Assembly: GCA_037917685.1 (NCBI GenBank)
Contig: JAVCBU010000006.1
Coordinates: forward strand, 288,001 to 352,000
Reading direction: 5' to 3'
Source of the DNA: Thermoproteota archaeon
GTDB lineage: Archaea; Korarchaeota; Korarchaeia; Korarchaeales; JAOZGB01
Length of the DNA: 64,000 nt
Shown here: piece after piece, positions 1 to 64,000 of the stretch
How positions within the stretch are numbered: the first letter of the stretch is position 1
Layout: each line of letters starts with the position of its first letter
The notes under the pieces: generated by a model
What the model was told of the DNA's origin: nothing
Databases searched by the model: none
Seen by the model: the letters and a program-made list of their open reading frames with translations, nothing else
Made by a program: the position numbers and the translations under genes

Positions 1-417
1 GGTAAGGTTCTAGCGTGTATAGCAAGAGGTATAGATAAAGCGGGAGTACCCGTTAAAAGGCCAGCTCTAATCGTAGGCGGGGGGGAGACTACAGTCCATG
101 TGGTAGGCGAAGGATTGGGTGGAAGAAACCAAGAAGTCGTTCTAGGCTCTGTGGAAAAGCTTTCAGACATAGAAGGATGTGCATTGTGTTCCGTCGGAAC
201 AGACGGTATTGATGGCGTAACAGATGCAGCCGGGGCCATAGCAGACGGGAAAACATACAAGAAAGGTTTAGATATGCATTTAAAACCAGAAGACTACCTT
301 AAGAACAACGATTCATATAACTATTTCAAAAGGGTAGGGGGGCTCGTCATTACTGGCCCCACTTTAACTAATGTTGCAGATATATTCGCGGTTGCACTAG
401 CTTCCATTAACACTTAA
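1..417 (+). CDS. Glycerate 2-kinase (MOFRL family), 3' part; truncated by window edge
   Basis: Frame is open from base 1: ...GGETTV..G.GGRNQE...GTDGIDG.TDAAGA..D...NNDSY..F......TGPT.TNV.D, the MOFRL C-terminal motifs. Confidence 0.9.
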   Translation, partial: GKVLACIARGIDKAGVPVKRPALIVGGGETTVHVVGEGLGGRNQEVVLGSVEKLSDIEGCALCSVGTDGIDGVTDAAGAIADGKTYKKGLDMHLKPEDYLKNNDSYNYFKRVGGLVITGPTLTNVADIFAVALASINT

Positions 418-447
418 AAGTACGGTGTGCTATGAATATGTGATTAA

Positions 448-732
448 ATGCCAAGAAAAAATCCTAAAACAGTAAGAAGAAGGACAAAAAGAAGGCTAGG
501 TAGGAAAGCTTACGGCAAATTATCAAAACCCCTGTTCAGTAAAGCAAATAAGAGAGACATCGAGATTGGACGAGAATACGAGGTCTTAATAGTCGATACG
601 ACAAAGAAGGGCCAGGGTGTTGGCTATATAAATGGTAGAAGAGTCCTAGTAAGGGGAGCTGAGCCAGGGGAAAAAGTAAAAGTGGTTGTTAAAAAGTTAG
701 TATCAGATTACGCAGTTGCAGACCTAACTTAA
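448..732 (+). CDS. Single TRAM-domain protein with very basic N-terminal extension
   Basis: IEIGREYEV.I.DTTKKGQGVG.ING..V.V.GAEPGEKVKV.V fits the TRAM OB-fold. Confidence 0.75.
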   Translation: MPRKNPKTVRRRTKRRLGRKAYGKLSKPLFSKANKRDIEIGREYEVLIVDTTKKGQGVGYINGRRVLVRGAEPGEKVKVVVKKLVSDYAVADLT

Positions 733-2264
733 GCTATGGAGCTTTGCTTTACACCATGTTCCCTCTCCCACTGTTCCAGAGGAATTGCGAACTTCTTTTC
801 AATCTGCTTCCTGTAAAGGCTATTACCATGTATATCTGTAAGGTTCATAGCACAGAACGGTATTAGCCTGCCATCAGGGGTTGAGTAGTGTATTCCACAC
901 CGCATAAGTCTCTCGAAGTCTAGATTTAACGAGTCTTGGAAGTGCATTATTCCGATCATTACCATCCTGCTAAAGTGGAACTTTGCAAGAGACTTGTAAT
1001 CTCTTTTAACTATTATATCTTTAAGGACATCTGTCAAGTTTAGGCCTTCCGGTGCTTCGTCGGATTTTATAAGCTTAGGTAATATGCTTAAGAGTTTAAG
1101 TTTAGCCGCCTGCTTAGAAATCCATCCACCTTTCTCAATCTTTTCCACACTTTCAGCACAGGTTTTCCAGAGTAGATCAACGTCGACAAACCTGGTAATC
1201 GGAATATAATCACCGTCTTCTGTAACATAGATATATGTTGCCATCCCGCAGTGGGGATTCATTGTGAACTCAACCATCTCCCTACCTTCTAGGAGCCCTA
1301 AGAGCCTGGAAAGCGTTGCTGGATAGGTGACCGGCCTGAAATCATCAACCTTCACCTTCCCGTTGGTTTGTTCCTCTATGAGTTTCAACACCTCATCCGT
1401 GGTTATCCTATGCTTGTTGATGTCTTTAAGTTCAAATCTGCCAACGAAAGATACTGGTTGTATGTTTAGACATCGTATTACATCTACATTCCTAGCTGCA
1501 AACTCAACCATTTTTCCAAGCTGATTATCATTTACTCCCTTAATTAACGTTGGCACAAGCACTACGCCTATACCTGCTTCTCTACATCTTTCAATCGCTT
1601 TAAGCTTAATATCAGTAAGATCTGAACCTTTATGGATATAAGCAGACTTCTCGAAACCTTCAAATGACAGATATATCGTTGTACACCCGGCTTCTCTAAG
1701 CTTTTCAGCGTAACCAGGCTCCATCGCTATTCTAACACCATTCGTATTTACCTCCACATGTGGGAACCCCTCTTCCCTAGCCATTTTCACTATCTCAAAA
1801 AGGTCAGCCCTAATTGTAGGTTCTCCACCAGTAAGTTGGACGGCTGGTGTGGGGACAGGTTTATTCTGTCTAAGTCTTCTAAGCATCATCCTAATCTGCT
1901 CTTTCGTTGGTTCATAGACGTATCCTGTTGCAAATGCGGCATCGAAGCACACAGGGCATTTAAGATTGCATCTGTTGGTGACGTCTATTATTCCAAGGCT
2001 TGTGTGACTTTTGTGAACTGGGCAGAGTCCGCAGGCATACGGACAGTTGGTATCTTTAATAGCCGGGTTCTCTACTCCCTTCCCTTCCCAGCTGTACTCC
2101 ATAACTTTTTTAAAGAGCCCTGCGTCTCTCCAATACACGTGCTTAAACTCTCCGTGCTCTGGACAGCTCTTTACAATAAATACAGCGCCTTTTTCTTCAA
2201 CTACCGAAGCGTCAACTACTCTTAAGCACTCTGGGCATACACTTTTTGTATCGTAAAGTTTCAT
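729..2264 (-). CDS. tes: Radical SAM tetraether (GDGT) lipid synthase, Tes/MJ0619 family
   Basis: N-terminal CPEC...CPEHG site, CPYACGLCPVH, radical SAM CNLKCPVC, QLTGGEPT, C-terminal HCG and RCGIHY..PDGR.IPFC; 511 aa. Confidence 0.85.
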   Translation of the reverse strand: MKLYDTKSVCPECLRVVDASVVEEKGAVFIVKSCPEHGEFKHVYWRDAGLFKKVMEYSWEGKGVENPAIKDTNCPYACGLCPVHKSHTSLGIIDVTNRCNLKCPVCFDAAFATGYVYEPTKEQIRMMLRRLRQNKPVPTPAVQLTGGEPTIRADLFEIVKMAREEGFPHVEVNTNGVRIAMEPGYAEKLREAGCTTIYLSFEGFEKSAYIHKGSDLTDIKLKAIERCREAGIGVVLVPTLIKGVNDNQLGKMVEFAARNVDVIRCLNIQPVSFVGRFELKDINKHRITTDEVLKLIEEQTNGKVKVDDFRPVTYPATLSRLLGLLEGREMVEFTMNPHCGMATYIYVTEDGDYIPITRFVDVDLLWKTCAESVEKIEKGGWISKQAAKLKLLSILPKLIKSDEAPEGLNLTDVLKDIIVKRDYKSLAKFHFSRMVMIGIMHFQDSLNLDFERLMRCGIHYSTPDGRLIPFCAMNLTDIHGNSLYRKQIEKKFAIPLEQWEREHGVKQSSIA

Positions 2265-2332
2265 CAGCTATCTTACCCCTCGATAACAAATATAAAATAT
2301 GTCACCCTTTCAACCATGTGTTAAGTATTGAG

Positions 2333-3070
2333 ATGTCGAGGGAAATAGAAAACATAGCAAAAAGACTTGGTATCGGAAAATATGAGATAAACGCGTATCT
2401 AACATTACTTCTTCATTCAGGCATTACCGCTACCGAAATCTCATCGAAGGGAAGAATTCCTCTTAGTAAAATATATACAATTCTAAATAAACTGCTAGAC
2501 TACGAGTTTATATACGCCACCCCGGAAAGACCGAAAAAGTATTATCCGTATCCACCTAGAACGGTAGCTCAGAAAATAGTCCAGAGAGAAGTTGAACAAA
2601 TAGAAACAATAGTTAAAAAGCTTTCCGACCTGCTTGAAGCAGCAAAGGTTAAGATAAGAGAGATGCCGAGCATAGCGGTGATATACGACATCAATGAGCT
2701 GGATAACGTTATAAAACTGTTAATCCAAACGTCAGAGGAGAAAATCCTAATCTCGTACAATAAAACAATGGAAAGAGCAATAAGGGAGAGCATAGAAGAT
2801 CTTAAGATAGCCGTAGCTAGAGGTATAAACCTTAAACTCATACTCCCAAAGAACATCGAAAACCCTTTCCCTAAGAACCTATTAGAAGAGAGAGTCTCAT
2901 ATAGAAAGAGACTCTTTGGAGGAGGAATAGTGGTAGATAGCAGGAAAGTGTTAATAGTTCTCCCCAAAACCCAGCTTGTAAGGCAAACGATAGGAATCCT
3001 TTCAAGCCACATAGTGCTAGCGCAAATAGCAGAGGAATATTACGAATACATCTGGAAAGAATCAGAGTAG
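2333..3070 (+). CDS. TrmB-family transcriptional regulator
   Basis: LG..KYE..AY.TLL...ITA.EIS....IP.SKIY.IL..L wHTH plus PLD-like effector domain (IVVDS..VLI); start moved to ATG 2333 to avoid overlap with tes. Confidence 0.85.
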   Translation: MSREIENIAKRLGIGKYEINAYLTLLLHSGITATEISSKGRIPLSKIYTILNKLLDYEFIYATPERPKKYYPYPPRTVAQKIVQREVEQIETIVKKLSDLLEAAKVKIREMPSIAVIYDINELDNVIKLLIQTSEEKILISYNKTMERAIRESIEDLKIAVARGINLKLILPKNIENPFPKNLLEERVSYRKRLFGGGIVVDSRKVLIVLPKTQLVRQTIGILSSHIVLAQIAEEYYEYIWKESE

Positions 3071-3754
3071 TCCGTCTCCTCCGTAAAGGGCGTCTAATAC
3101 ATCCTTAGCCTGCTCTGGATCACCTTCGACAAGCTGGCATTCCGCATATCCCTTCTTCCAATCTCCTCTCTTACGCTCGAGCTTAACATACTCTCTAAAC
3201 GGGTGTAAGACAACATTTGCAAAACCTCTGATAATCCCAGTAACAGTTGCCTCCTGAAATACGATGATTAAGCCATCTTTCAGCTTCATTAAAGTTCTGT
3301 AATGTAAGTGGTTCTTAGGTTTACCTATGATAACCCATTCAACATCGCAGTTTCTAACCACCAGGGGAATCCCTCGCTTTATCATCTTAACTAATTTACG
3401 GGTCGAATCCGCTACTTCTTCCCCAATCTCCTCAAAGTTAAACCATCTCACCTGTTCAGCGTCGCCACCAGCCTTAACCTTGCCACCGAGGACGTCACAT
3501 AGATAGTCAAGGATCACATAATGGAAGCCGTCTTCCATGATCTCGCTGACAAACACAAGCCTTGTGGGCGAGACTTCTAAACCTGTTTCTTCAAGCACCT
3601 CTCTAACAACAGCATCGTATACTCTTTCGCCATACTTAACTCTCCCACCTGGGATAGCCCATAAACCCTTCCCTGGGGGTTTTTTCCTTTTCACAAGGAG
3701 TATCCGGTTATTACTTATTATTAAGCCTCCAACCGCTATTTCAGGGTTTTTCAT
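3062..3754 (-). CDS. Nudix hydrolase fused to an uncharacterised C-terminal domain
   Basis: Nudix box GG.VKYGE....AVVREVLEETGL; extra ~95 aa C-terminal domain (HLHYRT...FQEATV..II....HP). Confidence 0.8.
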   Translation of the reverse strand: MKNPEIAVGGLIISNNRILLVKRKKPPGKGLWAIPGGRVKYGERVYDAVVREVLEETGLEVSPTRLVFVSEIMEDGFHYVILDYLCDVLGGKVKAGGDAEQVRWFNFEEIGEEVADSTRKLVKMIKRGIPLVVRNCDVEWVIIGKPKNHLHYRTLMKLKDGLIIVFQEATVTGIIRGFANVVLHPFREYVKLERKRGDWKKGYAECQLVEGDPEQAKDVLDALYGGDGLL

Positions 3755-3757
3755 TAT

Positions 3758-4585
3758 TCAATCACCTAATATGCTAACCGCTGCTCCTATGGCTGCGCAG
3801 TACTCTGAATCCTTAGGGACTATAGCCTTACCTCCGAACAGCTCTATGGTTGAAATTACGATAGGGGCCAATATCTTACTTTTAGAAAGTCCTCCTACGA
3901 TAACGATATTATCTTCTAAACCTTCGCTCCTTGCAGCAAAGTAAGCAACAGTACCTATAACTTCTCCTACAAGCGAGAAAATACCTATAGCTGTGTCTTC
4001 TGGCCTAGTATCATCCCCAAACTTTCCAAAATTAGATGCTGTAACGTCTGGCGGGAGAATTCCAACCCCGCCTCCAGTAATGTCTCTAATCGTTAAATTT
4101 ACCCTAGTAATATCACCCATAGAGGCAAGCTTCTCCAATGTATCAAGCCTATACTTGCCAAGAGTGCATCTTCCGATACCTATAAGGGTCCCACCGCCAA
4201 CTCCGGTTCCGCCTACATGCTTAACCCTTTCCCCGCCATCCCTAACCGAGACCATCGCAGTACCCGTACCAATACTAACAACTAAAGCCTCTTCCAAGCC
4301 GCTAAGGAAAATCCCCCCTAATCCTATAGCCGCTATCTCATCGACAACTGTAACAGGAATATTAAACAGTGAGGAGCCTATGTCTTCCCTTCCACCACCT
4401 GTAACAGCTATACTCCCTATTTTCTCAATGTTAATGGCAAAGTCATGAACGAGCTTACCCAGCGCCCCGGAGGCCGACGATACGTGATCATAGGTTGGCG
4501 TATTAGTTTTAGCTATCACATCGTTGCCATCTAGGGCCACAGCTTTAGTTGTAGTCCCACCAACATCAAGCCCTACTATGACCAT
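3758..4585 (-). CDS. Type II pantothenate kinase-like (ASKHA/Fumble) protein
   Basis: GLDVGGTTTK, VTGGG, VDE..A...G, SIGTGT, HVGGTGVGGGTL.G, TASNFGK, AIGA match the type II PanK (CoaW) pattern. Confidence 0.75.
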   Translation of the reverse strand: MVIVGLDVGGTTTKAVALDGNDVIAKTNTPTYDHVSSASGALGKLVHDFAINIEKIGSIAVTGGGREDIGSSLFNIPVTVVDEIAAIGLGGIFLSGLEEALVVSIGTGTAMVSVRDGGERVKHVGGTGVGGGTLIGIGRCTLGKYRLDTLEKLASMGDITRVNLTIRDITGGGVGILPPDVTASNFGKFGDDTRPEDTAIGIFSLVGEVIGTVAYFAARSEGLEDNIVIVGGLSKSKILAPIVISTIELFGGKAIVPKDSEYCAAIGAAVSILGD

Positions 4586-4831
4586 AATATCAAACAAATT
4601 TAGCATTTTCATTATTTAAACAACACGCCAGTGTAAACCCTGCGAACTAATAAGGATCAAAGTATCATGAATTTACATATATTAACCCAGCATTTAGGAC
4701 ATAAATCCGACCAGATTTCACTAGTAACCCTTTTGCGAGCCATACCTATTTTACAAATACACAAAATTTGGCAGGCATGCTTGCAGTAAATTTTAAAGTT
4801 TCATTAAAATAAGAGGTTAGGGGGATAGGAA

Positions 4832-5362
4832 TTGAAATTAGATACTAAACGGTTAGCCTTAACCATTATGAATGCAGCCCTATATGCTGCAATAGGTTAC
4901 TCAACATATTTTGGAATCATAGTCTTCGGCGTAAGATTCTGGCCAGCCGTAGTCATCCCAGCAATCTTCTCAGTACTCTTTGGACCCCTAGTCGGAGGCC
5001 TAGGCGCCGCAGTAGGAATCTTCATAGCAGACATGTTAACCCACGGCATGCCCCTGCTAAGCTTATCTGTCGGTGTGACAGCAAATTTTGCATGCTTCTA
5101 TGTAATAGGAGTTCTAGCGGGCCAGGAAAGATATGAGCTTAAGAGGTACCTGCTCGCAGCAATAGTAGGATTAGGGCTTGGAAGCCTCATCATTGGGATA
5201 GGAATCTGGGGGTGGAGCCAGTTCTTCGTACTACCGGGAAAAACGGCGGTTGAACCCATGAGAATAATAGGCGCTGCTTTAACAGCAGCATGGACCTTCA
5301 TCTCAGAAATACCATTCCTCTTGATAATCCCACCAATCGTGGTTAAAGCATACAAGGGCTAA
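4832..5362 (+). CDS. ECF transporter S component (vitamin/cofactor uptake)
   Basis: 176 aa, about 5-6 TM helices; AALYA and LFGP..G.LGAA.G.FIAD motifs. Confidence 0.7.
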   Translation: MKLDTKRLALTIMNAALYAAIGYSTYFGIIVFGVRFWPAVVIPAIFSVLFGPLVGGLGAAVGIFIADMLTHGMPLLSLSVGVTANFACFYVIGVLAGQERYELKRYLLAAIVGLGLGSLIIGIGIWGWSQFFVLPGKTAVEPMRIIGAALTAAWTFISEIPFLLIIPPIVVKAYKG

Positions 5363-5410
5363 GCCAACCACGAGCCTAAGATATTTAACATTACTCTCCT
5401 ATTTAAAAGA

Positions 5411-6422
5411 ATGATGAGTCTTTAACCCCTATTTGAACCCAGATCTATTGCTATTGTTGGAGCCTCAGAAAAACCAGGCAAGGTAGGCTCAGCAATAATG
5501 AAAAACCTACTAGATATAGGTTTTAAAGGCGAAATATTCCCTATAAACAAATCAGGATATTCGGAAATATTCGGTTTTAAAGCATACAGGTATATAACAG
5601 AAGTCAAGGAGACAGTTGACCTTGCGGTTATCGCGGTTCCAGCTGCCATATGCCCACACGTAGTTCGCAACTGCGGAGTAGCAGGCGTCAAGGTTGCCAT
5701 CGTAATATCATCCGGCTTCAGAGAAGTCGGGAATATAACTCTAGAAAGCTTGTTGAAACGCAAGGGAATTCGGGATGCGGATACTCGGCCCCAACTGTCT
5801 TGGAATATACTCTCCAATCTCAAAGGTAGATACGATCTTTAATCCAAACCTAAGCAGTCAAAGCCATCCCCGGGGGATATAGCTTTGATCTCACAGAGCG
5901 GGGCTCTAGGTGCAGCGATGCTTGACTGGATGACGATGGAGAAGCTTGGAATTTCAAGGTTTGTAAGCTATGGCAACGCAGCCGATATAGACGAAGCTGA
6001 TCTCCTAGAGTACTTAATGACCGATCCTTACACGAAAGTAATCGCAGTTTACCTAGAAGGTGCTAAGAGACCCAGGAAAATGGCTAAGATTATAGCAAGG
6101 CATCCCGGAGAAAAGCCGGTAATAGTGCTAAAAGCTGGCCAGACCAAAGCCGGCGCAGAAGCAGCAATGTCGCATACAGGCTCCCTTGCCGGAGCCTGTT
6201 GTGATAGCACTACTTCAGGCTCCTATGCTCAACGCCGAAAAACTCGTCAAAACCATTGTAAGGGTTAAGAACTCAATAAGGAAGCCCATAGTGGCAGTAA
6301 TGCCTGGAGGCTCATTCTCAGCAAAGTATCGCCTTATGCTCGAAGCTGATAACATACCAGCTTATAACTCCCCTAAGGCGGCAATAAATGCTTTAGACGC
6401 CTTGGTTGCTCACTCTCTCTAA
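5411..6422 (+). pseudogene. Decayed acetate/acyl-CoA ligase (ADP-forming) alpha subunit
   Basis: MMSL-TAA(5423)-PLFEPRSIAIVGAS; GMRILGPNCLG out of frame near 5770; ISQSGALG...SHTGSLAG after a further frameshift; then jumps to a C-terminal fragment (large internal deletion relative to 15002..16351). Confidence 0.85.
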
Positions 6423-6489
6423 GAGAGGCCCAGACTTCCAATATTTTAAAACTTTTAACTTAAAAGGTGCTCGGTAGACATGAAGGCTT

Positions 6490-8427
6490 ATGCTTCAAAT
6501 AGCAGAAGATAATGTGGGTAAGAGAGTCCTCCTAATGGGTAACCAGGCCATCGCCAGGGGAGCCATAGAGGCAGGGGTTCAACTTGTAACTGGGTACCCT
6601 GGGACTCCCGCCTCTGAAATCATAGAAACACTTTCAATGTCTGCAATAGACGCACATATAGAGTGGGCTGCAAATGAGAAAGTGGCATTTGATGTAGCTG
6701 TTGGAGGCGCGATAGTTGGAGCAAGAAGCATGTGCTGCATGAAAAACGCAGGCCTAAATTGGATTGTAGACATGCTCATGACCATAGTCTACGGGGGGGT
6801 TAGAGGCGGCCTATCTATAGTTGTTGCTGACGACCCAGGTGCACATTATTCTAGTAATGAGCAGGACACAAGATTCATGGCATACTATGCCAGGATACCA
6901 TGCTTAGAGCCCTCAAACCAACAGGAGGCGAAAGATCTAACTAAACTATCATTTGAAATATCTGAGAAGTTGGAACTACCAGTCATGGTAAGGTCAGTCA
7001 CAAGGCTAAGTCACTCAAGCGGTGACGTAACATACGGAGTGATCAGAAAGGAAAGGAACAGAGTTGTATTCGATAAACACTGGAAGATACCCTACAGATG
7101 GAATGTCTACGGCCCACCGGGCCCAGTTTCAAAGCATAGATGGCTTATAGAAAGAATGAAACCGGTGGAGGAGATCATAATGTCAATAGGAGAGCCGTAC
7201 AACAAACTTTCGCTTGAAGGCGACGGTAAGCTTGGAGTAGTAGCCTCAGGAATAGCCCATGGCTATGCTGTAGAAGCGCTTAGCTCCCTAGGTCTTAAAG
7301 TAGACTATCTCAAGATTTCAATACCTTATCCAGCACCCAGAAGCCTTCTTACAGAGATAATGAGGAGAAACGAGAAAGTTGTCTTTATAGAGGAAGGAGA
7401 ACCCGTTGTGGAGAACCAGGCAAGAATCATTGCTCAATCCGAAAGGATAGACTGTGAAATCCTAGGTAAAGGCGTAAACAAGGTTCTACCAGAGTATGGC
7501 GAGCTCACCCATGAGAATGTTAGAGTCGCTCTTGCATCCGCTTCAGGTATTAAATATGAGACTACCCGTCCTCCTGCAGGCAAACTCGAGGGAATGGTCG
7601 CCCCAAGATCATCTACACTGTGTGCTGGATGTCCACATCTAGGTATGTATTGGGCCCTCAAGCTAGCATTAGCAAAGAAAGGCGGGAAAGTCCCAATAAT
7701 AAACGGGGACATAGGCTGTTACGAGCAAGGTGGATATGGAATAGCTGCTAAGGAGGTTAAACCAAGCTTTTCCAATGAATCGGTTAAGTACAGGGTTGAG
7801 TCCCCCTATGAGATGCTTGACACCAATTACATAATGGGGGGAGGATTCGGCCTGGCCCAAGGCCAATACCAAGCAGGATACAGGGATGGGGTCATAGTGG
7901 GCCTAGCAGGTGACTCTACATTTTTCCACGCATGTTTGCCAGCGGTTGTAACAGCTGCGCTAAACAAGGCGAATGTTCTGTTCTTAGTCCTAGACAATAG
8001 GTGGACCGCTATGACTGGGCACCAGCCAAGCCCTACAACAGGAATAGATGCTCGCGGCGTGGAAACAATAAAATTAGATATTGAAAGGGTAGCAAAGTCG
8101 CTGGGCATAAAATATGTTTCGAAAGCAGACCCGTGGAATCTTAAGGAGATTCAGAAGGCCATAGAGGAAGCTGTGGAGCGTGAAGGACCGAAAATGGTTA
8201 TATCAGAGCGTGTCTGCACGCTTCAGGCCATAAGACAGAAAAAGCTTAAACCTAAAGCACTAAAAGTGTACGAGGAAAAATGTACAGGATGTAAGTTGTG
8301 TGTGCAGCTTGGATGTCCAGCTGTAACCTTCAATACAAAAACAAAGAAGGCTGGAATAGATCCAATACTATGCGTTGGATGTTACATGTGTGCCCAAATA
8401 TGTCCTGTAAATGCCATAGGTGATTAA
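6490..8427 (+). CDS. iorA: Indolepyruvate:ferredoxin oxidoreductase-family alpha subunit
   Basis: MGNQAIARGA, GYPGTPASEI, NEKVA, DDPGAHYSSNEQDTR, LCAGCPH, GDIGCY, GDSTFFH, LDN.WTAMTGHQP, C-terminal 2x[4Fe-4S]. Confidence 0.9.
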   Translation: MLQIAEDNVGKRVLLMGNQAIARGAIEAGVQLVTGYPGTPASEIIETLSMSAIDAHIEWAANEKVAFDVAVGGAIVGARSMCCMKNAGLNWIVDMLMTIVYGGVRGGLSIVVADDPGAHYSSNEQDTRFMAYYARIPCLEPSNQQEAKDLTKLSFEISEKLELPVMVRSVTRLSHSSGDVTYGVIRKERNRVVFDKHWKIPYRWNVYGPPGPVSKHRWLIERMKPVEEIIMSIGEPYNKLSLEGDGKLGVVASGIAHGYAVEALSSLGLKVDYLKISIPYPAPRSLLTEIMRRNEKVVFIEEGEPVVENQARIIAQSERIDCEILGKGVNKVLPEYGELTHENVRVALASASGIKYETTRPPAGKLEGMVAPRSSTLCAGCPHLGMYWALKLALAKKGGKVPIINGDIGCYEQGGYGIAAKEVKPSFSNESVKYRVESPYEMLDTNYIMGGGFGLAQGQYQAGYRDGVIVGLAGDSTFFHACLPAVVTAALNKANVLFLVLDNRWTAMTGHQPSPTTGIDARGVETIKLDIERVAKSLGIKYVSKADPWNLKEIQKAIEEAVEREGPKMVISERVCTLQAIRQKKLKPKALKVYEEKCTGCKLCVQLGCPAVTFNTKTKKAGIDPILCVGCYMCAQICPVNAIGD

Positions 8428-9037
8428 GATGGTAGTGGAAAACATTCAGGTAATTGTTGCTGGTGTCGGAGGCCAAGGGAGCGTTCTGATATCCCATGTG
8501 ATAGCAGAAGCCGCCATAAGAGAAGGATACTCTGTTAGGGTAGGCGAAAAATTTGGTGCAGCCATGAGGGGTGGAGCTGTTTCGAGTCACGTTCGTATAG
8601 CTAAGGGGGAAATGGCACCCGTAATTCCACTTGGGGAAGCCGACGCCATAATGGCATTAGAACCCCTGGAAGGCCTTAGAGCCATGGTTAAATACCTTAA
8701 GAAAGGCGGTGTTGTAGTCTTAAATACAACTCCCCTATACCCAATAGACGTGAATGTCGGCAGAGCTGAGTATCCAGAAGTCTCAAAGATAATAAATGAA
8801 GCAAAGAGTCTCGGCTTCAAGGTGTACCATCTTGATGCTACATCTCTTGCCATCCAGGCAGGGACAGCTAGAGCCATGAACTCGGTAATGCTAGGGGCTC
8901 TATACGCGACAGGAATACTACCAATAAAAAAGGAAACGCTAATAGAAACGCTTAAGGATTATGTTCCTAAAGGAACAGAGCACGTCAACGAAAAAGCCTT
9001 CAATCTAGGCTTAAAAGCCCTCGGAGGATCTAAATGA
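8420..9037 (+). CDS. iorB: Indolepyruvate oxidoreductase-family beta subunit
   Basis: AGVGGQG, GAAMRGGAVSSHVR, ALEPLE.LR, NSVMLGAL; overlaps iorA stop. Confidence 0.9.
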   Translation: MIKMVVENIQVIVAGVGGQGSVLISHVIAEAAIREGYSVRVGEKFGAAMRGGAVSSHVRIAKGEMAPVIPLGEADAIMALEPLEGLRAMVKYLKKGGVVVLNTTPLYPIDVNVGRAEYPEVSKIINEAKSLGFKVYHLDATSLAIQAGTARAMNSVMLGALYATGILPIKKETLIETLKDYVPKGTEHVNEKAFNLGLKALGGSK

Positions 9038-10311
9038 ACTATGTTGAAAAACTTGTATGTAGATGGTGTGGTAAAGAGTATAGATTCGAAGATGGACCAT
9101 TAACCTGTAGAACGGAGGAATGTCTCGGTAGATTAGAGGTCCACTACGACTATGAGAAAATAAGTGAAAAACTCACCAGGAAAGTGATAGAAGATAGAAG
9201 GGGAAGAGGATTCATAAGATACATAGAGTTGATGCCCCTCGAATCCAATGGACCCATCATAACCCTTTACGAAGGGGCAACACCCCTGATACACGCGAAA
9301 AAACTAGGTGAAAGGATAGGGTTAAGAAATCTCTACCTAAAAGATGAGTCTAGGAATCCTACAGGATCGTTTAAAGATAGACCGATATCAGTAGGGGCGA
9401 ACCGTGGCTTGCAGCTTGGATATAAAGTCACAGTAACAGCATCAAGCGGAAATGCCGCGGCAAGCCTAGCAGCGCACTCGGCAAGAATGAGTATGGCATG
9501 TGTAGCATTTGTACCCGAACATGTATCCCCGGGTAAAGCATCCCAACTCCAACAATATGGGGCAAGGGTTATCCGAGTAAGCGGGCTGGAAAAAGGCGTA
9601 GATCCAACTGTTAAGATGATGAAAACAGCATACGAAAAATACAAGTGGTATCCCTGTCCAAGCTTCGGGCCCTTCAATCCTTACCAGTCAGAGGGAACAA
9701 AAACTATGGCTTATGAGACGGCAGAACAGCTTGGATGGCATGCTCCAGACTGGGTATTTCTACAAGTAGGAGGTGGAGGCTTACTTTTGGGCAACTGGAA
9801 AGGCTATCTAGAGCTGGAACGGCTAGGATTAACGGATAAGATCCCTCGGATAGTTGCCGTCCAGTCAATAGGTTGCATGCCAGTGGTAAGGGCGTACAAG
9901 CAGAAAATGCATCCTCACAGGATAAAGCCATGGGAAAAACCAGACACCATTGCAAGCGGTATAGAGGATCCCTACCCGTGGGACGGAGACTCTGTGCTTG
10001 AAGCGATACAGAAATCTAATGGTACAGCCGTGGAAGTGACAGATAGAGAGATAATCGAAACGTGCAAGACCCTAGCTAAGACTGAAGGGATATTTACAAC
10101 CCCGACAGGAGGGGCAGGCCTCGCTGGAATAGTAAAACTAGCTAGAGAGGGATATATAGATAAAGACGAGGTGGTTTTCGCAGCCATAACTGAGACCGGG
10201 TTGAAAGAGCCTGAAATATTCTACAAAGAGATGGGAATGCCACCTTTGATAGAGCCCAGATTGGAAATACTTGAAGACATGATCTCCAGAGGAAATTTTT
10301 TCACTAAATAG
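9034..10311 (+). CDS. PLP fold-type II enzyme, threonine synthase family (atypical)
   Basis: N-terminal Zn finger, EG.TPL, LKDE..NPTGSFKDR, ASSGNAA.S.AA, EG.KT.AYE..EQL, TIASGI. Confidence 0.8.
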   Translation: MNYVEKLVCRWCGKEYRFEDGPLTCRTEECLGRLEVHYDYEKISEKLTRKVIEDRRGRGFIRYIELMPLESNGPIITLYEGATPLIHAKKLGERIGLRNLYLKDESRNPTGSFKDRPISVGANRGLQLGYKVTVTASSGNAAASLAAHSARMSMACVAFVPEHVSPGKASQLQQYGARVIRVSGLEKGVDPTVKMMKTAYEKYKWYPCPSFGPFNPYQSEGTKTMAYETAEQLGWHAPDWVFLQVGGGGLLLGNWKGYLELERLGLTDKIPRIVAVQSIGCMPVVRAYKQKMHPHRIKPWEKPDTIASGIEDPYPWDGDSVLEAIQKSNGTAVEVTDREIIETCKTLAKTEGIFTTPTGGAGLAGIVKLAREGYIDKDEVVFAAITETGLKEPEIFYKEMGMPPLIEPRLEILEDMISRGNFFTK

Positions 10312-10339
10312 AACACGTAGGAGAAACAGGTGCTAAGAT

Positions 10340-11386
10340 ATGGAGGTTGGAATCCTCAGAGGCCGGGATTACATATCTACCCAGGAATGGAGCATAGACG
10401 AGCTTAAGAAGGTATTAGATCTAGCATTCGACCTTAAAGATAAGCAGAAGAGGCGAGTACCTCACAGGTACTTAGATGGGAAAACATTGTTTCTAATGTT
10501 CTATAATCCAAGTCTGAGGACGAGGAACAGCTTTCAGACTGGAATGTTCCAGCTTGGAGGGCAAGCGATAGACCTTTCACCAAAAGCAGTGTACAAGCCT
10601 GCCCTTGCGGGGGAGGAAATCCCCTATACGACAGAAAGAATCTCAGATGTGGCAAGGGTGTTAAGCAGATATGGGGATGGAATAGCCATAAGGATCTACG
10701 GAGAAGCTGTAAACTGGATCTACGGCAAGGGAAACCTTATAGTTAGAGAGTTTGCCCATTGGGCAGACAAGCCGGTAATAAACATGGAAGATGACATCTA
10801 CCACCCGTGCCAGGCGATGGCGGATCTCATGACAGTCATGGAGTACAAAGGGAGACTTGAAGGTCGGAAGATAGTTGTTAGCTGGGCCTATTCCGGCGGG
10901 GTAAAACCGGTTGCCGTACCGCAGAGCGCAATTCTAATATTTACAAGGTTCGGAGGCGACGTTGTACTTGCCCACCCCAAGGGTCTTGAACTGGATCCCA
11001 AAATAGTTGAACAGGCTAAGAAGAACACTGAAGAGAGTGGTGGGAGCTTTGAAATAAAATACGACATGGATGAAGCATTCGAAGGAGCGGACGTCGTCTA
11101 CCCAAAATCATGGGGCTCCTTAAAATTCATGCCGCCAAACGTACCAAAAGTTGACAAGGAAGGAATGATAAGCCTCATGAACAAATACAGAGACTGGATC
11201 ACAACCCAGGAGAAACTTGACAAATGTAGCAGAAACGTCATTTACATGCATTGCCTACCAGCCGATAGGGGGATGGAAGTTACCGACGATGTAATCGATG
11301 GACCTCACTCAGTAGTCTTCGACGAGGCAGAAAACAGGCTTCACGTCCAAAAAGCAATAATGGCCTTGATAATGGGAGGAGAGTAG
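10340..11386 (+). CDS. Carbamoyltransferase, YgeW/AOTCase-like knotted subfamily
   Basis: FYNPSLRTR.SF, HPCQ, SWAYS..VKPVAVPQ, TRFG.DVVLAHP.G, SGGSF, DVVYPKSW, MHCLPADRG, DEAENRLH; lacks the classical OTC GD..NN and SMG motifs. Confidence 0.85.
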   Translation: MEVGILRGRDYISTQEWSIDELKKVLDLAFDLKDKQKRRVPHRYLDGKTLFLMFYNPSLRTRNSFQTGMFQLGGQAIDLSPKAVYKPALAGEEIPYTTERISDVARVLSRYGDGIAIRIYGEAVNWIYGKGNLIVREFAHWADKPVINMEDDIYHPCQAMADLMTVMEYKGRLEGRKIVVSWAYSGGVKPVAVPQSAILIFTRFGGDVVLAHPKGLELDPKIVEQAKKNTEESGGSFEIKYDMDEAFEGADVVYPKSWGSLKFMPPNVPKVDKEGMISLMNKYRDWITTQEKLDKCSRNVIYMHCLPADRGMEVTDDVIDGPHSVVFDEAENRLHVQKAIMALIMGGE

Positions 11387-11452
11387 TACATACTCACGTG
11401 AACATCGATTCTACTCCCAACCTTTTATTATTTCACATCCTTCACTTATAGG

Positions 11453-12292
11453 ATGAAACCGGCAATAGGTATAATAGGGGGCAGTGGACTTTACAAGCTA
11501 CTCGAACACATGACACCCCGCAAGGTTGAGACTCCTTATGGAATTGTAAAAGTTTTTACAGGTACAATCGGCGAAACAGATATAGTTTTCCTCCCAAGAC
11601 ATGGGGAAGAACATACTGTTCCACCCTCAAAAATAAATTATAGAGGTAATATCTACGCGTTGGCAAAGCTTGGTGTTAAAAGAATTATTGCCACCAACGC
11701 CGTAGGCTCGTTAAATCCCAACATGCCCCCGGGCTGTTTAGCTCTACCCCACGACTTTATAGACTTTACCAAAAATAGAAATTATAGCTTCTTTGATGGA
11801 AAATCAAACTATAAGGTTGGAAATGTAGAAATATGGGGGGTAGCTCATGTTTCCATGACCCCACATCCCTACTGTCCAGAGCTAAGAGACGCTCTCATGA
11901 AAGCCATGTCAAAGGTCGGAGTTAAATGTTTTGCCAAGCAAGCCGTCTATGTATGTACTGAGGGAAACAGGTTTGAAACAGCAGCAGAGATCAAAGCGTT
12001 TAGGATTCTCGGCGGTGACCTAGTAGGGATGACGGGTGTTCCAGAGGTAGTACTTGCAAGGGAACTTGCACTTTGCTACGCAACCATATGTCTTGTAACC
12101 AATTTTGCAGCCGGAATAATTAGTGGAGCAAGGCTAACCCATGAAGAAGTTAAGGAGATTTTCGATAAAAATATAGAGACCGTCAGAAAAGTAATCAAGG
12201 TCGCAGCAGGAATAATACCTGAAAAGAGGAGCTGCACCTGCGGCAAGGCTTTAGAAGGAGCATATACAACCTTAAAGAAGCCTCAAAGCTAA
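11453..12292 (+). CDS. MTAP-family nucleoside phosphorylase, probably 6-oxopurine/methylthioinosine type
   Basis: GIIGGSG, PRHG..H..PP..INYR, AVGSL, EG.RFET.AE, VGMT..PE..LARE; VTNFAAG instead of the VTDYD of adenine-specific MTAP. Confidence 0.85.
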   Translation: MKPAIGIIGGSGLYKLLEHMTPRKVETPYGIVKVFTGTIGETDIVFLPRHGEEHTVPPSKINYRGNIYALAKLGVKRIIATNAVGSLNPNMPPGCLALPHDFIDFTKNRNYSFFDGKSNYKVGNVEIWGVAHVSMTPHPYCPELRDALMKAMSKVGVKCFAKQAVYVCTEGNRFETAAEIKAFRILGGDLVGMTGVPEVVLARELALCYATICLVTNFAAGIISGARLTHEEVKEIFDKNIETVRKVIKVAAGIIPEKRSCTCGKALEGAYTTLKKPQS

Positions 12293-13204
12293 ATCCTTAA
12301 ACCCCTGCTTGTCGAGAAACATGGACAGGAGATCCTTGTCAGGTATTCCTGCCCATCCCCCTATCTTCCTAATTTTAAGGGATGCCATCGCATTGCCAAG
12401 AATACAGCACTCTTCAATACTTAATCCTCTTAGTATCCCATATGTAAAGGCTGACGCAAAGGCGTCTCCAGCACCAGTAGTATCAATCGGCTCCGTTTTA
12501 AAAGCGCTTACTTCCCATGCATCGTCCCCGTCAGATGCTATTACACCTTGTTCTCCAAGCTTTACACAGACTATGGCATTTAATTTTTTGGCTAGCTTCA
12601 TAACAGTTTCCACATTAGGCTTACATTTACAGAGCCTTCCAAACTCCACAGAGTTAAGGTATAGTAAATCTACATTCTCTAATAGCTTGAGGGCCGACCG
12701 ATGGCTTAATGCCTTCAAACCTGGATCCATACTTAACAGACTATCCGTCTGTGTCCTGTAACTACATGCAGACTCAAACAAGTTTAGCCCTATACTTGAG
12801 AGGTGGTATATTAGAGCCCTCCCTACAATTCTAGAGTCTACCTCAATTCTTTCCAGGAAACTATTTGCCCCTCTATAGGAGTAAAGAGCGTGAGCCCCAT
12901 CCATAGAATTTATGGAGATGGCCCTGCCGGTATTAAACCCCTCGGCTACCCTGACCATGGAAACATCTATTCCCTCTCTCTTCATTTCATTGAGTATCCA
13001 CCTCCCATACTCATCATCCCCTATAAAACCAGCAAATGAAACATCTACGCCAAGTCTTGCTAGTCCAACTGAATAGTTAGACGCGCTTCCTCCAGGCATC
13101 TGGTATAACTCTATTATTTCAGCTTTCTCATCCACCCCGGCAAAACGGTCGACAAGAAGTATAAAGTCTAAGTTAATATTTCCAATAGCTACTACTTCAG
13201 CCAT
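12272..13204 (-). CDS. PfkB/ribokinase-family kinase
   Basis: G.INLD, PGGSASN..VGLARLG, IGDD.YG, DTTGAGDAF. Confidence 0.9.
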   Translation of the reverse strand: MAEVVAIGNINLDFILLVDRFAGVDEKAEIIELYQMPGGSASNYSVGLARLGVDVSFAGFIGDDEYGRWILNEMKREGIDVSMVRVAEGFNTGRAISINSMDGAHALYSYRGANSFLERIEVDSRIVGRALIYHLSSIGLNLFESACSYRTQTDSLLSMDPGLKALSHRSALKLLENVDLLYLNSVEFGRLCKCKPNVETVMKLAKKLNAIVCVKLGEQGVIASDGDDAWEVSAFKTEPIDTTGAGDAFASAFTYGILRGLSIEECCILGNAMASLKIRKIGGWAGIPDKDLLSMFLDKQGFKDLALRLL

Positions 13205-13234
13205 GTTATTCAACCGCATCCATCATATTTCATC

Positions 13235-14998
13235 TCACGGATTATCCTCTATTATCGGGTTCACAATCCTACTTTCTAGGACGTTCACGAGTCCCTTTAC
13301 TGTAATCTTAAGTTTAGGTATCACTGGCAAGCATAGAAAGCTTAAGGTCATGAGCGGCTCTCTCAGTCTCGTCCCAAGCATTTCAGCAGCCTCCTTGATA
13401 CTCTCAATCTGCGTTATAACTTCATCTGCCGGCCTATCGGAGACTATCCCTGCTATCGGGAGGGGCATTTTAGCTTTTACCTCCCCCTCTACCACAACAC
13501 ATATCCCGCCCCCCATCTTGTGCACTTCATTAACAGCGTGAGCTATTTCTACATCTTCGACTCCTACTACCACAATATTGTGGCTATCATGAGAAACAGT
13601 TGATGCTATGGCTCCGTGTTCTATACCAAAACCCTTTACGAAGCCAAGTCCAATTTCTCCTGTCCCTTTATGTCTTTCGATGACAGCAATTCTAACAATA
13701 TCTCTTTCAAGATCAGGCTGTATGACGCCATCTACTACATGCAGTTTTTCATGATATGCCTCGGTATAAATGGAGCCATCTATAGCACCTATAACCCTGA
13801 CTCTAACTTCACCATCTACACTGTATCTTAGTTGAAAATCTTCTGGAAACACCATCCTCTTAAGTCTAACAGTATTTATAGCGTACTCAGGGTATTCCAT
13901 TCCTTCAACTTTAGCTACCAGTTTCCCATTGTTTACCACGAGTTCTCCATTGAAAAATACCTTCTCAACTTCTACCTTTTCCAGACTACTCAGGAGGACA
14001 ATGTCAGCGTACTTTCCAGGCGCTATCGCCCCCAAGTCTTTAGAAAGCCCAAATCTTTCAGCAATGTTAATCGTAGCCATCTGAACCGCCTTAACAGGAT
14101 CTAAACCCATTTCAATGGCAATTCTAATTATGTCATCCATATGTCCCTCCTTCTTTAGCTCCTCAATGTTTCTGTCATCTGTCACAAAGACGCATTTTCG
14201 AGTGTCAAGCTTCCTCTCAATTATTGGTTTTAATAAGACTCTGAGATCCTTGGTAAGCGATCCCTCTCTTATCATAAGATAAAATCCTTGTCTAATCCTT
14301 TCCACAGCCTCCTCAGGAGTTGTTGCCTCATGGTCTGAGTCTATACCTGCACATCTATAGGCACATAGCCTACCACCAAGTAGGCCGGGTGCATGCCCGT
14401 CAATAACTCCCCCCATCCTTTCAACAGCCATGATCTTATCCAAGACTTCTTTTTTCCGGTTGATTACTCCAGGGAAATCCATGACTTCCGCGAGGCCTAC
14501 CACAGAGTTGTCTAGCAATAGTTCCATAATGTCCTTTGGACCTATCTCAGCCCCTGATGCATCTAAACCCTTGACTGCCGGGACACATGATGGTACAAGG
14601 ATGAAAAGTCTAAGGGGTATCCTCTTTCCCTCCTCTATGAAAAGTCTAATACCCTTTACACCCAGCACATTTGCTATTTCATGAGGATCAGCAAATATAG
14701 CAGTTGTCCCATGTGGTAGAACCGCCTTGCAATACTCTGAAGGTCTAACATAGCTACTCTCAATATGTAGATGCCCATCCATAAAACCTGGTGTTGCATA
14801 TAACCCTTCAGCATAGATCTCTCTAGTAGCCTTATAGCCATCAAGGTCTCCCACGCATGCGATTCTCCCTCTAAATACCCCTATTGAAGCCTTATATATC
14901 TCGCCAGAATAGACATTAACTAGCTTAACGTTTCTTATAATCACATCTAAAGGCACCGTACCTAAAGCTGAAGCTATCAAGTCATTCATTATATACAC
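13235..14998 (-). CDS. ade: Adenine deaminase
   Basis: PGFMDGHLHIESS, DPHEIANV.G, SCVP, LAEVMD, DGHAP, SDHE, IREGS, VTDD, SHDSHN, L.L.VIP.LKIT; 587 aa. Confidence 0.92.
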   Translation of the reverse strand: MYIMNDLIASALGTVPLDVIIRNVKLVNVYSGEIYKASIGVFRGRIACVGDLDGYKATREIYAEGLYATPGFMDGHLHIESSYVRPSEYCKAVLPHGTTAIFADPHEIANVLGVKGIRLFIEEGKRIPLRLFILVPSCVPAVKGLDASGAEIGPKDIMELLLDNSVVGLAEVMDFPGVINRKKEVLDKIMAVERMGGVIDGHAPGLLGGRLCAYRCAGIDSDHEATTPEEAVERIRQGFYLMIREGSLTKDLRVLLKPIIERKLDTRKCVFVTDDRNIEELKKEGHMDDIIRIAIEMGLDPVKAVQMATINIAERFGLSKDLGAIAPGKYADIVLLSSLEKVEVEKVFFNGELVVNNGKLVAKVEGMEYPEYAINTVRLKRMVFPEDFQLRYSVDGEVRVRVIGAIDGSIYTEAYHEKLHVVDGVIQPDLERDIVRIAVIERHKGTGEIGLGFVKGFGIEHGAIASTVSHDSHNIVVVGVEDVEIAHAVNEVHKMGGGICVVVEGEVKAKMPLPIAGIVSDRPADEVITQIESIKEAAEMLGTRLREPLMTLSFLCLPVIPKLKITVKGLVNVLESRIVNPIIEDNP

Positions 14999-15001
14999 CT
15001 T

Positions 15002-16351
15002 CTAACTTTCACTCTGGAGAGAGGATAGATGACTTAAAGCTTTTATAGCCCTCTCAGGAGTTGGAAAGACAGGTATGCCATATTTTCTAAACTTCTCCAG
15101 CTCCTTTGCCTGAACATCTCCTCCACCCAGGAAAACAGGGATTACTATCCTGTCATATCTGTCTATAACTTCCTTCGTAATCTCTGCTGCTCCAACTATA
15201 GGATCGCCAAATATAAATATGTACATTCCAAAGCCATCCTTAACAGTCGCTTCAACAACTGTTTTATATTGCTCAGCCATGGCGCTGCCAGTAAGATCTA
15301 AGGGATTCCCTATGATGCAGTATGATGGAAGAGCCTGCCTAAGCCTTTCCATAGACTCCTCTGATAAAACGGCTTGTTTTAAACCAGCTTCCTCCAACAT
15401 GTCGGCTGCAAGAATCCCAGCTCCACCAGAACTAGTAACTATGAGTATCTGGTTATTTACGAGGGATTTGTAATACGAGAGAAGTTTAGCCGTATCATAG
15501 AACTCTTCAAGGGACTCGACACTCACAGCTCCACATTGCTTTAATGCAGCTTCAAAAACTACGCTTGAACCAGCCAGCGCTCCTGTATGGCTTGAAACAG
15601 CTTTGGCGCCCCATTCCGTCCGCCCAGACTTCAAAATGACAACAGGCTTACTCATAACGCATCTCCTTAATGCTTCCATAAACCTCCTACCATCTTTTGT
15701 GCCTTCCAGGTATAATGCTACAACCTTCGTCTCATCATCTGAGGCTAGGTAGCTAAGCATGTCAATCTCATCCACATCAGCCTTGTTCCCAAGAGCTACG
15801 AATTTACTTAACCCTATACCATCTTCTTCAAGCATCATTTCCATAAAAGCCCCAACTGTACCACTCTGAGAGACAACAGCGACGCAGCCCTTGGTTTTTA
15901 TTAGAGGCCAGCTTGCACACAGGCCAATGTGTGGGTTATTTACCCCTTGGCAGTTAGGACCAACCATTCTCATCCCGCTTTCCCTAACTACGCTGACAAG
16001 CTCTTCCTCCAAGGTTTTACCTTCCTCTCCGGACTCTCTAAATCCCCCTGAAATTACCACTACACCCTTAACACCCTTTTCAGCAGCTTCTCTGATCGAG
16101 CCTGGGATGAACCTTGCGGGAATAACATACACTGCAAGGTCGACTTCCCCAGGAATTTCGCCTATAGACTTGTACACCTTTAGTCCAAGTATTTCGCCGC
16201 CTTTAGGGTTAACTGGATATATTTCTCCCCTGAACCCTGCACTTAAAATATTTCTAAGTATTACATATCCAAGCTTTCTTTCGTCAGCAGAGGCTCCTAT
16301 AACTGCTACGGATCTAGGGTTAAATATAGCCTCCAAGCCCACCATAATCAT
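15002..16351 (-). CDS. acdA: Acetate/acyl-CoA ligase (ADP-forming) alpha subunit
   Basis: FNPRSVAVIGAS, ISGGF.E.G, GPNC.G, SQSG, GNKAD, SHTGALAG (phospho-His), NPLDL. Confidence 0.88.
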   Translation of the reverse strand: MIMVGLEAIFNPRSVAVIGASADERKLGYVILRNILSAGFRGEIYPVNPKGGEILGLKVYKSIGEIPGEVDLAVYVIPARFIPGSIREAAEKGVKGVVVISGGFRESGEEGKTLEEELVSVVRESGMRMVGPNCQGVNNPHIGLCASWPLIKTKGCVAVVSQSGTVGAFMEMMLEEDGIGLSKFVALGNKADVDEIDMLSYLASDDETKVVALYLEGTKDGRRFMEALRRCVMSKPVVILKSGRTEWGAKAVSSHTGALAGSSVVFEAALKQCGAVSVESLEEFYDTAKLLSYYKSLVNNQILIVTSSGGAGILAADMLEEAGLKQAVLSEESMERLRQALPSYCIIGNPLDLTGSAMAEQYKTVVEATVKDGFGMYIFIFGDPIVGAAEITKEVIDRYDRIVIPVFLGGGDVQAKELEKFRKYGIPVFPTPERAIKALSHLSSLQSES

Positions 16352-16424
16352 CGCCTTAACAATACTAACGGATTGTTTAGATTTTTAATATAATGAGTAG
16401 TATCAGGATGGGAGGTGCCTAAGC

Positions 16425-17756
16425 TTGAGGCGTCCCAAAATACTTGTAACACCACCTGGACCGAAGGCAAGGGAGATAATAGAAAGAGATGAGAGAATGC
16501 TGTCACCCTCGCTCACAAGGACGGCTCCGCTTGTAGGAGTAGAAGCTGAGGGATGCTGGATAAAAGACATAGACGGGAACGAGTACCTAGACTTCGGATC
16601 AGGCATTGCGGTGACTAATGTAGGCCATAGGCATCCAAAAGTTGTGGAAACAATCAAAAGAGAGGCTGAAAAGCTTATATTCGTAAACAGCTGCGATTTC
16701 CACACTGTCCCCCAAGTTGAACTTGCGGAGAGACTTTTCAAAATTACCCCTGGAAACTTCAAAAAAAGAGTTTTCTACACAAATAGTGGCACAGAAGCTG
16801 TCGAATGCGCGATAAAGATTGCAAAATACAAGAGGAGAGGGTACTACTTCATAGGATTCATAGGAGGCTTCCACGGGAGAACCATGGGAAGCCTACAGTT
16901 CACCACGACATCAACTGTCGCAAGGCATAGATTCCAGCCAATGATGCCAGGAGTAATCCATGTACCCTACGCATACTGCTACAGATGCCCCTTCAAACTC
17001 GAATACCCTGAATGTGGAACATGGTGTATAGACTACATAGAAGAAGTGATACTTGAGAAGGTAGCCCCCCCAGACGAGGTTTCAGCAGTAATATTCGAGC
17101 CAATCCAAGGGGCAGGCGGCTACATAGATCCACCTCCAGAATTCATAAGAGGCTTAAGGAAAATAGCGGACGAATACGGCATAATCCTCGTAGACGACGA
17201 AATACAGTCAGGAATGGGGAGAACTGGGAAGTGGTGGGCAATAGAACACTACAACACCGAACCAGACATAATACTTATATCAAAAGCATTGGCGGCAGGC
17301 CTCCCAGCTGGGGCATGCGTTTCCAAAGCCGAGCTGATGGACTGGGCCCCGGGAGCCCATGAGAACACCCTCGGCGGGAATCCAATAATAATGTCGGTTG
17401 CACTAACAGTCCTAGACATCATAGAGGAGGAAAAGCTCCTAGATAACGCGGCTGAAATGGGAAACTACATGAAGAAGAGGCTCAAAGAGATAATGGAGAA
17501 GCACGAGCTTATAGGAGACGTAAGAGGCAAGGGACTAATGATAGGCGTCGAATTTGTGAAGGACAGAAGGACAAAGGAGCCGGCAAGGAACGAGAGAAAC
17601 GCGATAATAAAGAAAGCCTTCAAGAAAGGCCTAATACTTCTAGGCGCCGGAAAATCAAGCCTAAGAATAGCCCCACCGCTAACCATAACACCAGAAGAGA
17701 TAGACGTAGGCCTAGAAATACTAGAAGACACTATAAAAGACATAGAAAGAGGCTAA
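16425..17756 (+). CDS. Class III PLP aminotransferase (GabT/ornithine AT-like)
   Basis: DIDGN.YLDF.SGIAV.N.GH, NSGTEA.E.A.K, FHGRT, EPIQG.GG, DEIQSG.GRTG, SKAL..G.P, TLGGNP, LRIAPPL. Confidence 0.9.
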   Translation: MRRPKILVTPPGPKAREIIERDERMLSPSLTRTAPLVGVEAEGCWIKDIDGNEYLDFGSGIAVTNVGHRHPKVVETIKREAEKLIFVNSCDFHTVPQVELAERLFKITPGNFKKRVFYTNSGTEAVECAIKIAKYKRRGYYFIGFIGGFHGRTMGSLQFTTTSTVARHRFQPMMPGVIHVPYAYCYRCPFKLEYPECGTWCIDYIEEVILEKVAPPDEVSAVIFEPIQGAGGYIDPPPEFIRGLRKIADEYGIILVDDEIQSGMGRTGKWWAIEHYNTEPDIILISKALAAGLPAGACVSKAELMDWAPGAHENTLGGNPIIMSVALTVLDIIEEEKLLDNAAEMGNYMKKRLKEIMEKHELIGDVRGKGLMIGVEFVKDRRTKEPARNERNAIIKKAFKKGLILLGAGKSSLRIAPPLTITPEEIDVGLEILEDTIKDIERG

Positions 17757-17989
17757 CTGTTATCCACCCGATTCTTTGGCAATAGTAAGCTGTAGGATCA
17801 AGTACACCTCCGCAGTTTAGAACTGGATCGCTAACACAAGTCGTCAACCCTAACCATGCTACTCTTTCTTCTCTGATCCTAACTGAAATCAAAAAAGACG
17901 AATTCGCCGCCTCATTAATCCTTGCAGCCCTAACACATCTCCACAGCCGAAGACTAATCTCCTTCAGCGAAAGAGAAAGAAAAGTACTA

Positions 17990-18394
17990 ATGGGCCTAAG
18001 AAAGATCCAAGAACTCACAGTAACATCAATAAGCCACCATGAAACACATGGTTTAGAAGGCGCAATTAACAGGTATGCAGCCTTACAGGGAAACCCATCT
18101 CTAAAAGACCTCGTTGAGTACATAGCCGGAGGAAGCTCACCTGACCCATTCGAACCCGTCCTAACACACGTAAAGCAGGGACTAACTCGAAAAGGACTCG
18201 CCTACAGAAAAGGCAGAATAATAAAGAAGTACAAAATAAACTGCGAAAAAGCTCTCCCACTAGCCCTACATAACTATGTTGCAAAAATCAAAAACTCAAT
18301 GGAAACACTAAAACTCAAAATACCAAGCCTATACTCGACAATCTACAACACATTATGCCTCCTCATAGAAACCTCAGACTCAGGGCCGGATTAG
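17990..18394 (+). CDS. Hypothetical protein (frame open upstream to ~17789 with no ATG/GTG/TTG; possibly 5'-damaged)
   Basis: ORF track plus in-frame upstream extension IKKDEFAASLILAALTHLHSRRLISF. Confidence 0.45.
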   Translation: MGLRKIQELTVTSISHHETHGLEGAINRYAALQGNPSLKDLVEYIAGGSSPDPFEPVLTHVKQGLTRKGLAYRKGRIIKKYKINCEKALPLALHNYVAKIKNSMETLKLKIPSLYSTIYNTLCLLIETSDSGPD

Positions 18395-18577
18395 CAAACA
18401 ACAGGCCGAAAACACCAGCCCCTTAAGACTATACAAATGACCCTCTAGGTATAAACATCCGGGCTCGACGTGAATACCCCATATCGAGCTGGGCATCGAG
18501 ACGTCTTATGGTACTTCCAGCCCTGGCTGGAACTGAAGCTCCCCTGTATGCAGGCCTAACCATCCCTACAATGTCTC

Positions 18578-19000
18578 CTATTCTATGCTAAAATCTTTAA
18601 TATGCACAACGTCCACTATCCCTTCAGATTTCTCGATTTGCTCACTATCAGCAGTTACAAGTTTAACCCCATACTTCTCAGCAACCTGAATATAAAGGGC
18701 ATCATAAAACGTAATACTCCTCTCCCTAGCTATCTCCATCACCCTCCTTAGATCAATGGCCGACGGCTCTACAAGGTTCAAATCTAGGTCTAGAAGTAGG
18801 GAGATAGCTTCTGAAGCATCCTCCACACTTAACTGTTTATTTTTCCATATGCTATTCCCCACCTCATATATCAGGTGCATCGGAGCCACCAGCTCAACAA
18901 TGCCGTCCACATAAGCTTGTTTCAACGTCACAGCCTCGCCACTATACTCCTCCTTATTAAACCACTTTGCAGCCACACTAGCATCAACCACAATCTTCAT
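18578..19000 (-). CDS. vapC: VapC PIN-domain toxin
   Basis: IVVDASV..KW...E, E..N, ITFYDALY..A, LVTAD. Confidence 0.9.
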   Translation of the reverse strand: MKIVVDASVAAKWFNKEEYSGEAVTLKQAYVDGIVELVAPMHLIYEVGNSIWKNKQLSVEDASEAISLLLDLDLNLVEPSAIDLRRVMEIARERSITFYDALYIQVAEKYGVKLVTADSEQIEKSEGIVDVVHIKDFSIE

Positions 19001-19212
19001 TTCCTCCTATCCTCCCTTATCGACTTTACAGAGTCGAAAAGCCCATACTTAGTCTTCTCCCTTATCCTGTCAATCTCCTTTGAAGCCTTTAATCTCTTAA
19101 TTCTTCTAATCTCCTCTTTAATCGCCTTCCTAATATATTCAGGCCAGTTTACATCAACCTTCATCATTTCCTCCTTCAACTCCTTAGGCACCCTAACAGT
19201 AATCACACTCAA
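18997..19212 (-). CDS. vapB: VapB RHH/CopG antitoxin
   Basis: SVITVRVP.ELK..M....VNW.EYIR.AI...SV..IREDR; 4-bp overlap with vapC. Confidence 0.85.
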   Translation of the reverse strand: MSVITVRVPKELKEEMMKVDVNWPEYIRKAIKEEIRRIKRLKASKEIDRIREKTKYGLFDSVKSIREDRRK

Positions 19213-19836
19213 ATCTCAACACCACGATGTTATTCACCATTATAATATAAAAATGTATTACATAGACGTTACACGCATAAGCCATACGCCTATAAGACCG
19301 TAAAACCAACAACCAATATAACCATATTGTACGTTTTATCAGCGTTAAACATACGACATGTAGGGTGCTGACCATCCTCTCCCAACTTTACAATGTCACT
19401 AGTTAACAAAAGGCATTTATAAGGATAAGTCCAGAATTATGTAACAATGTTTAGTGACAATGTTAAGCAACGGATTAAATCCTTAAACGCTCCATAGAAC
19501 CGATCAAGATGGAAAAGATGGAAGGGATGGGTAGTCCTAGAAGGCACTTGAGCCTTCAAAACATGGAAAAACATAACCTCCTCTTCTTTAACCTTTGACT
19601 GCATCATATTGCACGTTTCCCTAACAGTAGAAAGGTACAGGGACTAAGTTCCTATATCTGTGATTTACCTGTTATGTGACACGCTTAACTCTCCTAGTCT
19701 ACCCCGGTAACATGCTGTTATTAGCCCATGGAGACCTTACAGGCGCTAAGGACTTATTAATACTTTAACTTATCCTTAACAGAGAAAACTAAGTAAGGTT
19801 CTACTCGTAAAATTTATCTGTTAGCTAATGTTTTTC

Positions 19837-21903
19837 ATGAGAGGTGTCCGCTTGATCTTCGCAGTCTTCGGTTTGGCTGTCGGACTGGCTGTGATGGTTA
19901 TCGTTGGCCTAATTTATAGATCGATAGCTAAGATAGAACCTGGAACAGAAAGAATGGTTGAGATTTCAGGGTACATTAGGCGTGGAGCAAAAGCCTACCT
20001 TCACAGGCAGAGCAGGATGATTGGAATCTTCATAGTTATATTTTCAGTGCTCCTAGCACTGTCTAGAGGGCTGTACATGGCTGTATCCTTCATTGTTGGC
20101 TCGCTTCTCTCGCTTTTCTCAGCTTATATAGGTATGAACGCTGCAACCATGGCGAATGTAAGGACCGCGAATGTTGCAAGGAAAAGCCCCGGCAGAGCCG
20201 CCTTAGTAGCCTTCCGCGGAGGTGCTGTGATGGGCCTGTCTATTGTCGGGTTAAGCCTTATAGGGATTAGCTCGCTCTACCTTCTATACGGCCTTTTCAT
20301 TGAGGATTTGAGAGTACTGCTTGAGAACATTGTCGGCTTCGGCTTTGGCGCTAGTCTTGCAGCTCTGTTCGCGCAGCTTGGAGGCGGGATCTACACTAAG
20401 GCCGCTGATATAGGAGCAGATCTTGTTGGGAAGGTAGAGAAAGGAATTCCTGAGGACGATCCCCGAAACCCAGCGGTTATAGCTGACCAGGTAGGCGACA
20501 ACGTAGGTGACTGTGCTGGTAGAGGGGCTGATCTTTTCGAATCTTTCAGCGATAACATAATAGCATCTATGATTCTCGGCTTATCGCTAGCTGCATCACT
20601 TCAAATCCTAAATGTGCATAAAGTATTAGGTTTCCCGATAGCCGTTGAAGCCCTTGGAGCTATTGCAACAGTGATAGGTCTGCTGATGGTTAGAGAGTCA
20701 AAGGATCCTATGAGTTCGATAAACAGGGGGCTTGCAACAAGCGTTATTGTATGTGCGGTCGGATTTCTCCTTCTAACAGTTAAAACAGGTATGATAGGAG
20801 GATACAAGCTATTCATAGCATATCTTTCTGGGCTAGTTGTAAGCCTCGCAATAGGCTATGCAACGCAGTACTACACTAGCACAAACTATTCACCTGTTAG
20901 AAGTATAGCTGAAGCCTCCAAGTCCGGTCCAGCCATAAACCTGATATTCGGATTGTCCATAGGGATGGAGAGCTCCATAGTTCCGGTGATAATAATCTCA
21001 ATAGTAATCCTATTCTCCTTCCTAGTAATGGGTGGGATGTCAAATATCGCCGAGGGGATCTACGGTATAACAGCTGCTACACTAGGAATCCTATCAACAA
21101 CTGGCTTCATCATGTCCTCAGATACCTTCGGCCCAATATCGGACAACGCTGGCGGGATAGCCGAGATGTCTGGGATTGAAGAGGAGGTAAGAGAGGCGAC
21201 AGACGTTTTAGACTCGGTCGGTAATACAACAAAGGCTCTAACTAAGGGGTACGCAATGTCATGTGCCTCGCTATCCGCGCTGGTTCTGTTCGCATCGTAT
21301 GTCTACCTATTAAGGGAGTATGGCCATTCTGGAATGATAGACCTAGGCCATCCATATACTATAGTAGGGGTTTTCATAGGTGCCTCGATACCCTTCATAT
21401 TCTCATCAATGGCGATCAAAGCTGTTGGTAAGACAGCATTCCAGATGGTTGAGGAAGTTAGAAGACAGTTCAGAGAGATAAAAGGACTAATGGAGGGTAA
21501 GGCTAAGCCAGACTATGAAAGATGCGTGGATATAAGCACGATGAACGCACTCAAAGAAATGATAAAGCCGACACTAATAAGCGTAATTTCCCCGGTACTA
21601 GTGGGCCTCATACTTGGTGGAGAAGCCCTTGGCGGGTTCCTCATCTCAGCAACAATATCAGGAGCCCTCCTGGCAGTATTTATGTTCAACGCTGGTGGGG
21701 CATGGGATAACGCAAAGAAATATATCGAAGCCGGAAATCTAGGTGGAAAGGGGACACCTACACATGCAGCTTCTGTCATAGGGGATACAGTGGGAGACCC
21801 GTTAAAAGACACTGCAGGTCCGTCGCTACACATACTGATAAAACTCCTCAACATAATAGCATTAACAATAATACCAATAATCGTAGCATTATCACTCCTC
21901 TAA
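19837..21903 (+). CDS. hppA: Membrane ion-translocating pyrophosphatase, K+-independent signature
   Basis: GGGIYTKAADIGADLVGKVE..IPEDDPRNP.VIAD.VGDNVGD, DTFGPISDNAGGI.EM, GNTTKA, GGAWDNAKK, GDTVGDPLKDTAGP. Confidence 0.95.
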   Translation: MRGVRLIFAVFGLAVGLAVMVIVGLIYRSIAKIEPGTERMVEISGYIRRGAKAYLHRQSRMIGIFIVIFSVLLALSRGLYMAVSFIVGSLLSLFSAYIGMNAATMANVRTANVARKSPGRAALVAFRGGAVMGLSIVGLSLIGISSLYLLYGLFIEDLRVLLENIVGFGFGASLAALFAQLGGGIYTKAADIGADLVGKVEKGIPEDDPRNPAVIADQVGDNVGDCAGRGADLFESFSDNIIASMILGLSLAASLQILNVHKVLGFPIAVEALGAIATVIGLLMVRESKDPMSSINRGLATSVIVCAVGFLLLTVKTGMIGGYKLFIAYLSGLVVSLAIGYATQYYTSTNYSPVRSIAEASKSGPAINLIFGLSIGMESSIVPVIIISIVILFSFLVMGGMSNIAEGIYGITAATLGILSTTGFIMSSDTFGPISDNAGGIAEMSGIEEEVREATDVLDSVGNTTKALTKGYAMSCASLSALVLFASYVYLLREYGHSGMIDLGHPYTIVGVFIGASIPFIFSSMAIKAVGKTAFQMVEEVRRQFREIKGLMEGKAKPDYERCVDISTMNALKEMIKPTLISVISPVLVGLILGGEALGGFLISATISGALLAVFMFNAGGAWDNAKKYIEAGNLGGKGTPTHAASVIGDTVGDPLKDTAGPSLHILIKLLNIIALTIIPIIVALSLL

Positions 21904-22120
21904 GTACTACCATGGGATAGATCTATACCTATACATCATTCTTTACTGTCACTTTCAAAAAACTACTTTAAACCTTTGTTCAGCGTTCTATCCTTTATTG
22001 GAGTGTACAGGTTCGCAGAACAGTTCTTAGTCTTAAATTACCTCACAACAAGGCTTTATCGATAAATATATATTTATTAAAGGCTAACAATACTACGATA
22101 ATCGTCGGAGGTGTACCGAT

Positions 22121-23347
22121 ATGCAGAAACAAATAGTGGCTGCTGCCTTAATAGCTCTTATAATAGGCGTTCTCGCAGGTTACTTTGCAGCTCCAGCTAA
22201 AGTTGTAGAGAAGGAAGTAGTAAAAGAGGTTCAAGTTGAGAAGAAGCTTAAAGCAGCGTGGATCTACGTTGGGCCTATAGGGGACTATGGATGGAGCCAC
22301 GCGCATGACCAGGGGAGAAGATACTGTGAGAAGATATTTCCATGGCTAGAGACGGTGTACGCTGAGGCTGTAAGCGAGGCTGATGTTGACCGTTACATAG
22401 ATAGGTTCATTAAAGAGGAAGGATGCGATGTAGTCTTTACCACCTCGTTCGGATACATGGACGCTACCATAGCTGCTGGTGAACGTTATCCAGACAAGAT
22501 CCTCTTCCACTGTAGCGGCTATAAGAGGTCCTCTAACGTTGGAACATACTTCGCTGAGTTCTATCAGCTGTATTATCTGAATGGACTAATGGCCGGGGCA
22601 CTCACCAAAACAGGGAAGGTAGGGTATGTGGCTGCCCATCCGATCCCCGAGGTCATCAGGCACATCAACGCGTTCGCGCTAGGGGTAAAGGAGGTAAATC
22701 CCGACGCCAAGGTCTATGTTAGATGGCTATTCTCATGGTACGATCCAGCTAAAGCTAGAGAGGCGGCTGAAGCTCTCATCTCAGAGGGATGCGACTGCCT
22801 AGCGTTCACAGAGGACAGTCCAACAGTGATAGAAGTCGGCCAGGAGCATACCGAAGCAGGTCAGCAAATATACACCTTTAGCCACTACTCCCCGATGCAG
22901 AAGTTCGGCCCTGACAGCTGTGTATCTGGGCAGCTAGTACATTGGGAAGTAATCTACGCAGACATCCTGATGAAAATATACCTTGGAGTATACAAGCCTG
23001 GAAACCTTGAAAACGTAGACTACTGGTGGATGCTAAAAGAGGGAGCATGTGAGCTTGGCGGCGAATTTGGACAGCCAATAAACCCCAAGTTCGAGGACGA
23101 ACTAAAGTCGGTAATCGTTGAAGATCCAATACTAGGCAATATCTCTGTGTACGATCTCGTTATGACAAGACTAGCCCAGATGAGCGAGGAAGTTCCAACG
23201 TTCGACCCATTCACAGGACCCATATACGACCAGAATGGCGTTCTTAGAGTTAAACCGGGAGAAAGGCTTGGTCATGACGCACTGTGGACAATAGACTGGT
23301 TTGTAGACAACATAGTAGGAGAGATACCGGCTCCAGGACTCTGGTAA
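22121..23347 (+). CDS. BMP-family ABC substrate-binding protein (purine/nucleoside type)
   Basis: N-terminal signal/TM; YVGPIGDYGWS.AHD.GR, FTTSFGY, PIPEV.R.INAF.LG, W..SW.DP.K, W.IDW.V..I.G. Confidence 0.88.
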   Translation: MQKQIVAAALIALIIGVLAGYFAAPAKVVEKEVVKEVQVEKKLKAAWIYVGPIGDYGWSHAHDQGRRYCEKIFPWLETVYAEAVSEADVDRYIDRFIKEEGCDVVFTTSFGYMDATIAAGERYPDKILFHCSGYKRSSNVGTYFAEFYQLYYLNGLMAGALTKTGKVGYVAAHPIPEVIRHINAFALGVKEVNPDAKVYVRWLFSWYDPAKAREAAEALISEGCDCLAFTEDSPTVIEVGQEHTEAGQQIYTFSHYSPMQKFGPDSCVSGQLVHWEVIYADILMKIYLGVYKPGNLENVDYWWMLKEGACELGGEFGQPINPKFEDELKSVIVEDPILGNISVYDLVMTRLAQMSEEVPTFDPFTGPIYDQNGVLRVKPGERLGHDALWTIDWFVDNIVGEIPAPGLW

Positions 23348-23348
23348 T

Positions 23349-23367
23349 CCCCCCACCTTTTTTTATC
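23349..23367 (+). terminator. Probable archaeal U-tract terminator
   Basis: CCCCCCACCTTTTTTTATC immediately after the BMP stop codon. Confidence 0.5.
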
Positions 23368-23460
23368 TAACATGCAGTCTTTATACAACTCCATACCGGA
23401 AATCCAGGATAGCCTATTCGTATTGGAACAAACTCTGAAGAGAGAATTGAACTCCGAGTA

Positions 23461-24393
23461 CTATTTTTCTCCTCGTTTGTAGGGTATCCCTAGCGCCGCT
23501 GGTGCACCCATCTTCTTCCGTATCGTCTCTTCAGCCCCAAATATTAACACCACTATTGTTAAGATGAAAGGTAACATCCCTAAGAGGCTTGGAGATATAC
23601 CATAAGGTTGTAGATGATACTGCAGGGCGTCTACCCCCCCGAACAAGTACGAACCTATAGCAGATCTTAAGGGGTCCCACATTGCAAATATCGTTAAAGC
23701 TATCACAATCCACCCTCGGCCTGCGGTCATCCTTTCAATCCATGCTGGCGTGTAAACAACTGATAGGTAGGCACCGGCGATGCCAGCCATAACCCCGCCG
23801 AAGAAGGTGCACCCATACCTTATTAGAGAAACATTAACACCTAACGAGTCCGCTGTCTCAGGGCTTTCCCCAACAGATCTTATTTTTATTCCGAGGCTGG
23901 TCTTAAAGAGTATAAACCATAGCACTGGCACCAGAACGTAGGATATATAAACTAAGGGGTCTTGGTTGAAGAATGCCGGCCCAATAATCGGGATCTCACA
24001 TAGAAGTGGGATCTTGACATCTGAAATGCTTGGGATCTTGACTCCAATATAGGGCTTTCCTATAAGGCCGCTTAAACCTAGGCCGAACATCGTCAACGCG
24101 AGGCCTGAAACAACCTGGTTAGCCATCAATGTTATACTCAGCACAGCATGTATTAACGAGGACAGCCCACCGACCACTGCAGCGGCAGCTATCCCAAGCC
24201 ACGGGTTCCCGGTAACCCTTGTAACTGCAAATCCTGTTACGGCTCCTAAGATCATCATACCTTCAACCCCAAGGTTTAATATTCCTGATCTTTCAGCGTA
24301 AACTTCTCCTAGAGTCCCATAGAGAAGCGGAGTTCCAGCTCTAATTGCAGCCTTGAGTATAGAAGATATTATTAACTGGAGCATGTCCTTCAC
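23461..24393 (-). CDS. Nucleoside-type ABC permease (NupC-like)
   Basis: GE...ERSG.LN.G.EG.M, NQ.VSGLAL, G..IRSVGE.P..AD..G, AGRGWI..AL, APAALG.PY. Confidence 0.9.
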   Translation of the reverse strand: MKDMLQLIISSILKAAIRAGTPLLYGTLGEVYAERSGILNLGVEGMMILGAVTGFAVTRVTGNPWLGIAAAAVVGGLSSLIHAVLSITLMANQVVSGLALTMFGLGLSGLIGKPYIGVKIPSISDVKIPLLCEIPIIGPAFFNQDPLVYISYVLVPVLWFILFKTSLGIKIRSVGESPETADSLGVNVSLIRYGCTFFGGVMAGIAGAYLSVVYTPAWIERMTAGRGWIVIALTIFAMWDPLRSAIGSYLFGGVDALQYHLQPYGISPSLLGMLPFILTIVVLIFGAEETIRKKMGAPAALGIPYKRGEK

Positions 24394-25448
24394 CTCACGA
24401 TTCTAATTCTATACCTTTTCAATATCTCACCCGCAATTATGAAGATAAGAATTATCCCGTTAAATATGTCAATAGCCGCCACAGGCAGCCCCAGCGAAGT
24501 CTGAATTATATCGCCTCCCACGAGGAGTCCTCCGAGAAGTATGGACGACGCAAGCGTAAGCCATGGGTTTAAGCCTCCAAGCCAGGCCGCAATGATGGCT
24601 GTGTATCCGTACCCAGGTGATATCCCCATTCTAAGCCTATGCTGTATCCCAGCGACCTCACCCACACCAGCTATCCCTGCAAGCCCTCCACTTATTACCA
24701 TTACCAGTAGAACGGTCTTCAGATAATTTATTCCTGCATATCTGGCTGCATCTATGTTTTCACCTACAACTCTTATCTCATAGCCCACCTTTGTCTTGTT
24801 AAGTAATATGTAAGTTGCGGCTACAGCTACTACCCCGATAATCAGGGTTGGATAATGTATTCTCGTCCCTGGAATCCTTGGAAGTCTAGCATCTGGTGGA
24901 AACTTACTAGTATACGGGAACCCCCACTCTTCGGGCCCCCTCCAAGGCCCATATACCAGGTATTCCACAAGTTTTAATGCTATATAGTTTAACATCAGGG
25001 TTGTTATAACCTCGTTAACATTCAGCTTAGCCTTTAAAACTGCTGGAAGAAGAGACCACGCAGCTCCAGCCACGAAGCCTACAGCGAACATCAGTGGGAG
25101 AACCACGTATGATGGTGCAGTAAGATTCAAAGCTATACCGGTTGCGGCAACCGCACCTATAAGAAGCTGCCCTTCAGCGCCAATATTCCATATTAATGCC
25201 TTAAAAGCCAATGTAAGCCCAATACCACACAAGAGAAGGGGTATTGACTTTACTATTGTCTCGGAGAATCCATAAAGACTCCCAAAAGCGCCTCTAAAAA
25301 TCTTACCATAGGCTACAGCGGGGTTCACACCGTAGATCCAGAATATTATTGCAACAGCTAGTAATGCAAGGAATAACATGAGAAAACTTACACCTATGGA
25401 TAATAGCTTGCTCTCATACTCCCTTTTTTCAAGTCTAATCCTCATCAT
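24390..25448 (-). CDS. Nucleoside-type ABC permease (NupB-like)
   Basis: WNIGAEGQ, NEVITTLMLNYIA, GYE.R..G.N..AARYAG, GYG.TAI..A.LG. Confidence 0.9.
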   Translation of the reverse strand: MMRIRLEKREYESKLLSIGVSFLMLFLALLAVAIIFWIYGVNPAVAYGKIFRGAFGSLYGFSETIVKSIPLLLCGIGLTLAFKALIWNIGAEGQLLIGAVAATGIALNLTAPSYVVLPLMFAVGFVAGAAWSLLPAVLKAKLNVNEVITTLMLNYIALKLVEYLVYGPWRGPEEWGFPYTSKFPPDARLPRIPGTRIHYPTLIIGVVAVAATYILLNKTKVGYEIRVVGENIDAARYAGINYLKTVLLVMVISGGLAGIAGVGEVAGIQHRLRMGISPGYGYTAIIAAWLGGLNPWLTLASSILLGGLLVGGDIIQTSLGLPVAAIDIFNGIILIFIIAGEILKRYRIRIVR

Positions 25449-27022
25449 AGATCACCTTCACCCATATAAGATCTGCTTTCGCCTTCAACTCTCTTTGTTC
25501 CAGCCATCATAAGTCCTATATCTTCAATACTGGCCTCCTCAGGCTTTACTATCCCCATAAACTCACCTTCAAACATGACAGCTATCCTATCACTGAGGTT
25601 TAAGACTTCCTCTAAATCCTCAGAGACTAGTAAGACGCCGCATCCTCTTTCTCTTTGCTTGAGGAGAAGTTTTCTTATATACTCTGTCGCCCCAACGTCA
25701 AGCCCGTAAGTTGGGTGAGCGGCGACTATAACCCATGCGCCTCCGGAAAGCTCTCTTGCAAGGATAAGCCTCTGAATATTACCGCCTGAGAGAAGCTTAG
25801 CTGGAGTGTTAATACTTGGGGTCATAATCTCATATTCTTTAACCAGTTTTTCAGCGGTTTCTCGTATTATTCCCCAGTTTAACATGACCCTACCTGAGAA
25901 GGGTTTTGTATGATAAGATTTGAGAATTAGATTCTCAGCTACACTCAATCCCGGGGCTATTCCAAGCCTAATCCTTTCTTCAGGAATGTGGGCCATCCCA
26001 AGCATCGCTATTATCCTGGGGTTGCAGTTAGTTACATCCTTTCCCAGGCAGATGATTCTTCCAGACTCTACTTTTCTCAACCCAGTTATAGCTTCCACGA
26101 GCTCTCTTTGCCCGTTGCCAGCTACCCCTGCGATTCCGAGGATCTCGCCAGCCCTCAATGTAAATGATACCCCCTTAACAGCTGGCAGGCCACGGTCATT
26201 CAAAACATGCAAGTTTTCTACTTTGAGTAGAACTTCACCCGTAGCCACGGGTCTTCTCTCCAGCCTAAAAAGTACTTCTCTTCCGACCATCAGTCTAGCA
26301 AGTTCCCTCTTATTCGTATCAGATGTCTTAAGAGTGGAAACCACCTTTCCCTTTCTAAGAACAGTTACTCTATCGCTTACCTCAAAGACCTCATCAAGCT
26401 TATGAGTTATGAATATGATAGCCTTATTCTCAGCTTTCATCTCCTTTAGGGTTTTAAAAAGCTCTCTCGTTTCTGAGGGGGTTAAAACCGATGTTGGTTC
26501 ATCCAATATTAAAACTTCCGCCCCGCCGTACAAGGCTTTTATAATCTCAACCCTTTGCTGCTCCCCGGCTGAAAGCTCCCATATCCTTGCGTCTGGGTTA
26601 ACTTTTAACCCATATCTTTCTGAGAATTCTAATATTTTCTTCCTCACCTCTTCTATAGGGTTTACAAAACTCTTTACAAAGCCTAACGCCACATTTTCGG
26701 CGACTGTGTGTCTGTAAACGAGCTTAAAGTGCTGGTGAACCATCCCAATACCGTACCTTATCGCATCTCTCGGGGACTTTATTTCAACATGTTTCCCCCT
26801 TATATAGATACGGCCTTCGTCGGCCTGGTAAATACCGTACAATATGTTCATCAAAGTGGTCTTTCCAGCTCCATTCTCGCCGAGAAGAGCATGTATTTCT
26901 CCAGCTCTAACATCAAAGTCCACATGGTCATTAGCTATAACCCCTGGAAACCTCTTCACAATACCTTTCATGGAAACAATTGGAGGCTCACGTGCAGCCG
27001 TATGAACCACCTCTCTCTGCAA
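25445..27022 (-). CDS. CUT2-type double-domain ABC ATPase (NupA-like)
   Basis: GENGAGKTTL, GIGMVHQHF, LILDEPT, GVAGNGQ.EL, LSGGN.Q, PT.GLD.GA, SEDL.E. Confidence 0.92.
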   Translation of the reverse strand: MQREVVHTAAREPPIVSMKGIVKRFPGVIANDHVDFDVRAGEIHALLGENGAGKTTLMNILYGIYQADEGRIYIRGKHVEIKSPRDAIRYGIGMVHQHFKLVYRHTVAENVALGFVKSFVNPIEEVRKKILEFSERYGLKVNPDARIWELSAGEQQRVEIIKALYGGAEVLILDEPTSVLTPSETRELFKTLKEMKAENKAIIFITHKLDEVFEVSDRVTVLRKGKVVSTLKTSDTNKRELARLMVGREVLFRLERRPVATGEVLLKVENLHVLNDRGLPAVKGVSFTLRAGEILGIAGVAGNGQRELVEAITGLRKVESGRIICLGKDVTNCNPRIIAMLGMAHIPEERIRLGIAPGLSVAENLILKSYHTKPFSGRVMLNWGIIRETAEKLVKEYEIMTPSINTPAKLLSGGNIQRLILARELSGGAWVIVAAHPTYGLDVGATEYIRKLLLKQRERGCGVLLVSEDLEEVLNLSDRIAVMFEGEFMGIVKPEEASIEDIGLMMAGTKRVEGESRSYMGEGDL

Positions 27023-27124
27023 TTCTAAGCTCTATTTCATGCATAGGAGAGGAATAATATAAATAGGCATCTGCGATGTCAACCCTAAAATGGGAAACAA
27101 TAGAGTGTCGAGTCAGTATGGTTG

Positions 27125-28168
27125 CTATCTTATACCTCCCATCGTCAACACTAGAACTGCTGCTTTAGCATACATATTGTCTTCAGCCTGTTCGTAGATA
27201 ACTGACCTGTTAGAGTCCATTACCTCGTCGTCAGCCTCGTTTCCCCGTAGGACTGGTAGTACATGGGTTACTATCCCGTGCTTATCCATTAAGTCTAGAT
27301 CTTCCATTTTAAGCCTCCAATTCCTATACTTTGCATATATCTTCAATTCTTCATTGCCGAACTTGCTTGCTCCTAGCTCTGCGAGCCTCGCAGTGCACCA
27401 GCTCCTGGGGAACACCACATGTGCACCGTCCAAAGCATCCCTGTAATCGTTAGAGAACTCAAGCGATCCACCGCTATCCTCAGCGTTTCTCCTAGCGGTT
27501 TCAACTATTTTAGGGTCTAAGTCGAAGCCTTCGGGGTGTGCTACTATAACATCCATGCCAAACCTGGTAGCTAGAAGCATCTCCGCCTGTATACTGCAAC
27601 GTCCTCTTATAACAGGGGCGTATCCCCACATTATCACATACTTCTTACCGTTAAGTCTTCCAAGCTTATTTTCAATTGTGACCATGTCGCCGATGGCCTG
27701 GGTTGGATGGTACATGTCATCAGCCATGTTAATTATGGGTACCCTAACATGCTCTGCAAACTCCCTGATTACGGCGTTCCCACGTCCATAGACGTAATCT
27801 ATAGCCTTATCCAGAATTCTTATGCCAATCGCGTCTCCGTAGATCTCATACATCTTTGCAAGGTCTTTTATGGCTTCCCCCTCTTCAATCCTTGTCATCC
27901 TCGACTCAACGTACTGGGCGTGACCGCCAAGCATGGTCATTCCTGTTTCAAAGGCAGATCTAGTCCTTGTTGAAGGGGCGAAGAACAGCATAACAAATGT
28001 CTTCCGTTCAAGGTACCTGGGCAGGCCATCTATACCCTTCGTGTAGACTGTGTGTTTAAGCTCTCTTGCAAGGTTCATAGCAGTTCTTATCTCATCTATA
28101 CTCCACTCCTGGGTGGTTATGAGGTCTCTACCCCTAAGATCATCAACGTAGTACTTCACGATGGTCAC
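27125..28168 (-). CDS. Second, divergent knotted-type carbamoyltransferase
   Basis: FFAPSTRTR..F, HPTQ, TRFGMDV.VAHPEG.DLD, SGGS, PRSW, HVLP; clear paralog of 10340..11386. Confidence 0.8.
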   Translation of the reverse strand: MTIVKYYVDDLRGRDLITTQEWSIDEIRTAMNLARELKHTVYTKGIDGLPRYLERKTFVMLFFAPSTRTRSAFETGMTMLGGHAQYVESRMTRIEEGEAIKDLAKMYEIYGDAIGIRILDKAIDYVYGRGNAVIREFAEHVRVPIINMADDMYHPTQAIGDMVTIENKLGRLNGKKYVIMWGYAPVIRGRCSIQAEMLLATRFGMDVIVAHPEGFDLDPKIVETARRNAEDSGGSLEFSNDYRDALDGAHVVFPRSWCTARLAELGASKFGNEELKIYAKYRNWRLKMEDLDLMDKHGIVTHVLPVLRGNEADDEVMDSNRSVIYEQAEDNMYAKAAVLVLTMGGIR

Positions 28169-28195
28169 CTCGTGCTTTATCTCATCTGATCTGTT

Positions 28196-29560
28196 TTAAG
28201 CTTTCCTTAAATATCTAGGTATAAAGCTTCCCCAGCCCCTATTCCCGACGGACTCTCCATCTTTAACTATAATCCTACCTCTAGATATGGTTGTCTTAAC
28301 CCTACCCTTAATATGTAGTCCCTCAAAGGGTGTCCAGTCTGACTTATGATGTAACAGGTCGGCTTTAATGGTCCATTCCTCTTTTGGGTCGAACAGGACG
28401 ATGTCAGCATCCGAACCTGGCGCTATAACCCCCTTCTTAGGGTAAAGGCCGAATCTTCTCGCAGGATTTAAGGCGAGCACTTCCACAAGCCTGTTCAAAT
28501 CTATGATGCCTCTGGAAACTCCGAAACCATAGACAAGTGGGACCAGAGTCTCTACACCTGGTAAGCCTGAAGGAATATTCCATATATCCTTCCATCCTTC
28601 CTCCCTTTGATGTTTAAAGGTGGGGTAGTGATCTGTAGCCACCATGTCTATCGTTCCATCCTTAAGTCCCTTCCACAACGCTTCTACATCTCTGCTCCCT
28701 CTTAGTGGAGGGTTAACCTTTGCATATGGGCCAAGCCTCTCCACATCTTTTATGGTTAAGACAAGGTATTGTGGGCAAGTCTCTACTGTAACGTTAAATC
28801 CTTTGTTCTTTCCGTATCTTATAGCCTCAACACCGCCAGCGGTGGTCAGGTGGGCCACGTGAAGCGCTGTCCTAGTGAACCCGGCAAGAACTATAACCCT
28901 CCATACAGCCTCAACCTCCGCAACCCATGGCCTGAAGCCATGATGTGCAACAGGATCTTTCCTACCGTCCCTTACAGCCACTTCAACATACCTAGATATT
29001 ATACTGTCATTCTCCGCATGAACTACTACAACCGCTTTATTCTTAGTCTTCTCCATCAATTTTAGGATTGTATAGTCCTCCGCTTTAAAGGGAGGAGCTG
29101 TAAAAGTCTTGAAAGATGATACTCCAAGGTTAACAAGCTCATCAATGTCCTTAAGATCCTCAGGTTCTTCTATCATCCCTGCGTGCAAGGAAAAGTCTAT
29201 ATAGGACAGCCTTTCTCCGGCTTTTATCTTCTCCTTTACAGAACTAACCGTTACAACAGGTGTTGTTGTGGGCATTTCAATAATAGTAGTTACACCCCCA
29301 TGGGCCGCCGCTAGGGTTCCAGTATCAAAACTGTCTCTATCACCCAAGTCTTCAGGATCATAAATGTGTACGTGGACATCTATAAAACCAGGAAGGAGAA
29401 GCATACCATTAGCCTTTATTTCAATATCTCCCTTTGGAAGGCGATTGTCACTTCCAATCTGGACTATTTTACCATTTGATACAGATACCCCTCCCTCGAC
29501 AAGAATGCCGTTATAAAAGACCTTCGCTCCTCTAATGGTTAGTTCAACAAGTTCTCCCAC
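28196..29560 (-). CDS. Cyclic amidohydrolase (allantoinase/hydantoinase/dihydroorotase family)
   Basis: PGFIDVHVH, GT.AAA.GG.TT..EMP, SFKTF (carbamylated Lys), HAEN, AH.TT, ETCPQYL, NPPLR, ATDH, G.PG.ET, G.DAD.V. Confidence 0.85.
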   Translation of the reverse strand: MGELVELTIRGAKVFYNGILVEGGVSVSNGKIVQIGSDNRLPKGDIEIKANGMLLLPGFIDVHVHIYDPEDLGDRDSFDTGTLAAAHGGVTTIIEMPTTTPVVTVSSVKEKIKAGERLSYIDFSLHAGMIEEPEDLKDIDELVNLGVSSFKTFTAPPFKAEDYTILKLMEKTKNKAVVVVHAENDSIISRYVEVAVRDGRKDPVAHHGFRPWVAEVEAVWRVIVLAGFTRTALHVAHLTTAGGVEAIRYGKNKGFNVTVETCPQYLVLTIKDVERLGPYAKVNPPLRGSRDVEALWKGLKDGTIDMVATDHYPTFKHQREEGWKDIWNIPSGLPGVETLVPLVYGFGVSRGIIDLNRLVEVLALNPARRFGLYPKKGVIAPGSDADIVLFDPKEEWTIKADLLHHKSDWTPFEGLHIKGRVKTTISRGRIIVKDGESVGNRGWGSFIPRYLRKA

Positions 29561-29665
29561 ATGAGATGTTCACCTCCGCTAACGTATAAACTTTCTATTT
29601 TGTATTCGCAGGTGATGTCATGCTGAATAAGACATGTTTAAATGGTTGCAGGAGCATGTAATTTG

Positions 29666-29730
29666 GGGGATGAGGAGGGCGAACATCGAAACGAGATTTA
29701 TCGATGAGGTACCCAGTTCACCCTGACCCC
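29666..29730 (+). ncRNA. Candidate box C/D guide sRNA targeting the 23S rRNA peptidyl-transferase region
   Basis: GGGG..CCCC terminal stem, box C-like ATGAGGA, C'-like ATGAGGT, box D CTGA; guides GGGCGAACA and ACCCAGTTCAC are complementary to conserved 23S sequences UGUUCGCCC and GUGAGCUGGGU. Confidence 0.7.
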
Positions 29731-29747
29731 TTTGATGCCATAGAAAC

Positions 29748-30443
29748 CTACAGCCTTGTTAACGTTATCTTTTGGGATGCCGGTAGTGAAACATTGTAGA
29801 GTTTAACGCCCCCCATATTGTACTCTATAATTTTCGCATAATGAAGGTGGGCGTAGAAGACGATGCTAGGCTTTTTCTCTATGATAACTTTCTCGAATCC
29901 TGGATGGCCCAGCCATGGATACGCGCTCTTCTTCTCTCCTATCATAACCTTGAAGCTTGGAGCATAATGCATTAGTAGGATGACCCTGTCAGCGTGCTTC
30001 CAAGATTCTTCTATAATCTTAGAAATGTTTTCTACTCTTTTCCTGTATCTTTCAGCTATTCCGGGAATATGCTTTGCCTGCCAGCCTGTAGGCCGGTATA
30101 GACTTCCCTGGGTTCCACATATGCCCACTACTCTCTGGTCTATGTGGATATACTCAACCTCATCGTCTAGGAATCTAACCCTAGCCCCATATATTTTTCT
30201 TAAGCTTTCACGCTTATTTTCAAACTCCTCATTACCAAAACATGCAAAAATCTTTACATCGTTGCCAATATGTTCATCTATGGCCTTCAATACCGTTGCA
30301 TACTCTAATATCAAGCCTCGATAAATCATGTCACCTGCAAGGAGCATGATATCAGGCTTACGGGTTATATTAGATAGTGCCTGTCTGAATAGACCTAGAT
30401 ATCTTGGGGAATGAACATCGCCGACAGCTGCTATTAACATCAC
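29748..30443 (-). CDS. Calcineurin-like metallophosphoesterase
   Basis: GDVH, LAGD, GNEE, HYAP, AHLH motifs. Confidence 0.85.
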   Translation of the reverse strand: MMLIAAVGDVHSPRYLGLFRQALSNITRKPDIMLLAGDMIYRGLILEYATVLKAIDEHIGNDVKIFACFGNEEFENKRESLRKIYGARVRFLDDEVEYIHIDQRVVGICGTQGSLYRPTGWQAKHIPGIAERYRKRVENISKIIEESWKHADRVILLMHYAPSFKVMIGEKKSAYPWLGHPGFEKVIIEKKPSIVFYAHLHYAKIIEYNMGGVKLYNVSLPASQKITLTRL

Positions 30444-30516
30444 TAATCTAATCTTTGTATCTTTTATTATCTTTCAGCCTACCTTATTATAAAAGCCATA
30501 CTGGTAGTATGACCTG

Positions 30517-31641
30517 ATGGATGAAGCACCCAATTCATGTAGGTTCATTCTTGAAACACAAAAGCCAAGCATGATTGAAAAATTAAGATCGATTTTCAAG
30601 ACCGGAATAGCTAGGGAATACAACCCGTCATGGGTTCTTGAAGAGGCTGATGAAAACAGAATTGCAGTAACATCAGATGCAGACCTTTTCAAACCCGAAT
30701 ATGGTGTTCAAAGGATGATAAATGAAATCCTAAGAAGGATAGCGCCTGTAGGCGGCGCTAGGCTTGTAGACGTCATACTTCCAAGGGAGATTTTATCATC
30801 TTTTAATGGTCCTCATCACGGGGTAGATGGTATCTCAAAAATCCTAGGGTATACCGGCCCGCCTATTGCTGTTCAAATATCTGACTGGAAGGGTTCCATA
30901 CCATCCCGTATCCTAAAATTGTTCTATGAAATCGCTAGTCAGGGGGTTGATATAGGTATAGATTGTACAATGGATCCAGGTAAGTTTCAGGCTATGGCTG
31001 AGATGTCAATAGACTACATTAACAGGGTTAGGTCTGAAACTGGGAGGAAAGTACTCTTCGCAGTGAATCTACCTTCCAACCCGACTAAAATGGTTGAGTG
31101 TGCGGAGGAAGCCGCTGGAATCGGTGCTACAGCAGTTAAAGTATCTGGTGGGCTTGAGATCCTAGACGTCTTAATCCAGATTTCGAACCTCAAAGTTGAA
31201 ATACCAATCTTAGCCGATTTTTCAGGCTATTCTTACATCTATAAGGCAGTGGCACCTAGCGTCATCGTTAAACTAGCGCGGCTTTCAGGTGCTGACATCA
31301 TATTCCTAGAAAGGAATACTGTAGAGACGGTGGGCGAGCAAGACTATAAGTTATGTTTTAAAACCGTGCAAGTTGAAAACGGGTTTAAGAAGTCTTACCT
31401 TGTCTTAGACGGCCCCATGAATCCGAGCATGGTTGAGTACTTGCTCAAAACATATAGAAGATATATAGTTCTCTCCACCTCAGAAGCTGTATTTAACCAC
31501 CCCGACGGGTATAGCAGCGGGGCTAAAGCATTGAGGCAAGCCGTAGATGCTGTCCTGAGAGGTGAGAGCGTCTTTGAGGCTGCCGAGGCTCACGATGAGC
31601 TTAGACGTGCTATAGAAGCGTGGGAGCATAGAAGCTTATAA
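30517..31641 (+). CDS. RuBisCO large-subunit-fold protein lacking catalytic residues
   Basis: RL.D..LP......F.GP..G..G...LG, ETG.K...VN, KLARL.GAD, HPDG...GA.A.RQA.DA...G....A..H.EL..A.E.W scaffold motifs; the GxDxxKDDE motif reads GVDIGIDCT. Confidence 0.8.
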
Positions 31642-32595
31642 TAATTCTTTGCTTAGGCTTGTGAACCATCCAAACTCTCTTCTTAACACTAATATTGCAG
31701 CTTGTGGAGGGATTATCCCCTTCTCAGTTACAATTATATCCACATACTCTGAAGGGGTAATGTCGAACGCGGGATTCAAGACGGATACACCGTACTTTTT
31801 CATGTATTCTTTATCAACAACTTCCGTTTCAGGTCTAAGCTCTATCCTTATCAGCCTTCCAATGAGAGTTTCAGGCGAAAACTTGTAAGTTTCAGCAGCC
31901 ACCATCACTCTAACCCTAGCCTCGTAGGCTGCGAGAGCTATCTGAGATGTGCCGATCTTATTTACAACCGCGCCGTTCGCTGCGATGGCATCTGATCCGA
32001 CCACAACCTTATCTACCTTGTCCATGACGAACCTTGCTGCTGAGTCAACTATAAGGGTTACCGGAATGCCGTTCTCAGCAAGTATCCTAGATGTTATCCT
32101 CCCCTGAAATTTCGGCCTAGTCTCCGTAGAGAACACCTTAAAACTTTTACCTTCTTTATGCGCATGTAAGAGAATACTTAGGGCGGCCGTGCTATGGCAG
32201 TGGGTTAGAATTACATCCCCGTCTAAGATCCTTTTACTTCCAATCTCACCTATCCTCTCAACAGCAGCCAGCGAATTCTTTATGAACTCCTCCCCGCTCA
32301 TAATGACTATTTCTCTCAAGTCGTCGACAGAATTTCCTTCGACATATCCCCTATAGGCCCTTATAAGCACGTACCTAAGAGCATTTGGTAGAGAAACAGC
32401 TGTGGGACGAGTTGAATTCACAAACCTCGCTGTTTCTAAAAGTTCATGCCAGAATTCATCGCTGGTTCTAGCCTTTGACTCCCTAGCCACTATAACTAAG
32501 CATTCAGCCGCAGCCCTAGCGATTTTTCCAGCTCCCCTAATAGTCATATCTCTAATCTTTTCAGCTATATCTACAACTTTCGGGTTAAACTTCAC
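31636..32595 (-). CDS. Ribose-1,5-bisphosphate isomerase (eIF-2B-like)
   Basis: [28 protein letters not shown] (catalytic Cys), TETRP..QG, VG.DAI.ANG.V.NKIGT, AE.YKF, NPAFD.TP. Confidence 0.88.
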
Positions 32596-32649
32596 AAAAG
32601 TCTAACGGCATGTCAACCTTATTATTTTTCCCAGCCATATGTTAACTCA

Positions 32650-32937
32650 ATGGTTGAAGAATTCCTATGTATGAACGCGCTGAAATACTGCGCCGAAGCG
32701 AGAAAGCTCCAGCAGGAGGGAAAATATAAGCTTGCTGGTGAACTATGCATTAGAATCTCACAGCTGTGTAGGAAGAGGGGAGAAAACGCCAACATGGAGG
32801 AGTGCATTCGAGAATCCAAACTATGCAGGAAGGCAGGTGAATTATTTATATCATCCGAAAATATCTCTGAAGCCCAGAAAATATGTCAGAAATCAGTAAA
32901 ACTCTGTCCAAGAAGCAAGATTGGAATGTCAGGATAA
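32650..32937 (+). CDS. Small helical Cys-rich protein (4 x C-x6-C)
   Basis: CMNALKYC, CIRISQLC, CIRESKLC, CQKSVKLC in 95 aa; fits between neighbouring genes. Confidence 0.6.
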   Translation: MVEEFLCMNALKYCAEARKLQQEGKYKLAGELCIRISQLCRKRGENANMEECIRESKLCRKAGELFISSENISEAQKICQKSVKLCPRSKIGMSG

Positions 32938-33810
32938 AACCCTTACAGATTCCCAAAACCTTGAGGTAAACGTAGCAACCCCCTCTCCCGGAGGATATAT
33001 CACCAACAAGGCAAACGCTCTACCAATCGTGAAGTCTTTCCAAAAGTAAACCCTACACTCACCCCTTCTCTTTCTAAGCAACGCATCCCTCACATAATAT
33101 TTCAAACCTCTGGACACAACATGAAACCCTCTAATATTCTTCTCCTCAGTCCATTCCTCAATAAATTTCCTCCCAACCATCTTTTCAGCTTCCCTAACCT
33201 TACGTTCCACGTCTTTAATCTTAATTTTCTCTGGGAAATGCCATCGGTAAAGTATAAAAAACTTTCTCCCACCCTTAAGTAGAGCTTTAGACTCTCCAAC
33301 CCGCAATTCTAGCTTAGAGACAACAAATCCCTTCGGTGTCTTAAACTCTAGGTTTAAAAGAGTCCAATATTCGTATTCTCCCCTCCAGTGGCACCTAAAC
33401 TTTTGTAGAATGTTGTTTAACGTCTCCTCAGCATCTTTAGGGCTCTGACTCCTATAGTAAACTAGAAAGTTAAGCCCTGATACATCGCAGTGCCAAATGC
33501 CACCCATGCCTTGAGCATCCTCCTCCTGAATCCTAAACTTCCCACACTTATGCCCCCTAATAGATGTAAAACCAGTCTTATATACATTAACAGTTTTCAA
33601 CTTTTTGGCCATAGCTTCGATGGAACGGTCGACATCAACAGTCCTACCAGGCTCCCATTTAACAATGAACCTCTCTCCAAACTCAATATCGCTTAGGGCT
33701 ACAATACCGCCACCCCGGCTAAAACCAAAACTTGAAATCTCCCAGTCCCTGCCCACCTCAACCTTAAAAACCCCCATCCCAAAGGGCTTACTCAAAAACC
33801 CCATACCCAT
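32929..33810 (-). CDS. Hypothetical protein
   Basis: 293-aa ORF filling the gap; WHC...CH...W pattern; no family recognised with confidence. Confidence 0.7.
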   Translation of the reverse strand: MGMGFLSKPFGMGVFKVEVGRDWEISSFGFSRGGGIVALSDIEFGERFIVKWEPGRTVDVDRSIEAMAKKLKTVNVYKTGFTSIRGHKCGKFRIQEEDAQGMGGIWHCDVSGLNFLVYYRSQSPKDAEETLNNILQKFRCHWRGEYEYWTLLNLEFKTPKGFVVSKLELRVGESKALLKGGRKFFILYRWHFPEKIKIKDVERKVREAEKMVGRKFIEEWTEEKNIRGFHVVSRGLKYYVRDALLRKRRGECRVYFWKDFTIGRAFALLVIYPPGEGVATFTSRFWESVRVLS

Positions 33811-33861
33811 TCTTATCCCCTATGAAACTTTATAAGCTCATTATGAGTAGCTATTCACAGA

Positions 33862-34485
33862 ATGACAGTGAATATTGCCGAACTGGAGAAACAGATAGAC
33901 ATGGATCTAACCCTAGGTAAAATCACCGAGGAAGAGTGGAAAAGGAAGATGGGTATAATTAAAAGCATTAAAAAACTTGATGAAGATTTAATCTACGGCA
34001 GGATAACAGAAGCCGAATATAAAAACAAGCGTGAAGCGCTAATTTCTCAACTCCAGCCACCCACGGCTGCCCCTACATACCAGCCTAAGCCTGAGACACC
34101 CCCTCCACCCCCGCTCTATACTAATATACAGAAAATCGTGTCAGAGCTTGAAATAGTGAAATCCAAGAGGAGAAAACTCTCTGATCTCCTCTTAAATAAG
34201 GAAATAAGCGAAAAAACCTTCAACAAGATAGATAACGAGCTGGAATCTGAGGAGAAGAAACTGGAGGAAAAACTGAAAAGTCTAAAATCTGAGATTGAAG
34301 AAAGAATAGAAAAGCTCTCATCCGAGCTGGAAGAACTAAAATTGCAGCTCGAAGAGGCACTAGCAAGGTGGAGAATAGGAGATATCACTGAGGATGAGTA
34401 TAACAGGAAGAAGTCGGAGCTGGAAGCAAGAAAAAACACGGTCGAGAACGAGCTGGAAACCTTGAAAAAGGCAGCGATAGACTAG
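33862..34485 (+). CDS. CdvA-like coiled-coil protein with G.I.E.EY helical-hairpin repeats and Pro-rich linker
   Basis: RRKL..L...KEISEK.F...(heptads)...GDITEDEY...K.EL resembles the CdvA coiled coil; N-terminal GKITEEEW and GRITEAEY; TPPPPP linker. Confidence 0.6.
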   Translation: MTVNIAELEKQIDMDLTLGKITEEEWKRKMGIIKSIKKLDEDLIYGRITEAEYKNKREALISQLQPPTAAPTYQPKPETPPPPPLYTNIQKIVSELEIVKSKRRKLSDLLLNKEISEKTFNKIDNELESEEKKLEEKLKSLKSEIEERIEKLSSELEELKLQLEEALARWRIGDITEDEYNRKKSELEARKNTVENELETLKKAAID

Positions 34486-34569
34486 CTCCCCCAGCCCCTT
34501 TATGTGCAAAATCCAAAACTCGACAGTACAAGGTAAATTTAAAAGACAGACAAGGTACAACATATCCAG

Positions 34570-36327
34570 ATGCCCAGTTTAGCAAAGCCTAAACAAAATA
34601 TCTATACAATAGGATACAGGTTCTTCAAACCTCTTGGAGAGCTGATAATGAAGCTCTACAAGGACCTACCAACAGATCTCGGCAAAGCAGATATGAGAGT
34701 ATACCCCCTAGCTTATGCATCAGCCGTCGCAATGCTAACCATAACCATGGCGGTCCTAATGGTTAGCATAAACCTAGTCCTCTACGCGGCTTTCAAAATA
34801 GTCTACCCCCTTATGATAGTCCTATGTATAATAATCCCAGTAATAACCTTCGCATTAGGATTGCTAGCCCCCGTCGTCTGGAAGTACAATAGGATAAAAT
34901 CTCTCGAGAATGAGACACCCTTCGCAGCAGCCTACATCTCTGTCATGTCCACAGGCGGGATAACACCCTTTAGAAGCATGAAAAGACTGAGCCAAGCCAA
35001 ACTACTGCCAAACCTGGCCAGAGTATCCAAGTACATAGTCTTCGATGTTTCATTGTTTGGAATAGACCCACTCTCAGCCATGGACAGAGCAGCCGAGAAT
35101 GTGCCGGCAAAAAGCTATTCCGAGCTAATAAAAGGATACGTTTCAACGGTTAGAACAGGAGGAGACTTCGTCCACTACCTGCTTCGGAAGACCGAGCTAA
35201 TGTTCAACGAGCGAATAGGACAACTAAGAATAATAGGGGAAAAGCTGGGTATGATGATGGAAGGATACATAGCGGTAACAGTACTCTTAGGCCTAGGGAT
35301 CTATGCCATATACATAACCAATGTAGCAATGCCAGTCCCTATGCCAATGTTCGGACAGGCGAGCTTCTTCCTGTTTACTTACATACTAACACCAATGATC
35401 TCGATTTTATTCTTATACCTTGGAGACATGATGCAACCATCCTATCCTGAAACTAACTGGAAAGTTTACAAGATATGGCTGGCGGGCCTAATACCTGGAA
35501 TAGTGGTAATCCTGTTATCAGCCATATTTCCAACCTTCCCGGTAAGAACCGCTGTAGAAAAACTTGTAATAGACATCCTAGGCTTAGGGCCTGGCACGGT
35601 TCTCCCAACTATCGTAGGATTATTGCTCATAATCTCAAGCATCCCGGGAGCCTGGGTAAGCATAAGATACGATAAAAGAAAGAGAGAAACGGAGAGAAAC
35701 CTGGCATTTTTCCTACGGGACCTCGTGGAGATAAGAAAGGCGGGATTACCACCTGAGAAGTGCATAGCAAACCTCAAAAATAGAGACTACGGTATCCTAT
35801 CACCACTGATAAAAAGGCTTTCAGCACAAATAGAATGGGGCATACCAATCCACAAAATTCTCCGTGATTTCAACAATTCAGTAAACAGCTGGCTTGCCAA
35901 AATGATGATGTTCCTCCTAGTAGACGCGATAGACATCGGTGGCGGAACCCCCCGCACGATGGAAGCAATGGCAAGCTACACCGAAATGATGAACGAAGTA
36001 GAAAATCAGAAGAGAGAACAGTTGAGACCACTCCTAATAGTACCATACATAGGAGCCCTAGTACTTGTAGTCTCAACGGTGATACTCCTAGGATTCATGA
36101 GAGGGGTTCTAGCCCTAGCAAGAATGGGAATAGCCTACGAATCTTTCCTTCAAATGTTCACAACACCCCTAGTGATAAACGTATACCTAATGGGCCTAGT
36201 ATCAGGAAAAGTAGGCGAAGAAAAAGTGTCAGCAGGAATAAAACACGCACTCCTACTAACCCTAATCTCAGTAGTAGCCCTGTGGATAACACCCTCAATA
36301 AGCATCACATTCGCACCAGTAGGATAA
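34570..36327 (+). CDS. Type IV pilus platform protein PilC/TadC (duplicated T2SS-F domains)
   Basis: E.P.A..Y..VMS.GG, G.DPL.A, G..ST..TGG, FLRD..E..K.G..P, I.WG.P, I..GG; about 9 TM helices. Confidence 0.88.
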   Translation: MPSLAKPKQNIYTIGYRFFKPLGELIMKLYKDLPTDLGKADMRVYPLAYASAVAMLTITMAVLMVSINLVLYAAFKIVYPLMIVLCIIIPVITFALGLLAPVVWKYNRIKSLENETPFAAAYISVMSTGGITPFRSMKRLSQAKLLPNLARVSKYIVFDVSLFGIDPLSAMDRAAENVPAKSYSELIKGYVSTVRTGGDFVHYLLRKTELMFNERIGQLRIIGEKLGMMMEGYIAVTVLLGLGIYAIYITNVAMPVPMPMFGQASFFLFTYILTPMISILFLYLGDMMQPSYPETNWKVYKIWLAGLIPGIVVILLSAIFPTFPVRTAVEKLVIDILGLGPGTVLPTIVGLLLIISSIPGAWVSIRYDKRKRETERNLAFFLRDLVEIRKAGLPPEKCIANLKNRDYGILSPLIKRLSAQIEWGIPIHKILRDFNNSVNSWLAKMMMFLLVDAIDIGGGTPRTMEAMASYTEMMNEVENQKREQLRPLLIVPYIGALVLVVSTVILLGFMRGVLALARMGIAYESFLQMFTTPLVINVYLMGLVSGKVGEEKVSAGIKHALLLTLISVVALWITPSISITFAPVG

Positions 36328-36384
36328 CCAGACACACCCAAGCCTCAAAACCGAGAGCTTAAAAATCACATCAAGCCATTGAGC

Positions 36385-36984
36385 TTATAGAACTCTAAGT
36401 TTACTCTTAAGCCTAAGAGACAAAACAATAACCACAAACCCAACAATAACCAGTCCCGGAAGAATAAAACTAGTGATCAGGCTAGGCGGAGACCATCCTC
36501 CGGTAAAAGACAGTAATACAAGAGTATTAACGCCTGTCGAAAACATAAAGGTACCAAGGAACAACAACCAATTCGAACGCCGAACCATCTTTCGCTTATA
36601 ATTGGGATCAACCCTAAACTGCAAATAAGCCTTCCTCACAACTTCCTCAGGAACTCTAAGCCCTTCAAAACTCTTCAAAGCTTTCCTTGCAAACTCAACA
36701 GCCCCCCTGGCCTCCTCCATACTAGGCAAATACAAACTATGCAGACAATAATTCCTAAGCCTCCTATAATGATGTAACTCATCCCAAAAAGGAATCCTAA
36801 CCCCATGATCCCTCCCAAAAAACATCATATCAATTAAACCAGCCCTGTGAAGCTCCGGAATCCCGAAAGCCTCCCTAAGACCAATCTCTAAAGCCTTAAC
36901 TGACAAAATAACCGCAGCATCAAAAAGACCTGCCTTTAAAGCCTTATCAGCACGGTCCAAAAGCTCCCAACACCCACCGGGCAT
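36385..36984 (-). CDS. HEPN/DUF4145-like domain protein with two C-terminal TM helices
   Basis: A..AL..G.F.AA...S..ALE..L...; RRLRNYCLH (R-x4-H); hydrophobic C-terminus. Confidence 0.6.
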   Translation of the reverse strand: MPGGCWELLDRADKALKAGLFDAAVILSVKALEIGLREAFGIPELHRAGLIDMMFFGRDHGVRIPFWDELHHYRRLRNYCLHSLYLPSMEEARGAVEFARKALKSFEGLRVPEEVVRKAYLQFRVDPNYKRKMVRRSNWLLFLGTFMFSTGVNTLVLLSFTGGWSPPSLITSFILPGLVIVGFVVIVLSLRLKSKLRVL

Positions 36985-36991
36985 ACAAACC

Positions 36992-37786
36992 CTACCTCCT
37001 CACCCGTTTCAAAAAGCCAAAACTAAATAAAAGTCTCCTCTTCGGCCTCACCACAATAGCCGGCGGCTTCACACCCATAATCCTAGCAGCCACACTCCTC
37101 AAAGCCAAAGCCGCAGGAGAATCAGGTTTAACCTTAGCCAAAACCTCAAGCCTAGCAGACGAAACTTTCATGGCAGGATCATGAGGGATGGCGCCCAAAA
37201 AAGGCATTTCCAGAATCCTCTCGAAACTCCGAACAACCTCAGGTCTAAGCAAACCCTGGTCTTCAACATCGTTCAAAACAAAACCCAAAGCCCGAGCCCT
37301 AACATTATCCCCTGTACCCTTAACAAACAAGGCAGCATCCAAGCTCCAAACATCAGGCTCTACAACGACTAGATACTCCCGGAAAGCGGACATAGCCCTA
37401 ACCACATTCCCCCCCAAACCCTGACCAGCATCCACAATAACATAATCAACACGGTCAGCAATAGAACCAAGCATCCTAACAAGATCATCAAAAAGAACAC
37501 CACCAGACCCCCGCCGGAAAGGCCTAACAGGAATAATTCCAAGCCTATCATGAATTCTCGTGGCATGAACAGCCTTCCACAGTGGAATACCCTCAGAAAC
37601 AACCCTCACCAAGTCAACCTCAACATCAGCAACCCCAAAAAGCCTCGACAAACAGGCAAACTCCAAATCACCATCAACCAACAAAACAACATTCCCAGCC
37701 TCAGCCAACAAAAAACCTAGGTTAGCACTAACAACAGTCTTACCAGTACCACCCTTCCCAGAAACCACCACAAAGCCACGCTTCAA
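36992..37786 (-). CDS. MinD/ParA-family ATPase
   Basis: SGKGGTGKT, VDGD, DYVIVDA..G, GFVLN, IP.D; basic/aromatic C-terminal tail LFSFGFLKRVRR; TTG start after GAGGTTGGGG. Confidence 0.85.
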   Translation of the reverse strand: MKRGFVVVSGKGGTGKTVVSANLGFLLAEAGNVVLLVDGDLEFACLSRLFGVADVEVDLVRVVSEGIPLWKAVHATRIHDRLGIIPVRPFRRGSGGVLFDDLVRMLGSIADRVDYVIVDAGQGLGGNVVRAMSAFREYLVVVEPDVWSLDAALFVKGTGDNVRARALGFVLNDVEDQGLLRPEVVRSFERILEMPFLGAIPHDPAMKVSSARLEVLAKVKPDSPAALALRSVAARIMGVKPPAIVVRPKRRLLFSFGFLKRVRR

Positions 37787-37865
37787 CCCCAACCTCAAAC
37801 ATACTAACAGACCGAAACATATAAAAATAATCCCAACCCCCCAAATAAATAGCAAGCCAACAACT

Positions 37866-37902
37866 AACAACAAACCAAAAAAGAAAGGGAAATAAAGGGA
37901 AG
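37866..37902 (-). terminator. U-rich terminator after pilin gene
   Basis: Minus strand CTTCCCTTTATTTCCCTTTCTTTTTTTGGTTTG directly after the pilin stop. Confidence 0.5.
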
Positions 37903-37903
37903 T

Positions 37904-38341
37904 TTATGGGATAGCCACAGCCTTAGGATAATCCTTACCGCCTGCAGTATGCAGGGTAACTTCATATGTAACCCCGGATGACCAAGAGCCACCAGTTACA
38001 CTGGGCGGAATGTCACCATTGTAGATGTGTATAGTGACGCTAGCACCGCTAACCAGCGTTATAGGTAGCGTACCAGACAGATTCCCTCCACTTCTCACCG
38101 GGATTCCATTAATGAATACGTCAGTGATGGTGGCATCGGCGGACCCAGTATTCTTAACTCTTAGTGTAACTCTCTGGTTAGTTGAATCGTACCACGCAGC
38201 AGAGATTTCAAGCTTTTCAAATCTCGTAAAGATGCCGGCTATGCCAACGACCCAGTATGCGACCGCTATTGCTATTGCTATGGCGACTGCTACGATTATA
38301 ATGGTTGCTATTACCGGGGATATTCCCGCGTTTCTTCTCAT
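37904..38341 (-). CDS. Archaeal type IV pilin
   Basis: Class III signal peptide MRRNAG/ISPVIATIIIVAVAIAIAIAVAYW; beta-rich domain with VKNTG...I..V.ING. Confidence 0.9.
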   Translation of the reverse strand: MRRNAGISPVIATIIIVAVAIAIAIAVAYWVVGIAGIFTRFEKLEISAAWYDSTNQRVTLRVKNTGSADATITDVFINGIPVRSGGNLSGTLPITLVSGASVTIHIYNGDIPPSVTGGSWSSGVTYEVTLHTAGGKDYPKAVAIP

Positions 38342-38372
38342 AACCTGATCATTTATTCTTGACTTTTCATAG

Positions 38373-38386
38373 AATTTAAATCTTTG
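38373..38386 (-). promoter_or_regulatory. BRE/TATA promoter of pilin gene
   Basis: Minus strand CAAAGA-TTTAAATT about 32 nt upstream of the ATG. Confidence 0.5.
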
Positions 38387-38614
38387 TGATATTTTTGTTT
38401 GTTGTTGTTTTTTCTGGTAAATTTTTAAATATATGGCTATTTTCTAGGTATGTTTTTGATTTTTACATGATTTTATGTGTTTTTCAAGTTCATTCTTCCT
38501 TTTCGTGTTTTGAGTGGATTTTTAATGTTGTTAGATATGGTGGTTGTTTTCTTTTTAATATTATGGTTTTGACCTTGGCCTTTAGGTATGGTTTGGAGGT
38601 TAGATCCCCTCTCC

Positions 38615-38665
38615 TACATTGAGAGTTACATCTTCTAATATTTATTTGATGTAACTCTCAATGTA
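38615..38665. repeat. Perfect 18-bp inverted repeat with 15-nt AT-rich spacer
   Basis: TACATTGAGAGTTACATC-ttctaatatttattt-GATGTAACTCTCAATGTA. Confidence 0.95.
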
Positions 38666-38698
38666 AATACCCCCGTTCATTGGAGTGTGATGGTGCTT

Positions 38699-40297
38699 TT
38701 ACATTTTAATTGTTGTTTTAATCTTCCTTAAGTAGTATTCCCTTATCATTCTCCCTATTTCTCTGTAGTCTGTTACGTTTCTTTTGATCATTTCTTCTAT
38801 TAGCGCTTCTCTTTCTCTAATTTCGTTTATTATGTCTGGGACTGTTCTCGCTGTTTCTATGGCTATTTCTTTCAGTATCCTGCTTTTTGTTAGGTCTCCT
38901 ATGAACAGGTCCCTGCCTGCGTTCCACCAGAACACGGTGTTCTTCTGGAGGGTTGCGCCGTCATAGTCAATAATTTCATCTATTCTTTTTATCCTTCTAG
39001 CCATCCTTCCGTTAGGTAAGTTCACTCTTCCAAGTAGGATCGCTATTTTGATAAGGGGTATGTAAGCTGGTGCTATGTCCAGAGGTTTCTGTGTGAACCT
39101 CTTGATTGCTGCTTCGACACTGTCTGCGTGGAATGTTGTAAGTCCCCCGTGTCCTGTTGCTATTGCTTGTATTAGGGCGTATGCTTCTCTTCCTCTAATT
39201 TCTCCGACAATTATGTAGTCAGGTCGGTGTCTTAGGCTTGTCACTACTAGGTCGAATAGGTCTATTCCTCCTCCGGTTTCCTTGCTTACACCTAGCCCGT
39301 ATGCAGGTCTTGATATGAATTCTATCCAGTTTTCATGTGGTAGCCTTAGTTCCGCGGTTTCCTCTACTGTTATTATCTTTGCTTCAGGCCTTATCATACA
39401 TGATAGGGCATTTAGAAGTGTTGTTTTCCCAGCTGCTGTAGCCCCGATTATTAGTACAGCCTTTTTGTACTCCATGGCTATCCAGAGGTAGGCGGCCATT
39501 TCGCTTGTTAGAACTCCGAAGTTTATCAGGTCAACAATAGTGTAAGGTTTCTCTCTGAATTTTCTAATTGTGAATGTTCCACCTTTAGGGGTTATTTCAC
39601 GCCTGTAGCTTGCTGCAAGCCTGTGCTTTCCCTCGAGCATGACGTCTACTATGGGGAAGGCTGTTGAGATGTGTTTTCCAGCTCGATGGACGAGTTTTAC
39701 TATAAACTCGTCCAGGTATTCCTCGCTGTTGAAAATTATGTTTGTCTTCATGCTTTCATACTTTCTGTGCCAGATGTAAACTGGAACGCCGACTCCGTCG
39801 CACGATATGTCCTCGATGTTAGGATCCCTCATAAGTCCGTCGATCGGGCCGTAGCCTAGAAGGTTTCTTTTGATGTAGCACAGTATTTTAGGCCAGCTTA
39901 CCGTTTCTTTGAGTTTAATCTTATACTTTTTAGCTATCCTTGTAGCCTCTAGGGCGAGGTATTTCTCTCTGTCTTTTATCTCGTCAGGTGCCATTATTTC
40001 GCTTGACAGCATGTCGACTACAAGGTCGTATATCTCCTTCTCCTGCTTGTTCATTTTTTCCTCGATTACGAAATATCTTCTTTCCCCGTCAACAGGGTTC
40101 ATGGCTATGACAGCCTTGGAGAAAACCTTATATGTAGGGTATTCTTTCACTGTAGGAAACGGGTTAAGCTCTGGAGGGGCTGCTTCGAGCTCGGATGCTT
40201 CGTAAAGTTTATATGCTTCAATTATATCCCAGTCAGGGGGTAGTGGCTCTAGAGTGACTTCTTCAGGTTTTATTTCCCGTTCTAGTAATGACCACAT
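38699..40297 (-). CDS. Type IV pilus assembly ATPase PilB/TadA (VirB11/ArlI family)
   Basis: GYG.ID..M.DPNIEDISCDG, FTIRKF, GATAAGKTT.LN, TVEET.EL, LR.RPDYI.VGE.RG.EA, ATGHG...T.HA. Confidence 0.93.
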   Translation of the reverse strand: MWSLLEREIKPEEVTLEPLPPDWDIIEAYKLYEASELEAAPPELNPFPTVKEYPTYKVFSKAVIAMNPVDGERRYFVIEEKMNKQEKEIYDLVVDMLSSEIMAPDEIKDREKYLALEATRIAKKYKIKLKETVSWPKILCYIKRNLLGYGPIDGLMRDPNIEDISCDGVGVPVYIWHRKYESMKTNIIFNSEEYLDEFIVKLVHRAGKHISTAFPIVDVMLEGKHRLAASYRREITPKGGTFTIRKFREKPYTIVDLINFGVLTSEMAAYLWIAMEYKKAVLIIGATAAGKTTLLNALSCMIRPEAKIITVEETAELRLPHENWIEFISRPAYGLGVSKETGGGIDLFDLVVTSLRHRPDYIIVGEIRGREAYALIQAIATGHGGLTTFHADSVEAAIKRFTQKPLDIAPAYIPLIKIAILLGRVNLPNGRMARRIKRIDEIIDYDGATLQKNTVFWWNAGRDLFIGDLTKSRILKEIAIETARTVPDIINEIREREALIEEMIKRNVTDYREIGRMIREYYLRKIKTTIKM

Positions 40298-40425
40298 ATC
40301 AACTATTATAGTATGGTGCTTACAATATTATAAATTAACATTGAAATCCTCTTATAAATTGTGAATTATCCTATGATTTCAAGTTAAAATCAAACATTTT
40401 ATATACAACTTAGGAGTTAGAACTA

Positions 40426-41304
40426 ATGATAATCTTGATTGAATTATCAAAACTGGAAGAAGAGCTGAGGGTTTTAGAAGATCTTTACAAATCGGGTCAG
40501 ATTTCAAGAGAAAAGTATATCAGTCGGATATCTGAAATTAAAGAGAGATTCGAGGCTATTAAAAGGAAGTACAGCTTGGAGAAGGGTGGAAAAGCCAAAG
40601 TGAAGCCTAGAATCTCACAAACAGAGTTGACCTATCTAAATATCATTAGAAAGTTCCCTGACATTTTAACACCGAAAATAGAGGGGTTCCTCCGAGTCTC
40701 ATTTAAGAAAGCCGCTGAGGTTTTCGGAGAGCAGGAAAGCGAAACGATGAGCACCCTTACCAGGCTGGAGTCGGCGGGTGTACTCAGAAAGGAGAGGATG
40801 TTATCTCTTTTGAAGTGCCCAAAATGTGGTAATGAGGGTCTGGTGCTGACCGTTAGGTGCCCTCACTGCGATAGCCCTAGCCTGCACAAAAGAATCATTC
40901 TGAAACACTTGCCATGCGGCCATGTGGACTTTACAGAAAACTATATGAGAGAAAGAGGGAGCCTGGTATGTCCTTCATGTTTTAGACCTATAGAGAACGA
41001 GTATGAGAAGCTAGGGATATTTGTGTGCGAAGAATGCGGGAGAGTATCCTCTCTTCCTCTCGTCAAAGGTTTCTGCACTGCTTGCCAAGCGGAAGTTGAT
41101 GTGAGAGACTCGGATATACTGCCTGTCTTTTCGTTCTCCATGCCATCCGAAATAGCTAAGCATGTTATGCCAGAGCTTTCAGCGTTTGAGTTTGAAAAGG
41201 AATTCACAGAAAGGATAGAGAAGCATCTCAGAGTTGCAAGGCAGGAGAGTGATAAGTCTACCGAGATAAGGAAGCTTTTCAAAGAGATTCTGGAAAAGAA
41301 GTAG
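40426..41304 (+). CDS. TackOD1-like wHTH/multi-Zn-ribbon protein with N-terminal G.IS..KY hairpin
   Basis: L..L...G.L followed by CPKC, CPHC, H..CG, CPSC, CEEC, CTAC. Confidence 0.65.
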   Translation: MIILIELSKLEEELRVLEDLYKSGQISREKYISRISEIKERFEAIKRKYSLEKGGKAKVKPRISQTELTYLNIIRKFPDILTPKIEGFLRVSFKKAAEVFGEQESETMSTLTRLESAGVLRKERMLSLLKCPKCGNEGLVLTVRCPHCDSPSLHKRIILKHLPCGHVDFTENYMRERGSLVCPSCFRPIENEYEKLGIFVCEECGRVSSLPLVKGFCTACQAEVDVRDSDILPVFSFSMPSEIAKHVMPELSAFEFEKEFTERIEKHLRVARQESDKSTEIRKLFKEILEKK

Positions 41305-41371
41305 ATAGAATCGCAGGCTTGGAGATCCGAAGGTATGATTTAAATTATTAACATCATAAGATGGATAAATT

Positions 41372-42247
41372 ATGTTGTCTTCATCAAAGTCATTTCTCAT
41401 GATACTACTGGCTAATCTTTTATTGTCTCTCAGTCAGCCTCCAGTTCAGATTAAACTTTCATATCCTGAGAAGGTTAGGATTGGAGAGGTTGCAAATATA
41501 ACTGTAAGTATTAAAAATATGTGGGGTGGGGAAATCCCCTCCATTATAGTATGCGATAACGTAACCCATACCTGTAGATTTATTGGCCCATTGCAACCAG
41601 GTCAGGAGGATTATCTGACGTATCAAGCCAAGATACTTGAGCCTAAAGCATATAATTTCTACTTCACGGTGGATATTCCAAGCTTGAACTATACCTCAAC
41701 TTACTACGCGCACATACAGGGGTTTATGTATGATTCTCTCCTCCCATTTGTCATGGTTTCCGGGCCGCTGCTTCTAACAGTTTTGTTATATAGGCGCAGA
41801 AACCGAATTCCCTTTATATTAGCCTTGTTAGGCATGGTTTTATGGGCTTTATATGGTGTTTGGAGTGTGGAGTATAGTCTTATCCTAAGATTCTCAACCG
41901 AGATATGCCTGAGCTGCCTTGGTCTAGAGGCGGAGAAACATGTTGCGACACTTTCCCCCGAGAGTGTGGCCAGGCTTAACTCTCTGGAGAGGGAAGTACA
42001 CATAATCTTGTTCACAAGTGAGCATTGTAAGGCCTGTCCAGCTGCGAAACACCTTGTCAGCCTCATTTCAAACGCATCTGGAGGCATGGTCAAGTACGTT
42101 GAGCTAGACGTGGCAACACACAAGTCTGAGGCTGAGGAGTACGGCGTTAGGTTTGTTCCAACAATCATAGTTGGTAACGTTAAGATTGAGGGTGTGCCGT
42201 CGGAGGGGTATTTGGTTGACGTGATAGTTAAGGAAGCTGGAGGGTGA
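41372..42247 (+). CDS. Membrane protein: signal peptide, Ig/CARDB-like domain, TM-ICLSCLG segment, thioredoxin domain
   Basis: V.V.IKN..G...L.PG; two TMs then ICLSCLGL; FTS..CKACP ... YGV..VPT. Confidence 0.7.
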   Translation: MLSSSKSFLMILLANLLLSLSQPPVQIKLSYPEKVRIGEVANITVSIKNMWGGEIPSIIVCDNVTHTCRFIGPLQPGQEDYLTYQAKILEPKAYNFYFTVDIPSLNYTSTYYAHIQGFMYDSLLPFVMVSGPLLLTVLLYRRRNRIPFILALLGMVLWALYGVWSVEYSLILRFSTEICLSCLGLEAEKHVATLSPESVARLNSLEREVHIILFTSEHCKACPAAKHLVSLISNASGGMVKYVELDVATHKSEAEEYGVRFVPTIIVGNVKIEGVPSEGYLVDVIVKEAGG

Positions 42248-43083
42248 GTGGTTTGAGGGGTAGGCTCATCCGCCTTAGAAGGGTGCTTCAATTCATCGGG
42301 TTAGTATTGGCAAACCTTGGAGTACTTGGTCTTTCCCACATAGGCTTCGTATATCCATACCTCTACTGCTACGCTTGTCCCTACTCCATTCTCGGCTGTC
42401 CATTCGGGGTTCTCCAAAACATGATGATCGTCCGGGCCATCCCCTTTCTAAGCATTGGAGGTCTATTCTCGATATATCTTTTTTCAGGTAGGTTCTTCTG
42501 CGGGTGGATCTGCCCTATAGGACTGCTCACGGAGATGTTTCATAAAGCTGAGAGACTTATATACACTAAACTCCTTAAAGTTGAGGTGAAAATGGCTTCA
42601 CCACCCAAGCCTTCAACATTCGTTAAGTACGGGGTTCTAGTAGTTTCGCTGATAGTAGCCTACATGTTTAAAGATACCTACTTCTGTAAAGGGTGCATAG
42701 CTGGGTTCTTGGTTGCGGGGATACCGTATAGGCTAAGGCTTCATATAGGTCTCTTCTCAGGTCTAACCCTAACCCATCCCTTTACAATACACATTATAAC
42801 CTTCATCATAATCCTAATTCTAAGCCTATCATACCTCGGAAAGTTCTGGTGCAGGTTTATATGTCCTGTCGGTGCGCTAGCGGGAATTCTAAACAATGTT
42901 TCACTTCTCAGGCTTGAATATGATGAGTCAAAATGTACAGGATGCATGTTATGTGTACAGGCGTGCCCTATGGCTATCAATCCCACGCATCTAGACGCTT
43001 ACACAGAGTCAGACTGTATAAGATGCGGCTCCTGCGTTGACGCATGTCAAAATGGGAGTCTAAGACTATTGTTTAAACCCTAA
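42244..43083 (+). CDS. NapH/MauN-type membrane polyferredoxin
   Basis: CYACP....CP.G, GRFFCGWICP.G, FWCRFICP.GA, CTGCMLCVQACP, CIRCGSCVDAC. Confidence 0.85.
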   Translation: MSGLRGRLIRLRRVLQFIGLVLANLGVLGLSHIGFVYPYLYCYACPYSILGCPFGVLQNMMIVRAIPFLSIGGLFSIYLFSGRFFCGWICPIGLLTEMFHKAERLIYTKLLKVEVKMASPPKPSTFVKYGVLVVSLIVAYMFKDTYFCKGCIAGFLVAGIPYRLRLHIGLFSGLTLTHPFTIHIITFIIILILSLSYLGKFWCRFICPVGALAGILNNVSLLRLEYDESKCTGCMLCVQACPMAINPTHLDAYTESDCIRCGSCVDACQNGSLRLLFKP

Positions 43084-44192
43084 TCTGTAATGACGATTAA
43101 ACACTCCGACAACTGTACCTGGCCATCGAAGTTTAGATCCCTCCACTCTATAACAGCCATTGTAATTCCTTGGAACAAGCTGCCTGATAAAGCAACCATA
43201 AGCGATGCAGCCTTCGTACCATATCTTGTGCATCCCTGGATAGAAAGAATATATCCATCCCCCTCCTCTGTAAAGTATATAACTGCGTAATCCCTCCATC
43301 CCCAGTATTCGCGCTTGTAGGTCCACTCAGAGCCAAGTGCTCTAAGTACTACCGCATCCTCTAGCACGGTAAAGTCCACGTCTACCTTATCATTCAATTT
43401 CGCTACTCCAGGTACTGCGACTGGTCCTCCAACGGTTATTAGAGGCCTGTCTTTCGGGATAGCGTATAGTTGAAGACTTCCCTCTGCCTTTAGCGCTGAA
43501 TCTAGTAACATTACAGAGGCATAGTCGCTGATGCTGCCATATACTATTGTTGAATACATAGATTTGTTGAGTATAAATCCGTAAATGTCATGGGCTGTGG
43601 CGTTGACAGGAGGTGGTGTTGGCGGAATGTAGCTTCTCTGATATCCTACCACAGCCCTAATCATAATGTTTCCATTTACAGGTGTATAACTTTTATTACC
43701 GCAAAAGTAAATGTAGCTCCTCCCTTTAGACGGGGAACTCGTGTCTAAACCTACCATGGGTCTGTAGCCATTTGGAGTTTCTTTTAAAGGTTTTATAAGT
43801 ATGTAGAAGCCTGGCATAGGAGCATCAAGACTGTAACCTTGAAGGTTAACTTCGCACCATCCGGAAGACTCAGGTTTAAAATGCTCACCGGTATAGATGC
43901 TGTATCTAAATGTTTCCACATACTCCGAACTCCACAAAACAATGTCAAACTCTTCAGCAGAGTCTAAGTAAACCTTTACTGACAAAAGCTTGCCTTCAGG
44001 CTGGTCTACAGTAAAGTAAACCATGTAATAGCATCCTCTTATGCTACCAAGGTTTAGAAACCCCTCCGCTGAACCGTCGTCGTAGCTTATCTCTACAGGC
44101 AATATCTGCGCCTCGGCGTATTGGTAAGTTGTTAGAATGAGGCATACAATGGCAAATACAGCAGTTAACCCCGAGAAACTGCGCATATGCAA
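43080..44192 (-). CDS. Secreted/surface protein, S-layer-like C-terminal domain
   Basis: Signal peptide; SYDDG..E; PPTPPP linker; I.VGGP.A, GCTRYGT.AA, W.D.N.DG. Confidence 0.65.
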   Translation of the reverse strand: MHMRSFSGLTAVFAIVCLILTTYQYAEAQILPVEISYDDGSAEGFLNLGSIRGCYYMVYFTVDQPEGKLLSVKVYLDSAEEFDIVLWSSEYVETFRYSIYTGEHFKPESSGWCEVNLQGYSLDAPMPGFYILIKPLKETPNGYRPMVGLDTSSPSKGRSYIYFCGNKSYTPVNGNIMIRAVVGYQRSYIPPTPPPVNATAHDIYGFILNKSMYSTIVYGSISDYASVMLLDSALKAEGSLQLYAIPKDRPLITVGGPVAVPGVAKLNDKVDVDFTVLEDAVVLRALGSEWTYKREYWGWRDYAVIYFTEEGDGYILSIQGCTRYGTKAASLMVALSGSLFQGITMAVIEWRDLNFDGQVQLSECLIVITD

Positions 44193-44262
44193 CTATTACT
44201 TTTTCTTTACAATTAAAACTTTTCAATGCCGATATTTAATGATCATGTTAAACGTGTCTAAT

Positions 44263-45015
44263 ATGAAACATGTTCTCCTATATCTTCCTAGAAGGAGGAA
44301 GAAATTTCTGGTTAGAGCTGATATTGCTGAGTTCCACAGCCATAAAGGTGTAGTAAGCCTTGAGAAGGCATTAAGCAAGGGATACGGCTCAATAATAGAG
44401 AGTTCTACTGGAGAGAAGTTTTATGTCTTCCAGCCTTTGCCTGTTGACATAGCGTTGAAAATGCGGAGGAGAACACAGATAATCTACCCTAAGGATGCCG
44501 GATACATGATATTAAAATCCGGAGTCGGACCCGGCTCGAGGATTGTAGAAGGGGGGACTGGTACGGGAGCCTTAACCATACTCCTTTCTCACATTGTGGG
44601 GGATGAGGGAAAAGTATACAGCTACGAGGTTAGAGAGGAATTCATGAAGCTTGCCATGAGGAACGTTGAACTATACGGCTATCCTAATCGTGTTGAATTT
44701 AAGCTTAAAGACATATGTGAGGGCGTTGATGAGAAAGAGGTAGATGCGGTGTTCCTGGATATTCCAAACCCTTGGGATGCTGTAGATAAAGTGTGGGGAA
44801 GCCTTAAACCATCAAAGGTATTATGTGTCTTTGTTCCATCTGTGAACCAGGTGGAGAAAGCCTACTTTTCAATGTCTGGCTTGTTCGAAGACGTAGAAAT
44901 CGTTGAGATCTTCTTGAGAAGGATTTCAGTAACAAGGGAAAGGGTTAGACCAGAAACTAGGATGATCGGGCATACAGGCTATATAATAACTGGAAGGAAG
45001 GTGGTAAAGGAATGA
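44263..45015 (+). CDS. trmI: tRNA (adenine57/58-N1)-methyltransferase
   Basis: R.TQIIYPKD, E.GTG.GAL, YE.R, LD.P.PW, Q, RP...M.GHTGY. Confidence 0.92.
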   Translation: MKHVLLYLPRRRKKFLVRADIAEFHSHKGVVSLEKALSKGYGSIIESSTGEKFYVFQPLPVDIALKMRRRTQIIYPKDAGYMILKSGVGPGSRIVEGGTGTGALTILLSHIVGDEGKVYSYEVREEFMKLAMRNVELYGYPNRVEFKLKDICEGVDEKEVDAVFLDIPNPWDAVDKVWGSLKPSKVLCVFVPSVNQVEKAYFSMSGLFEDVEIVEIFLRRISVTRERVRPETRMIGHTGYIITGRKVVKE

Positions 45016-46283
45016 GATCTGAAAGAGTAGAGATAGGTAAAGCGTTAGTGTCTTTCTTTAAGTCACCCCTGCACACATTGCCTGAGGAGGAAACCTCCAG
45101 GACTATTGGGGACGTGCTTTCAGCCCTAGTAGAAGCTGGATTTGAACCTAAATCATTTGGGGTGCATAGTAGCCCTGTAAAGATAGATGAGGAATGTGAC
45201 GTACTGGTATTTTACTTCCTTACCGGTGGAACAGGCCGAATCGCCTTTGAAACATGGCTTACCTCAAAGAAGCCTGTAATACTTCTCGCGGGAGAGAAGA
45301 ATAATTCATTACCCTCTGCTAGAAGGACGGAGCAGCTAATAAGGTGGAATGGAGGATTTCCGGTAGTAGTATACCATGAGGATTTTCTAGGACGAACCCT
45401 CCGCAGGTTGGCCGAGTCAGCAACACTCTCTATGGTACCATGGAAGCTATCAGCCTCTACTTTCGGCGTAATCGGAGGGGATATATCACGTTTTAGGCTT
45501 GCAGAGTCGATGTTCGGCTTTAATACTGTTGAAATACCTGTTGAGTCGATTCTGGATGCTTTCAATAAGATTAGTAGGGAAAGAGCTGAAGAGGGGGCTA
45601 GGGAGATTGCATCGAGGGTTCTCGACATACTCGAACCATCAATGCTCGATATAACAGGGGCATACAAACTTTACATCGCGATAAAGAAAATAGTTGAGTC
45701 CCTAGGCCTCAACGCTATATCTGTAGACTGTTTTCCACTAATAGAGGAGTTTAAGGTTACACCTTGCCTTGCAGTCTCACTATTAAACGACGAAGGGATT
45801 ACGTTTGGGTGCGAGGCTGAAGCCGACAGCCTGATAACCATGCATATTTTCAGACTTCTAACGGGAAAGCCGTCGTGGATGGTGAACGTAAACACCCTGA
45901 ACTATGAGAAAAGAATGATTGGAGTGTCGCATTGTACAATGCCTGCAAGCCTTTCAGGAGGTATCGAATCGGTAACGCTGAGATCCCATTTTGAATCGAA
46001 GGCCAGCGTTGCAATCTCCGGCGACTACAAGCCTTTGAAAGTAACCCTTGCAAAGATTACAGGCAAGAAATTCGAAAAGCTGTATCTTGCAAGGGGCCGA
46101 GTGTTGAAGTCCAACCTTATGCTGGAATATATGTGCAGATCTCAAGCCTTCATAAAGCTGGATCAGGGATTTGAGAACTTCATTTTCAGCGATATGGGGA
46201 ACCATATTGTGATAATGGCCGGAGACCATATTAAAAGCCTAAAGAGGATAGCTGAATTCTACAGCATGGAAGTAAAAACATAA
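45012..46283 (+). CDS. L-fucose/L-arabinose isomerase-like protein
   Basis: TGGT, NNSLP, A....CF......PCL...LND.G...GCE, SHCT, L..HFES, CR.Q, GNH. Confidence 0.7.
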   Translation: MRSERVEIGKALVSFFKSPLHTLPEEETSRTIGDVLSALVEAGFEPKSFGVHSSPVKIDEECDVLVFYFLTGGTGRIAFETWLTSKKPVILLAGEKNNSLPSARRTEQLIRWNGGFPVVVYHEDFLGRTLRRLAESATLSMVPWKLSASTFGVIGGDISRFRLAESMFGFNTVEIPVESILDAFNKISRERAEEGAREIASRVLDILEPSMLDITGAYKLYIAIKKIVESLGLNAISVDCFPLIEEFKVTPCLAVSLLNDEGITFGCEAEADSLITMHIFRLLTGKPSWMVNVNTLNYEKRMIGVSHCTMPASLSGGIESVTLRSHFESKASVAISGDYKPLKVTLAKITGKKFEKLYLARGRVLKSNLMLEYMCRSQAFIKLDQGFENFIFSDMGNHIVIMAGDHIKSLKRIAEFYSMEVKT

Positions 46284-46298
46284 TAAAATAAGGGGGGT

Positions 46299-46562
46299 TT
46301 AGGTTTTCCTTCCCCCGTCCTTGTCCTCTATTTCCATTAGACGCTTCTCATAGTCCTCTAGAAAGTTCAACCCCTTCTCGGTGATGTAAATCCTCTCTCC
46401 TCTAAACCTTCTTCTCCGCTGGATGTAACCCTTTCTCGTAAAGAGAGTCAAAACATACTCCCTAGCCTCCCTGTCCGAGACAAGCTCTGATGCAACGATG
46501 CCGTCGGGGAAGACATCGCGAAGCCGTTGAAGCGCTCGAATATGAGCCTCAAGCAATTCCAA
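46299..46562 (-). CDS. Small winged-helix DNA-binding protein
   Basis: L...GYI.......YITEKG..FL wing motif. Confidence 0.65.
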   Translation of the reverse strand: MELLEAHIRALQRLRDVFPDGIVASELVSDREAREYVLTLFTRKGYIQRRRRFRGERIYITEKGLNFLEDYEKRLMEIEDKDGGRKT

Positions 46563-46687
46563 GCCCTAGCCACCTATGTGGGGCAGTTAGTATTATAACT
46601 CCTCCCTAGCTTTTAAATCTTAATAAGGATGTGGAGACTCCTATTTTCACAGATGAACCGTAAACAAAACTATTTTTAACAAAATAT

Positions 46688-48097
46688 TCATTTGTGATGT
46701 CTTACTTTAACAAATGGATGATGGTCGAAATAATTTATTTCACATGCCGATAATAATGTTTTACCAGTTCCTATCACCTCCCCCGCCGGATCGACAATTA
46801 TTACTTCATCGGAGGGTCTAATTTGATCGTCTAACTCTAAAACGTGGTCCGTGTACACTGATAGTCCTTCCAAAACATTCTTTACAAATTTATCTCTAAC
46901 CTTAACGGTGAAACGGCCATTTAACACTCTAGAGAGCCTCCTCGCCCCCTCCATGTTCGGGATGAAAAAGCCGTCCTCCGGCCTTATCATGCCGATGACA
47001 ATGTCCCCGTCCAAGACGTTCCTAAGCATCCCAGTTCTCTTCGATTTTGAACCTCTAATATTCCTGAGACACGTAGACACGTCTACCCCGTACTGAAACT
47101 CTAATGTACTCCTCACCTGCTCTCTAACAGTAGGTTTAGCTCTCGGCTCTCTAAATAATGGAAATTCCATATGGCTAAACGGATACACAAACCTAAGGCC
47201 AATAGGCACCTTGCCTAATGGAGTGTTGAAGCTTTTTCCATCTTTGATTTCCTTAAGCCTTCCATACGCCCGTCTAAGATCAGGTCTAAACCATGTCTCT
47301 ACACCATAATAGAATACTGGCCCCCTTCTCGTTCTAGGCTCGAACTTCTCCAAGATATCGGCATAGCTATCAAAAATATGAAATAGGCATTCAAGGCTGT
47401 TGGAATAGGCTCTCGCCGTTTCTTCAGCGAGATTCCACAGTTCACCATTTAAGATGGCGTTTCTCACTCGTGCGAATACCATTCTATAAACGTATAAGTT
47501 ATGCCCATATACATCTCCGCTCTCAGAGAGGCAATATGGGCAGGAGCAAGGCGTTTCCTCAAGCCTCTCTTTACCAATGCTGGAATACATGGTTAAGTAT
47601 AGACCCCTCTGAGAATATCTGAATGCTCCATCTGTCGCTATAATATCGCATCCAACAGAGTAGAGTAGCGGAAGAGTGGAGGGATGTCCATTGTAGATGC
47701 CTATTATAAGCTTATCCATGCCCAAGCTGAGTCTTGAAGTTATGATTTGGTCTATAAGCACCGTATTAAGGTTTGCCGGGATTTCGATGAAAATAAGGGA
47801 GAACCCGCCTTTCTTTATATATGAGGTGAATCCTTCAATATCCCCTGGTTCATCTCGAAGCCTGACATATCCTATACCCATCTTATAGCCGTCCACAATG
47901 CGGTCATTGTTTGGAAGTTCAATCTTTACATTCCCCAGCATGAGGGCTCCATTCTCATAGTGGAAATCACATGTGGGTAGCCGCCTCCCTCTTCTTCTCT
48001 GGGCTAGCCCGGGGATACGGAATGTCGAATCAGATATTCCAACCCTGCCAGCCCTTGCGAGGCCCTCTCTAACCGTGATCTTCAGGTTTACTTTCAT
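46688..48097 (-). CDS. Archaeosine TGT/ArcS-like protein with PUA domain, catalytic motifs degenerate
   Basis: AR.G.....P N-terminus, G.D, PCSCPYC..HNL Zn site, G.LW.L.E..AR, TPLG.VP....YP, FQYG, S..TG..R, IRP.DEV PUA; no DSGG or DLFDS. Confidence 0.7.
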   Translation of the reverse strand: MKVNLKITVREGLARAGRVGISDSTFRIPGLAQRRRGRRLPTCDFHYENGALMLGNVKIELPNNDRIVDGYKMGIGYVRLRDEPGDIEGFTSYIKKGGFSLIFIEIPANLNTVLIDQIITSRLSLGMDKLIIGIYNGHPSTLPLLYSVGCDIIATDGAFRYSQRGLYLTMYSSIGKERLEETPCSCPYCLSESGDVYGHNLYVYRMVFARVRNAILNGELWNLAEETARAYSNSLECLFHIFDSYADILEKFEPRTRRGPVFYYGVETWFRPDLRRAYGRLKEIKDGKSFNTPLGKVPIGLRFVYPFSHMEFPLFREPRAKPTVREQVRSTLEFQYGVDVSTCLRNIRGSKSKRTGMLRNVLDGDIVIGMIRPEDGFFIPNMEGARRLSRVLNGRFTVKVRDKFVKNVLEGLSVYTDHVLELDDQIRPSDEVIIVDPAGEVIGTGKTLLSACEINYFDHHPFVKVRHHK

Positions 48098-48854
48098 GCC
48101 TCATCGATCCGAAAAATATACATTCATCTCTTGGTATAAACATTATATTGCTGTGTATCCATCTATCCGTGCATCTTACGGGTGCGTTTCTTATTAGCAC
48201 GAATGGGGTTAGCTCGTCTCTCTCGCCAAAGTAAAGCTCGGCTGTTGAAGCAAGCATATCTGCAAGGGCTCTTCTCGTCACAAGGAGGGGTTTGCCGTAA
48301 ATATCAGGCTTACCCCTCTCATCAGAAAGGGGTTCAAAACCAGCCACGGCGAGAGCCACCCCAACGGTTCCCCTTCTTAGGGGTTCAATCCTGCTGTCAA
48401 CAATCAGTATCCCAATTTTAACTCCTGTCCTCTCATATATTTCGCGTCGCAGCCTATGTGCTACAGCCTCAGGATTCTCTGGGGGGAGCACAACCATTCC
48501 ATAGGGGGCGTTCGACTTGTCCACCCCTGCATTGCCCAGGACAACACCGTCCCTGATGGTTAGAATATAATGTTTAACACCCCCTATCACTTCGTTAGCC
48601 TCTCGAATTACCAGTTCAGCGATTTCGGGTGTTAAGTCGTACTTTAAAGCCATTTTCACAGCCTCAGCCGACGGTTTAACCTCGGAGAGGCTGACAAGAC
48701 GGCCTTGGCTATAAGACACAACCTTGCTTGTTACAGCTACCACATCCCCATCACTAATTCTAACTCCTGAATCCTCTAGCGCCCTAATTAAGGCTTCAGC
48801 CAGGTCTTCACCTATCCCTATAGGTTTATCTACTTTAACACCGATAACCTCCAT
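48069..48854 (-). CDS. cofE: Coenzyme F420:L-glutamate ligase family protein
   Basis: GD....TSK.VS...GR, NAGVDKSN, P.NP...A, I.DS...PLR.G..GVA, D.RG..D.YG..L..T....D..A..A....GE..E..P. Confidence 0.85.
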   Translation of the reverse strand: MEVIGVKVDKPIGIGEDLAEALIRALEDSGVRISDGDVVAVTSKVVSYSQGRLVSLSEVKPSAEAVKMALKYDLTPEIAELVIREANEVIGGVKHYILTIRDGVVLGNAGVDKSNAPYGMVVLPPENPEAVAHRLRREIYERTGVKIGILIVDSRIEPLRRGTVGVALAVAGFEPLSDERGKPDIYGKPLLVTRRALADMLASTAELYFGERDELTPFVLIRNAPVRCTDRWIHSNIMFIPRDECIFFGSMRHESKPEDHG

Positions 48855-48857
48855 TCC

Positions 48858-49616
48858 CTATACACCCAGATGGTCAGGCAGTTCAGCTATACTACTAACT
48901 ACGATATCAGGCTTATCCGTACTTTTCCTAATATCTTCAATGCCCGTTGCCCCTGTTAGAACCATAACCATCTCTGCACCGATCCTTCTAGCCAGGGCAA
49001 GATCTGTCTCGAACCTATCACCCACCACTATACACCTCCCCGTGGGAATCCCGATGGTCTCTTCTAGGATGAGGGTTGACGGCTTACCGATCAGTATAGG
49101 CCTCTTACCGGTGCAAGTCTCTATAGATGACACTATCGCACCAGCACCCGGCTCCAAACCCCCCTCCAACGGCAACGTTGCATCCCTATTCGTGGCGATA
49201 AAAACTGCGCCGTTAACCACAGCCTTAAAAGCTCTGCTAAGCTTTTCATAGTTGAAACCTCTGTCTAGACCAACGCAGACATAGTCAGCTGTCTTCCAGT
49301 CGCTTACAATGTCTAAACCTTGACCCTTAAGCTCAGCCAATAGCCCTTCTTCACCGATGACTAGCACTCTCCCGCCTTGTCTCTTTGCAATGTACCTCGC
49401 TGAAGCAAATCCAGATGTTATAACTTCATCGATGCTAACCTGTATCCCCATCCGCCAAAGCTTCTCTACATATTTGGCTCGGTGAAGGGTTGAATTGTTA
49501 GTGATAAAATATATGTTTCCTATCTTTCTGATCCTCGCTAGGGCATCTGAGGCTCCCTTTACTGGGGTGTTACCCCTGTACACCACCCCGTCAAGGTCTA
49601 TAAGAAAAGTAGGCAT
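48858..49616 (-). CDS. HAD-IIA (NagD/phosphoglycolate phosphatase-like) hydrolase
   Basis: DLDGV, TNNS, ATN.D, PG.GA, GKP, VGDR..TD, VLTG. Confidence 0.88.
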   Translation of the reverse strand: MPTFLIDLDGVVYRGNTPVKGASDALARIRKIGNIYFITNNSTLHRAKYVEKLWRMGIQVSIDEVITSGFASARYIAKRQGGRVLVIGEEGLLAELKGQGLDIVSDWKTADYVCVGLDRGFNYEKLSRAFKAVVNGAVFIATNRDATLPLEGGLEPGAGAIVSSIETCTGKRPILIGKPSTLILEETIGIPTGRCIVVGDRFETDLALARRIGAEMVMVLTGATGIEDIRKSTDKPDIVVSSIAELPDHLGV

Positions 49617-49617
49617 C

Positions 49618-50604
49618 CTAAGCCTTACCCTCAAGAACTTCTGGGTTCACTATTGTCGGCGGTTTCCTACCCTCGAAGAATGCAATCAGATTCTCAGCGA
49701 CTATCTCAGCCATCCGTGACCTAGTTTCAATTGATGCACTGGCAATGTGGGGCGTAGCTACGAAATTGTCAAGCTCGAGCAGCGGGTTGGTTGTAGGTGT
49801 AGGCTCCTGCTCGAAAACATCACAGGCAGCAGCGAATATCCACTTCTCCTTCAAAGCCCTATACAACGCTTCCTGGTCGACAACCTTACCCCTAGCAGTA
49901 TTGATTAGTACAGCTGTCGGCTTCATAAGCTTAAGTTCCCTCTCACCAATGAGATGATACGTTCCCTCTGTTAATGGGACATGAAGACTTACAAAGTCAG
50001 CCTCCCTTAGAAGATCATCAAGCTCCCGGTACTCAATTCCAAGCTTCTCCTCGAGATCCTTCCTTCTTATAACATCGTAGTAAATAATCTTCATGTCGAA
50101 TCCCTTAGCGCGCTTTGCAACAGCGCTACCTATTCTACCAAGCCCCACGATCCCCAGAGTTCTGCCGTAGACATCTTGGCCAAGCATCATCAGGGGATGC
50201 CATCCAACCTTCCACTTACCAGCCCTAACATACTTATCAGCTTCAACAACCCTTCTAGCCGCTGAGAGTAGCAATGCCATCGTGAAGTCGGCAACTGTCT
50301 CAGTTAAAACGCCAGGAGTATTGGTGACTACTATACTCCTCTCCGTGGCAGCCTTAACATCAATATTATCGTATCCCACGGCGTACTGTGCAATAATCTT
50401 AAGGTTCGGCGCTGCATCCATCACCTCGGCGTCTATAGGATCCGTAAGAAGCGAAACAAGAGCATCCTTATCCCTAACCTTCTCAATGATCACCTTCTTC
50501 GGCGGGGGAGCCTCCTCAGGCCATATCTCAACATCAAACCTCTCCCTGATCTTATTAAGCCCCCTTTCGGGTATCATCCTCGTCATATACACTTTAGGCT
50601 TCAA
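49618..50604 (-). CDS. gyaR: Glyoxylate/hydroxypyruvate reductase
   Basis: AVGYDNID, TNTPGVLT..AD, GLGRIG, INTARG, DVFE.EP, PHIASA; close to the Thermococcales GyaR pattern. Confidence 0.9.
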   Translation of the reverse strand: MKPKVYMTRMIPERGLNKIRERFDVEIWPEEAPPPKKVIIEKVRDKDALVSLLTDPIDAEVMDAAPNLKIIAQYAVGYDNIDVKAATERSIVVTNTPGVLTETVADFTMALLLSAARRVVEADKYVRAGKWKVGWHPLMMLGQDVYGRTLGIVGLGRIGSAVAKRAKGFDMKIIYYDVIRRKDLEEKLGIEYRELDDLLREADFVSLHVPLTEGTYHLIGERELKLMKPTAVLINTARGKVVDQEALYRALKEKWIFAAACDVFEQEPTPTTNPLLELDNFVATPHIASASIETRSRMAEIVAENLIAFFEGRKPPTIVNPEVLEGKA

Positions 50605-50650
50605 ACATTATCACCTCCACCAAACTCTTACCGATACATACCTATTAACC

Positions 50651-51187
50651 TTACCGCAGAGGCTTAAACAATGAGAGGAGATAAACAGCTTCCCTCCTCC
50701 TCTCACTTGTAACCCTGACAGCAACGAAACCCTCCCCTGGCTGGCCGTAAACCATTACCCAACCATCAGGGGCCAATATGACAGCCGGAAAGCCAAGCAG
50801 ATCCTCCTCACCATCAACAAGCACGAAAACTCTTACACCATCAATCGAAGACTCAATAGCAGACTTAACAGCATGCCAAGCCTTAACCGTTATGCATCCA
50901 GGCGGATTCTCAGTACTAAGAACCCTATAGCCCTCCGGGGGCTTCAAAGGGTACGGCATCCTCTCCACAAACCCGTCCCCAATAATAACTGCGGGCCTCA
51001 GCCCTGCAAGAACGAAGCTGGAGCCAACAAAATCCCCAACAGCCACGACATTCACTCCTTTGAAAATATGAGGATCTAAACTCCTATATAACATCCCCCT
51101 AGGCTTCCTAACAATCCTCGCAACCTCCTCTGTTACCCTAAGATCCACCAAAAGGTTCAAATTCTCATCCAGAAAACCCAACCACAC
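50651..51187 (-). CDS. GTP-dependent dephospho-CoA kinase (DUF359)
   Basis: VGD, D...R, NPPG.IT, V.GEEDLL..P, YGQP.EG. Confidence 0.85.
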   Translation of the reverse strand: MWLGFLDENLNLLVDLRVTEEVARIVRKPRGMLYRSLDPHIFKGVNVVAVGDFVGSSFVLAGLRPAVIIGDGFVERMPYPLKPPEGYRVLSTENPPGCITVKAWHAVKSAIESSIDGVRVFVLVDGEEDLLGFPAVILAPDGWVMVYGQPGEGFVAVRVTSERRREAVYLLSLFKPLR

Positions 51188-51457
51188 CCCCCGGCCTATT
51201 ACCCCCTACGAAATTTAGAAATATTACCAGACCCTTTCCGAATTGAAAGTAGGCGTGGTTGAAATACGCGATAATGGAAGGATAATAAAAGTACATAGAC
51301 GGCTTAGAGGTGGCAGGGAAACCTTAATCAGCTATACCTCTCGATCCTTTCAAAACTGAAAACTTTTATCAGCAGAGGAATATTTGGCTTGGCTATTTGC
51401 AATGAGCTTATAAGCTGACTTATTAACTACATCAGGGTTACTATTTATAGGGTTTGT

Positions 51458-51898
51458 TTGAGCCTCGTTGAGGTAGCGGTCTGCAAGCTCGTTGAAAGTC
51501 TAGGTGACAGAGTTGTTGCAGTAGCCCTATTTGGCAGTAGGGCTAGAGGTGAATCCTCTGAGCATAGTGATTATGACTTCCTAGTCATTGTTAGGGATAT
51601 GGATGAATGTGACAGGAGATTTAAGATTTATGATCCGCTGTACAAAGTTTTAAAGCGGGATATCACAGTGATTGATATTTCTGAAGACAAGATTTTCAGG
51701 GAGAATCTTGAGATAGACTCCTTCCTTTTAAATATAGCTTATGATGGTGTTATCCTGTACGATCCATCCGGTAAGCTTAAAGAACTCTTTAATAGGATCA
51801 AGAAGGCTATTAAAGGTAAACTAGTCAGGTACAAGACAAAAGATGGGAAATATGGGTGGAAGCCCTTGGATGGGTTTTTAAAGCCAATAGAGGTGTAA
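51458..51898 (+). CDS. Minimal nucleotidyltransferase (MNT antitoxin)
   Basis: LFGSRARGE....SDYDFLVI, G.ILYD. Confidence 0.85.
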   Translation: MSLVEVAVCKLVESLGDRVVAVALFGSRARGESSEHSDYDFLVIVRDMDECDRRFKIYDPLYKVLKRDITVIDISEDKIFRENLEIDSFLLNIAYDGVILYDPSGKLKELFNRIKKAIKGKLVRYKTKDGKYGWKPLDGFLKPIEV

Positions 51899-51902
51899 AA
51901 GT

Positions 51903-52338
51903 TTGAAGATAAATCCTGAGAGTGAGGTGAAGTATAGGATTAAGCTTGCAGAGGGGTATGCGGAGAGAGCCAGGAAATTTCTCAGGCAGGGCTTCTACAA
52001 AGAATGTGTCGAAGCAGCCCAGTTGTCAATAGAGAACTCGGCGAAGGCCATCGTAGCCCTTAGAAGAATGCCGAGCTGGAGCCATGATCCGTCTCAAGAG
52101 CTCTACGAGATAATACCTGAGCTACCAGAAAAATGTAGGAAGCTGGCAGAGAGACTTGCCCATTTATCTCACGCAGTTGCTCCTGAGCATGGCACCTCAA
52201 CTTATGGAAGACCCAGTGAGTCTAGCCCCCTGGGAGATTTACGATGAGGAAGATGCCAGAAACATTCTAAAAAAGGTTGAAGAAGCCCTTAAGCTTATGA
52301 AACAAATACTTCAAACATTGCATAAGCATGCCCCCTGA
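51903..52338 (+). pseudogene. HEPN protein with frameshift near 52220
   Basis: AQL..EN..KA......P...HDP then YGRPSE; the expected continuation LAPWEIYDEEDA is in another frame. Confidence 0.75.
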
Positions 52339-52641
52339 AAATTAGACCTTTTACGCGCGCGATCCTTGCAACTGTCTCCTGAACCTTGATTATCACACCT
52401 CATCATCCACCTCCTCCTCAAGTATCTTAAGAGATTTAACAATCATCTGTATCCCGCTATTAGCTGGCCAGCTACTATGGCGGTTATATCCGCAAGGGCG
52501 ACCCCGACGTATAGCCCTCTCTCGTATGGTGTTAAAGTACTATTGAATGTAGCCGTGCTCATCAAGTAGTCAAAGTTTGTCACCCAGTAGAGGTCATATA
52601 CTCCCTGGAAAATAAATCCTCAACAAAATCCAGGATACTAG

Positions 52642-52730
52642 TGGGGCCGCCGGGATTTGAACCCGGGATCACCAGCGCCCCAGGCTGGCATCCTTTTGTG
52701 CACATGCTTACCAAGCTGGACCACGGCCCC
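52642..52730 (-). tRNA. tRNA-Pro(GGG) with ~15-nt non-canonical intron in D-arm (52694..52708, position ~21/22)
   Basis: GGGGCCG acceptor stem pairs with CGGCCCC-A; anticodon arm CCAGC-CUGGGGC-GCUGG; T-arm CCGGG-UUCAAAU-CCCGG; removing AGCAUGUGCACAAAA restores GUCCAGCUUGGUAGGAUG; CCA not encoded. Confidence 0.92.
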
Positions 52731-52833
52731 AAAGAGCCTTCTGACAAGCTCACTAATATAACAGCCTATTGGTTTTTAATGTTTATTTTTGAATGTATTC
52801 CAGGTGTAAGCGATACTAGGGATATCATTTCGG

Positions 52834-53751
52834 CTAAAGGGGTATCTGAAATTCTTGAAGGTCTTTTGCTAGTATTACTTTGTTGAAGTATTGTTTCGCT
52901 TCTTGTAGTATCTCTTCTAGGTCTTGATTATCATATCTTGCACTGAAGTGCGTTAGGGCTAGAGCTTTTACCTGTGCCTCTCTAGCTATCTGACATGCTT
53001 CCTCCACGGTGCTGTGCCATGTTTCTTTGGCTCTTTCTTTCATGTCCGACCTGAACGTTGCATCATGTATTAGTAAGTCGGCTTTCCATGCAGCTTTAAC
53101 TGTCTCAGACGTTGGTCTTGTGTCGCTTGAGTATACTACTTTCCTCCCCGGTCTTGGAGGCCCTAATACGTCTTTTGGGTGGACTATTCTCCCGTTTGGT
53201 AGTTCTACGGGGATTCCCTTCTGTAAGAGCCCCCTTAGCATTCTTGGTACGCCTAGCTCGTCTGACTTCTTTACATCATACTTTCCGGGTAGCGGTTTCT
53301 CTTCTAGGACTATACCATAGGTTGGAATGTCCCCGTGCTCAACCTTGAACGTTTTTATCCTGTAGTCCTGGTAGGTATAGATTGTAGGTCTGTCAAATTC
53401 TTCTATTTTTATAGGGAACGCTTCCCTGAACCTTGCCACTCTGCATGCCGTTTCTACGTACTCTTTTATCCCTGTCGGCCCATATATCTCTAGAGGGCTT
53501 GTTCTCCTCAGTATCGACATTGTTTGCAGTAGGGCTGGCAAGCCTAAGAAGTGGTCGCCATGGAGGTGGGTTATGAATATTCTTTTCAGCCGGCTTATCC
53601 CCAGTTTGGACCTTATGATTTGCCTTTGGGTTCCATCCCCGCAGTCTATTAAGATGTATTCTCCTCCTCTTTTTATGGCTATGCTTGTTAGGCCTCTATC
53701 CTTGGTTGGGACGGCGCTGGAAGTGCCGAGGAATACTACTTTTAAGAGCAA
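52834..53751 (-). CDS. rnz: Ribonuclease Z
   Basis: LGT..A.PT..R, DCG.GTQ, THLHGDH..G, GP.RPG, SDT.P, HDATF, HST, THFS.RY. Confidence 0.95.
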   Translation of the reverse strand: MLLKVVFLGTSSAVPTKDRGLTSIAIKRGGEYILIDCGDGTQRQIIRSKLGISRLKRIFITHLHGDHFLGLPALLQTMSILRRTSPLEIYGPTGIKEYVETACRVARFREAFPIKIEEFDRPTIYTYQDYRIKTFKVEHGDIPTYGIVLEEKPLPGKYDVKKSDELGVPRMLRGLLQKGIPVELPNGRIVHPKDVLGPPRPGRKVVYSSDTRPTSETVKAAWKADLLIHDATFRSDMKERAKETWHSTVEEACQIAREAQVKALALTHFSARYDNQDLEEILQEAKQYFNKVILAKDLQEFQIPL

Positions 53752-53754
53752 GTT

Positions 53755-54777
53755 CTACCTCCTCGCGACGGTAAATTTTCTAGTTAGCCCTCCGTGGACA
53801 TACTGGTAGTGTTTTTCTAAAACTTTGAAGCCCGAGTCTTCAAGGTACTCCTCTATTTTTGACTCTTTAGGAGTTGCGATGCAAATGTATCCGCCTGGCT
53901 TGAGGTAGGTAGCTGCTTTTCGGGCGAATATTTTCAGCAGTTCCTCCCTACTTTGGCCGTGGGGCATAGTTCCTCTTCCGTACGGTGGATCAGTGGCTAT
54001 TGCATCGATGTTTTCATTATATTCCAAGTAAAGGGCGTTTCCATGGTGTAGTTCGACGTTTTCTATCCCATAGTATAGCATTACCTGTTCAGCTTCTCTT
54101 ATTCTTCTCATTGATATGTCTACTCCTATTGCGTGGCATCCTATTAGAGAAGCCTCGACTAGAATACCGCCAGATCCACAGAATGGGTCGAGGAGGGTTT
54201 CTCCAGGTTTGGCTCTTGCTAGATTAACCATTGCCCGGCACACTGTGGGTTTCATCGCCCCTGGGTGGAAGAACGCCTGTAGACTTGCCTCTCTTGCGAC
54301 AAGCACCGACCTGTCAACATCTTTGATTGTTTTCCCTACGATGCAGTATTTATCTGTGAGTAGGACAGTTATTTCAACCTGCGGGTTCTCCATATCTCCC
54401 TTAAGATGTGGATTCCAGGATTTTACCATCCTTCCAAGCTCTCTTTCAACCTTCAGTCTTTCAACTTCAGCCTTGAAGCTTCCTGTCTTGTAGGCTCTCA
54501 CCCTGAAGGTTTCAGCCTCCACCTCGAATGGTTCTATCCTTCTCAGGTCTTCCAAGCTTTTGAAGTTTTCCAGAGTTCGTATGTGTTGGCAAATTTTCTG
54601 TGTGTACGCTGCCCTTCTTGATATTGCTTCTATGGAGCTTTCGCCGGCTTCAAATATGAGGCATTTAAAACATGTCTTAATTATTCGGTATTTTACCCTT
54701 TCCGCTTCAAGTATGCCCCTAATCTCGGCTGCGGGTATGGTTGGGTTTTCTCCTGAGAGGATTGCAAATAGCTTCAA
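53755..54777 (-). CDS. trm11: tRNA m2G10 methyltransferase (Trm11/TrmG10, THUMP domain)
   Basis: LSGE....AE, FF.PG.M.P...R..VNL, DPFCGSGG...EA, TDPPYG, VH..LTR. Confidence 0.88.
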   Translation of the reverse strand: MKLFAILSGENPTIPAAEIRGILEAERVKYRIIKTCFKCLIFEAGESSIEAISRRAAYTQKICQHIRTLENFKSLEDLRRIEPFEVEAETFRVRAYKTGSFKAEVERLKVERELGRMVKSWNPHLKGDMENPQVEITVLLTDKYCIVGKTIKDVDRSVLVAREASLQAFFHPGAMKPTVCRAMVNLARAKPGETLLDPFCGSGGILVEASLIGCHAIGVDISMRRIREAEQVMLYYGIENVELHHGNALYLEYNENIDAIATDPPYGRGTMPHGQSREELLKIFARKAATYLKPGGYICIATPKESKIEEYLEDSGFKVLEKHYQYVHGGLTRKFTVARR

Positions 54778-55766
54778 CGAGTATCACCAATCAGCATGGA
54801 GACTTCTTCTAAGAGCTTGCTGATACCTTGGCCTGTGGCCGCTGATATTATGCGGATGTTCTTCACTCTCTCATTTAACTTTCTTAGCCCATACTTAAAT
54901 GTTTCAAGGTCGGATTTATTTGCTGTTACGATAAACTTTTCTTTGTCCACTATCTGCCTCAAACTATCCAGTATTGCAAGCTGATTCTCAAGCGGGTACC
55001 CACACGTCTCCGTTGGATCTACAAGAAACACGACAACCTTGGCTAAATGTCTTATGGCGGCGATAGCCCTTCTTTCAACATTATTATGCTCTTCTAGTGG
55101 CTTGTCAAGAATCCCAGGTGTGTCTATGACTTGAACCACCTGCCCTCTGAGTGTTATGTGTCCAACAATAATATTCTTAGTTGTGAAAGGGTATTCAGCT
55201 ATTTTAGGCTTAGCCTTTGTAATTCTTTTCAGAAGCGTGCTTTTACCTGTGTTTGGTGCGCCGGCAAGGACGAGTGACGGCATATCGGTGTCTATGGTTG
55301 CGAGTTTGTCAAGCTTAACTGCGACATCCTTTATGAATTCGAGCTCGGGTGAAATCTGCTTTATGACCGAGGAGAATCTCCCAGTTGCGCTCTTTCTAAT
55401 CCTAATAAGTTCCCTCTCCGAATCTGCAACCCTTAGAAGCCTTCTATGCTGCCTTAATATCCTCTTAACCGTGCGATATGCCCAGTCAGCAGCCCCTAGT
55501 GAATGTTTAAGCTTGTCTACATCGATGAATGTAGAAATGAGTTCCCTGTAGAATGGGTGTAGGCTATCTATGCTTGGAAATCCTCTCACGACATTGTAGA
55601 GAAATCTCTGGGCTGCACCCTCAAACTGTTCTAGCCGTACCCGTTCCACGTATCTTCGTCTATCTATCCCTTTGAGTGTTGTAGGGACTTGTTTCCTCCT
55701 AAATGCTTTGCGGAAGGCGTAGTCTATTATCTCGTCTGAAGTGTAAACCATTGGCAGTTTTAGCAT
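54774..55766 (-). CDS. NOG1-family GTPase
   Basis: LHPFY, G.PN.GKST, YPFTTK...GH, DTPG.LD, D....CG, NKSD, SA. Confidence 0.92.
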   Translation of the reverse strand: MLKLPMVYTSDEIIDYAFRKAFRRKQVPTTLKGIDRRRYVERVRLEQFEGAAQRFLYNVVRGFPSIDSLHPFYRELISTFIDVDKLKHSLGAADWAYRTVKRILRQHRRLLRVADSERELIRIRKSATGRFSSVIKQISPELEFIKDVAVKLDKLATIDTDMPSLVLAGAPNTGKSTLLKRITKAKPKIAEYPFTTKNIIVGHITLRGQVVQVIDTPGILDKPLEEHNNVERRAIAAIRHLAKVVVFLVDPTETCGYPLENQLAILDSLRQIVDKEKFIVTANKSDLETFKYGLRKLNERVKNIRIISAATGQGISKLLEEVSMLIGDTR

Positions 55767-55767
55767 T

Positions 55768-56868
55768 CTAACCGCCCGGAAGGTAGAAAAGTAGCATGCT
55801 TAAGCCAAGGGTGCCCCAGACAGCTATACTTATAGCATAGAGTATTTTCCTCCTTCCCTCAAGGTACATCTCTACTATCTTACCCCCATCTGCGGGGAGA
55901 GCGGGTAGAAAGTTAAACATAGCTAATCCAAGGTTTATCCACATATTTAGACTTAGGTAGGTGTAGATTTTAACGGCAAGCTCTCCCTTGACGTTTATCC
56001 TAGGCTTGTAGTAATCGCCAGTGTATAATTTAAGACCCATAAACCCTATACTCCTGTTCCTAGGGTTTTCAGCAAGCCTGACTGTGAAATTCCCCCTCTC
56101 GGTTGTTATTACAAGGTCTTCCCCCGGCTTAGTACCCAACATATACCTTGCCAGCTCTAGGTAGCTTCTTATTCTGGTGTCATTCAGCGCTATAATTATA
56201 TCTCCAGCCCTCAAAACTCCTTCAGATGGCTGCCCCTTTAAAGGCTCAACTATGTACACGCCATATGGTTCTCGGGGGAAGCCTATGAACATTGACGCTA
56301 TAAGAATGAATGTGAGTCCTGCGACAATATAGTTTCCCACGCTTCCGGCGGAGTATATCCTAAACCTTTTCCTACGCGAAACCTTTTTAAGATCTTCATC
56401 TTCAAGCTCGACAAAAAAACCTATAAGCGCAAATAACACTGCAAGGCCAGCGTTTTTCACCCTAACCCCCATTGATAGTGCAGTTAGCCCATGGAAAGCC
56501 TCGTGTACCACGGCAAGCACTACTATCGTAGCTATTAAAGCCCAGTCAAATGGGATGGTTACATATGGGATTAATGGTATAGCAGCAGGCTGATTCGAGT
56601 ACCCAAGGACCTGATTTATGGTTTTCGAAGCCAGATACCACAAGCCGAATACAGCACTTGCTGGTGCGAGGATGTACCCTAAAACTGACAGCGTTGAAAC
56701 AACATTCCTTACCACGCCTGGAGTATTAAAGATTAGATCTTTAAGCTTTTCAATCCTCCACACTAATATGAAGGGGTCTATCTCTATCCCGTACCTTTCA
56801 AGTTTAGCTAAATTCCCTAAAAAGTACAACGCAGCCCAGAATACTATTAGGCAGATCAATAGGCTCAT
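55768..56868 (-). CDS. Site-2 protease (M50) with PDZ domain
   Basis: HEAFH, G.FVE, AG..GN, N.LPALPADGG. Confidence 0.9.
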   Translation of the reverse strand: MSLLICLIVFWAALYFLGNLAKLERYGIEIDPFILVWRIEKLKDLIFNTPGVVRNVVSTLSVLGYILAPASAVFGLWYLASKTINQVLGYSNQPAAIPLIPYVTIPFDWALIATIVVLAVVHEAFHGLTALSMGVRVKNAGLAVLFALIGFFVELEDEDLKKVSRRKRFRIYSAGSVGNYIVAGLTFILIASMFIGFPREPYGVYIVEPLKGQPSEGVLRAGDIIIALNDTRIRSYLELARYMLGTKPGEDLVITTERGNFTVRLAENPRNRSIGFMGLKLYTGDYYKPRINVKGELAVKIYTYLSLNMWINLGLAMFNFLPALPADGGKIVEMYLEGRRKILYAISIAVWGTLGLSMLLFYLPGG

Positions 56869-58004
56869 TGCCCGGTCATCTCCTCAACGATGGTCGCATA
56901 CACCCTTGCGGAGGTAACTACACTATCAAATTCAACATATTCGTCAGGGGCATGCTCGTTCATCCCGGAAGGACCGAAGACCAGAGTTGGAATCTTGGCT
57001 CTATTGTTGAGGTAGTTTGCATCATTAACAGATGCTGAAATACCTAGCTCTGGGGGGCGTCTCAACACACGGGTGATGATTTCTCTCACTTTTTCGACGA
57101 TTTCGTTTTCGATGTAGTAGGGTTCCATGTAGGGTGTTGGTCTCTTCATTAAATCGATGTTTGGTTTAACTTTCAGGTTTGGCGTTTCGAAGACAGCCTT
57201 TATAAACCTCTTTCTAGCCGATATCTTACTAACCCCCGGCGGATAGTGGACGTCAACCCTTAATATGCATCTCTCCGGGTGAGTTAGGATTGATTCGCTT
57301 GACTTTATACTTAGAGGTGCAACGTTGGTTCTGGCTTTATCTTTTCCAGTTGGGAATGATGCTTTGGTTAGGTACAACACTATCTTACTTGCCTCAACTA
57401 TAGTGTTTATAGCACCCTTCGTTACTGCACCGTGGGAAGGCCTCCCTCTTATGTCAACATCGAACACAAGTCTCCCATGGCCTCCACGCACCAGTCTAAG
57501 CCTTGTGGGTTCGGCGACGATGGCTAACTTTACATTTCTTAATTTTCCACTTTCTATTAGTGTATATGTCCCCCTACTAAACCCTTCTTCGTCGCATACG
57601 GCTGAGAAGATAATTGTTTTCCTTGGCTTGAACTCGGAGTCTTTCATGGCATAGAAGACCTCCATTATGGCTGCAAGGCCAGCCTTGGTATCTAAGGCTC
57701 CCAAGCCGTATATTCTGCCGTCTTCTTCTTCGCCATTTATGTTCTTCGTCCATCCAGAAAAGGGCTCTACCGTGTCCATGTGTGTATTGAGGAGTAGCGC
57801 CTCACTGGATTCACCCCTTATTATTCCTATGATGTTCCCGCCACAATCTGGGACTGGCTGCAGCGTTACATTGTCGCAGATAGGCCGTAGCTTTCTGTTT
57901 AGATAGTCTACAATCATGTCTTCCTTGGTATAAATGCTTCTTATCGAGATGAGTCTTAAAAGAGTCTCCTTAAGCCTATCCTCATTAATATACTCTGCCA
58001 ACAT
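56865..58004 (-). CDS. M20 metallopeptidase/deacylase (ArgE/DapE family)
   Basis: H.DTV, GLGA.D.K.G, DEE, AEPT, HG, H..DE. Confidence 0.88.
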   Translation of the reverse strand: MLAEYINEDRLKETLLRLISIRSIYTKEDMIVDYLNRKLRPICDNVTLQPVPDCGGNIIGIIRGESSEALLLNTHMDTVEPFSGWTKNINGEEEDGRIYGLGALDTKAGLAAIMEVFYAMKDSEFKPRKTIIFSAVCDEEGFSRGTYTLIESGKLRNVKLAIVAEPTRLRLVRGGHGRLVFDVDIRGRPSHGAVTKGAINTIVEASKIVLYLTKASFPTGKDKARTNVAPLSIKSSESILTHPERCILRVDVHYPPGVSKISARKRFIKAVFETPNLKVKPNIDLMKRPTPYMEPYYIENEIVEKVREIITRVLRRPPELGISASVNDANYLNNRAKIPTLVFGPSGMNEHAPDEYVEFDSVVTSARVYATIVEEMTGQ

Positions 58005-58019
58005 GATAGATCCAGCCCC

Positions 58020-58619
58020 CTAGAACTTTACACGTTTCTCCCGGAAGCCCTTCCTATCTATTATGAGAAGATCTACACCATCTCCGGTTAAAACGTCCCT
58101 GCTTATAGCTGACTTAACTGCTTTAACCGCAAGCTCTTCACAATCTCCAATTTTCATGTCTTCCTTATACTCCTTCTCCATAATACCCATTGCGAGCTCA
58201 GCCCCCGAGCCTACGGCAGCATACTTCTCTAGTATTACAGAGCCCACGATGTCAAGGGTATATATTTGGCTTCCATCCTCATCTATTCCTCCGACTATTA
58301 TCTCTGTTATAAACGGATAGAGAAACCTTCTTCCAAACAAGATATTTGAGAGAAGGCGTGCGCAGGTTTTTACTTTTATCTCATCCAAACCCAACTCGAG
58401 CATGTATAGGTCAGCATTTGCCTTAACATACTTGGTGAGCCTCTGGAAATCCGAAGGCAGCCCAGCGCAGGCCATCCCAACGTTAAAAGCGATAGGAAAA
58501 GTCTTTTTAATCCTTTTAGACGCTATAAAAGTCCCATATGTTGCTCTCCTGTCTGTTGCAAGGACTACACCTTCTCTACATGCGATTCCTATAGCAGTTG
58601 CCCCTAGGTAAACTCCCAA
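58020..58619 (-). CDS. psmB: Proteasome beta subunit, probably non-catalytic (Ala at Thr1 position)
   Basis: G/ATAIGI...GVVLA.D.RA, AG..SD.Q, GG.D, GSG...A.G..E, RD..TGDG. Confidence 0.9.
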   Translation of the reverse strand: MGVYLGATAIGIACREGVVLATDRRATYGTFIASKRIKKTFPIAFNVGMACAGLPSDFQRLTKYVKANADLYMLELGLDEIKVKTCARLLSNILFGRRFLYPFITEIIVGGIDEDGSQIYTLDIVGSVILEKYAAVGSGAELAMGIMEKEYKEDMKIGDCEELAVKAVKSAISRDVLTGDGVDLLIIDRKGFREKRVKF

Positions 58620-58666
58620 AGTTATCCCCCTTTACTATTTCTCAACCCTGGAGATAAATAATATAT

Positions 58667-59989
58667 TTAAGCTTTGATATAGCCAGGAGCCACATATACG
58701 AATCCAGCCTTTAAAACATCAATAGGTCTAAACATGTATCTCCCATCGTAAAGGACGGGTTTTTCATATTTTGTTAGTCTCTTTATCATTCCAAGGTCTA
58801 AACCAGCGAATTCAGGATGATCGGCGCCTATAACAACACAGCAGGAGTCTTTAACACATTCTATAATATTCCTGCAGCTGCTAGCTTCAGGTAAGTACGG
58901 ATCGTAAGATTCCACTTGGTACCCCATATCCTTTAACTGTTCAGCAATCCTGATTGCCGGGCTATTTGCAGTATCCCCGATTCCTCCCTTATAGGATAGC
59001 CCTAAGATCGCCACTTTCAAAGATTCCCCGGTAAAATACTTCTTTATCACTTTGTCAATCTGGTTTGCCGCGTACCTACTCATCTCATCATTTACGTTTC
59101 TAGCTTCAAGTATGAGTGGAGACTCATATCCATAGTCTTTTACATGGCTGTACAGTATTAGTGGATCTTTTGTTAGACAGGGTCCGCCCACCCCAATTCC
59201 AGGCTTTAAAATGTTTACCCTTGGGTGTTTGTTTGCGATTCTAATAGCCTCCTCAGGGTCTACTTTAAAATAGGAGCATATTCTTGCGATGACATTTGCC
59301 AGGGCTATGTTAACGTCTCTATAGGTGTTTTCTATAAGTTTTACTATTTCAGCGGTTTCAGGGCTTGTTACGTCGATTTCACCGGATGTTATCCTCTTGT
59401 AAAACTCTGTAGCCAGTAGGGCTGAGGTTTCGTCAAAACAGCCTAAAACCCTGTTACATGTAGTCAGCTCCTCAATCATCCTTCCAGGTAGTATCCTCTC
59501 CGGGGCATATGCGTAGAACAGGTTTTGTCCTATAACTAACCCCTTCTCCTTTAGTATAGGAGCGATCACCTTACGGCTTGCCCCCGGGGGGATTGTGCTT
59601 TCTACAACTACGAGTTCTCCGCCATCCATCATGTTTCTAATGGTTTTTAAAGCTGTTTTTAGGTAGTTTAAGTTGGCTCTACCGTTTTCTATCGGGGTTG
59701 GAACTGCAACTATGTATATTTCATACTTCTGGCGAGAATTAAGTTTAGAATCTACGTCCAACATGCCGGCACTTATCGTCTCAGAAAGTAGCCTTTCCAG
59801 CTTAGGTTCACTGTTAAGGTTTTTCCCCTCAATTATAGATTTAACCCTCTCAGCCGATATATCGTAGCCTTTAACCCTGTATCCCTTGCTGCAAATAACT
59901 GTAGCTAAGGGTAGGCCGACTCTTCCCATGCCTAATACGCACACCCTAGCTGTTTTCTCTTTTATCTTCTTTAATAGCGTGTTCTCCAT
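58667..59989 (-). CDS. Nucleotide-sugar dehydrogenase (UDP-ManNAc/UDP-GlcNAc dehydrogenase, WecC-like)
   Basis: G.G.VGLP.A, VPTP, ESTI.PG, PER..PG, K..EN..RDVNIA, HPRVNIL.PG.GVGG.C..KDP. Confidence 0.9.
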   Translation of the reverse strand: MENTLLKKIKEKTARVCVLGMGRVGLPLATVICSKGYRVKGYDISAERVKSIIEGKNLNSEPKLERLLSETISAGMLDVDSKLNSRQKYEIYIVAVPTPIENGRANLNYLKTALKTIRNMMDGGELVVVESTIPPGASRKVIAPILKEKGLVIGQNLFYAYAPERILPGRMIEELTTCNRVLGCFDETSALLATEFYKRITSGEIDVTSPETAEIVKLIENTYRDVNIALANVIARICSYFKVDPEEAIRIANKHPRVNILKPGIGVGGPCLTKDPLILYSHVKDYGYESPLILEARNVNDEMSRYAANQIDKVIKKYFTGESLKVAILGLSYKGGIGDTANSPAIRIAEQLKDMGYQVESYDPYLPEASSCRNIIECVKDSCCVVIGADHPEFAGLDLGMIKRLTKYEKPVLYDGRYMFRPIDVLKAGFVYVAPGYIKA

Positions 59990-60055
59990 CTATAACAGGA
60001 ATGTGCTCTCTTTGATTTAAATTTTATAATCATTCTGGGTTGAAAGTGTTGAAAT

Positions 60056-60262
60056 CTACTTAAAGAGAGTTCCAGCTTCCTCCCTCTTCTTGAGAACCAC
60101 AAGATACCCTGCTATTCGATTCCTAATCTTTTTAGAATCTATCTCACATATCTCTTTTAATATCTGCTTGTTTTTTTCAAAGTCCCTTGTGAAAAGATCC
60201 GGGTACTCTTTAAACAGCTTCCACGCGTATCTCTTTACTACCGCAGACCTTACCTTTCCCAA
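60056..60262 (-). CDS. rps17e: 30S ribosomal protein S17e
   Basis: MGKVR...VKR.A..L...YPD.F..DF..NK......SK..RNRIAGY. Confidence 0.95.
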   Translation of the reverse strand: MGKVRSAVVKRYAWKLFKEYPDLFTRDFEKNKQILKEICEIDSKKIRNRIAGYLVVLKKREEAGTLFK

Positions 60263-60298
60263 ATCTCTGAACCCAGATTTATGTAGTTAAGGTAAGTT

Positions 60299-61354
60299 TT
60301 AAAGTTTAACCCAGAGGAGCCTCCTGCTAGCTGCTTTCTCAACTATCTGCGCTGGACTGAGAACCTTAGGCTTACCCAGGCCCTCCACAGATTTAAGATT
60401 CAGGTATCCTACTGGGCATGGGGCGACGATGATGTCTGCCCCCATTGACATTGCTTCTATCATTAACAGCTCTGCCATCTTTTTTGCTGAGTTCTCGTGT
60501 GCAAAGTAAGTTACACCACCTCCCCCTCCACAGCACCCGGTCTCCTTTAACTCTATAGGTTCAACTCCAGGCATCTGCTCAAGCATTTCTAAAGTTTTAT
60601 TCCTTTCTTTCGGGAGGTAGCAAGGTTTATAATACGCTATTTTGGATCTGAACCTCTTCTTATACTTTATTTCAAGTTCTACTATAACCTCTGTCATATG
60701 GCTTACTCTATCCTTTCCAACTATTTTTTCAAGCCTCACTAGGCATATCGGGCATGATGTAATGATCTTTTCAAATTCTAGGTCTTCTAAGCTGGATTTC
60801 AACTTCATAAGGCTTATATCGCCGAGCGCCTCATAACCAGCTTCGCTTATAAGTCCACCCCCGCATACCGGCATAAATGTTTGCGCCGTTTGGGATAAGA
60901 AGTTCATGATCACCTTGTAATCTGATTTTCCGCAGTCTTGGGCGAAGTTTTTCACCACACAACCCGGGTAGTATATAACTTCAGAGTCTTTCACCTGTGA
61001 TGGCTCTGGCTCTCCTGCTATAAAGCCTTTATTACGTAATTGTGTTGCCATCTCGTCTATCACGGGGGAAACCAGATACCCCTCATCTATTAGCCTAGTC
61101 CTAGCCTTTCTTATTTCGCTTGCAACGTTTATCCCTGATACGCATATTTCCCCACATTTATTACAGAGGGTGCAAGTGTACATTTTTTTAATGTACTCGA
61201 GGCTAACCTTCATTACATTTCTATTCAGCATCCCCAGAAGTTGTAGCCTACCGCGGGGGGAGTTGCTCTCCCTATAGCCAAGAGCTTTATATGAGGGGCA
61301 AGTGTAGAGGCAATATCCGCATTTCTTACAACTTTCATAGTCCATTATGATCAC
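60299..61354 (-). CDS. GlcF/HdrD-like Fe-S oxidoreductase subunit (ferredoxin plus CCG domains)
   Basis: CKKCGYCLYTCP, SPRGR, CTLCNKC..IC, PGC, CP.C, PC, CCGGGG. Confidence 0.8.
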   Translation of the reverse strand: MIIMDYESCKKCGYCLYTCPSYKALGYRESNSPRGRLQLLGMLNRNVMKVSLEYIKKMYTCTLCNKCGEICVSGINVASEIRKARTRLIDEGYLVSPVIDEMATQLRNKGFIAGEPEPSQVKDSEVIYYPGCVVKNFAQDCGKSDYKVIMNFLSQTAQTFMPVCGGGLISEAGYEALGDISLMKLKSSLEDLEFEKIITSCPICLVRLEKIVGKDRVSHMTEVIVELEIKYKKRFRSKIAYYKPCYLPKERNKTLEMLEQMPGVEPIELKETGCCGGGGGVTYFAHENSAKKMAELLMIEAMSMGADIIVAPCPVGYLNLKSVEGLGKPKVLSPAQIVEKAASRRLLWVKL

Positions 61355-62653
61355 CTATATCTTTCCAGGATTCATAATTCCCGAAGGGTCTAAGCTCTTC
61401 TTTATTTGGATCAACCTCTTAATATCATCAGTTGAATAGCCTAGAGCTACCCACTGCCTCCACCCCGGCCTCAACACTTCGCTTTCTCCACTATTCATAT
61501 GTACGGCTAAATCTATAATCTTCTTTCTAGCCTTAATAGCTCTCTCAGCTTCGCTGGCTTCCAACTTTGCCACTATGGTGGGGTAGAACTCGCAGTTAAG
61601 AGCATTCCCATAGATTCCAATGTCAAGTCTATACTCTCCGGAGATCCTTTCAACCCCCCAGAAAAATTCAGGGAGGCTGTTCTTCGGTATCTTAACCCTA
61701 CACCTCACGATGAACTTGTTTTGTCTGCAGATTGAAGCGAATAGGCTGTCTCTGAAGTTCCATACGATGCTGGGTTCATTCTCATAAATTTGATACTGGA
61801 TGGGTTGAACTTCACTAACTATTTCCGTTATCCTTTTTGTAACATCTTCTTTAAACTCGGCAAGGATGAACGCTTGTCCTATCGGCTCAGGCCAACCTTT
61901 AAGTTTGTAGTTGAACGAAACAGTTTTTTGGTCTATGATCTCCATATTTACAATTTCACTTATGCTTGAGAGCAGTGTTGTGGCCTTAATAGCTTCTTCA
62001 ACGGTTCCATATTCAGCGTAAAATCCTACTTTGCCTGTAACTTTTCTTAGGATTAATGTTGCATCTATTATTATTCCAAAAATCCCTTTCGATCCAACTA
62101 TATCTCTAACGCTAGGGTTGCTTTCTCGGGTGATATCGATAACACCTTTTCCAGGTGTTACCATTCTAATCCTTTCAACATTTTCTATGATGCCTCCCAA
62201 ACCTTGGATGCATGAATATCCTTCTGATATTAATCCACCTATAGTTTTTGGCAGTGTGTAAACAGTTGCCAGGGGGAAAATCATGTCTGCTGCACTCTGC
62301 TCAATCTCATCAATCAAGCACCCAGCTTCTGCTTTGACATAGCCGTTTTCAGCTTTAACGATGAAGTTTCTCATTCTAGCCATATGTACAACTATCCCAC
62401 CCTTTTCCGGGATAGCTGATCCCTCGATACTTGTTCCGGAGCCTCTTGGTACCATGGGGACTTGCTTCTCCCTTGCTATGTCAATTATCTTAATGACGTC
62501 CTCTATTGTTTCTGGCCAAACTATAACATCAGGTTTCCCTGTGATAGGACTTGAGTCGTAACTATAGCATAAAAGTTCAAGTTCATCTGTGGAGATCTTG
62601 TCATCCCCCAGCTCCTTCACTAACTCTTTGTATACATCGGAGCTTATGGGCAT
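61355..62653 (-). CDS. GlcD-like FAD-linked oxidase subunit with degenerate C-terminal motifs
   Basis: Y..D, P.V.V.P, PRGSGTS..G...P, TIGG, GS.G..GII, K...DP.G.MNPGK. Confidence 0.8.
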   Translation of the reverse strand: MPISSDVYKELVKELGDDKISTDELELLCYSYDSSPITGKPDVIVWPETIEDVIKIIDIAREKQVPMVPRGSGTSIEGSAIPEKGGIVVHMARMRNFIVKAENGYVKAEAGCLIDEIEQSAADMIFPLATVYTLPKTIGGLISEGYSCIQGLGGIIENVERIRMVTPGKGVIDITRESNPSVRDIVGSKGIFGIIIDATLILRKVTGKVGFYAEYGTVEEAIKATTLLSSISEIVNMEIIDQKTVSFNYKLKGWPEPIGQAFILAEFKEDVTKRITEIVSEVQPIQYQIYENEPSIVWNFRDSLFASICRQNKFIVRCRVKIPKNSLPEFFWGVERISGEYRLDIGIYGNALNCEFYPTIVAKLEASEAERAIKARKKIIDLAVHMNSGESEVLRPGWRQWVALGYSTDDIKRLIQIKKSLDPSGIMNPGKI

Positions 62654-62707
62654 CTATTAGTTAAGTGATTGGGAATAGTTAAAAGTTTCATCAGCCGCCA
62701 TGGAATT

Positions 62708-63853
62708 ATGGAGAAACAATTAAAGACGCTTCTATATAACATACATGTTAGTAAAGGGGCTAAGATTGTGGACTTTGCAGGATGGCTAATGCCTCTGTGG
62801 TATTCGGGTACCACTGATGAGGTTTTAGCAGTTCGGAACAACGCTGGGATATTTGATGTCTCTCATATGGGCAGGTTTATTATCGAAGGTCCGGATGCTG
62901 AAAAGCTGTTACAGCATGTAACAACGAATAATGTTTCAAAGCTTACACCTGGGAGGGCCCACTACACAACGTTAACCAATGAAAATGGTGGAATTAAAGA
63001 TGACGAGGTAATACTGAGGATAGGTGAAGAAAAATTCATAGAGGTCACTAATGCGGCGACGAGAAAGAAAATATGGAATTGGATAAATAAGATTGCCCGA
63101 GAAAAAGGCTTCAAAGTTTCGATAAGTGACGAAACATTTAATTCAACGATGCTAGCACTTCAAGGTCCTAAATCCATCGAAATTATCAAAAAGCTTGCTG
63201 GAAGTAACGTGTCAGACATGAAAAGGTTTAGGCTTTCACTAGTTGAGATAGCTGGCTCCGAGAGAGTTGTTAGCAAGACGGGATATACCGGTGAAGCTGG
63301 GTTTGAAATAATAACTCTAGGAGAAGAGCCTGGAAACCCTAAGAAGACTTTGAAGCTTGTTGAAGAGATAGAGAGGATAGGGAAAAATTATGGTTTAAAA
63401 TTCTGCGGTCTCAGTGCGAGGGATGTCCTGAGACTTGAGGCCGGCATGATACTTTATGACCATGACGCTGATGAAACAACAACCCCCTTTGAGGCTAATA
63501 TTTCATTTGTGGTCAAATTGGACAAGGGTGATTTCATAGGCCGTGAAGCTCTGGCGAGGCAGGCCGAAGAAGGGGTTAAAAGGCTTAGAGTCGGCCTCAA
63601 GATGCTTGGAAAATCTATAGCGAGGCATGGATACAAAGTTTTCAGCAAGGATGGAAAGGAGATAGGGAGGATTACTAGTGGAAACTACAGCCCAATAGTT
63701 GGCTGTGGGATTGCGATGGCCTATTTACCCGTTGAGTACTCAGAGATAGGAGTAAAGGTAAAAGTGGAGATTCGGGGGAGAATTGAGGAAGCAGTAGTTC
63801 ATAAGATGCCATTCTACGATGAGTCTAAGTATGGCTGGCGGAGATCAGCCTAG
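62708..63853 (+). CDS. gcvT: Glycine cleavage system T protein (aminomethyltransferase)
   Basis: FAGW.MP..Y, R...G.FDVSHMG, GG..DD, ALQGP, TGYTGE.G.E, GL.ARD.LRLEAG, G..TSG..SP, PFYD. Confidence 0.95.
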   Translation: MEKQLKTLLYNIHVSKGAKIVDFAGWLMPLWYSGTTDEVLAVRNNAGIFDVSHMGRFIIEGPDAEKLLQHVTTNNVSKLTPGRAHYTTLTNENGGIKDDEVILRIGEEKFIEVTNAATRKKIWNWINKIAREKGFKVSISDETFNSTMLALQGPKSIEIIKKLAGSNVSDMKRFRLSLVEIAGSERVVSKTGYTGEAGFEIITLGEEPGNPKKTLKLVEEIERIGKNYGLKFCGLSARDVLRLEAGMILYDHDADETTTPFEANISFVVKLDKGDFIGREALARQAEEGVKRLRVGLKMLGKSIARHGYKVFSKDGKEIGRITSGNYSPIVGCGIAMAYLPVEYSEIGVKVKVEIRGRIEEAVVHKMPFYDESKYGWRRSA

Positions 63854-64000
63854 AAGCTTCTTCTATAATCTTTGAGGCTAAAACCCTACCTACACCCTCC
63901 ACTGATGACAAGTCTTCGACGCTCGCTGAGGCTAAAGAGCTGAGACTCCTATACCCAGCGTTAAATAGGCGCCTTGCCCTGACCCTGCCAACTCCTCTTA
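63825..64000 (-). CDS. hel308: C-terminus of Hel308/Ski2-like helicase (partial, runs off window)
   Basis: RGVGRVRARRLFNAGY.S...L......L..V.GVG..LA.KI (RAR motif plus HhH). Confidence 0.8.
   Translation of the reverse strand, partial: RGVGRVRARRLFNAGYRSLSSLASASVEDLSSVEGVGRVLASKIIEEASRLISASHT

Follow-up and report, generated by a model that had tools for sequence, protein, structure and literature searches.

Do four close-set archaeal genes for a 2-oxoacid:ferredoxin oxidoreductase (IOR), a PLP enzyme and a carbamoyltransferase form a single ureide-degrading pathway? The genes, iorA, iorB, the PLP enzyme gene and the carbamoyltransferase gene (CT1), occupy the forward strand at 6490-11386 of the window, the whole 64,000-nucleotide stretch that we analyzed. 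A first, sequence-only reading had proposed a candidate operon in which a YgeW-like carbamoyltransferase and a DpaL-like lyase degrade a ureide and IOR takes part. Here, we describe the four genes, their relatives and their neighbors. The CT1 and PLP enzyme genes recur together in many genomes and the IOR genes do not join them there; at somewhat better than even odds (about 0.55), CT1 and the PLP enzyme would together form the terminal part of a variant, archaeal reductive urate (2,8-dioxopurine) pathway.

Layout of the locus

The open reading frames and flanking features are:

5426-6420, + strand: remains of an alpha-like ACD (ADP-forming acyl-CoA synthetase) gene immediately 5' of iorA (Succ_CoA_lig domain on fragment 5885-6268)
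6441-6452, + strand: A/T-rich TATA-like box read from the sequence ~40 bases 5' of the iorA start, putative promoter
6490-8427, + strand: iorA paralog; carries TPP-binding domains, a pair of 4Fe-4S motifs and 21 residues inserted after GDIGCY (ORF list; domain/profile searches, alignment)
8420-9037, + strand: iorB paralog, POR gamma-like subunit (ORF list; PF01558, IorB models)
9034-10311, + strand: PLP enzyme of the ThrC family, its N-terminus extended by a Cys-rich (zinc-ribbon-like) segment; proposed ureide-module lyase (ORF list; PALP, 261 bits; ThrC models passed)
10340-11386, + strand: CT1, carbamoyltransferase of the knotted type, built like AOTCase and with active-site residues resembling those of YgeW; its proposed role is that of a catabolic ureido-amino-acid carbamoyltransferase (ORF list; profiles, alignments, fold search)
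11423-11433, + strand: T-rich tract, possibly the end of the four-gene unit and/or a TATA-like box for the next gene

The iorA gene stops at TAA 8425-8427, and iorB has two start options, GTG 8420 (an 8-base overlap with iorA) or ATG 8429 (1 base past the iorA stop). An ATGA at 9034-9037 overlaps the iorB stop with the start of the PLP gene, which has a GGAGG 7-12 bases upstream; the PLP gene ends at TAG 10309-10311 and a 28-base gap leads to the CT1 ATG at 10340. The CT1 stop (11384-11386) is followed by the T-rich tract and then by a gene starting at 11453. The overlaps and spacer first described are therefore true to the sequence, the iorA/iorB overlap depending on the start used, and we infer that the four genes may be co-transcribed. 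One public contig of run X1 covers 5391-13312 with zero differences, although the run may be the source sample and so is not independent.

CT1 has an AOTCase-like fold and a YgeW-like active site

CT1 carries the OTCace_N and OTCace domains and is a knotted-type transcarbamylase, closest overall to N-acetylornithine transcarbamylase (AOTCase). It scores 298.6 bits against the NCBIfam AOTCase model (cut-off 288), and the Xanthomonas campestris AOTCase (PDB 3kzc and others) is both its best sequence match (237 bits, ~40% identity) and its top fold match (TM 0.87/0.91, rmsd 2.1 A). The two share long 80's and 120's loops and carboxylate anchors, E144 and K252 of the AOTCase corresponding to E150 and K256 of CT1. 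The AOTCase specificity residues, however, all fail: E92/N185/K302 become T98/P190/E313, and W77 becomes K86, with Y85 adjacent. Pro at 185 and Glu at 302 are the SOTCase-type states of the positions that discriminate the two families (review PMC4581275), and CT1 accordingly matches two of the three in the Bacteroides fragilis N-succinylornithine transcarbamylase (SOTCase; PDB 2fg6), yet it scores just 139 bits against that enzyme, ranks it lower by fold, lacks the Trp in its 80's loop and has no arginine context. The transcarbamylase tree contained no AOTCase or SOTCase reference sequence.

The likeness to Escherichia coli YgeW lies in the active site. The motifs WAYS..KP..VPQ, VYPKSW and HCLPAD are common to both proteins, appearing near-identically in aligned YgeW as TWAYSPSYGKPLSVPQG, IVYPKSW and MHCLPAD, as are the YgeW residues K203, K270, D334 and E344. 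Of these proposed substrate residues of YgeW, K203, K270 and E344 are kept in 29/29 CT1-clade sequences, and D334 aligns with CT1 D309. The SMG motif of OTCases, which E. coli ArgI and the ArgF-like gene of this genome both have, is absent from aligned CT1. Alignment thus bears out the original description of YgeW-type motifs without ornithine-binding ones and, with the AOTCase specificity residues lost, the view that CT1 is something other than a plain (acetyl)ornithine carbamoyltransferase. CT1 as a member of the YgeW family was rejected: identity is 34%, the YgeW models fail (172-181 bits against cut-offs of 453-500), the 80's loop of CT1 is long, and the extra terminal helices and 240's-loop insert of YgeW are missing.

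The PLP enzyme belongs to the threonine synthase family

The PLP enzyme lies above two curated threonine-synthase cut-offs, and its closest solved relative is the Aquifex aeolicus threonine synthase 2zsj (221.7 bits). With 2zsj and the Thermus thermophilus enzyme 1uim (194-222 bits) it shares the family and the PLP-lysine motif SFKDR, but it has ~56 additional N-terminal residues with a CxxC...C pattern and reads NPYQ rather than NPYR. NP(Y/F)R is found in these two aligned structures and in two canonical-type relatives, while all 30 of 30 CT-linked ThrC-like members have Q, L or H in place of the Arg, which presumably binds phosphate. A further difference is context: the window-type gene is tied to carbamoyltransferase and SsnA genes, and its host lacks the homoserine branch, as homoserine dehydrogenase was not detected and nothing scored above the cut-off for homoserine kinase in the 95%-complete assembly. 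The candidate DpaL/YgeX was rejected (51.5 bits against a cut-off of 276), and DpaL was not found in this genome.

Homologs are publicly named N-acyl-ornithine carbamoyltransferase (CT1) and threonine synthase (PLP enzyme). These names agree with chance-adjacent biosynthetic genes, CT1 serving arginine synthesis as an N-acyl-ornithine carbamoyltransferase and the PLP enzyme being the cell's threonine synthase, as do the AOTCase score, the threonine synthase models passed and the best solved relatives of both proteins. We consider this very improbable, given the T/P/E substitutions and missing Trp77 of CT1, the missing homoserine genes and the repeated placement of ThrC-like genes beside CT genes. 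A true OTCase (365 bits) is also encoded elsewhere in the genome. As for arginine genes, argB/C/G/H were near CT1 in 0/80 loci and undetected in this genome with E. coli probes, and argininosuccinate synthase was not found in the 95%-complete assembly. The carbamoyl phosphate (CP) synthase (CPSase) large subunit (carB) was likewise not found in this genome. Judged by gene content, CT1 is not anabolic, because the OTCase is separate, no arginine-synthesis genes or CPSase were detected and none of the 80 loci has argB/C/G/H.

CT1 loci across archaea and bacteria

We compared 80 loci of the CT1 family, at 56-81% identity and drawn from many phyla of archaea and bacteria, searching for marker genes within 10 kb. 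A ThrC-like gene neighbors CT1 in 30/80 loci and carbamate kinase in 26 (same strand in 25/26, within 300 bp in 15). SsnA, the marker of the uricolytic cluster (PMC12507026), occurs in 21/80. Other neighbors are BMP-ABC ATPase homologs (26/80), AOR-family genes (14/80), adenine deaminase (10/80, and 2/8 relatives), XdhA and XdhB (9/80 each), hydantoinase-like genes (8/80) and PydA-like genes (7/80). At least two CT genes are present in 36/80 loci, and in 32 a copy has the window's second carbamoyltransferase, CT2, as its best match. CT1 and the PLP enzyme are therefore a recurrent pair, and the clusters that surround them include carbamate kinase, SsnA, XDH, hydantoinase and adenine deaminase. 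At least one pathway marker is found in 63/80 loci; the other 17 have none inside 10 kb, and in several Nitrososphaerota/Conexivisphaerales loci CT1 adjoins RNA polymerase genes.

In close relatives, CT1 adjoins a true SsnA gene (573 bits, cut-off 444). No ThrC-like neighbor of CT1 was found in the eight closest relatives among matches of at least 35% identity. In genus g6, the ThrC-like ortholog lies directly 5' of the CT2 ortholog and divergent from carbamate kinase (G020, G031), or ~1.1-1.3 kb from the CT2 ortholog (G023, G036). Among 40 relatives, which are kin rather than independent, eight carry a CT1 ortholog together with an SsnA that passes the cut-off, two CT1 only, two SsnA only and 28 neither.

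Of the genes that the sequence-only reading had proposed to search for, this genome encodes SsnA (544.5 bits against 444), two XDH clusters and carbamate kinase; it also has two hydantoinase-like genes and a PydA-like reductase. Carbamate kinase and XDH are absent from the window, as first reported; both map, as does SsnA, to other contigs with unrelated surroundings, so that the module is scattered here. Carbamate kinase, present in 39/41 genomes of the group, has no discriminating power.

C1:373310-374284: carbamate kinase

Some archaea use carbamate kinase anabolically, and hyperthermophilic archaea make carbamoyl phosphate by carbamate-kinase-type synthesis. Carbamate kinase could likewise supply carbamoyl phosphate here for CT1 and CT2 to build a ureido compound, as a cofactor or secondary metabolite precursor, in keeping with the missing carB and the 17/80 loci where CT1 sits in housekeeping contexts. 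We hold this to be highly unlikely, as the degradative neighbors (SsnA, XDH, deaminases, hydantoinase) and nucleoside-type ABC transporters fit catabolism.

Other window genes and the IOR paralog

The window holds further genes relevant to the module and to IOR:

11453-12292, + strand: MTAP-like nucleoside phosphorylase (TIGR01694 score 273 bits, cut-off 274.85)
13235-14998, - strand: adenine deaminase (TIGR01178 score 625.9 bits, cut-off 472.5)
15002-16351, - strand: ACD alpha subunit, ortholog of the gene preceding iorAB in genus g4 (profile search; 59-61% identity to g4 genes)
16425-17756, + strand: class-III aminotransferase (PF00202, 411.8 bits)
22121-23347, + strand: BMP-type ABC transporter binding protein (profile search)
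23461-27022, - strand: BMP-type ABC transporter permeases and ATPase (profile search)
27125-28168, - strand: CT2, second knotted-type carbamoyltransferase, sister clade member (43% identical to CT1)
28196-29560, - strand: hydantoinase/dihydropyrimidinase-like cyclic amidohydrolase directly 5' of CT2 (TIGR02033 score 365.3 bits, cut-off 393.25; 37% identity with E. coli HyuA)

The MTAP-like gene is near CT1 in 0/80 loci and is therefore probably outside the module.

Archaeal indolepyruvate:ferredoxin oxidoreductase works with ADP-forming acyl-CoA synthetase in Pyrococcus and Thermococcus. The window IOR is likewise a two-subunit IorAB with TPP and 4Fe-4S motifs, but both subunits fall slightly under curated cut-offs (IorA 621.4 bits against 650.9 for TIGR03336; IorB 186-195 bits against 206-238, with a PF01558 match of 133 bits). 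The unusual insertion after GDIGCY noted at the outset is real: it comprises 21 residues relative to five generic IorA sequences, one of them the second copy in this genome, and is common to the three aligned genus g4 orthologs. Orthologs of the window iorA (66-68% identity) turned up in g4 alone, while a generic IorA, ~40% identical to it, is present in 39/41 genomes (here at C7:106337-108163). The window copy, which the genome has in addition to a generic IOR, is thus a 2-oxoacid:ferredoxin oxidoreductase paralog restricted to its lineage.

Its conserved partner is the ACD alpha subunit. Intact ACD alpha precedes iorAB in the three g4 loci that carry it (G009, G011, G018) and is not beside iorAB in G017, where the contig is short. 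In the window, the former neighbor is now a pseudogene, interrupted in frame by a TAA at 5840 and shifted to another frame near 6200-6270. The class-III aminotransferase is conserved next to ACD alpha/iorAB in g4 and next to the ThrC-like gene in G023. Synteny comparison placed neither CT1 nor a CT1-linked ThrC-like gene alongside iorAB in g4.

In the full four-gene pathway, the 2-oxoacid from the PLP enzyme would pass to the IOR paralog and ACD would make ATP from the acyl-CoA. The overlaps and 28-base spacer suggest a single transcript, the distinct paralog has its insertion near the TPP-binding motif, ACD alpha and a class-III aminotransferase lie nearby, and carbamate kinase, an M20 peptidase and another PALP enzyme lie 7-8 kb from the orthologous iorAB in g4. 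We nevertheless find a role for iorAB in the ureide pathway decidedly unlikely. IOR neighbors CT1 in 0/80 loci and, among matches of at least 35% identity, at 0/8 loci of close relatives, its g4 orthologs keep ACD alpha without the other two genes, and the expected product, pyruvate, is a substrate of POR rather than of IOR. The link between IOR and the other two genes is not conserved, and the iorAB association with CT1 and the PLP enzyme is seen only in this genome. The order of the four genes is not conserved, then, but CT1 is no plain AOTCase or OTCase.

A candidate purine-degrading module

Our preferred reading keeps CT1 and the PLP enzyme without IOR. XDH-type enzymes, a PydA/UacX-like reductase, SsnA and hydantoinase would convert purine bases to a diureido acid, for which 2,3-diureidopropionate is the likeliest candidate. 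CT1 would use phosphate to cleave one ureido group to carbamoyl phosphate, CT2, behind the hydantoinase, would probably cleave the other, and carbamate kinase would turn carbamoyl phosphate into ATP. The ThrC-like enzyme, replacing DpaL/YgeX, would release pyruvate and ammonia from 2,3-diaminopropionate or its mono-ureido form. Gene identities, residue patterns, neighborhoods and co-occurrence are observed directly; reaction directions are deduced, and the substrates are suggested by gene neighborhoods.

Pyrimidine or other hydantoin ureido products, such as N-carbamoyl-beta-alanine, are an alternative substrate class for CT1, CT2 and the ThrC-like enzyme. The hydantoinase/dihydropyrimidinase-like and PydA/PreA-like neighbors (8 and 7 of 80 loci), the position of CT2 after a dihydropyrimidinase-like gene and the class-III aminotransferase and 3-hydroxyisobutyrate-dehydrogenase-like genes close by in relatives point that way. 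We think it unlikely, since purine markers (SsnA in 21 loci, XDH subunits in 9 each, adenine deaminase in 10) accompany CT1, a fold-type II lyase has no obvious role past beta-alanine and CT1 retains the YgeW residues.

The reductive urate pathway was elucidated in 2025 in E. coli and Clostridium, and two reports describe it and the part that YgeW plays (PMC12507026; bioRxiv 10.1101/2025.04.24.650524). Like the E. coli YgeW-YqeA-YgeY-YgeX system, the purine module proposed here combines a knotted carbamoyltransferase with carbamate kinase, SsnA, hydantoinase, XDH-type enzymes and a fold-type II PLP lyase. It differs in that a second paralog (CT2) is usual, a YgeY-like peptidase is rare (3/80 CT1 loci), the lyase is of the ThrC family (a DpaL-like gene occurs in 1/80) and the hosts are archaea and deep-branching bacteria. 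CT1 also differs from the X. campestris AOTCase in having no arginine-gene context and a carbamate kinase neighbor in 26/80 loci. For the ureide pathway first proposed, the shared YgeW substrate residues and the clusters are supporting evidence, while CT1 is no YgeW member and the lyase is not DpaL-like.

An archaeal counterpart of the anaerobic route by which gut bacteria break down purines (uric acid) looks to be undescribed. The CT1/PLP pair in marker clusters, together with the carbamate kinase, SsnA and XDH of this genome, makes an energy-yielding ureide route in an archaeon plausible.

The carbamoyltransferase gene block

The block at 6490-11386 is filled by four + strand ORFs, and ORF calls and sequence reading confirm the gene order and junctions that the sequence-only reading had given.

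Genes of the block, from ORF calls
6490-8427, +, iorA
8420-9037, +, iorB
9034-10311, +, PLP enzyme, threonine synthase-like (ThrC-like)
10340-11386, +, carbamoyltransferase CT1

The start of iorB is either GTG 8420, an 8-base overlap with iorA, or ATG 8429, 1 base past the iorA stop. The overlap of iorB with the PLP gene is ATGA, preceded by GGAGG; the spacer between the PLP gene and CT1 is 28 bases, and a T-rich tract lies between CT1 and the next gene. We infer from the sequence that the four genes form one transcript. A single contig from public DNA sequencing run X1, which may be the source sample, covers 5391-13312 with zero differences. Contigs from a second run, X2, which may also be the source sample, end at 9031-9060, and their loose ends are adapter-like.

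CT1 belongs to neither YgeW nor AOTCase

Pfam finds both transcarbamylase domains in CT1. Its best curated model is that for N-acetylornithine transcarbamylase (AOTCase), NF003384 (298.6 bits, cut-off 288); with 311.9 and 276.5 bits for two other members, the family lies on both sides of this cut-off. CT1 fails both models for YgeW, the transcarbamylase of the Escherichia coli reductive urate pathway (TIGR03316, 171.7 versus 500 bits; NF005538, 180.7 versus 453). The best solved relative is the X. campestris AOTCase (237 bits), others being Pyrococcus OTCase (227), E. coli YgeW (160) and the B. fragilis N-succinylornithine transcarbamylase (SOTCase; 139). A structure model built with 16 family members (pLDDT 90.4) also fits AOTCase best (TM 0.87/0.91, rmsd 2.1 Å).

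In excerpts of PMC4581275, knotted transcarbamylases are recognized by a loop rich in proline together with a long 120's loop. AOTCase and SOTCase are told apart there by E92, N185 and K302 (X. campestris numbering), carry a Trp within a long 80's loop and are encoded within arginine clusters. In YgeW the chain is longer and the 80's loop short, and the gene lies near carbamate kinase. Judged by sequence, CT1 carries the knotted-group signature, with the proline-rich loop SWAYSGGVKPVAVPQ and a 120's-loop insertion that, in the alignment, is common to YgeW and missing from OTCases.

The sequence-only reading would have been overturned by a plain (acetyl)ornithine carbamoyltransferase in a gene order that is not conserved, and the model scores and the structural fit do lean toward AOTCase. 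We reject this identity, as the AOTCase specificity residues, Trp77 and an arginine cluster are all missing. Glu92, Asn185 and Lys302 of AOTCase align with T98, P190 and E313 of CT1 (HMMER alignment to 3m5c/3l05), P190 being nearly invariant and E313 invariant among the 16 family members. Trp77 aligns with K86, between the invariant Y85 and P87, in an extended 80's loop.

The YgeW-type motifs reported from the sequence were rightly recognized: the proline-rich loop, VYPKSW and HCLPAD are nearly the same in E. coli YgeW. Its proposed second-substrate residues K203, K270 and E344 have their counterparts in K189, K256 and E313 of CT1, all three conserved in 29/29 sequences of the CT1 clade, and D334 aligns with D309, which is invariant among family members. 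CT1 is nevertheless not YgeW: besides failing the YgeW models, it has 348 residues rather than 396, lacks the terminal extensions (helices) and the 240's insert, has a long instead of a short 80's loop, and places Y85 at the position of Gln98. Its predicted architecture is thus that of neither YgeW nor AOTCase.

We built a transcarbamylase tree by a ‘quick’ method from 54 of 127 rows (rows at least 82% identical were removed), with no AOTCase or SOTCase reference included. CT1 (29 rows, support 97) and its paralog CT2 (18 rows, support 96) form separate clades that fall with E. coli YgeW (support 97) and not with the OTCases; the long YgeW branch is unresolved.

The PLP enzyme is a ThrC-family protein

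The sequence-only reading took the fold-II PLP enzyme for DpaL (YgeX). That assignment falls: the enzyme scores 51.5 bits on the DpaL model NF006058 (cut-off 276) and passes the threonine synthase models TIGR00260 (202.5 versus 167.1 bits) and NF006050 (320.3 versus 303). Its best solved relatives are threonine synthases. Neither E. coli probes nor curated models found a DpaL in the genome, the YgeX probe giving nothing at E 1e-5.

Two features set the enzyme apart: an N-terminal extension of about 56 residues that carries a Cys pattern, and NPYQSEGTKT in place of the NPYR(I/L)EGQKT of solved threonine synthases. The Arg of this motif binds the phosphate of O-phosphohomoserine. It is present in the two solved threonine synthases shown and in two canonical-type relatives; among 30 homologs linked to carbamoyltransferases, the position holds Q in 20, L in nine, H in one and Arg in none. 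The genome, 95% complete, has no match to homoserine dehydrogenase PF00742 (controls 14/14), and its best match to homoserine kinase TIGR00191 scores 29.7 bits (cut-off 168). With NPYQ for NPYR and neither enzyme over cut-off, a working threonine synthase is unlikely here.

Recurrence of CT1 and the ThrC-like gene

To survey the family, a pattern search with the alignment of 16 members gave 80 loci (56-81% identity), one without a full CT1 ORF call. Neighbouring ORFs were clustered without prior labels, and the clusters were then labelled with window, genome and E. coli probes; argB/C/G/H were sought within 10 kb. Archaeal hosts include Bathyarchaeia, Hadarchaeota, Asgard lineages, Caldarchaeales, Conexivisphaerales and Thermococci; others include Caldisericota, Bipolaricaulota, Eisenbacteria and Thermotogota.

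Genes found at the 80 CT1-family loci
At least two carbamoyltransferase genes, 36/80
Second carbamoyltransferase, best match window CT2, 32/80
ThrC-like gene, 30/80
Carbamate kinase, 26/80 (same strand in 25/26, within 300 bp in 15)
BMP-ABC ATPase, 26/80
SsnA, 21/80
489-residue CysK-like PALP protein, 20/80
AOR-family, 14/80
Adenine deaminase, 10/80
XdhA, 9/80
XdhB, 9/80
Hydantoinase-like, 8/80
PydA-like, 7/80
YgeY-like, 3/80
DpaL-like, 1/80
IorA or IorB, 0/80
MTAP-like, 0/80
argB/C/G/H, 0/80

None of the carbamoyltransferases at these loci has E. coli YgeW as its best match. Purine markers occur at 38/80 loci. At least one pathway marker occurs at 63/80 loci; the other 17 have no marker, and several of these put CT1 beside RNA polymerase genes. 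The compact cluster at locus L109 holds a hydantoinase, adenine deaminase, amidohydrolase, CT2, CT1 and carbamate kinase, along with SsnA, PydA-like, CysK-like and ThrC-like genes and an M20 peptidase; L117, L058 and L090 are further compact clusters. Of the gene order whose conservation was to be checked, CT1 with the ThrC-like gene recurs (30/80) and IOR does not (0/80).

Two other neighbours were observed. The 489-residue CysK/CBS-like PLP protein (PALP, 61 bits; L062:11052-12521) lies near CT1 and the ThrC-like gene and has no ortholog in our genome. A luciferase-like oxidoreductase that may depend on F420 is encoded immediately upstream of SsnA at Caldarchaeales-type loci (L072:4723-5787, L083, L088), an arrangement matched by a Chloroflexota variant in the excerpts of PMC12507026.

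Among 40 relatives, 10 have CT1 orthologs (79-83% identity), and 8 of these loci were fetched. A first neighbour listing left out hits below 35% identity, and the question was repeated from the neighbours' side: iorA, iorB and the ThrC-like gene are absent beside CT1 in all eight. Neighbours include a bona fide SsnA (573 bits versus 444), LysA-like and DapA-like genes, an M42 peptidase, adenine deaminase, a BMP-type ABC transporter and AOR-family genes. The closest ThrC-like homologs (53-55% identity) are in genus g6, directly upstream of a CT2 ortholog and divergent from carbamate kinase in two genomes (G020, G031), and 1.1-1.3 kb from the CT2 ortholog in two more (G023, G036). A CT1 ortholog and SsnA over cut-off co-occur in 8 of the 40 relatives, with CT1 only in 2, SsnA only in 2 and neither in 28, a weak association because the genomes are kin. 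Carbamate kinase is present in 39/41 genomes of the group.

Genus g2 (G002, G004 and others) is without CT1, CT2 and SsnA. There, an OTCase-like gene 43% identical to CT1 directly adjoins carbamate kinase (e.g. G002:C13:80516-82399), probably a citrulline- or agmatine-type ATP-yielding pair.

IOR is a separate module

The window IorA scores 621.4 bits against a cut-off of 650.9 and IorB 186-195 against 206-238, with complete domains in a two-subunit architecture. The unusual insertion after GDIGCY in IorA, noted from the sequence, is present; it is 21 residues long and marks this paralog. Orthologs (66-68% identity) occur, among the relatives searched, only in genus g4; other genomes have generic IorA only, and our genome also carries a generic IorA, on contig C7. 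At three of four fetched g4 loci (G009, G011, G018), iorAB is preceded by an intact ACD alpha (ADP-forming acyl-CoA synthetase subunit) gene and a class-III aminotransferase, and neither a CT1 nor a ThrC-like ortholog adjoins iorAB; the fourth (G017, a short contig) has no ACD alpha beside iorAB.

IOR had been proposed as a pathway member, and its absence from all 80 surveyed loci and all eight relatives' loci does not bear this out. The IOR genes make up a predicted 2-oxoacid module of their own, restricted to a lineage and with ACD as conserved partner, and their fusion to the CT1/ThrC-like pair is private to this genome. Gene pairs of 636 and 184 aa near relatives' CT1, considered as a second IOR, are AOR-family enzymes with ferredoxin-like subunits.

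Upstream of iorA lies an ACD alpha-like pseudogene (5426-6420, +), whose reading frame is broken by a TAA at 5840 and changes near 6200-6270; run X2 has T>G at 5867, within it. Inverting about 6430-15000 would bring the intact ACD alpha (15002-16351) back into a g4-like order. At one g4 locus (L147:1-6978), beside orthologous iorAB, the genes upstream of ACD alpha-iorAB encode an M20 peptidase, carbamate kinase, Zn-ADH-like and 3-hydroxyisobutyrate-dehydrogenase-like proteins, a 354-residue PALP enzyme, a class-III aminotransferase and a methyltransferase; this set may form a further island for amino-acid or ureide catabolism.

The rest of the genome

Carbamate kinase, SsnA and xanthine dehydrogenase (XDH), for which a genome search had been suggested, are all present, on contigs C1 and C7 rather than the window contig. 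SsnA is at C1:114098-115414 (544.5 bits versus 444) and carbamate kinase, 48% identical to E. coli YqeA, at C1:373310-374284. Two three-subunit XDH clusters lie on C7, one adjoining an M20 peptidase and an aminotransferase. A further C7 cluster (36272-44846, L047) encodes an amidohydrolase, a ferredoxin, an AOR-family enzyme, a PydA/UacX-like reductase, a second ferredoxin, a second AOR-family enzyme and a second hydantoinase; XDH might be replaced or supplemented at the purine ring by a tungsten/molybdenum AOR-type enzyme.

Within the window, 11453-13219 and 30517-32595 carry genes for an MTAP-like nucleoside phosphorylase, a pfkB/ribose-1-phosphate-kinase-like protein, a RuBisCO-like protein and an IF-2B-family, ribose-1,5-bisphosphate-isomerase-like protein, a set that resembles the archaeal pentose-bisphosphate route for nucleoside ribose.

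Three transcarbamylase genes are present in the genome: a separate true OTCase (365 bits versus 281), CT1 and CT2. CT2 (27125-28168), 43% identical to CT1, lies directly behind a hydantoinase/dihydropyrimidinase-like gene and ahead of a BMP-type ABC transporter, a second unit spanning 23461-29560 (-) and 22121-23347 (+). The hydantoinase-like protein scores above the pyrC_multi domain cut-off as well (320 versus 279). As the genome showed no classical ATCase, the hydantoinase-like/CT2 pair may be a divergent PyrB/PyrC pair. An OMP-decarboxylase-family gene is at C6:259832-260419.

Argininosuccinate synthase (argG; controls positive 14/14) and the CPSase large subunit (carB) were not found in the genome, and E. 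coli ArgB, ArgC, ArgH and ArgG probes gave no match there; with an assembly 95% complete, such absences are likely rather than proven. The genome does not need an anabolic CT1-type enzyme, and the organism, with its reduced biosynthesis, appears to be a scavenger. It belongs to a small class (30 genomes at at least 80% completeness in the collection searched), and a class-level search added nothing to the set of relatives.

A proposed ureide pathway

In the excerpts of PMC12507026 and bioRxiv 10.1101/2025.04.24.650524, the reductive urate pathway, first described in 2025 and in gut and other bacteria only, runs through XdhD, YgfK or UacX, SsnA, HyuA, YgeW with YqeA, YgeY and YgeX, with SsnA as marker gene and ATP formed at the step of YgeW and carbamate kinase. 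These excerpts make no mention of archaea, a threonine-synthase-like lyase or paralogous transcarbamylases. A literature search with incomplete journal coverage found no archaeal version and no work joining ‘yanthine’ with ‘archaea’.

The surveyed clusters hold candidates for every step of the bacterial route, with three replacements. Compared with E. coli, CT1/CT2 stand at the YgeW position and probably the YgeY position too, the ThrC-like enzyme stands at that of YgeX, and some lineages have AOR-family or luciferase-like enzymes beside the reductive steps. CT1 and the PLP enzyme very likely form a catabolic module for ureides, linked to purine breakdown and to ATP gained from carbamoyl phosphate, that would work like YgeW with YgeX from outside those families; we infer their substrates and the direction of reaction. 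This part of the originally proposed pathway is supported, and IOR membership is not.

More tentatively, at a probability of roughly 0.3, purine fermentation in these organisms would follow its own version of the reductive urate pathway, which uses CT1 and CT2 and a ThrC-derived lyase, joined here to IOR. Its hosts would be uncultured anaerobic archaea and several deep-branching bacterial phyla; the archaea with the CT1 family include the small Thermoproteota class of our genome, Bathyarchaeia, Hadarchaeota, Asgard lineages and Caldarchaeales. CT1 and CT2 would phosphorolyse both ureido groups of 2,3-diureidopropionate to two carbamoyl phosphates, and we therefore propose a yield of two ATP per purine, not one. 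The PLP lyase would replace diaminopropionate ammonia-lyase and, in this genome only, joining to the IOR paralog would allow the 2-oxoacid to be oxidized for ATP as well.

Should the proposed ureide pathway be right, the public-record names ‘N-acetylornithine carbamoyltransferase’ and ‘threonine synthase’ would be wrong for two large families of catabolic enzymes, and two new substrate classes would be added to those of the transcarbamylases. It would also mean purine fermentation with substrate-level ATP in nucleic-acid-scavenging archaea of sediments and hot springs.

Follow-up and report, generated by a model that had tools for sequence, protein, structure and literature searches.

A korarchaeal hydantoinase, carbamoyltransferase and importer locus as a probable module of an archaeal reductive purine pathway

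INTRODUCTION

The bacterial reductive uric-acid (2,8-dioxopurine) pathway, which operates without oxygen in gut bacteria, was solved in 2025 (PMC12990295; two 2025 preprints). In Escherichia coli, Clostridioides difficile and Clostridium sporogenes, the participating proteins are XdhD-YgfM, YgfK or UacX, SsnA, HyuA, YgeW, YqeA, YgeY and YgeX. The succession from HyuA to YgeW to YqeA, including the formation of ATP, is experimentally established in bacteria according to PMC12990295 and the available text of the two preprints, and the available text of one preprint treats SsnA as a marker of uricolytic clusters. The word "archaea" occurs in neither preprint, and we found no published description of an archaeal version of this pathway.

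A related arrangement is known from Rubrobacter xylanophilus, where a ureidoglycine carbamoyltransferase is encoded beside an allantoinase and a carbamate kinase (Barba et al. 2013, PMC4016543, available sections). There, as in the system proposed here, purine breakdown joins a cyclic amidohydrolase with a catabolic carbamoyltransferase and a carbamate kinase. However, as far as those sections go, the Rubrobacter carbamoyltransferase is ATCase-like and serves an oxidative allantoin route, whereas the archaeal enzymes are AOTCase/YgeW-like and are accompanied by SsnA.

The window analyzed in this study is a stretch of 64,000 nucleotides from a genome of the Korarchaeales (contig JAVCBU010000006.1). 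An earlier note, made from the letters alone, had described one part of it as the entry module of a ureide-degrading system. We favor, with moderate confidence, the reading that this locus is one scattered module of archaeal purine-base fermentation, which would be a variant of the bacterial reductive uric-acid pathway that employs two phosphorolytic carbamoyltransferases.

RESULTS AND DISCUSSION

Organization of the locus

The six open reading frames that the earlier note had listed are present, and strong domain matches were obtained for all of them. On the minus strand, the gene for a cyclic amidohydrolase, here called HYD (28196-29560; TIGR02033, 365.3 bits), is followed after 27 bp by the co-oriented gene for the carbamoyltransferase CT2 (27125-28168; OTCace_N, 123.9 bits; OTCace, 102.7 bits). 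After a further 102 bp comes the gene for an importer ATPase with two ABC domains (25445-27022; PF00005 twice), and then two importer permease genes (24390-25448 and 23461-24393; PF02653 (BPD_transp_2), 157.8 and 121.9 bits, respectively), with 4-bp overlaps between the ATPase and permease genes and between the two permease genes. The gene for a BMP/PnrA-like binding protein lies on the plus strand (22121-23347; PF02608, 146.8 bits versus a cut-off of 24.1) and converges on the last permease gene across a gap of 113 bp, so the spacing and orientations in the earlier description are confirmed. Because the order from HYD through the second permease recurs on an independent metagenome contig (L139), where the proteins are 91-97% identical, it is no assembly artefact.

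Several other genes in the window bear on the interpretation. The partner carbamoyltransferase CT1 (10340-11386, plus strand) exceeds the AOTCase model cut-off (298.6 versus 288), and immediately upstream of its gene is one for a threonine-synthase-like PLP enzyme (9034-10311, plus strand; PF00291, 261 bits). An adenine deaminase (13235-14998, minus strand; TIGR01178, 625.9 bits versus a cut-off of 472.5) and a class-III aminotransferase (16425-17756) are also encoded.

CT2 and CT1 among the carbamoyltransferases

CT2 and its relatives carry the name ornithine carbamoyltransferase in databases. CT2 belongs to the transcarbamylase superfamily, as it passes the cut-offs of both Pfam domains and the motifs S66-x-R68-T69-R70, H154-P155-x-Q157 and H302-x-x-P305 are invariant among 27 aligned sequences. 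These are the SxRT, HPxQ and HxLP carbamoyl-phosphate motifs of the superfamily, as given in the available text of PMC4581275. Below the superfamily level, CT2 remains under every NCBIfam cut-off, and its best match is AOTCase (210.9 versus 288).

An assignment as ornithine carbamoyltransferase was rejected. CT2 lacks DxxxSMG and reads FPRSW where OTCases read YTDxWxSMG, and its TIGR00658 score is 200.7 against a cut-off of 280.85. A separate true OTCase (365.4 bits) is encoded in the genome. Aspartate carbamoyltransferase was likewise rejected, with a TIGR00670 score of 126.9 versus 236.95; in alignment with E. coli PyrB, the RxQxER aspartate loop of the 240's region is absent, and the surroundings of HxLP are OTC-like.

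CT2 resembles the knotted enzymes YgeW, AOTCase and SOTCase in keeping SxRT, HPxQ and HxLP together with an extended 120's loop, and in having no DxxxSMG. Compared with E. coli ArgI and the OTCase of this genome, both CT1 and CT2 have 10 extra residues after the IRI strand, at the same place as the insertion in YgeW. The CT2 loop, W-x-Y-(S/A)-P, aligns with the proline-rich W-A-Y-S-P-S-Y-G-K-P of YgeW and is longer than the G-D loop of OTCases, although in the window's CT2 only one proline is found there, and in CT1 two. Unlike YgeW, CT2 has a shorter 240's insertion and reads HVLP and FPRSW, whereas CT1 and YgeW read HCLPAD and YPKSW. CT1 is the more YgeW-like of the two enzymes, with 34.4% identity to E. 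coli YgeW compared to 28.9% for CT2. Both fall well under the YgeW equivalog cut-offs of TIGR03316 (500) and NF005538 (453), with scores of 143.5 and 150.0 for CT2 and 171.7 and 180.7 for CT1.

A structure model of CT2 (pLDDT 94.3) gave VIA Z-scores of 43.1-43.6 to AOTCase chains, 42.0 to 2yfk and 40.8 to the best OTCase, with the nearest AOTCase (Z 43.6) at an rmsd of 1.5 Å over 315 residues; by Foldseek alone, AOTCase and OTCase tied. The earlier description of CT2 as "knotted" is supported only indirectly. In the tree, CT2 sits in a clade of 82 rows (SH-aLRT 100) and CT1 in one that holds 46 of 47 rows (SH-aLRT 96); the relation of either to YgeW is left open by this tree. We propose that CT2 is an AOTCase/YgeW-like carbamoyltransferase that would phosphorolyse a ureido acid to yield carbamoyl phosphate.

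The cyclic amidohydrolase HYD

HYD is a cyclic amidohydrolase, probably of the hydantoinase/dihydropyrimidinase type and a counterpart of HyuA, that would open a ring of the hydantoin or dihydropyrimidine type to give a ureido acid. Its score of 365.3 bits lies slightly under the cut-off of 393.25 for TIGR02033 (D-hydantoinase/dihydropyrimidinase) and its 320.1 bits exceed the 279.05 of the broad pyrC_multi domain model, although family models do not separate archaeal hydantoinases, allantoinases and dihydroorotases. The closest solved structures are L- and D-hydantoinases (270-273 bits), compared to 206 bits for dihydroorotases. HYD is 36.7% identical to E. coli HyuA, and all binuclear-metal ligands (HxH, carboxylated Lys, His, His and Asp) align with those of E. 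coli HyuA and AllB. In the tree, it belongs to a 22-row archaeal clade (support 100/99) that includes cluster-embedded copies and is distinct from copies located near ATCase or found in genomes with the de novo pathway. Of the 43 genomes in the window's own phylum, 12 have a HYD orthologue. A gene of this clade is present in just four of 80 CT2 loci, and direct adjacency to CT2 is confined to the source genome and one near-identical relative.

The BMP/ABC importer

The closest solved structures to the BMP protein are 3s99 (220 bits) and AtzT (6pi5; 216 bits), over about 280 residues. The first is a Brucella BMP lipoprotein with adenine modelled in its site. For AtzT, the available text of PMC6834077 gives Kd values of 0.11 µM for guanine, 2.5 µM for adenine and at least 620 µM for pyrimidines. 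The features of the purine-base subgroup, namely PF02608, an aromatic sandwich, and Ser-Phe and Glu base contacts, are all found, with W58, S109-F110, E177 and W206 aligning with Y45, S97-F98, E165 and W194 of AtzT. Three AtzT asparagines (Asn169, Asn218 and Asn220) are replaced by His, Thr and Asp, and therefore the preferred base is probably other than guanine. At eight pocket positions (W S F E H W T D), all 11 cluster-linked copies share the same residues, but the genome's own paralogue does not match this full set. Unlike AtzT and 3s99, the protein has an archaeal N-terminal membrane anchor. The window's ATPase is 69-71% identical to the ATPase of sister-genus clusters and 54-57.5% identical to paralogues in its own genome. 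The earlier proposal of a purine-type importer is supported, since proteins that bind purine bases are closer relatives of the BMP protein than those that bind nucleosides, and its ligand is probably a purine base.

Partners of CT2 in other archaea

Among 251 sampled Thermoproteota genomes, CT2 is present in 24 and CT1 in 25, including all CT2 holders. The 24 CT2 holders, and no other genomes of the sample, have an SsnA-family match, with proteins that score 329-401 bits, under the 444 cut-off. Carbamate kinase exceeds its cut-off in every CT2 holder, versus 35 of the 227 other genomes. A failure of the two carbamoyltransferases to co-occur would have counted against the earlier note; instead, the presence of CT1 in every one of these 24 CT2 holders, and a separation within 400 bp at 22 of the 46 loci with both genes, support its view that they form one system.

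The synteny set comprised 80 CT2 loci, 45 of which are flanked by 5 kb or more on each side. Near these 45 are found CT1 (33 loci), threonine-synthase-like (32), SsnA-like (32), carbamate kinase (31), UacX-like (16), BMP (7) and HYD (3) genes, and at seven loci none of these is present. Where such "lonely" CT2 genomes were examined, CT1 was encoded elsewhere in five of five. An adenine deaminase orthologue is found in 12 of the 80 loci and adjoins the BMP gene in L080, L081, L083 and L088; this enzyme is likely a feeder step. Within the window's phylum (43 genomes), both carbamoyltransferases are found in 10 genomes, CT1 only in two, CT2 only in two and neither in 29. In reading these surveys, it should be kept in mind that related genomes are not independent and that the E-value thresholds separating orthologues from paralogues were chosen after gaps in the match lists were seen.

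In a sister genus (G042), a single cluster carries CT1, SsnA, the ABC ATPase, two permeases, BMP, ferredoxin, AOR, UacX-like, ferredoxin, AOR and HYD, with importer proteins (ATPase, permeases and BMP) 57-71% identical to the window's. The cluster of another (G012) is the same except for SsnA, for which no match was found there, and its importer proteins are 52-69% identical.

Comparison with the bacterial pathway

Much of the bacterial gene set has counterparts in the source genome. SsnA exceeds the NF005540 cut-off (544.5 versus 444), and carbamate kinase (430 bits versus 358) is 47.8% identical to YqeA. Also present are HyuA-like HYD, two YgeW-like carbamoyltransferases, Xdh/YgfM homologues that include two xanthine-dehydrogenase-like Mo enzymes, and a homologue of the clostridial UacX-type reductase, composed of a DHO_dh domain and two [4Fe-4S] clusters, for which the top-scoring model is PreA, a subunit of dihydropyrimidine dehydrogenase. 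In the shared chemistry, a ring would be opened to form a ureido acid, which would be cleaved by phosphorolysis for ATP formation via carbamate kinase.

The two systems also differ. The host here is an archaeon, the two carbamoyltransferases always occur together, tungsten AOR-family enzymes and ferredoxins adjoin the archaeal reductase, and a BMP/ABC importer takes the place of a UacT-type permease. The genes of the source genome are dispersed over at least four places. A clear YgeY is absent, as the M20 enzymes give weak matches only, one of them adjoining an Xdh operon. No YgeX orthologue was found in the genome, and the threonine-synthase-like PLP enzyme, which does not match YgeX by BLASTP at E 1e-3, is a candidate stand-in for this diaminopropionate ammonia-lyase. 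There are also two parallel ring-opening sets, the second being an SsnA-like/PreA-like/HYD2 group on contig C7.

Alternative explanations

HYD and CT2 might instead make pyrimidines, as a non-canonical pair of dihydroorotase and aspartate carbamoyltransferase supplied with carbamoyl phosphate by carbamate kinase. The genome lacks an aspartate carbamoyltransferase (none of its only three OTCace_N genes is one), no CPSase large subunit was found, a DHO_dh-family protein is available, and HYD exceeds the pyrC_multi cut-off. But CT2 departs from ATCase in score and loop as described above, and the sole OMP-decarboxylase-family gene is HxlA-like, with PyrF not found. Moreover, Thermogladius has a canonical ATCase besides CT1 and CT2, and a further gene, of the dihydroorotase clade, lies 6 kb from that ATCase. 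A biosynthetic role also does not suit the linkage with SsnA, with adenine deaminase and with an importer for purine bases. We regard this idea as highly improbable. Because ATCase, CPSase and PyrF are missing, HYD is not the biosynthetic dihydroorotase, an identity that the earlier note had named as fatal to its proposal. The organism seems to be auxotrophic for pyrimidines and obliged to import them, which lends some appeal to their reductive catabolism. A PydA-like reductase would then form dihydrouracil or dihydrothymine, HYD would be the dihydropyrimidinase, CT2 (and CT1 for the thymine branch) would phosphorolyse N-carbamoyl-beta-alanine or N-carbamoyl-beta-aminoisobutyrate to carbamoyl phosphate, and the class-III aminotransferase would dispose of the beta-amino acid. 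The best family models of HYD and of the UacX-like protein point this way, the aminotransferase has a 73% identical orthologue 3 kb from CT2 in G042, and these three enzymes suit pyrimidine breakdown equally. Yet SsnA, present in all 24 CT2 holders, plays no part in the degradation of pyrimidines, and the PLP enzyme would be left without a role. Adenine deaminase and a binding protein of the purine-base type also show linkage; by the available AtzT data, AtzT-type proteins have an affinity for pyrimidines about a thousand times lower than that for purines. We regard pyrimidine catabolism as unlikely.

About equally doubtful is a version of purine catabolism in which CT1 and CT2 do not share one diureide. 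One ureido group would be hydrolysed as in bacteria, and the other carbamoyltransferase would act on a different ureido compound or branch, such as the product of the contig C7 set. The two parallel ring-opening sets, the weakly YgeY-like M20 hydrolases and the Thermogladius CT2, which lies by itself at a distance of 25 kb from CT1 and next to an Opp-type peptide/opine ABC importer, are in its favor. Against it are the near-perfect co-occurrence of CT1 and CT2 and the Desulfurococcales clusters, in which just one SsnA gene and one UacX-like gene accompany the two. Phosphorolysis of a diaminopropionate ureido group is also chemically plausible, because a family member is known to carbamoylate 2,3-diaminopropionate (PMC4581275, available text).

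Proposed archaeal pathway

In the purine-fermentation reading that we prefer, a purine base would be imported by the BMP/ABC system. Ring reduction and opening of the six-membered ring would follow, carried out by enzymes encoded elsewhere in the genome: the two xanthine-dehydrogenase-like Mo enzymes, the UacX-like Fe-S flavoprotein, ferredoxins, tungsten AOR-family enzymes and SsnA. HYD would then open the hydantoin-type ring that is left, yielding a diureido acid, whose ureido groups CT2 and its constant partner CT1 would phosphorolyse to carbamoyl phosphate for ATP formation by carbamate kinase. The C3 skeleton would probably be finished by the threonine-synthase-like PLP enzyme. Since reduction and SsnA cleavage should, by analogy, precede HYD, the label "entry module" is probably wrong, whereas the earlier ordering of hydantoinase before carbamoyltransferase mirrors HyuA and YgeW.

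We infer all substrates and the order of steps, as well as the recovery of both ureido groups of one diureide as carbamoyl phosphate, which fits the evidence. On the best reading, the archaeal pathway would be homologous to the bacterial one in its logic and mostly in its enzymes.

Genes surrounding the hydantoinase-like enzyme

The cyclic amidohydrolase gene HYD (28196-29560, minus strand), an open reading frame with a domain match, is followed 27 bp downstream by the carbamoyltransferase gene CT2 (27125-28168, minus strand), whose product has both aspartate/ornithine carbamoyltransferase domains. A gene for a two-domain ABC ATPase (25445-27022) begins 102 bp after CT2 and precedes two BPD_transp_2 permease genes (24390-25448 and 23461-24393), with a 4-bp overlap at each junction. 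The gene for a BMP/PnrA-family binding protein (BMP; 22121-23347, plus strand) converges on the last permease. These six open reading frames lie exactly where the earlier note had placed them, and their domains matched. The HYD-CT2-ATPase-permease-permease order is repeated on an independent metagenome contig with 91-97% protein identity, and the upstream neighbors of HYD are present on a second. On this evidence, the arrangement is real. TATA-like boxes, read by eye only, precede HYD, the ATPase gene, and the BMP gene, and the genes from HYD to BMP may be transcribed as two or three units instead of as a single operon.

The partner carbamoyltransferase gene CT1 (10340-11386) directly follows a gene for a threonine synthase-like PLP enzyme (ThrC-like; 9034-10311). 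Both are part of a codirectional series (6490-12292) comprising indolepyruvate:ferredoxin oxidoreductase (IOR) alpha and beta, the ThrC-like gene, which overlaps IOR beta by 4 bp, CT1, and an MTAP-like phosphorylase. IOR genes also occur about 4 kb from CT2 at three other loci (L053, L054, L059). An ADP-forming acetyl-CoA synthetase is encoded at 15002-16351, and with IOR it could provide a route from a pyruvate end product to acetate and ATP.

Just upstream of HYD is a gene for a calcineurin-like metallophosphoesterase (29748-30443). In Zestosphaera (L027), a 38% homolog precedes CT2 by 1.4 kb. The same place is occupied by an 87% copy on metagenome contig L138, which repeats the order ribose-1,5-bisphosphate isomerase, RuBisCO-like protein, phosphoesterase, HYD. 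The RuBisCO-like protein of the window, encoded beside the isomerase (30517-32595), is short (374 aa) and reaches none of the form-III or MtnW cut-offs. Further genes of the window encode an adenine deaminase, a phosphorylase (11453-12292), and a ribokinase-like kinase (12272-13219). Because all of these are present, genes for nucleoside (pentose-bisphosphate) and base catabolism can be said to be gathered together here.

Hydantoinase or dihydroorotase

The best model for HYD is D-hydantoinase/dihydropyrimidinase (365.3 bits versus a cut-off of 393.25). Its closest solved relatives are hydantoinases (270-273 bits, versus 206 bits for dihydroorotases), all metal ligands are kept, and it is 36.7% identical to HyuA of the uric acid pathway in E. 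coli. The possibility raised earlier that HYD is the biosynthetic dihydroorotase did not hold, given a genome without ATCase or the CPSase large subunit and the placement of HYD in a separate clade. This genome (1.81 Mb, 95% complete) has only three genes of the carbamoyltransferase family, namely CT1, CT2, and a canonical OTCase (365.4 bits), and thus none for ATCase. Searches of the same genome found neither a CPSase large subunit nor PyrF, and its sole OMP decarboxylase-family gene is hexulose-phosphate synthase-like. Pyrimidine auxotrophy is probable for this organism.

A tree of 36 cyclic amidohydrolases places HYD in an archaeal clade of 22 rows (support 100/99), together with the copies that lie inside purine-type clusters in other lineages. 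The approximately 410-residue proteins of relatives with the de novo pathway form separate clades, and a Thermogladius enzyme encoded 6 kb from the ATCase gene of that genome likewise lies outside the HYD clade. Percent identity to HYD does not separate the groups (38-43% for its clade versus 34-38% for dihydroorotases), nor do NCBIfam models, on which archaeal proteins of both clades score as allantoinase, dihydroorotase, and hydantoinase. More distant metagenome matches to HYD (32-40%) adjoin DHODH-like or ATCase-like genes, look like ordinary PyrC, and are uninformative about this module.

Two distinct carbamoyltransferases

CT2 scores under every curated cut-off (AOTCase 210.9 versus 288; OTCase 200.7 versus 280.85; YgeW 143.5 versus 500), and wherever sources name its relatives, the name given is “ornithine carbamoyltransferase.” In a 133-row tree built by a quick method, the CT2 clade (82 rows) has SH-aLRT support of 100 and the CT1 clade (46 of 47 rows) has 96; one row labeled CT1 (L093, 39% identity) falls outside. 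Long branches make the placement of YgeW, OTCase, and ATCase in this tree unreliable. CT1 and CT2 are distinct old paralogs.

According to a 2015 family review (PMC4581275), knotted transcarbamylases are recognized by an extended 120's loop and a proline-rich loop. The 120's insertion is present in both CT1 and CT2, as is a loop that aligns with the proline-rich loop of YgeW and that in CT2 has one proline only; DxxxSMG is absent from both. The structural model of CT2 (pLDDT 94.3) is nearest to AOTCase (Z 43.1-43.6, rmsd 1.5-1.6 Å), versus Z 40.8 for the best OTCase and 39.0 for YgeW. In Foldseek searches of the PDB, AOTCase and P. furiosus OTCase tie (TMq 0.84-0.85), such that knotted and unknotted relatives are not told apart.

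For the CT2 of the window, the nearest copy comes from Desulfurococcales (73%, L017), and the sister-genus copies (L120/L121) are 58-59% identical. Unlike CT2, CT1 (80-83%) and the importer (52-71%) follow the sister genera. A transfer event may have replaced CT2, perhaps along with HYD.

Distribution and neighborhoods in other archaea

The co-occurrence of the two carbamoyltransferases, on which the earlier note had staked its proposal, was borne out. Among 251 sampled Thermoproteota genomes, each at least 80% complete, CT2 orthologs are present in 24 and CT1 orthologs in 25, including all 24 CT2 holders (ortholog threshold E <= 1e-105, chosen after seeing the ortholog/paralog gap). The SsnA family model (E <= 1e-90) finds matches in exactly these 24 genomes, at 329-401 bits and thus under the curated cut-off of 444, and carbamate kinase scores above its cut-off in 24/24 holders versus 35/227 other genomes. 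All of these counts are profiles rather than statistics because related genomes are not independent. The small phylum of the window (43 genomes) includes 10 with both carbamoyltransferases, two with CT1 only, two with CT2 only (one a fragment), and 29 with neither.

We collected 80 loci with CT2 orthologs (53-73% identity) from Desulfurococcales (including Thermogladius, Desulfurococcus, Staphylothermus, and Zestosphaera), Bathyarchaeia, Caldarchaeales, and others. At the 45 loci flanked by 5 kb or more on each side, the neighbors include CT1 (33), a ThrC-like gene (32), an SsnA-like amidohydrolase (32), carbamate kinase (31), a UacX/PreA-like Fe-S flavoprotein (16), BMP (7), and a HYD-clade gene (3); seven loci have none of these. 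CT1 was found elsewhere in all five tested genomes with such a “lonely” CT2. The order CT2-CT1-carbamate kinase-SsnA-UacX-PLP enzyme recurs in many Desulfurococcales. Adenine deaminase is linked at 12 of the 80 loci and adjoins the BMP gene at four Caldarchaeum loci. CT2 occurs in cultured strains of Thermogladius, one of which is confirmed to have CT1 too. In Thermogladius sp. KZ2Tp1 (L056:4558-12901), CT2 lies 25 kb from CT1, opposite an Opp-type (SBP_bac_5) ABC importer, and a CitMHS transporter follows CT2, a different import context.

Other pathway parts are scattered in the genome of the window. Its contig C1 carries a bona fide SsnA near 114 kb (544.5 versus 444 bits), a UacX-like gene with a ferredoxin and two genes of the tungsten aldehyde:ferredoxin oxidoreductase (AOR) family near 185 kb, and carbamate kinase near 373 kb, at 373319-374254; two Xdh-like operons are on contig C7. 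In one sister-genus genome (G042), a single cluster comprises CT1, SsnA, ABC ATPase, two permeases, BMP, ferredoxin, AOR, UacX-like, ferredoxin, AOR, and HYD, and the cluster in another (G012) has the same set but no SsnA match was found. AOR-family genes and small polyferredoxins thus sit directly beside the UacX-like reductase at C1:185001-190799 (L124:7002-12799) and in both sister genera (L118, L119); these proteins could be a source of low-potential electrons or could work on the ring itself. A contiguous paralogous set at C7:36273-44847 (L001:8273-16847) consists of an SsnA-like gene, ferredoxin, AOR, a PreA-like Fe-S flavoprotein, ferredoxin, AOR, and HYD2, a paralog 39% identical to HYD. 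An ECF transporter adjoins this set, which may process another heterocycle.

The importer and its predicted ligand

Four BMP-type ABC importers are encoded in the genome, in the window, on contig C17, and on C1 near 87 kb and near 159 kb. The importer proteins of the window are 52-71% identical to those in sister clusters, versus 34-57.5% for the three paralogs, and this closer relationship identifies it as the importer of the pathway. The best solved relatives of BMP are Brucella 3s99, deposited with adenine in its site, and AtzT, which binds guanine at 0.11 uM, adenine at 2.5 uM, and pyrimidines only at 620 uM or more, and does not bind GTP (PMC6834077). Relative to AtzT, BMP retains both stacking residues, the Ser-Phe pair, and the Glu, but has changes at three specificity residues. 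In 11 cluster-linked BMP copies from three lineages, the eight pocket positions are all identical, but they are not all shared by a BMP paralog in the genome of the window. These features point to one particular purine-like base, not a nucleoside, as the predicted ligand.

A probable archaeal counterpart of the uric acid pathway

In the bacterial route, as set out in three sources (PMC12990295; 10.1101/2025.05.19.654654; 10.1101/2025.04.24.650524), XdhD reduces urate, YgfK (UacX in clostridia) dearomatizes the product, YgeW phosphorolyzes one ureido group with ATP formed via YqeA, YgeY hydrolyzes the other, and YgeX makes pyruvate. The archaeal set corresponds to this pathway component for component, apart from three points. 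Where bacteria have YgeW and YgeY, it has two carbamoyltransferases and lacks a clear YgeY; it has a ThrC-like enzyme rather than YgeX; and AOR-family enzymes lie beside the reductase, unlike in bacteria. We therefore consider the module to be probably an archaeal variant of the reductive uric acid pathway. Because the hydantoinase would then catalyze a middle step, the label “entry module” applied to these genes earlier is probably not right.

Pyrimidine breakdown is an improbable alternative. It also seems unlikely that the pathway does degrade purines while its two carbamoyltransferases serve different substrates. Carbamoylation of 2,3-diaminopropionate by a family member is known (PMC4581275), so a second phosphorolysis, proceeding in reverse, is chemically plausible. 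The adjacencies of HYD with CT2 and of the ThrC-like gene with CT1 suggest that CT2 acts first. Sequence comparison suggests that CT1 may be the YgeW equivalent, at odds with this hint.

Within the reading as an archaeal uric acid-type pathway, we put forward a fuller scheme only tentatively, as one somewhat less likely than not. Purine bases would be fermented by a distinct version of the 2,8-dioxopurine route in heterotrophic archaea from several lineages, among them Desulfurococcales (to which the cultured Thermogladius belongs), Bathyarchaeia, Caldarchaeales, and the small phylum of the window. Two dedicated carbamoyltransferases would convert both ureido groups of the ring-opened diureide to carbamoyl phosphate, and carbamate kinase would then yield two ATP per purine versus one. 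Tungsten AOR-family enzymes with ferredoxins would replace part of the bacterial Mo/flavin redox steps, and the ThrC-like PLP enzyme would stand in for diaminopropionate ammonia-lyase.

Implications

It took until 2025 for the anaerobic purine pathway to be solved, and a commentary describes it as restricted to bacteria (PMC12990295). The word “archaea” does not appear in either 2025 preprint (10.1101/2025.05.19.654654; 10.1101/2025.04.24.650524), and literature searches on SsnA, dioxopurines, and anaerobic purine degradation in archaea, judged from the listed entries, yielded no description of such an archaeal pathway. The idea is directly testable because cultured Thermogladius strains hold CT2, and diureide intermediates can be obtained enzymatically (10.1101/2025.04.24.650524). 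If true, an archaeal version would correct the name “ornithine carbamoyltransferase” for the relatives of CT2. It would also give nucleic acid-scavenging archaea of sediments and hot springs a use for the bases left by the known nucleoside (pentose-bisphosphate) pathway, and a new source of substrate-level ATP.

Follow-up and report, generated by a model that had tools for sequence, protein, structure and literature searches.

A conserved, probably non-carboxylating RuBisCO-fold protein encoded beside ribose-1,5-bisphosphate isomerase in Korarchaeia

The window, a stretch of 64,000 nucleotides from a contig of a Thermoproteota archaeon (Korarchaeia), was analyzed around an open reading frame of 374 codons that encodes a genuine member of the RuBisCO large-subunit superfamily. 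The frame is uninterrupted, as a preliminary description of this DNA had claimed. [quoted passage not shown] A metallophosphoesterase gene is divergent from it, and the gene for ribose-1,5-bisphosphate (R15P) isomerase lies on the opposite strand at its 3' end. The features are listed in Table 1.

Table 1. Features at the locus, in positions of the window.
Feature	Position	Strand	Basis
TATA-like box TTATAAAAG, putative promoter	30487..30495	+	sequence read directly; 22–30 nt upstream of ATG
Calcineurin-like metallophosphoesterase	29748..30443	-	Pfam PF00149; divergent from the stripped gene, 73-bp spacer
Catalytically stripped RuBisCO large-subunit homologue	30517..31641	+	ORF of 374 aa; Pfam PF00016; AF2; Foldseek
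Remnant of the KDDE metal/carbamate site, codons G147-I148-D149-C150-T151	30955..30969	+	alignments; model strand E146-149
D-x3-R-G-E motif, codons D344-A-V-L-R348-G349-E350, candidate functional surface	31546..31566	+	conservation table, clade versus form III
Ribose-1,5-bisphosphate isomerase (e2b2), 319 aa	31636..32595	-	TIGR00511, 420.5 bits (cut-off 314.1)

Archaeal TATA boxes stand at a characteristic distance from the start. The TATA element that had been assigned to the gene beforehand was found in the sequence, and by the usual archaeal spacing it is a putative promoter. At this distance from the ATG, a leaderless or near-leaderless mRNA would be expected.

Profile and structure searches agreed on the superfamily and the fold. 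The Pfam model RuBisCO_large (PF00016) matched the protein with 49.8 bits (gathering cut-off 30.1, E 3.8e-13), the match spanning residues 160–369 only, and the Pfam N-domain model gave no match. The best PDB sequence matches by phmmer were the form III RuBisCO of T. kodakarensis (3kdo) and the DK-MTP-1-P enolase of Geobacillus (2oek), at E ≈ 2e-25. The AF2 model (pLDDT 92.3, pTM 0.92) contains eight barrel strands and the reduced N-domain. With this model, Foldseek returned a best E of 6.6e-24 and TMq values of 0.78–0.85 to structures of RuBisCO-like proteins (RLPs) and form III enzymes over approximately 400 columns. The motifs FxGPxxG, GxD, ETG, ARLxG and HPxGxxxGAxAxRxA, as well as a tryptophan near the C-terminus, are shared with form III, and both the fold and the retained scaffold had thus been recognized correctly from the sequence.

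The active site was compared in motif alignments with the form III RbcL of the same genome and other form III proteins, and separately with 3kdo by HMMER; the same picture was obtained from both. KPKxG is replaced by SDWKG, HAHRAxH by LADFSGY, SGG by DGP and GGG by SEA, while the GKL of loop 6 and the N-domain motifs ESSxGTW and GNIFG are missing. Isoleucine (I148) stands in place of K201, the lysine carbamylated in form III, and the Mg2+ ligands Asp203 and Glu204 are deleted or replaced (GID----CT), the remnant being placed at the end of barrel strand β2. Ahead of the FxGP motif, the stripped protein is shorter by 29 residues than the form III protein of the same genome (G98 aligns with G127). 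All the substitutions listed in the preliminary description, together with its shortened N-domain, were recovered in this way. A better alignment restoring the KDDE residues was ruled out, since MAFFT, HMMER and the strand positions of the model concur.

The genome's own form III protein served as the reference for placing the canonical positions, the RuBP-binding and catalytic set being E60, T65, W66, N123, K175, K177, H294, R295, H298, H327, K334, S379, G380, G381, G403 and G404. Of 19 canonical catalytic and substrate-binding positions, the stripped protein keeps 2 and its form III counterpart all 19. No NCBIfam enzyme model came near its cut-off: the form III equivalog TIGR03326 gave 99.8 bits (cut-off 497.45), and the MtnW enolase models gave 113.5 bits for NF007095, the best value (cut-off 409), and 100.6 bits for TIGR03332 (cut-off 513.6). 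The KDE metal site retained in MtnW is absent. A pair consisting of an MtnW-type enolase and an MtnA-type isomerase was ruled out, as the neighbor scores above the cut-off of the R15P isomerase equivalog and the enolase site is absent from the RLP.

With the carbamylatable lysine, the Mg2+ ligands, the general-base lysines and loop 6 lost, along with both phosphate-binding sites and the active-site contributions of the N-domain, the stripped protein appears incapable of RuBisCO or known RLP chemistry. Relocated catalytic residues sometimes occur in pseudoenzymes.

The identity of the neighbor had been given as R15P isomerase, and the TIGR00511 equivalog bears this out; among four e2b2-family matches in the genome, it alone exceeds the cut-off. 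The two ORFs are convergent and share 6 nt at their 3' ends (31636–31641), where the last leucine codon (TTA) of the stripped ORF, read on the opposite strand, forms the isomerase's TAA stop. Their stops had been described as overlapping, which is true of the ORFs; the two stop codons themselves do not coincide. Because the genes are convergent, no shared transcript is possible.

An intact form III rbcL was found on contig C14 (608.9 bits, TIGR03326 cut-off 497), in line with the earlier suggestion of an active RuBisCO elsewhere in the genome. Two genes for AMP phosphorylase precede the window, at distances of 3.4 and 17.5 kb from its start. The window itself contains genes for an adenine deaminase, a Bmp-type nucleoside ABC transporter, a carbamoyltransferase and an amidohydrolase. 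The stripped gene thus lies in a nucleoside and nucleobase utilisation island, and any role it has here probably touches the AMP/pentose-bisphosphate route.

The stripped gene is under purifying selection. Compared with an orthologue (L024) that is 84% identical and has equal length and the same start, it showed a dN/dS of 0.087 (NG86) and 0.121 (YN00) over 374 codons, at a dS of about 0.8–1.0. Four further pairs yielded 0.089, 0.196, 0.112 and 0.140. The values for the neighboring metallophosphoesterase were similar (0.082 and 0.105) and those for the R15P isomerase lower (0.024 and 0.031). Both features of a pseudoenzyme, lost catalytic motifs and purifying selection, are therefore present.

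Decay of the gene, which the preliminary description had named as the outcome that would overturn it, is ruled out by these values of 0.09–0.12. A pseudogene or meaningless ORF would match the stem branch of the window lineage, the longest in its clade (1.68–2.03 changes per column), the gene's loss in some relatives and a clearly decayed RLP remnant (L002) elsewhere in the same genome; given the low dN/dS at such dS, the intact frame, the orthologue of equal length and start, the confident fold prediction and the orthologues kept in six genera, this reading is very improbable.

In an unrooted superfamily tree, the stripped proteins of these Thermoproteota formed a clade of 16 rows (genera g1–g6 and the proteins P0033 and P0052), separated from 38 other members with an SH-aLRT of 100; FastTree support was likewise 100 for the clade with 14 rows. 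K201 is absent from every member, and all share an invariant D-x3-R-G-E motif. Within the search made, the clade is limited to one order-level group of Thermoproteota, probably Korarchaeia. A profile scan of genome contigs with a two-sequence alignment recovered no relatives, and the same scan with the clade alignment recovered 9 loci. Few clade members came up in word-index searches, which covered at most 8000 candidates.

Pfam scores within the clade ranged from 167 bits for P0033 through 99 (g6), 84 (g5), 50 (window), 45 (g4) and 35 (g3) to 24–30 bits in g2, whose members fall below the cut-off. P0033 is an intermediate, with 10 of 19 residues kept and form III as its best NCBIfam model (283 bits). 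As the tree is unrooted, we infer descent from a catalytic rbcL from this protein, its sole support.

Outside the clade, 120 of 154 homologues compared keep K201, D203 and E204, which agrees, for this sample, with the earlier statement that most RLPs retain the motif; 12 of the 154 are other stripped homologues from metagenomes. A stripped RuBisCO homologue is hence not unique to the clade. No description of the clade itself was found in the literature, although members could be present in the RuBisCO trees that supplement PMC12787533 and PMC10667645. In the available text portions of these two papers on Korarchaeia, only form III, deoA and e2b2 are mentioned, and in those of PMC13454268 the stem "Korarchae" does not occur, RLPs being handled there as a collapsed outgroup.

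It was evident that the pattern of conservation in the clade differs from that in form III. In the latter, the active-site columns have a mean top-residue fraction of 1.00, compared to 0.61 for all columns. In the clade, the former active-site columns reach 0.41 against 0.48 overall, and they differ even inside single genera, which indicates that the canonical site is not the target of selection any more. The residues invariant specifically in the clade (16 of 16 rows) are G114, P129, D344, R348, G349 and E350, none of them at the barrel mouth. Four belong to the D-x3-R-G-E motif, which is not conserved in form III and is a candidate new functional surface.

This distribution bears on the possibility that the protein is a neo-functionalised enzyme, a TIM barrel with a new metal-independent site acting on another substrate, possibly in nucleoside or nucleobase catabolism. 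The glutamate E323, at the former G403/G404 position, is acidic (D or E) in 13 of the 16 rows, and R266, an arginine near the former H327 position, is nearly invariant in a 12-row alignment; together they might point to a new small-molecule site, judging from sequence. Besides the fair conservation of these two, such a reading can draw on purifying selection, on the identity of D123, D149, D234, E265, R266, D298 and E323 at the C-terminal ends of barrel strands in the 84% orthologue, and on the diversity of RLP chemistries, which in the available text of PMC6389311 include methionine salvage, sulfur metabolism and apiose catabolism. However, none of the polar residues lining the barrel mouth is shared by all 16 rows, conservation in the former active-site columns does not exceed the average and these columns vary inside genera, the clade-specific invariant residues sit in the C-terminal helices, and no enzyme model came near its cut-off. 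A new enzyme is therefore regarded as unlikely.

The relation to the isomerase was followed across relatives. The tail-to-tail pair was present in 12 of the 15 genomes having the true isomerase, so the adjacency persists in relatives, and form III RuBisCO was present in all 12. All 27 loci retrieved with an orthologue (approximately 15 distinct after removal of duplicate contigs) had the isomerase next to it in convergent orientation. A block from RtcA to DUF4147/MOFRL is common across the order, and with baseline synteny this high, adjacency alone is weak evidence for function. In the window lineage, on the other hand, the pair survived rearrangement of both flanks, as would be expected if the functional link were closer than assumed. 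The metallophosphoesterase arrangement is the same at L023 and L024, and in other genera a Clp1-like P-loop kinase (Clp1_P, PF16575) takes its place.

The wider distribution was less regular. An active form III paralogue accompanies the stripped gene in 12 of 22 carrier genomes. Genus g2 has the orthologue in 10 genomes, with neither a true isomerase nor a form III RuBisCO matching above cut-off (0 of 21 for each), and the isomerase was not a neighbor at any of the four g2 loci viewed out of these ten. Conversely, two g5 genomes (G019 and G025) retain the isomerase and form III, and the stripped gene is gone from the same locus.

These observations weigh on the proposal that the protein is a dedicated partner, either binding R15P isomerase as a scaffold, channel or allosteric subunit, or heterodimerising with form III RbcL; such a heterodimer would be without a complete active site, so that the protein would serve as a subunit that tunes or inhibits. 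The conserved pair and its survival between altered flanks, the constant company of form III in the pair genomes, the position in a nucleoside-catabolism island, and the dimer interface that RuBisCO-family active sites span (PMC13454268, in its available text) all speak for it. Against it stand the g2 genomes, which keep the protein without either enzyme, the reversed situation in g5, the convergent orientation that precludes co-transcription, and an evolutionary rate 3–4 times that of the isomerase. Complex prediction for the isomerase and the stripped protein gave scores of 0.00 and 0.00, which weigh neither way. An obligate partnership is disfavored by g2 and g5, and a dedicated partner of any kind is considered improbable. 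Of the preliminary interpretation, the non-catalytic RuBisCO-family member thus stood, whereas the dedicated RuBisCO subunit or isomerase partner was not supported in the form proposed. Given the g2 and g5 distribution and the convergent genes, the link to the isomerase may be historical, a relic of an rbcL–e2b2 pair, or facultative.

The stripped protein probably has a new, non-carboxylase job. The reading we favor, with slightly more confidence than doubt, is a conserved non-catalytic RuBisCO-fold protein, probably left over from an ancestral rbcL–isomerase pair and serving as a binding or regulatory accessory rather than as an obligate subunit of either RuBisCO or the isomerase. The ancestral locus of the clade would have read Clp1-like kinase (leftward), RLP (rightward), R15P isomerase (leftward) and DUF72 (rightward). 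A second form III rbcL would have made the rbcL beside the isomerase redundant; catalysis would then have been lost and the gene retained for a non-catalytic role. The product, presumably dimeric like its relatives, may act through a conserved surface that would have moved from the barrel mouth to the C-terminal helices, which carry the invariant D-x3-RGE motif.

A bolder version of this accessory role is rather doubtful, namely that the protein is the first regulatory pseudoenzyme derived from RuBisCO, a paralogue from the ancestral rbcL–e2b2 pair that tunes the AMP/pentose-bisphosphate pathway by protein contact. Tuning would proceed through binding of R15P isomerase or through inactive heterodimers formed with RbcL of form III, and contact would be made by the invariant C-terminal D-x3-RGE surface. 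Once the pathway was gone from g2, the protein would have taken on another purpose there. If true, such a regulatory link would add a new control layer to archaeal nucleoside catabolism.

Few enzymes have been studied as much as RuBisCO, and its superfamily is usually taken to comprise the carboxylases of forms I–III and RLPs that keep the metal/carbamate site. A fold that remains under purifying selection without its active site suggests that the scaffold can be retained for purposes other than enolate chemistry. From P0033 (10 of 19 residues) to members with 1–4 of 19, the clade offers a graded natural series for studying the transition from enzyme to pseudoenzyme. For annotation, a "RuBisCO large chain" match beside R15P isomerase should not be taken as evidence that the AMP pathway operates, and members from g2 are missed at the Pfam cut-off.

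Among known systems, form IV RLPs were the top Foldseek matches (MtnW 2oek, 4nas and 2zvi, Chlorobium 1ykw, and R. palustris RLP2 2qyg; E 1e-23 to 7e-24), and they share with the stripped protein the status of non-carboxylating members with substituted active sites. In contrast to the stripped protein, which has no metal site, an MtnW-type representative (P0041; NF007095, 652 bits) keeps K201, D203 and E204, and the stripped protein falls outside the tree group that holds MtnW.

The "form IV-like" RLPs of phages and Beckwithbacteria (CPR), whose key residues are unlike those of known RLPs (Jaffe et al. 2019, PMC6389311, in its available text), are, like the stripped protein, highly divergent RuBisCO homologues with differing key residues. 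A protein-language-model search placed viral RuBisCO_large clusters nearest to the stripped protein (score 0.93), which is taken as a lead only, and a search of PHROG families gave no match. Unlike the phage RLPs, the stripped clade is archaeal and chromosomal, is inherited vertically as part of a syntenic block and has a genomic link to R15P isomerase. Pseudoenzyme paralogues, as presented in the available text of PMC5106787 and PMC10211241, resemble the stripped protein as conserved enzyme homologues without catalytic motifs; one difference is that g2 has no active paralogue.

Form III RuBisCO heads the PDB sequence matches (E 2e-25) and has the same fold as the stripped protein (T. kodakarensis 3kdo, 3a12 and 1geh, TMq ~0.8). 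With 2 of 19 catalytic and substrate positions compared to 19 of 19 in form III, an N-domain about 29 residues shorter and no loop-6 lysine, the stripped protein is predicted to be without canonical Mg2+/CO2 or RuBP binding. What both have in common is the genomic association with R15P isomerase and AMP phosphorylase.

The preliminary description had assigned a RuBisCO fold to the 374-residue protein encoded at 30517-31641, and Pfam, AlphaFold2 and Foldseek all bore this out. The Pfam RuBisCO_large model matched with 49.8 bits (cut-off 30.1, E 3.8e-13), over residues 160-369 only, and the N-domain model of RuBisCO gave no match in the protein. The NCBIfam models for RuBisCO and RuBisCO-like proteins (RLPs) all scored well under their respective cut-offs, the highest being DK-MTP-1-P enolase (113.5 vs 409); the form III model reached 99.8 vs 497. 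By sequence, the closest solved structures were T. kodakarensis form III (3kdo) and Geobacillus enolase (2oek), each with E ~2e-25. The AlphaFold2 model, built from a 57-row alignment, had a pLDDT of 92.3 and a pTM of 0.92, and in Foldseek it matched structures of RLPs and of form III enzymes at TMq 0.78-0.85. As modelled, the protein has the RuBisCO fold.

The protein was aligned with form III proteins, the host's RbcL among them, and 19 canonical catalytic and substrate-binding positions were tabulated. The canonical site was lost: two of the 19 positions were kept, compared with 19/19 in the host's RbcL, so that the claimed replacement of the catalytic residues held. K201 was replaced by Ile148, and a four-residue deletion took in D203 and E204. 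K175 and K177 became Ser and Trp, H294, R295 and H298 became Asp, Phe and Tyr, SGG became DGP and GGG became SEA; the loop-6 lysine and the N-domain motifs ESSxGTW and GNIFG were absent. An independent HMMER alignment to 3kdo gave the same losses, and strand beta2 of the model (residues 146-149) was in register with the alignment. Because alignments and modelled strand were concordant, a realignment restoring the KDDE site was ruled out.

Orthologues were searched for in 41 related genomes and found in four genera of Thermoproteota (g3, g4, g5 and g6) at 27-37% identity, and more weakly in a fifth, g2 (23-28%). In an IQ-TREE analysis (LG+C20) of 54 superfamily members, a branch with SH-aLRT 100 split 16 clade rows from the other 38, and FastTree (131 rows) recovered the clade too, there comprising 14 rows at a support of 100. 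The protein thus belongs to a clade of stripped homologues, all lacking K201 and keeping 1-4 of the 19 positions, with the sole exception of P0033, which keeps 10. In the unrooted tree, the form III group lay to one side of the clade's attachment point and the MtnW-type RLPs to the other; within the clade, the lineage of the window had the longest stem branch.

P0033, a metagenomic representative of 422 aa, was the slowest-evolving member; its retained positions include E60, T65, W66, K175, K177, E204 and R295, K201 is changed to Val and D203 to Gly, both Pfam RuBisCO domains still match, and its best model is form III (283 bits). It may represent an intermediate stage of decay. Pfam RuBisCO scores within the clade fell from 167 bits in P0033 to 24-30 bits in g2. 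As the tree is unrooted, a catalytic ancestor for the clade is an inference, which P0033 and this gradient support. The g2 proteins (333-361 aa, encoded next to a Clp1-like kinase) score at or below the RuBisCO_large cut-off and are therefore probably annotated as hypothetical proteins.

The preliminary description had named a dN/dS near 1 as the mark of a decaying gene. One close orthologue was found (84% identity, equal length, same start), its DNA lying on two metagenome contigs (L023, L024) with the same neighbours. Against L024, dN/dS was 0.087 (NG86) or 0.121 (YN00), with dS ~0.8-1.0, and four further pairs, those in which dS was not saturated, gave 0.089, 0.196, 0.112 and 0.140. Similar values were obtained for the flanking metallophosphoesterase (0.082/0.105) and nearby hypothetical genes; that of the ribose-1,5-bisphosphate (R15P) isomerase was 0.024/0.031, the stripped gene's being three to four times higher. 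The gene is under purifying selection, and in view of these ratios and of the orthologue's equal length and start, decay is extremely improbable.

Former active-site columns were conserved at 0.41 in the 16 clade rows, against 0.48 for the average column, and the residues differed even inside single genera; the corresponding form III columns were invariant (1.00 vs 0.61). Residues invariant in the clade and not in form III were G114, P129, D344, R348, G349 and E350, the last four of which make up the motif D-x3-RGE, located in the C-terminal helices. With residues placed by secondary structure and homology to RuBisCO, these helices appear to be the constrained surface. Two fairly conserved residues, one of them acidic and occupying the former position of G403/G404, the other an Arg close to that of H327, give the sole sign that some pocket may remain; that the protein has acquired a new enzyme activity is considered unlikely.

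Feature coordinates are collected in the table below. The TATA-like element proposed upstream of the gene was present, and the neighbour was indeed an R15P isomerase, the one above-cut-off member among the host's four e2b2-family genes. The reported overlap of the stops was correct in part: the ORF ends share 6 nt, and the stops themselves lie next to each other without coinciding. A form III rbcL, sought elsewhere in the genome as a candidate active copy, was found intact on contig C14, its product 61% identical to a protein of Ca. Methanodesulfokora washburnensis (class Korarchaeia), so that the host is probably a korarchaeon.

Features of the stripped RuBisCO locus and its surroundings (window coordinates unless a contig is named)
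Feature	Position	Strand	Remarks
AMP phosphorylase genes (two)	host (G000) contig C6:268975-270480 and 283158-284648		TIGR03327 616 and 623 bits, cut-off 535
Adenine deaminase	within 13235-30443
CoA-ligase-like protein	within 13235-30443		CoA-binding + Succ_CoA_lig domains
Class-III aminotransferase	within 13235-30443
H+-pyrophosphatase	within 13235-30443
Bmp/PnrA-type nucleoside ABC transporter	within 13235-30443		binding protein, two permeases, double ATPase
OTCase-family carbamoyltransferase	within 13235-30443
Hydantoinase-like amidohydrolase	within 13235-30443
Metallophosphoesterase	within 13235-30443		flanks stripped gene
TATA-like TTATAAAAG	30487-30495		upstream of stripped gene; sequence read directly
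Stripped RuBisCO homologue ORF	30517..31641	+	uninterrupted, 374 codons
R15P isomerase	31636..32595	-	420.5 bits vs cut-off 314.1
CdvA-like coiled-coil protein	33862-34485
T2SSF-like membrane protein	34570-36327		pilus/archaellum-like set
ParA/MinD-type ATPase	36992-37873		pilus/archaellum-like set
T2SSE ATPase	38699-40297		pilus/archaellum-like set
TackOD1-domain protein	40426-41304

The segment 13235-30443 is a nucleoside and nucleobase utilisation cluster. The contig also carries two AMP phosphorylase genes, at distances of 3.4 and 17.5 kb upstream from where the window begins, and the stripped gene and isomerase are therefore part of a genomic island for the use of nucleosides and nucleobases. 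The CdvA-like gene is followed by a type-IV-pilus/archaellum-like assembly set (whole region 33862-41304). On host contig C7 (locus L002, 958-1764), a region resembling a decayed paralogous locus was observed: a 120-aa N-terminal ABC ATPase fragment, with 62% identity to the ATPase encoded at 25445-27022 in the window, precedes a 137-aa ORF, an RLP C-terminal remnant with SGG and GGA still present and 58% identity to residues 323-428 of a KDDE-keeping RLP of related genome G040 (L012).

The isomerase was convergent and immediately downstream of the orthologue in 27/27 loci compared (about 15 distinct, since several contigs came from two collections). At the genome level, the claimed retention beside the isomerase was seen in 12 of 15 genomes with an above-cut-off isomerase. 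In g3, g4 and g6, the divergent upstream gene encodes a Clp1-like P-loop kinase (PF16575) and the one after the isomerase a DUF72 protein; the window lineage differs on both flanks and has still kept the pair. Baseline synteny is high, as a larger block (RtcA ... DUF72 ... Clp1-like, DUF4147/MOFRL) is common across the order.

In g2, 10 of 21 genomes carried the stripped gene, and neither a true isomerase nor a form III RuBisCO scored above cut-off in any (0/21 each; G002-G035, loci L033-L035 and L038). Four of the ten g2 loci were compared, all reading Clp1-like/RLP/DUF72 with the isomerase absent; even a g2 query found no stripped homologue in another five g2 genomes (96-99% complete). Conversely, two g5 genomes (G019, G025) kept Clp1-like/isomerase/DUF72 and form III, and the stripped gene was gone from the locus. 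Between kinase and isomerase, G019 has a 560-bp gap (L039, 3434-3996), which might hold a remnant of the gene, and G025 hardly any (L040, 3987-4015). Either partner can thus disappear while the other stays, and the adjacency is conserved but dispensable. Co-occurrence with form III was found in 12 of 22 carrier genomes. A dedicated partnership with the isomerase or RbcL is regarded as quite improbable.

We lean towards the stripped gene being a former rbcL beside e2b2, now kept for binding or regulation rather than for catalysis. In this scenario, the work of an ancestral rbcL next to e2b2 would have passed to a second copy of form III, after which the gene would have been retained in its new role. 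In the host, this role probably touches the AMP/pentose-bisphosphate route.

In the literature passages searched, no description of this archaeal clade or of its isomerase link was found. Most RLPs had been said to keep a KDDE-type motif, and this held: of the 154 homologues compared from elsewhere in the superfamily, K201/D203/E204 were kept by 120 and K201 by 128. Twelve of the 154, all metagenomic representatives, kept at most 5/19 positions (P0051, P0080, P0088, P0091, P0112, P0113, P0117, P0121, P0132, P0158, P0170 and P0179); they were scattered over several parts of the tree, some nested among form III-like sequences (e.g., P0080/P0117), and look like independent active-site losses. Jaffe et al. 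2019 (PMC6389311) describe RLPs from phages and the CPR whose key residues diverge. Together with these, the twelve make stripped RuBisCO homologues an essentially unstudied yet recurring phenomenon.
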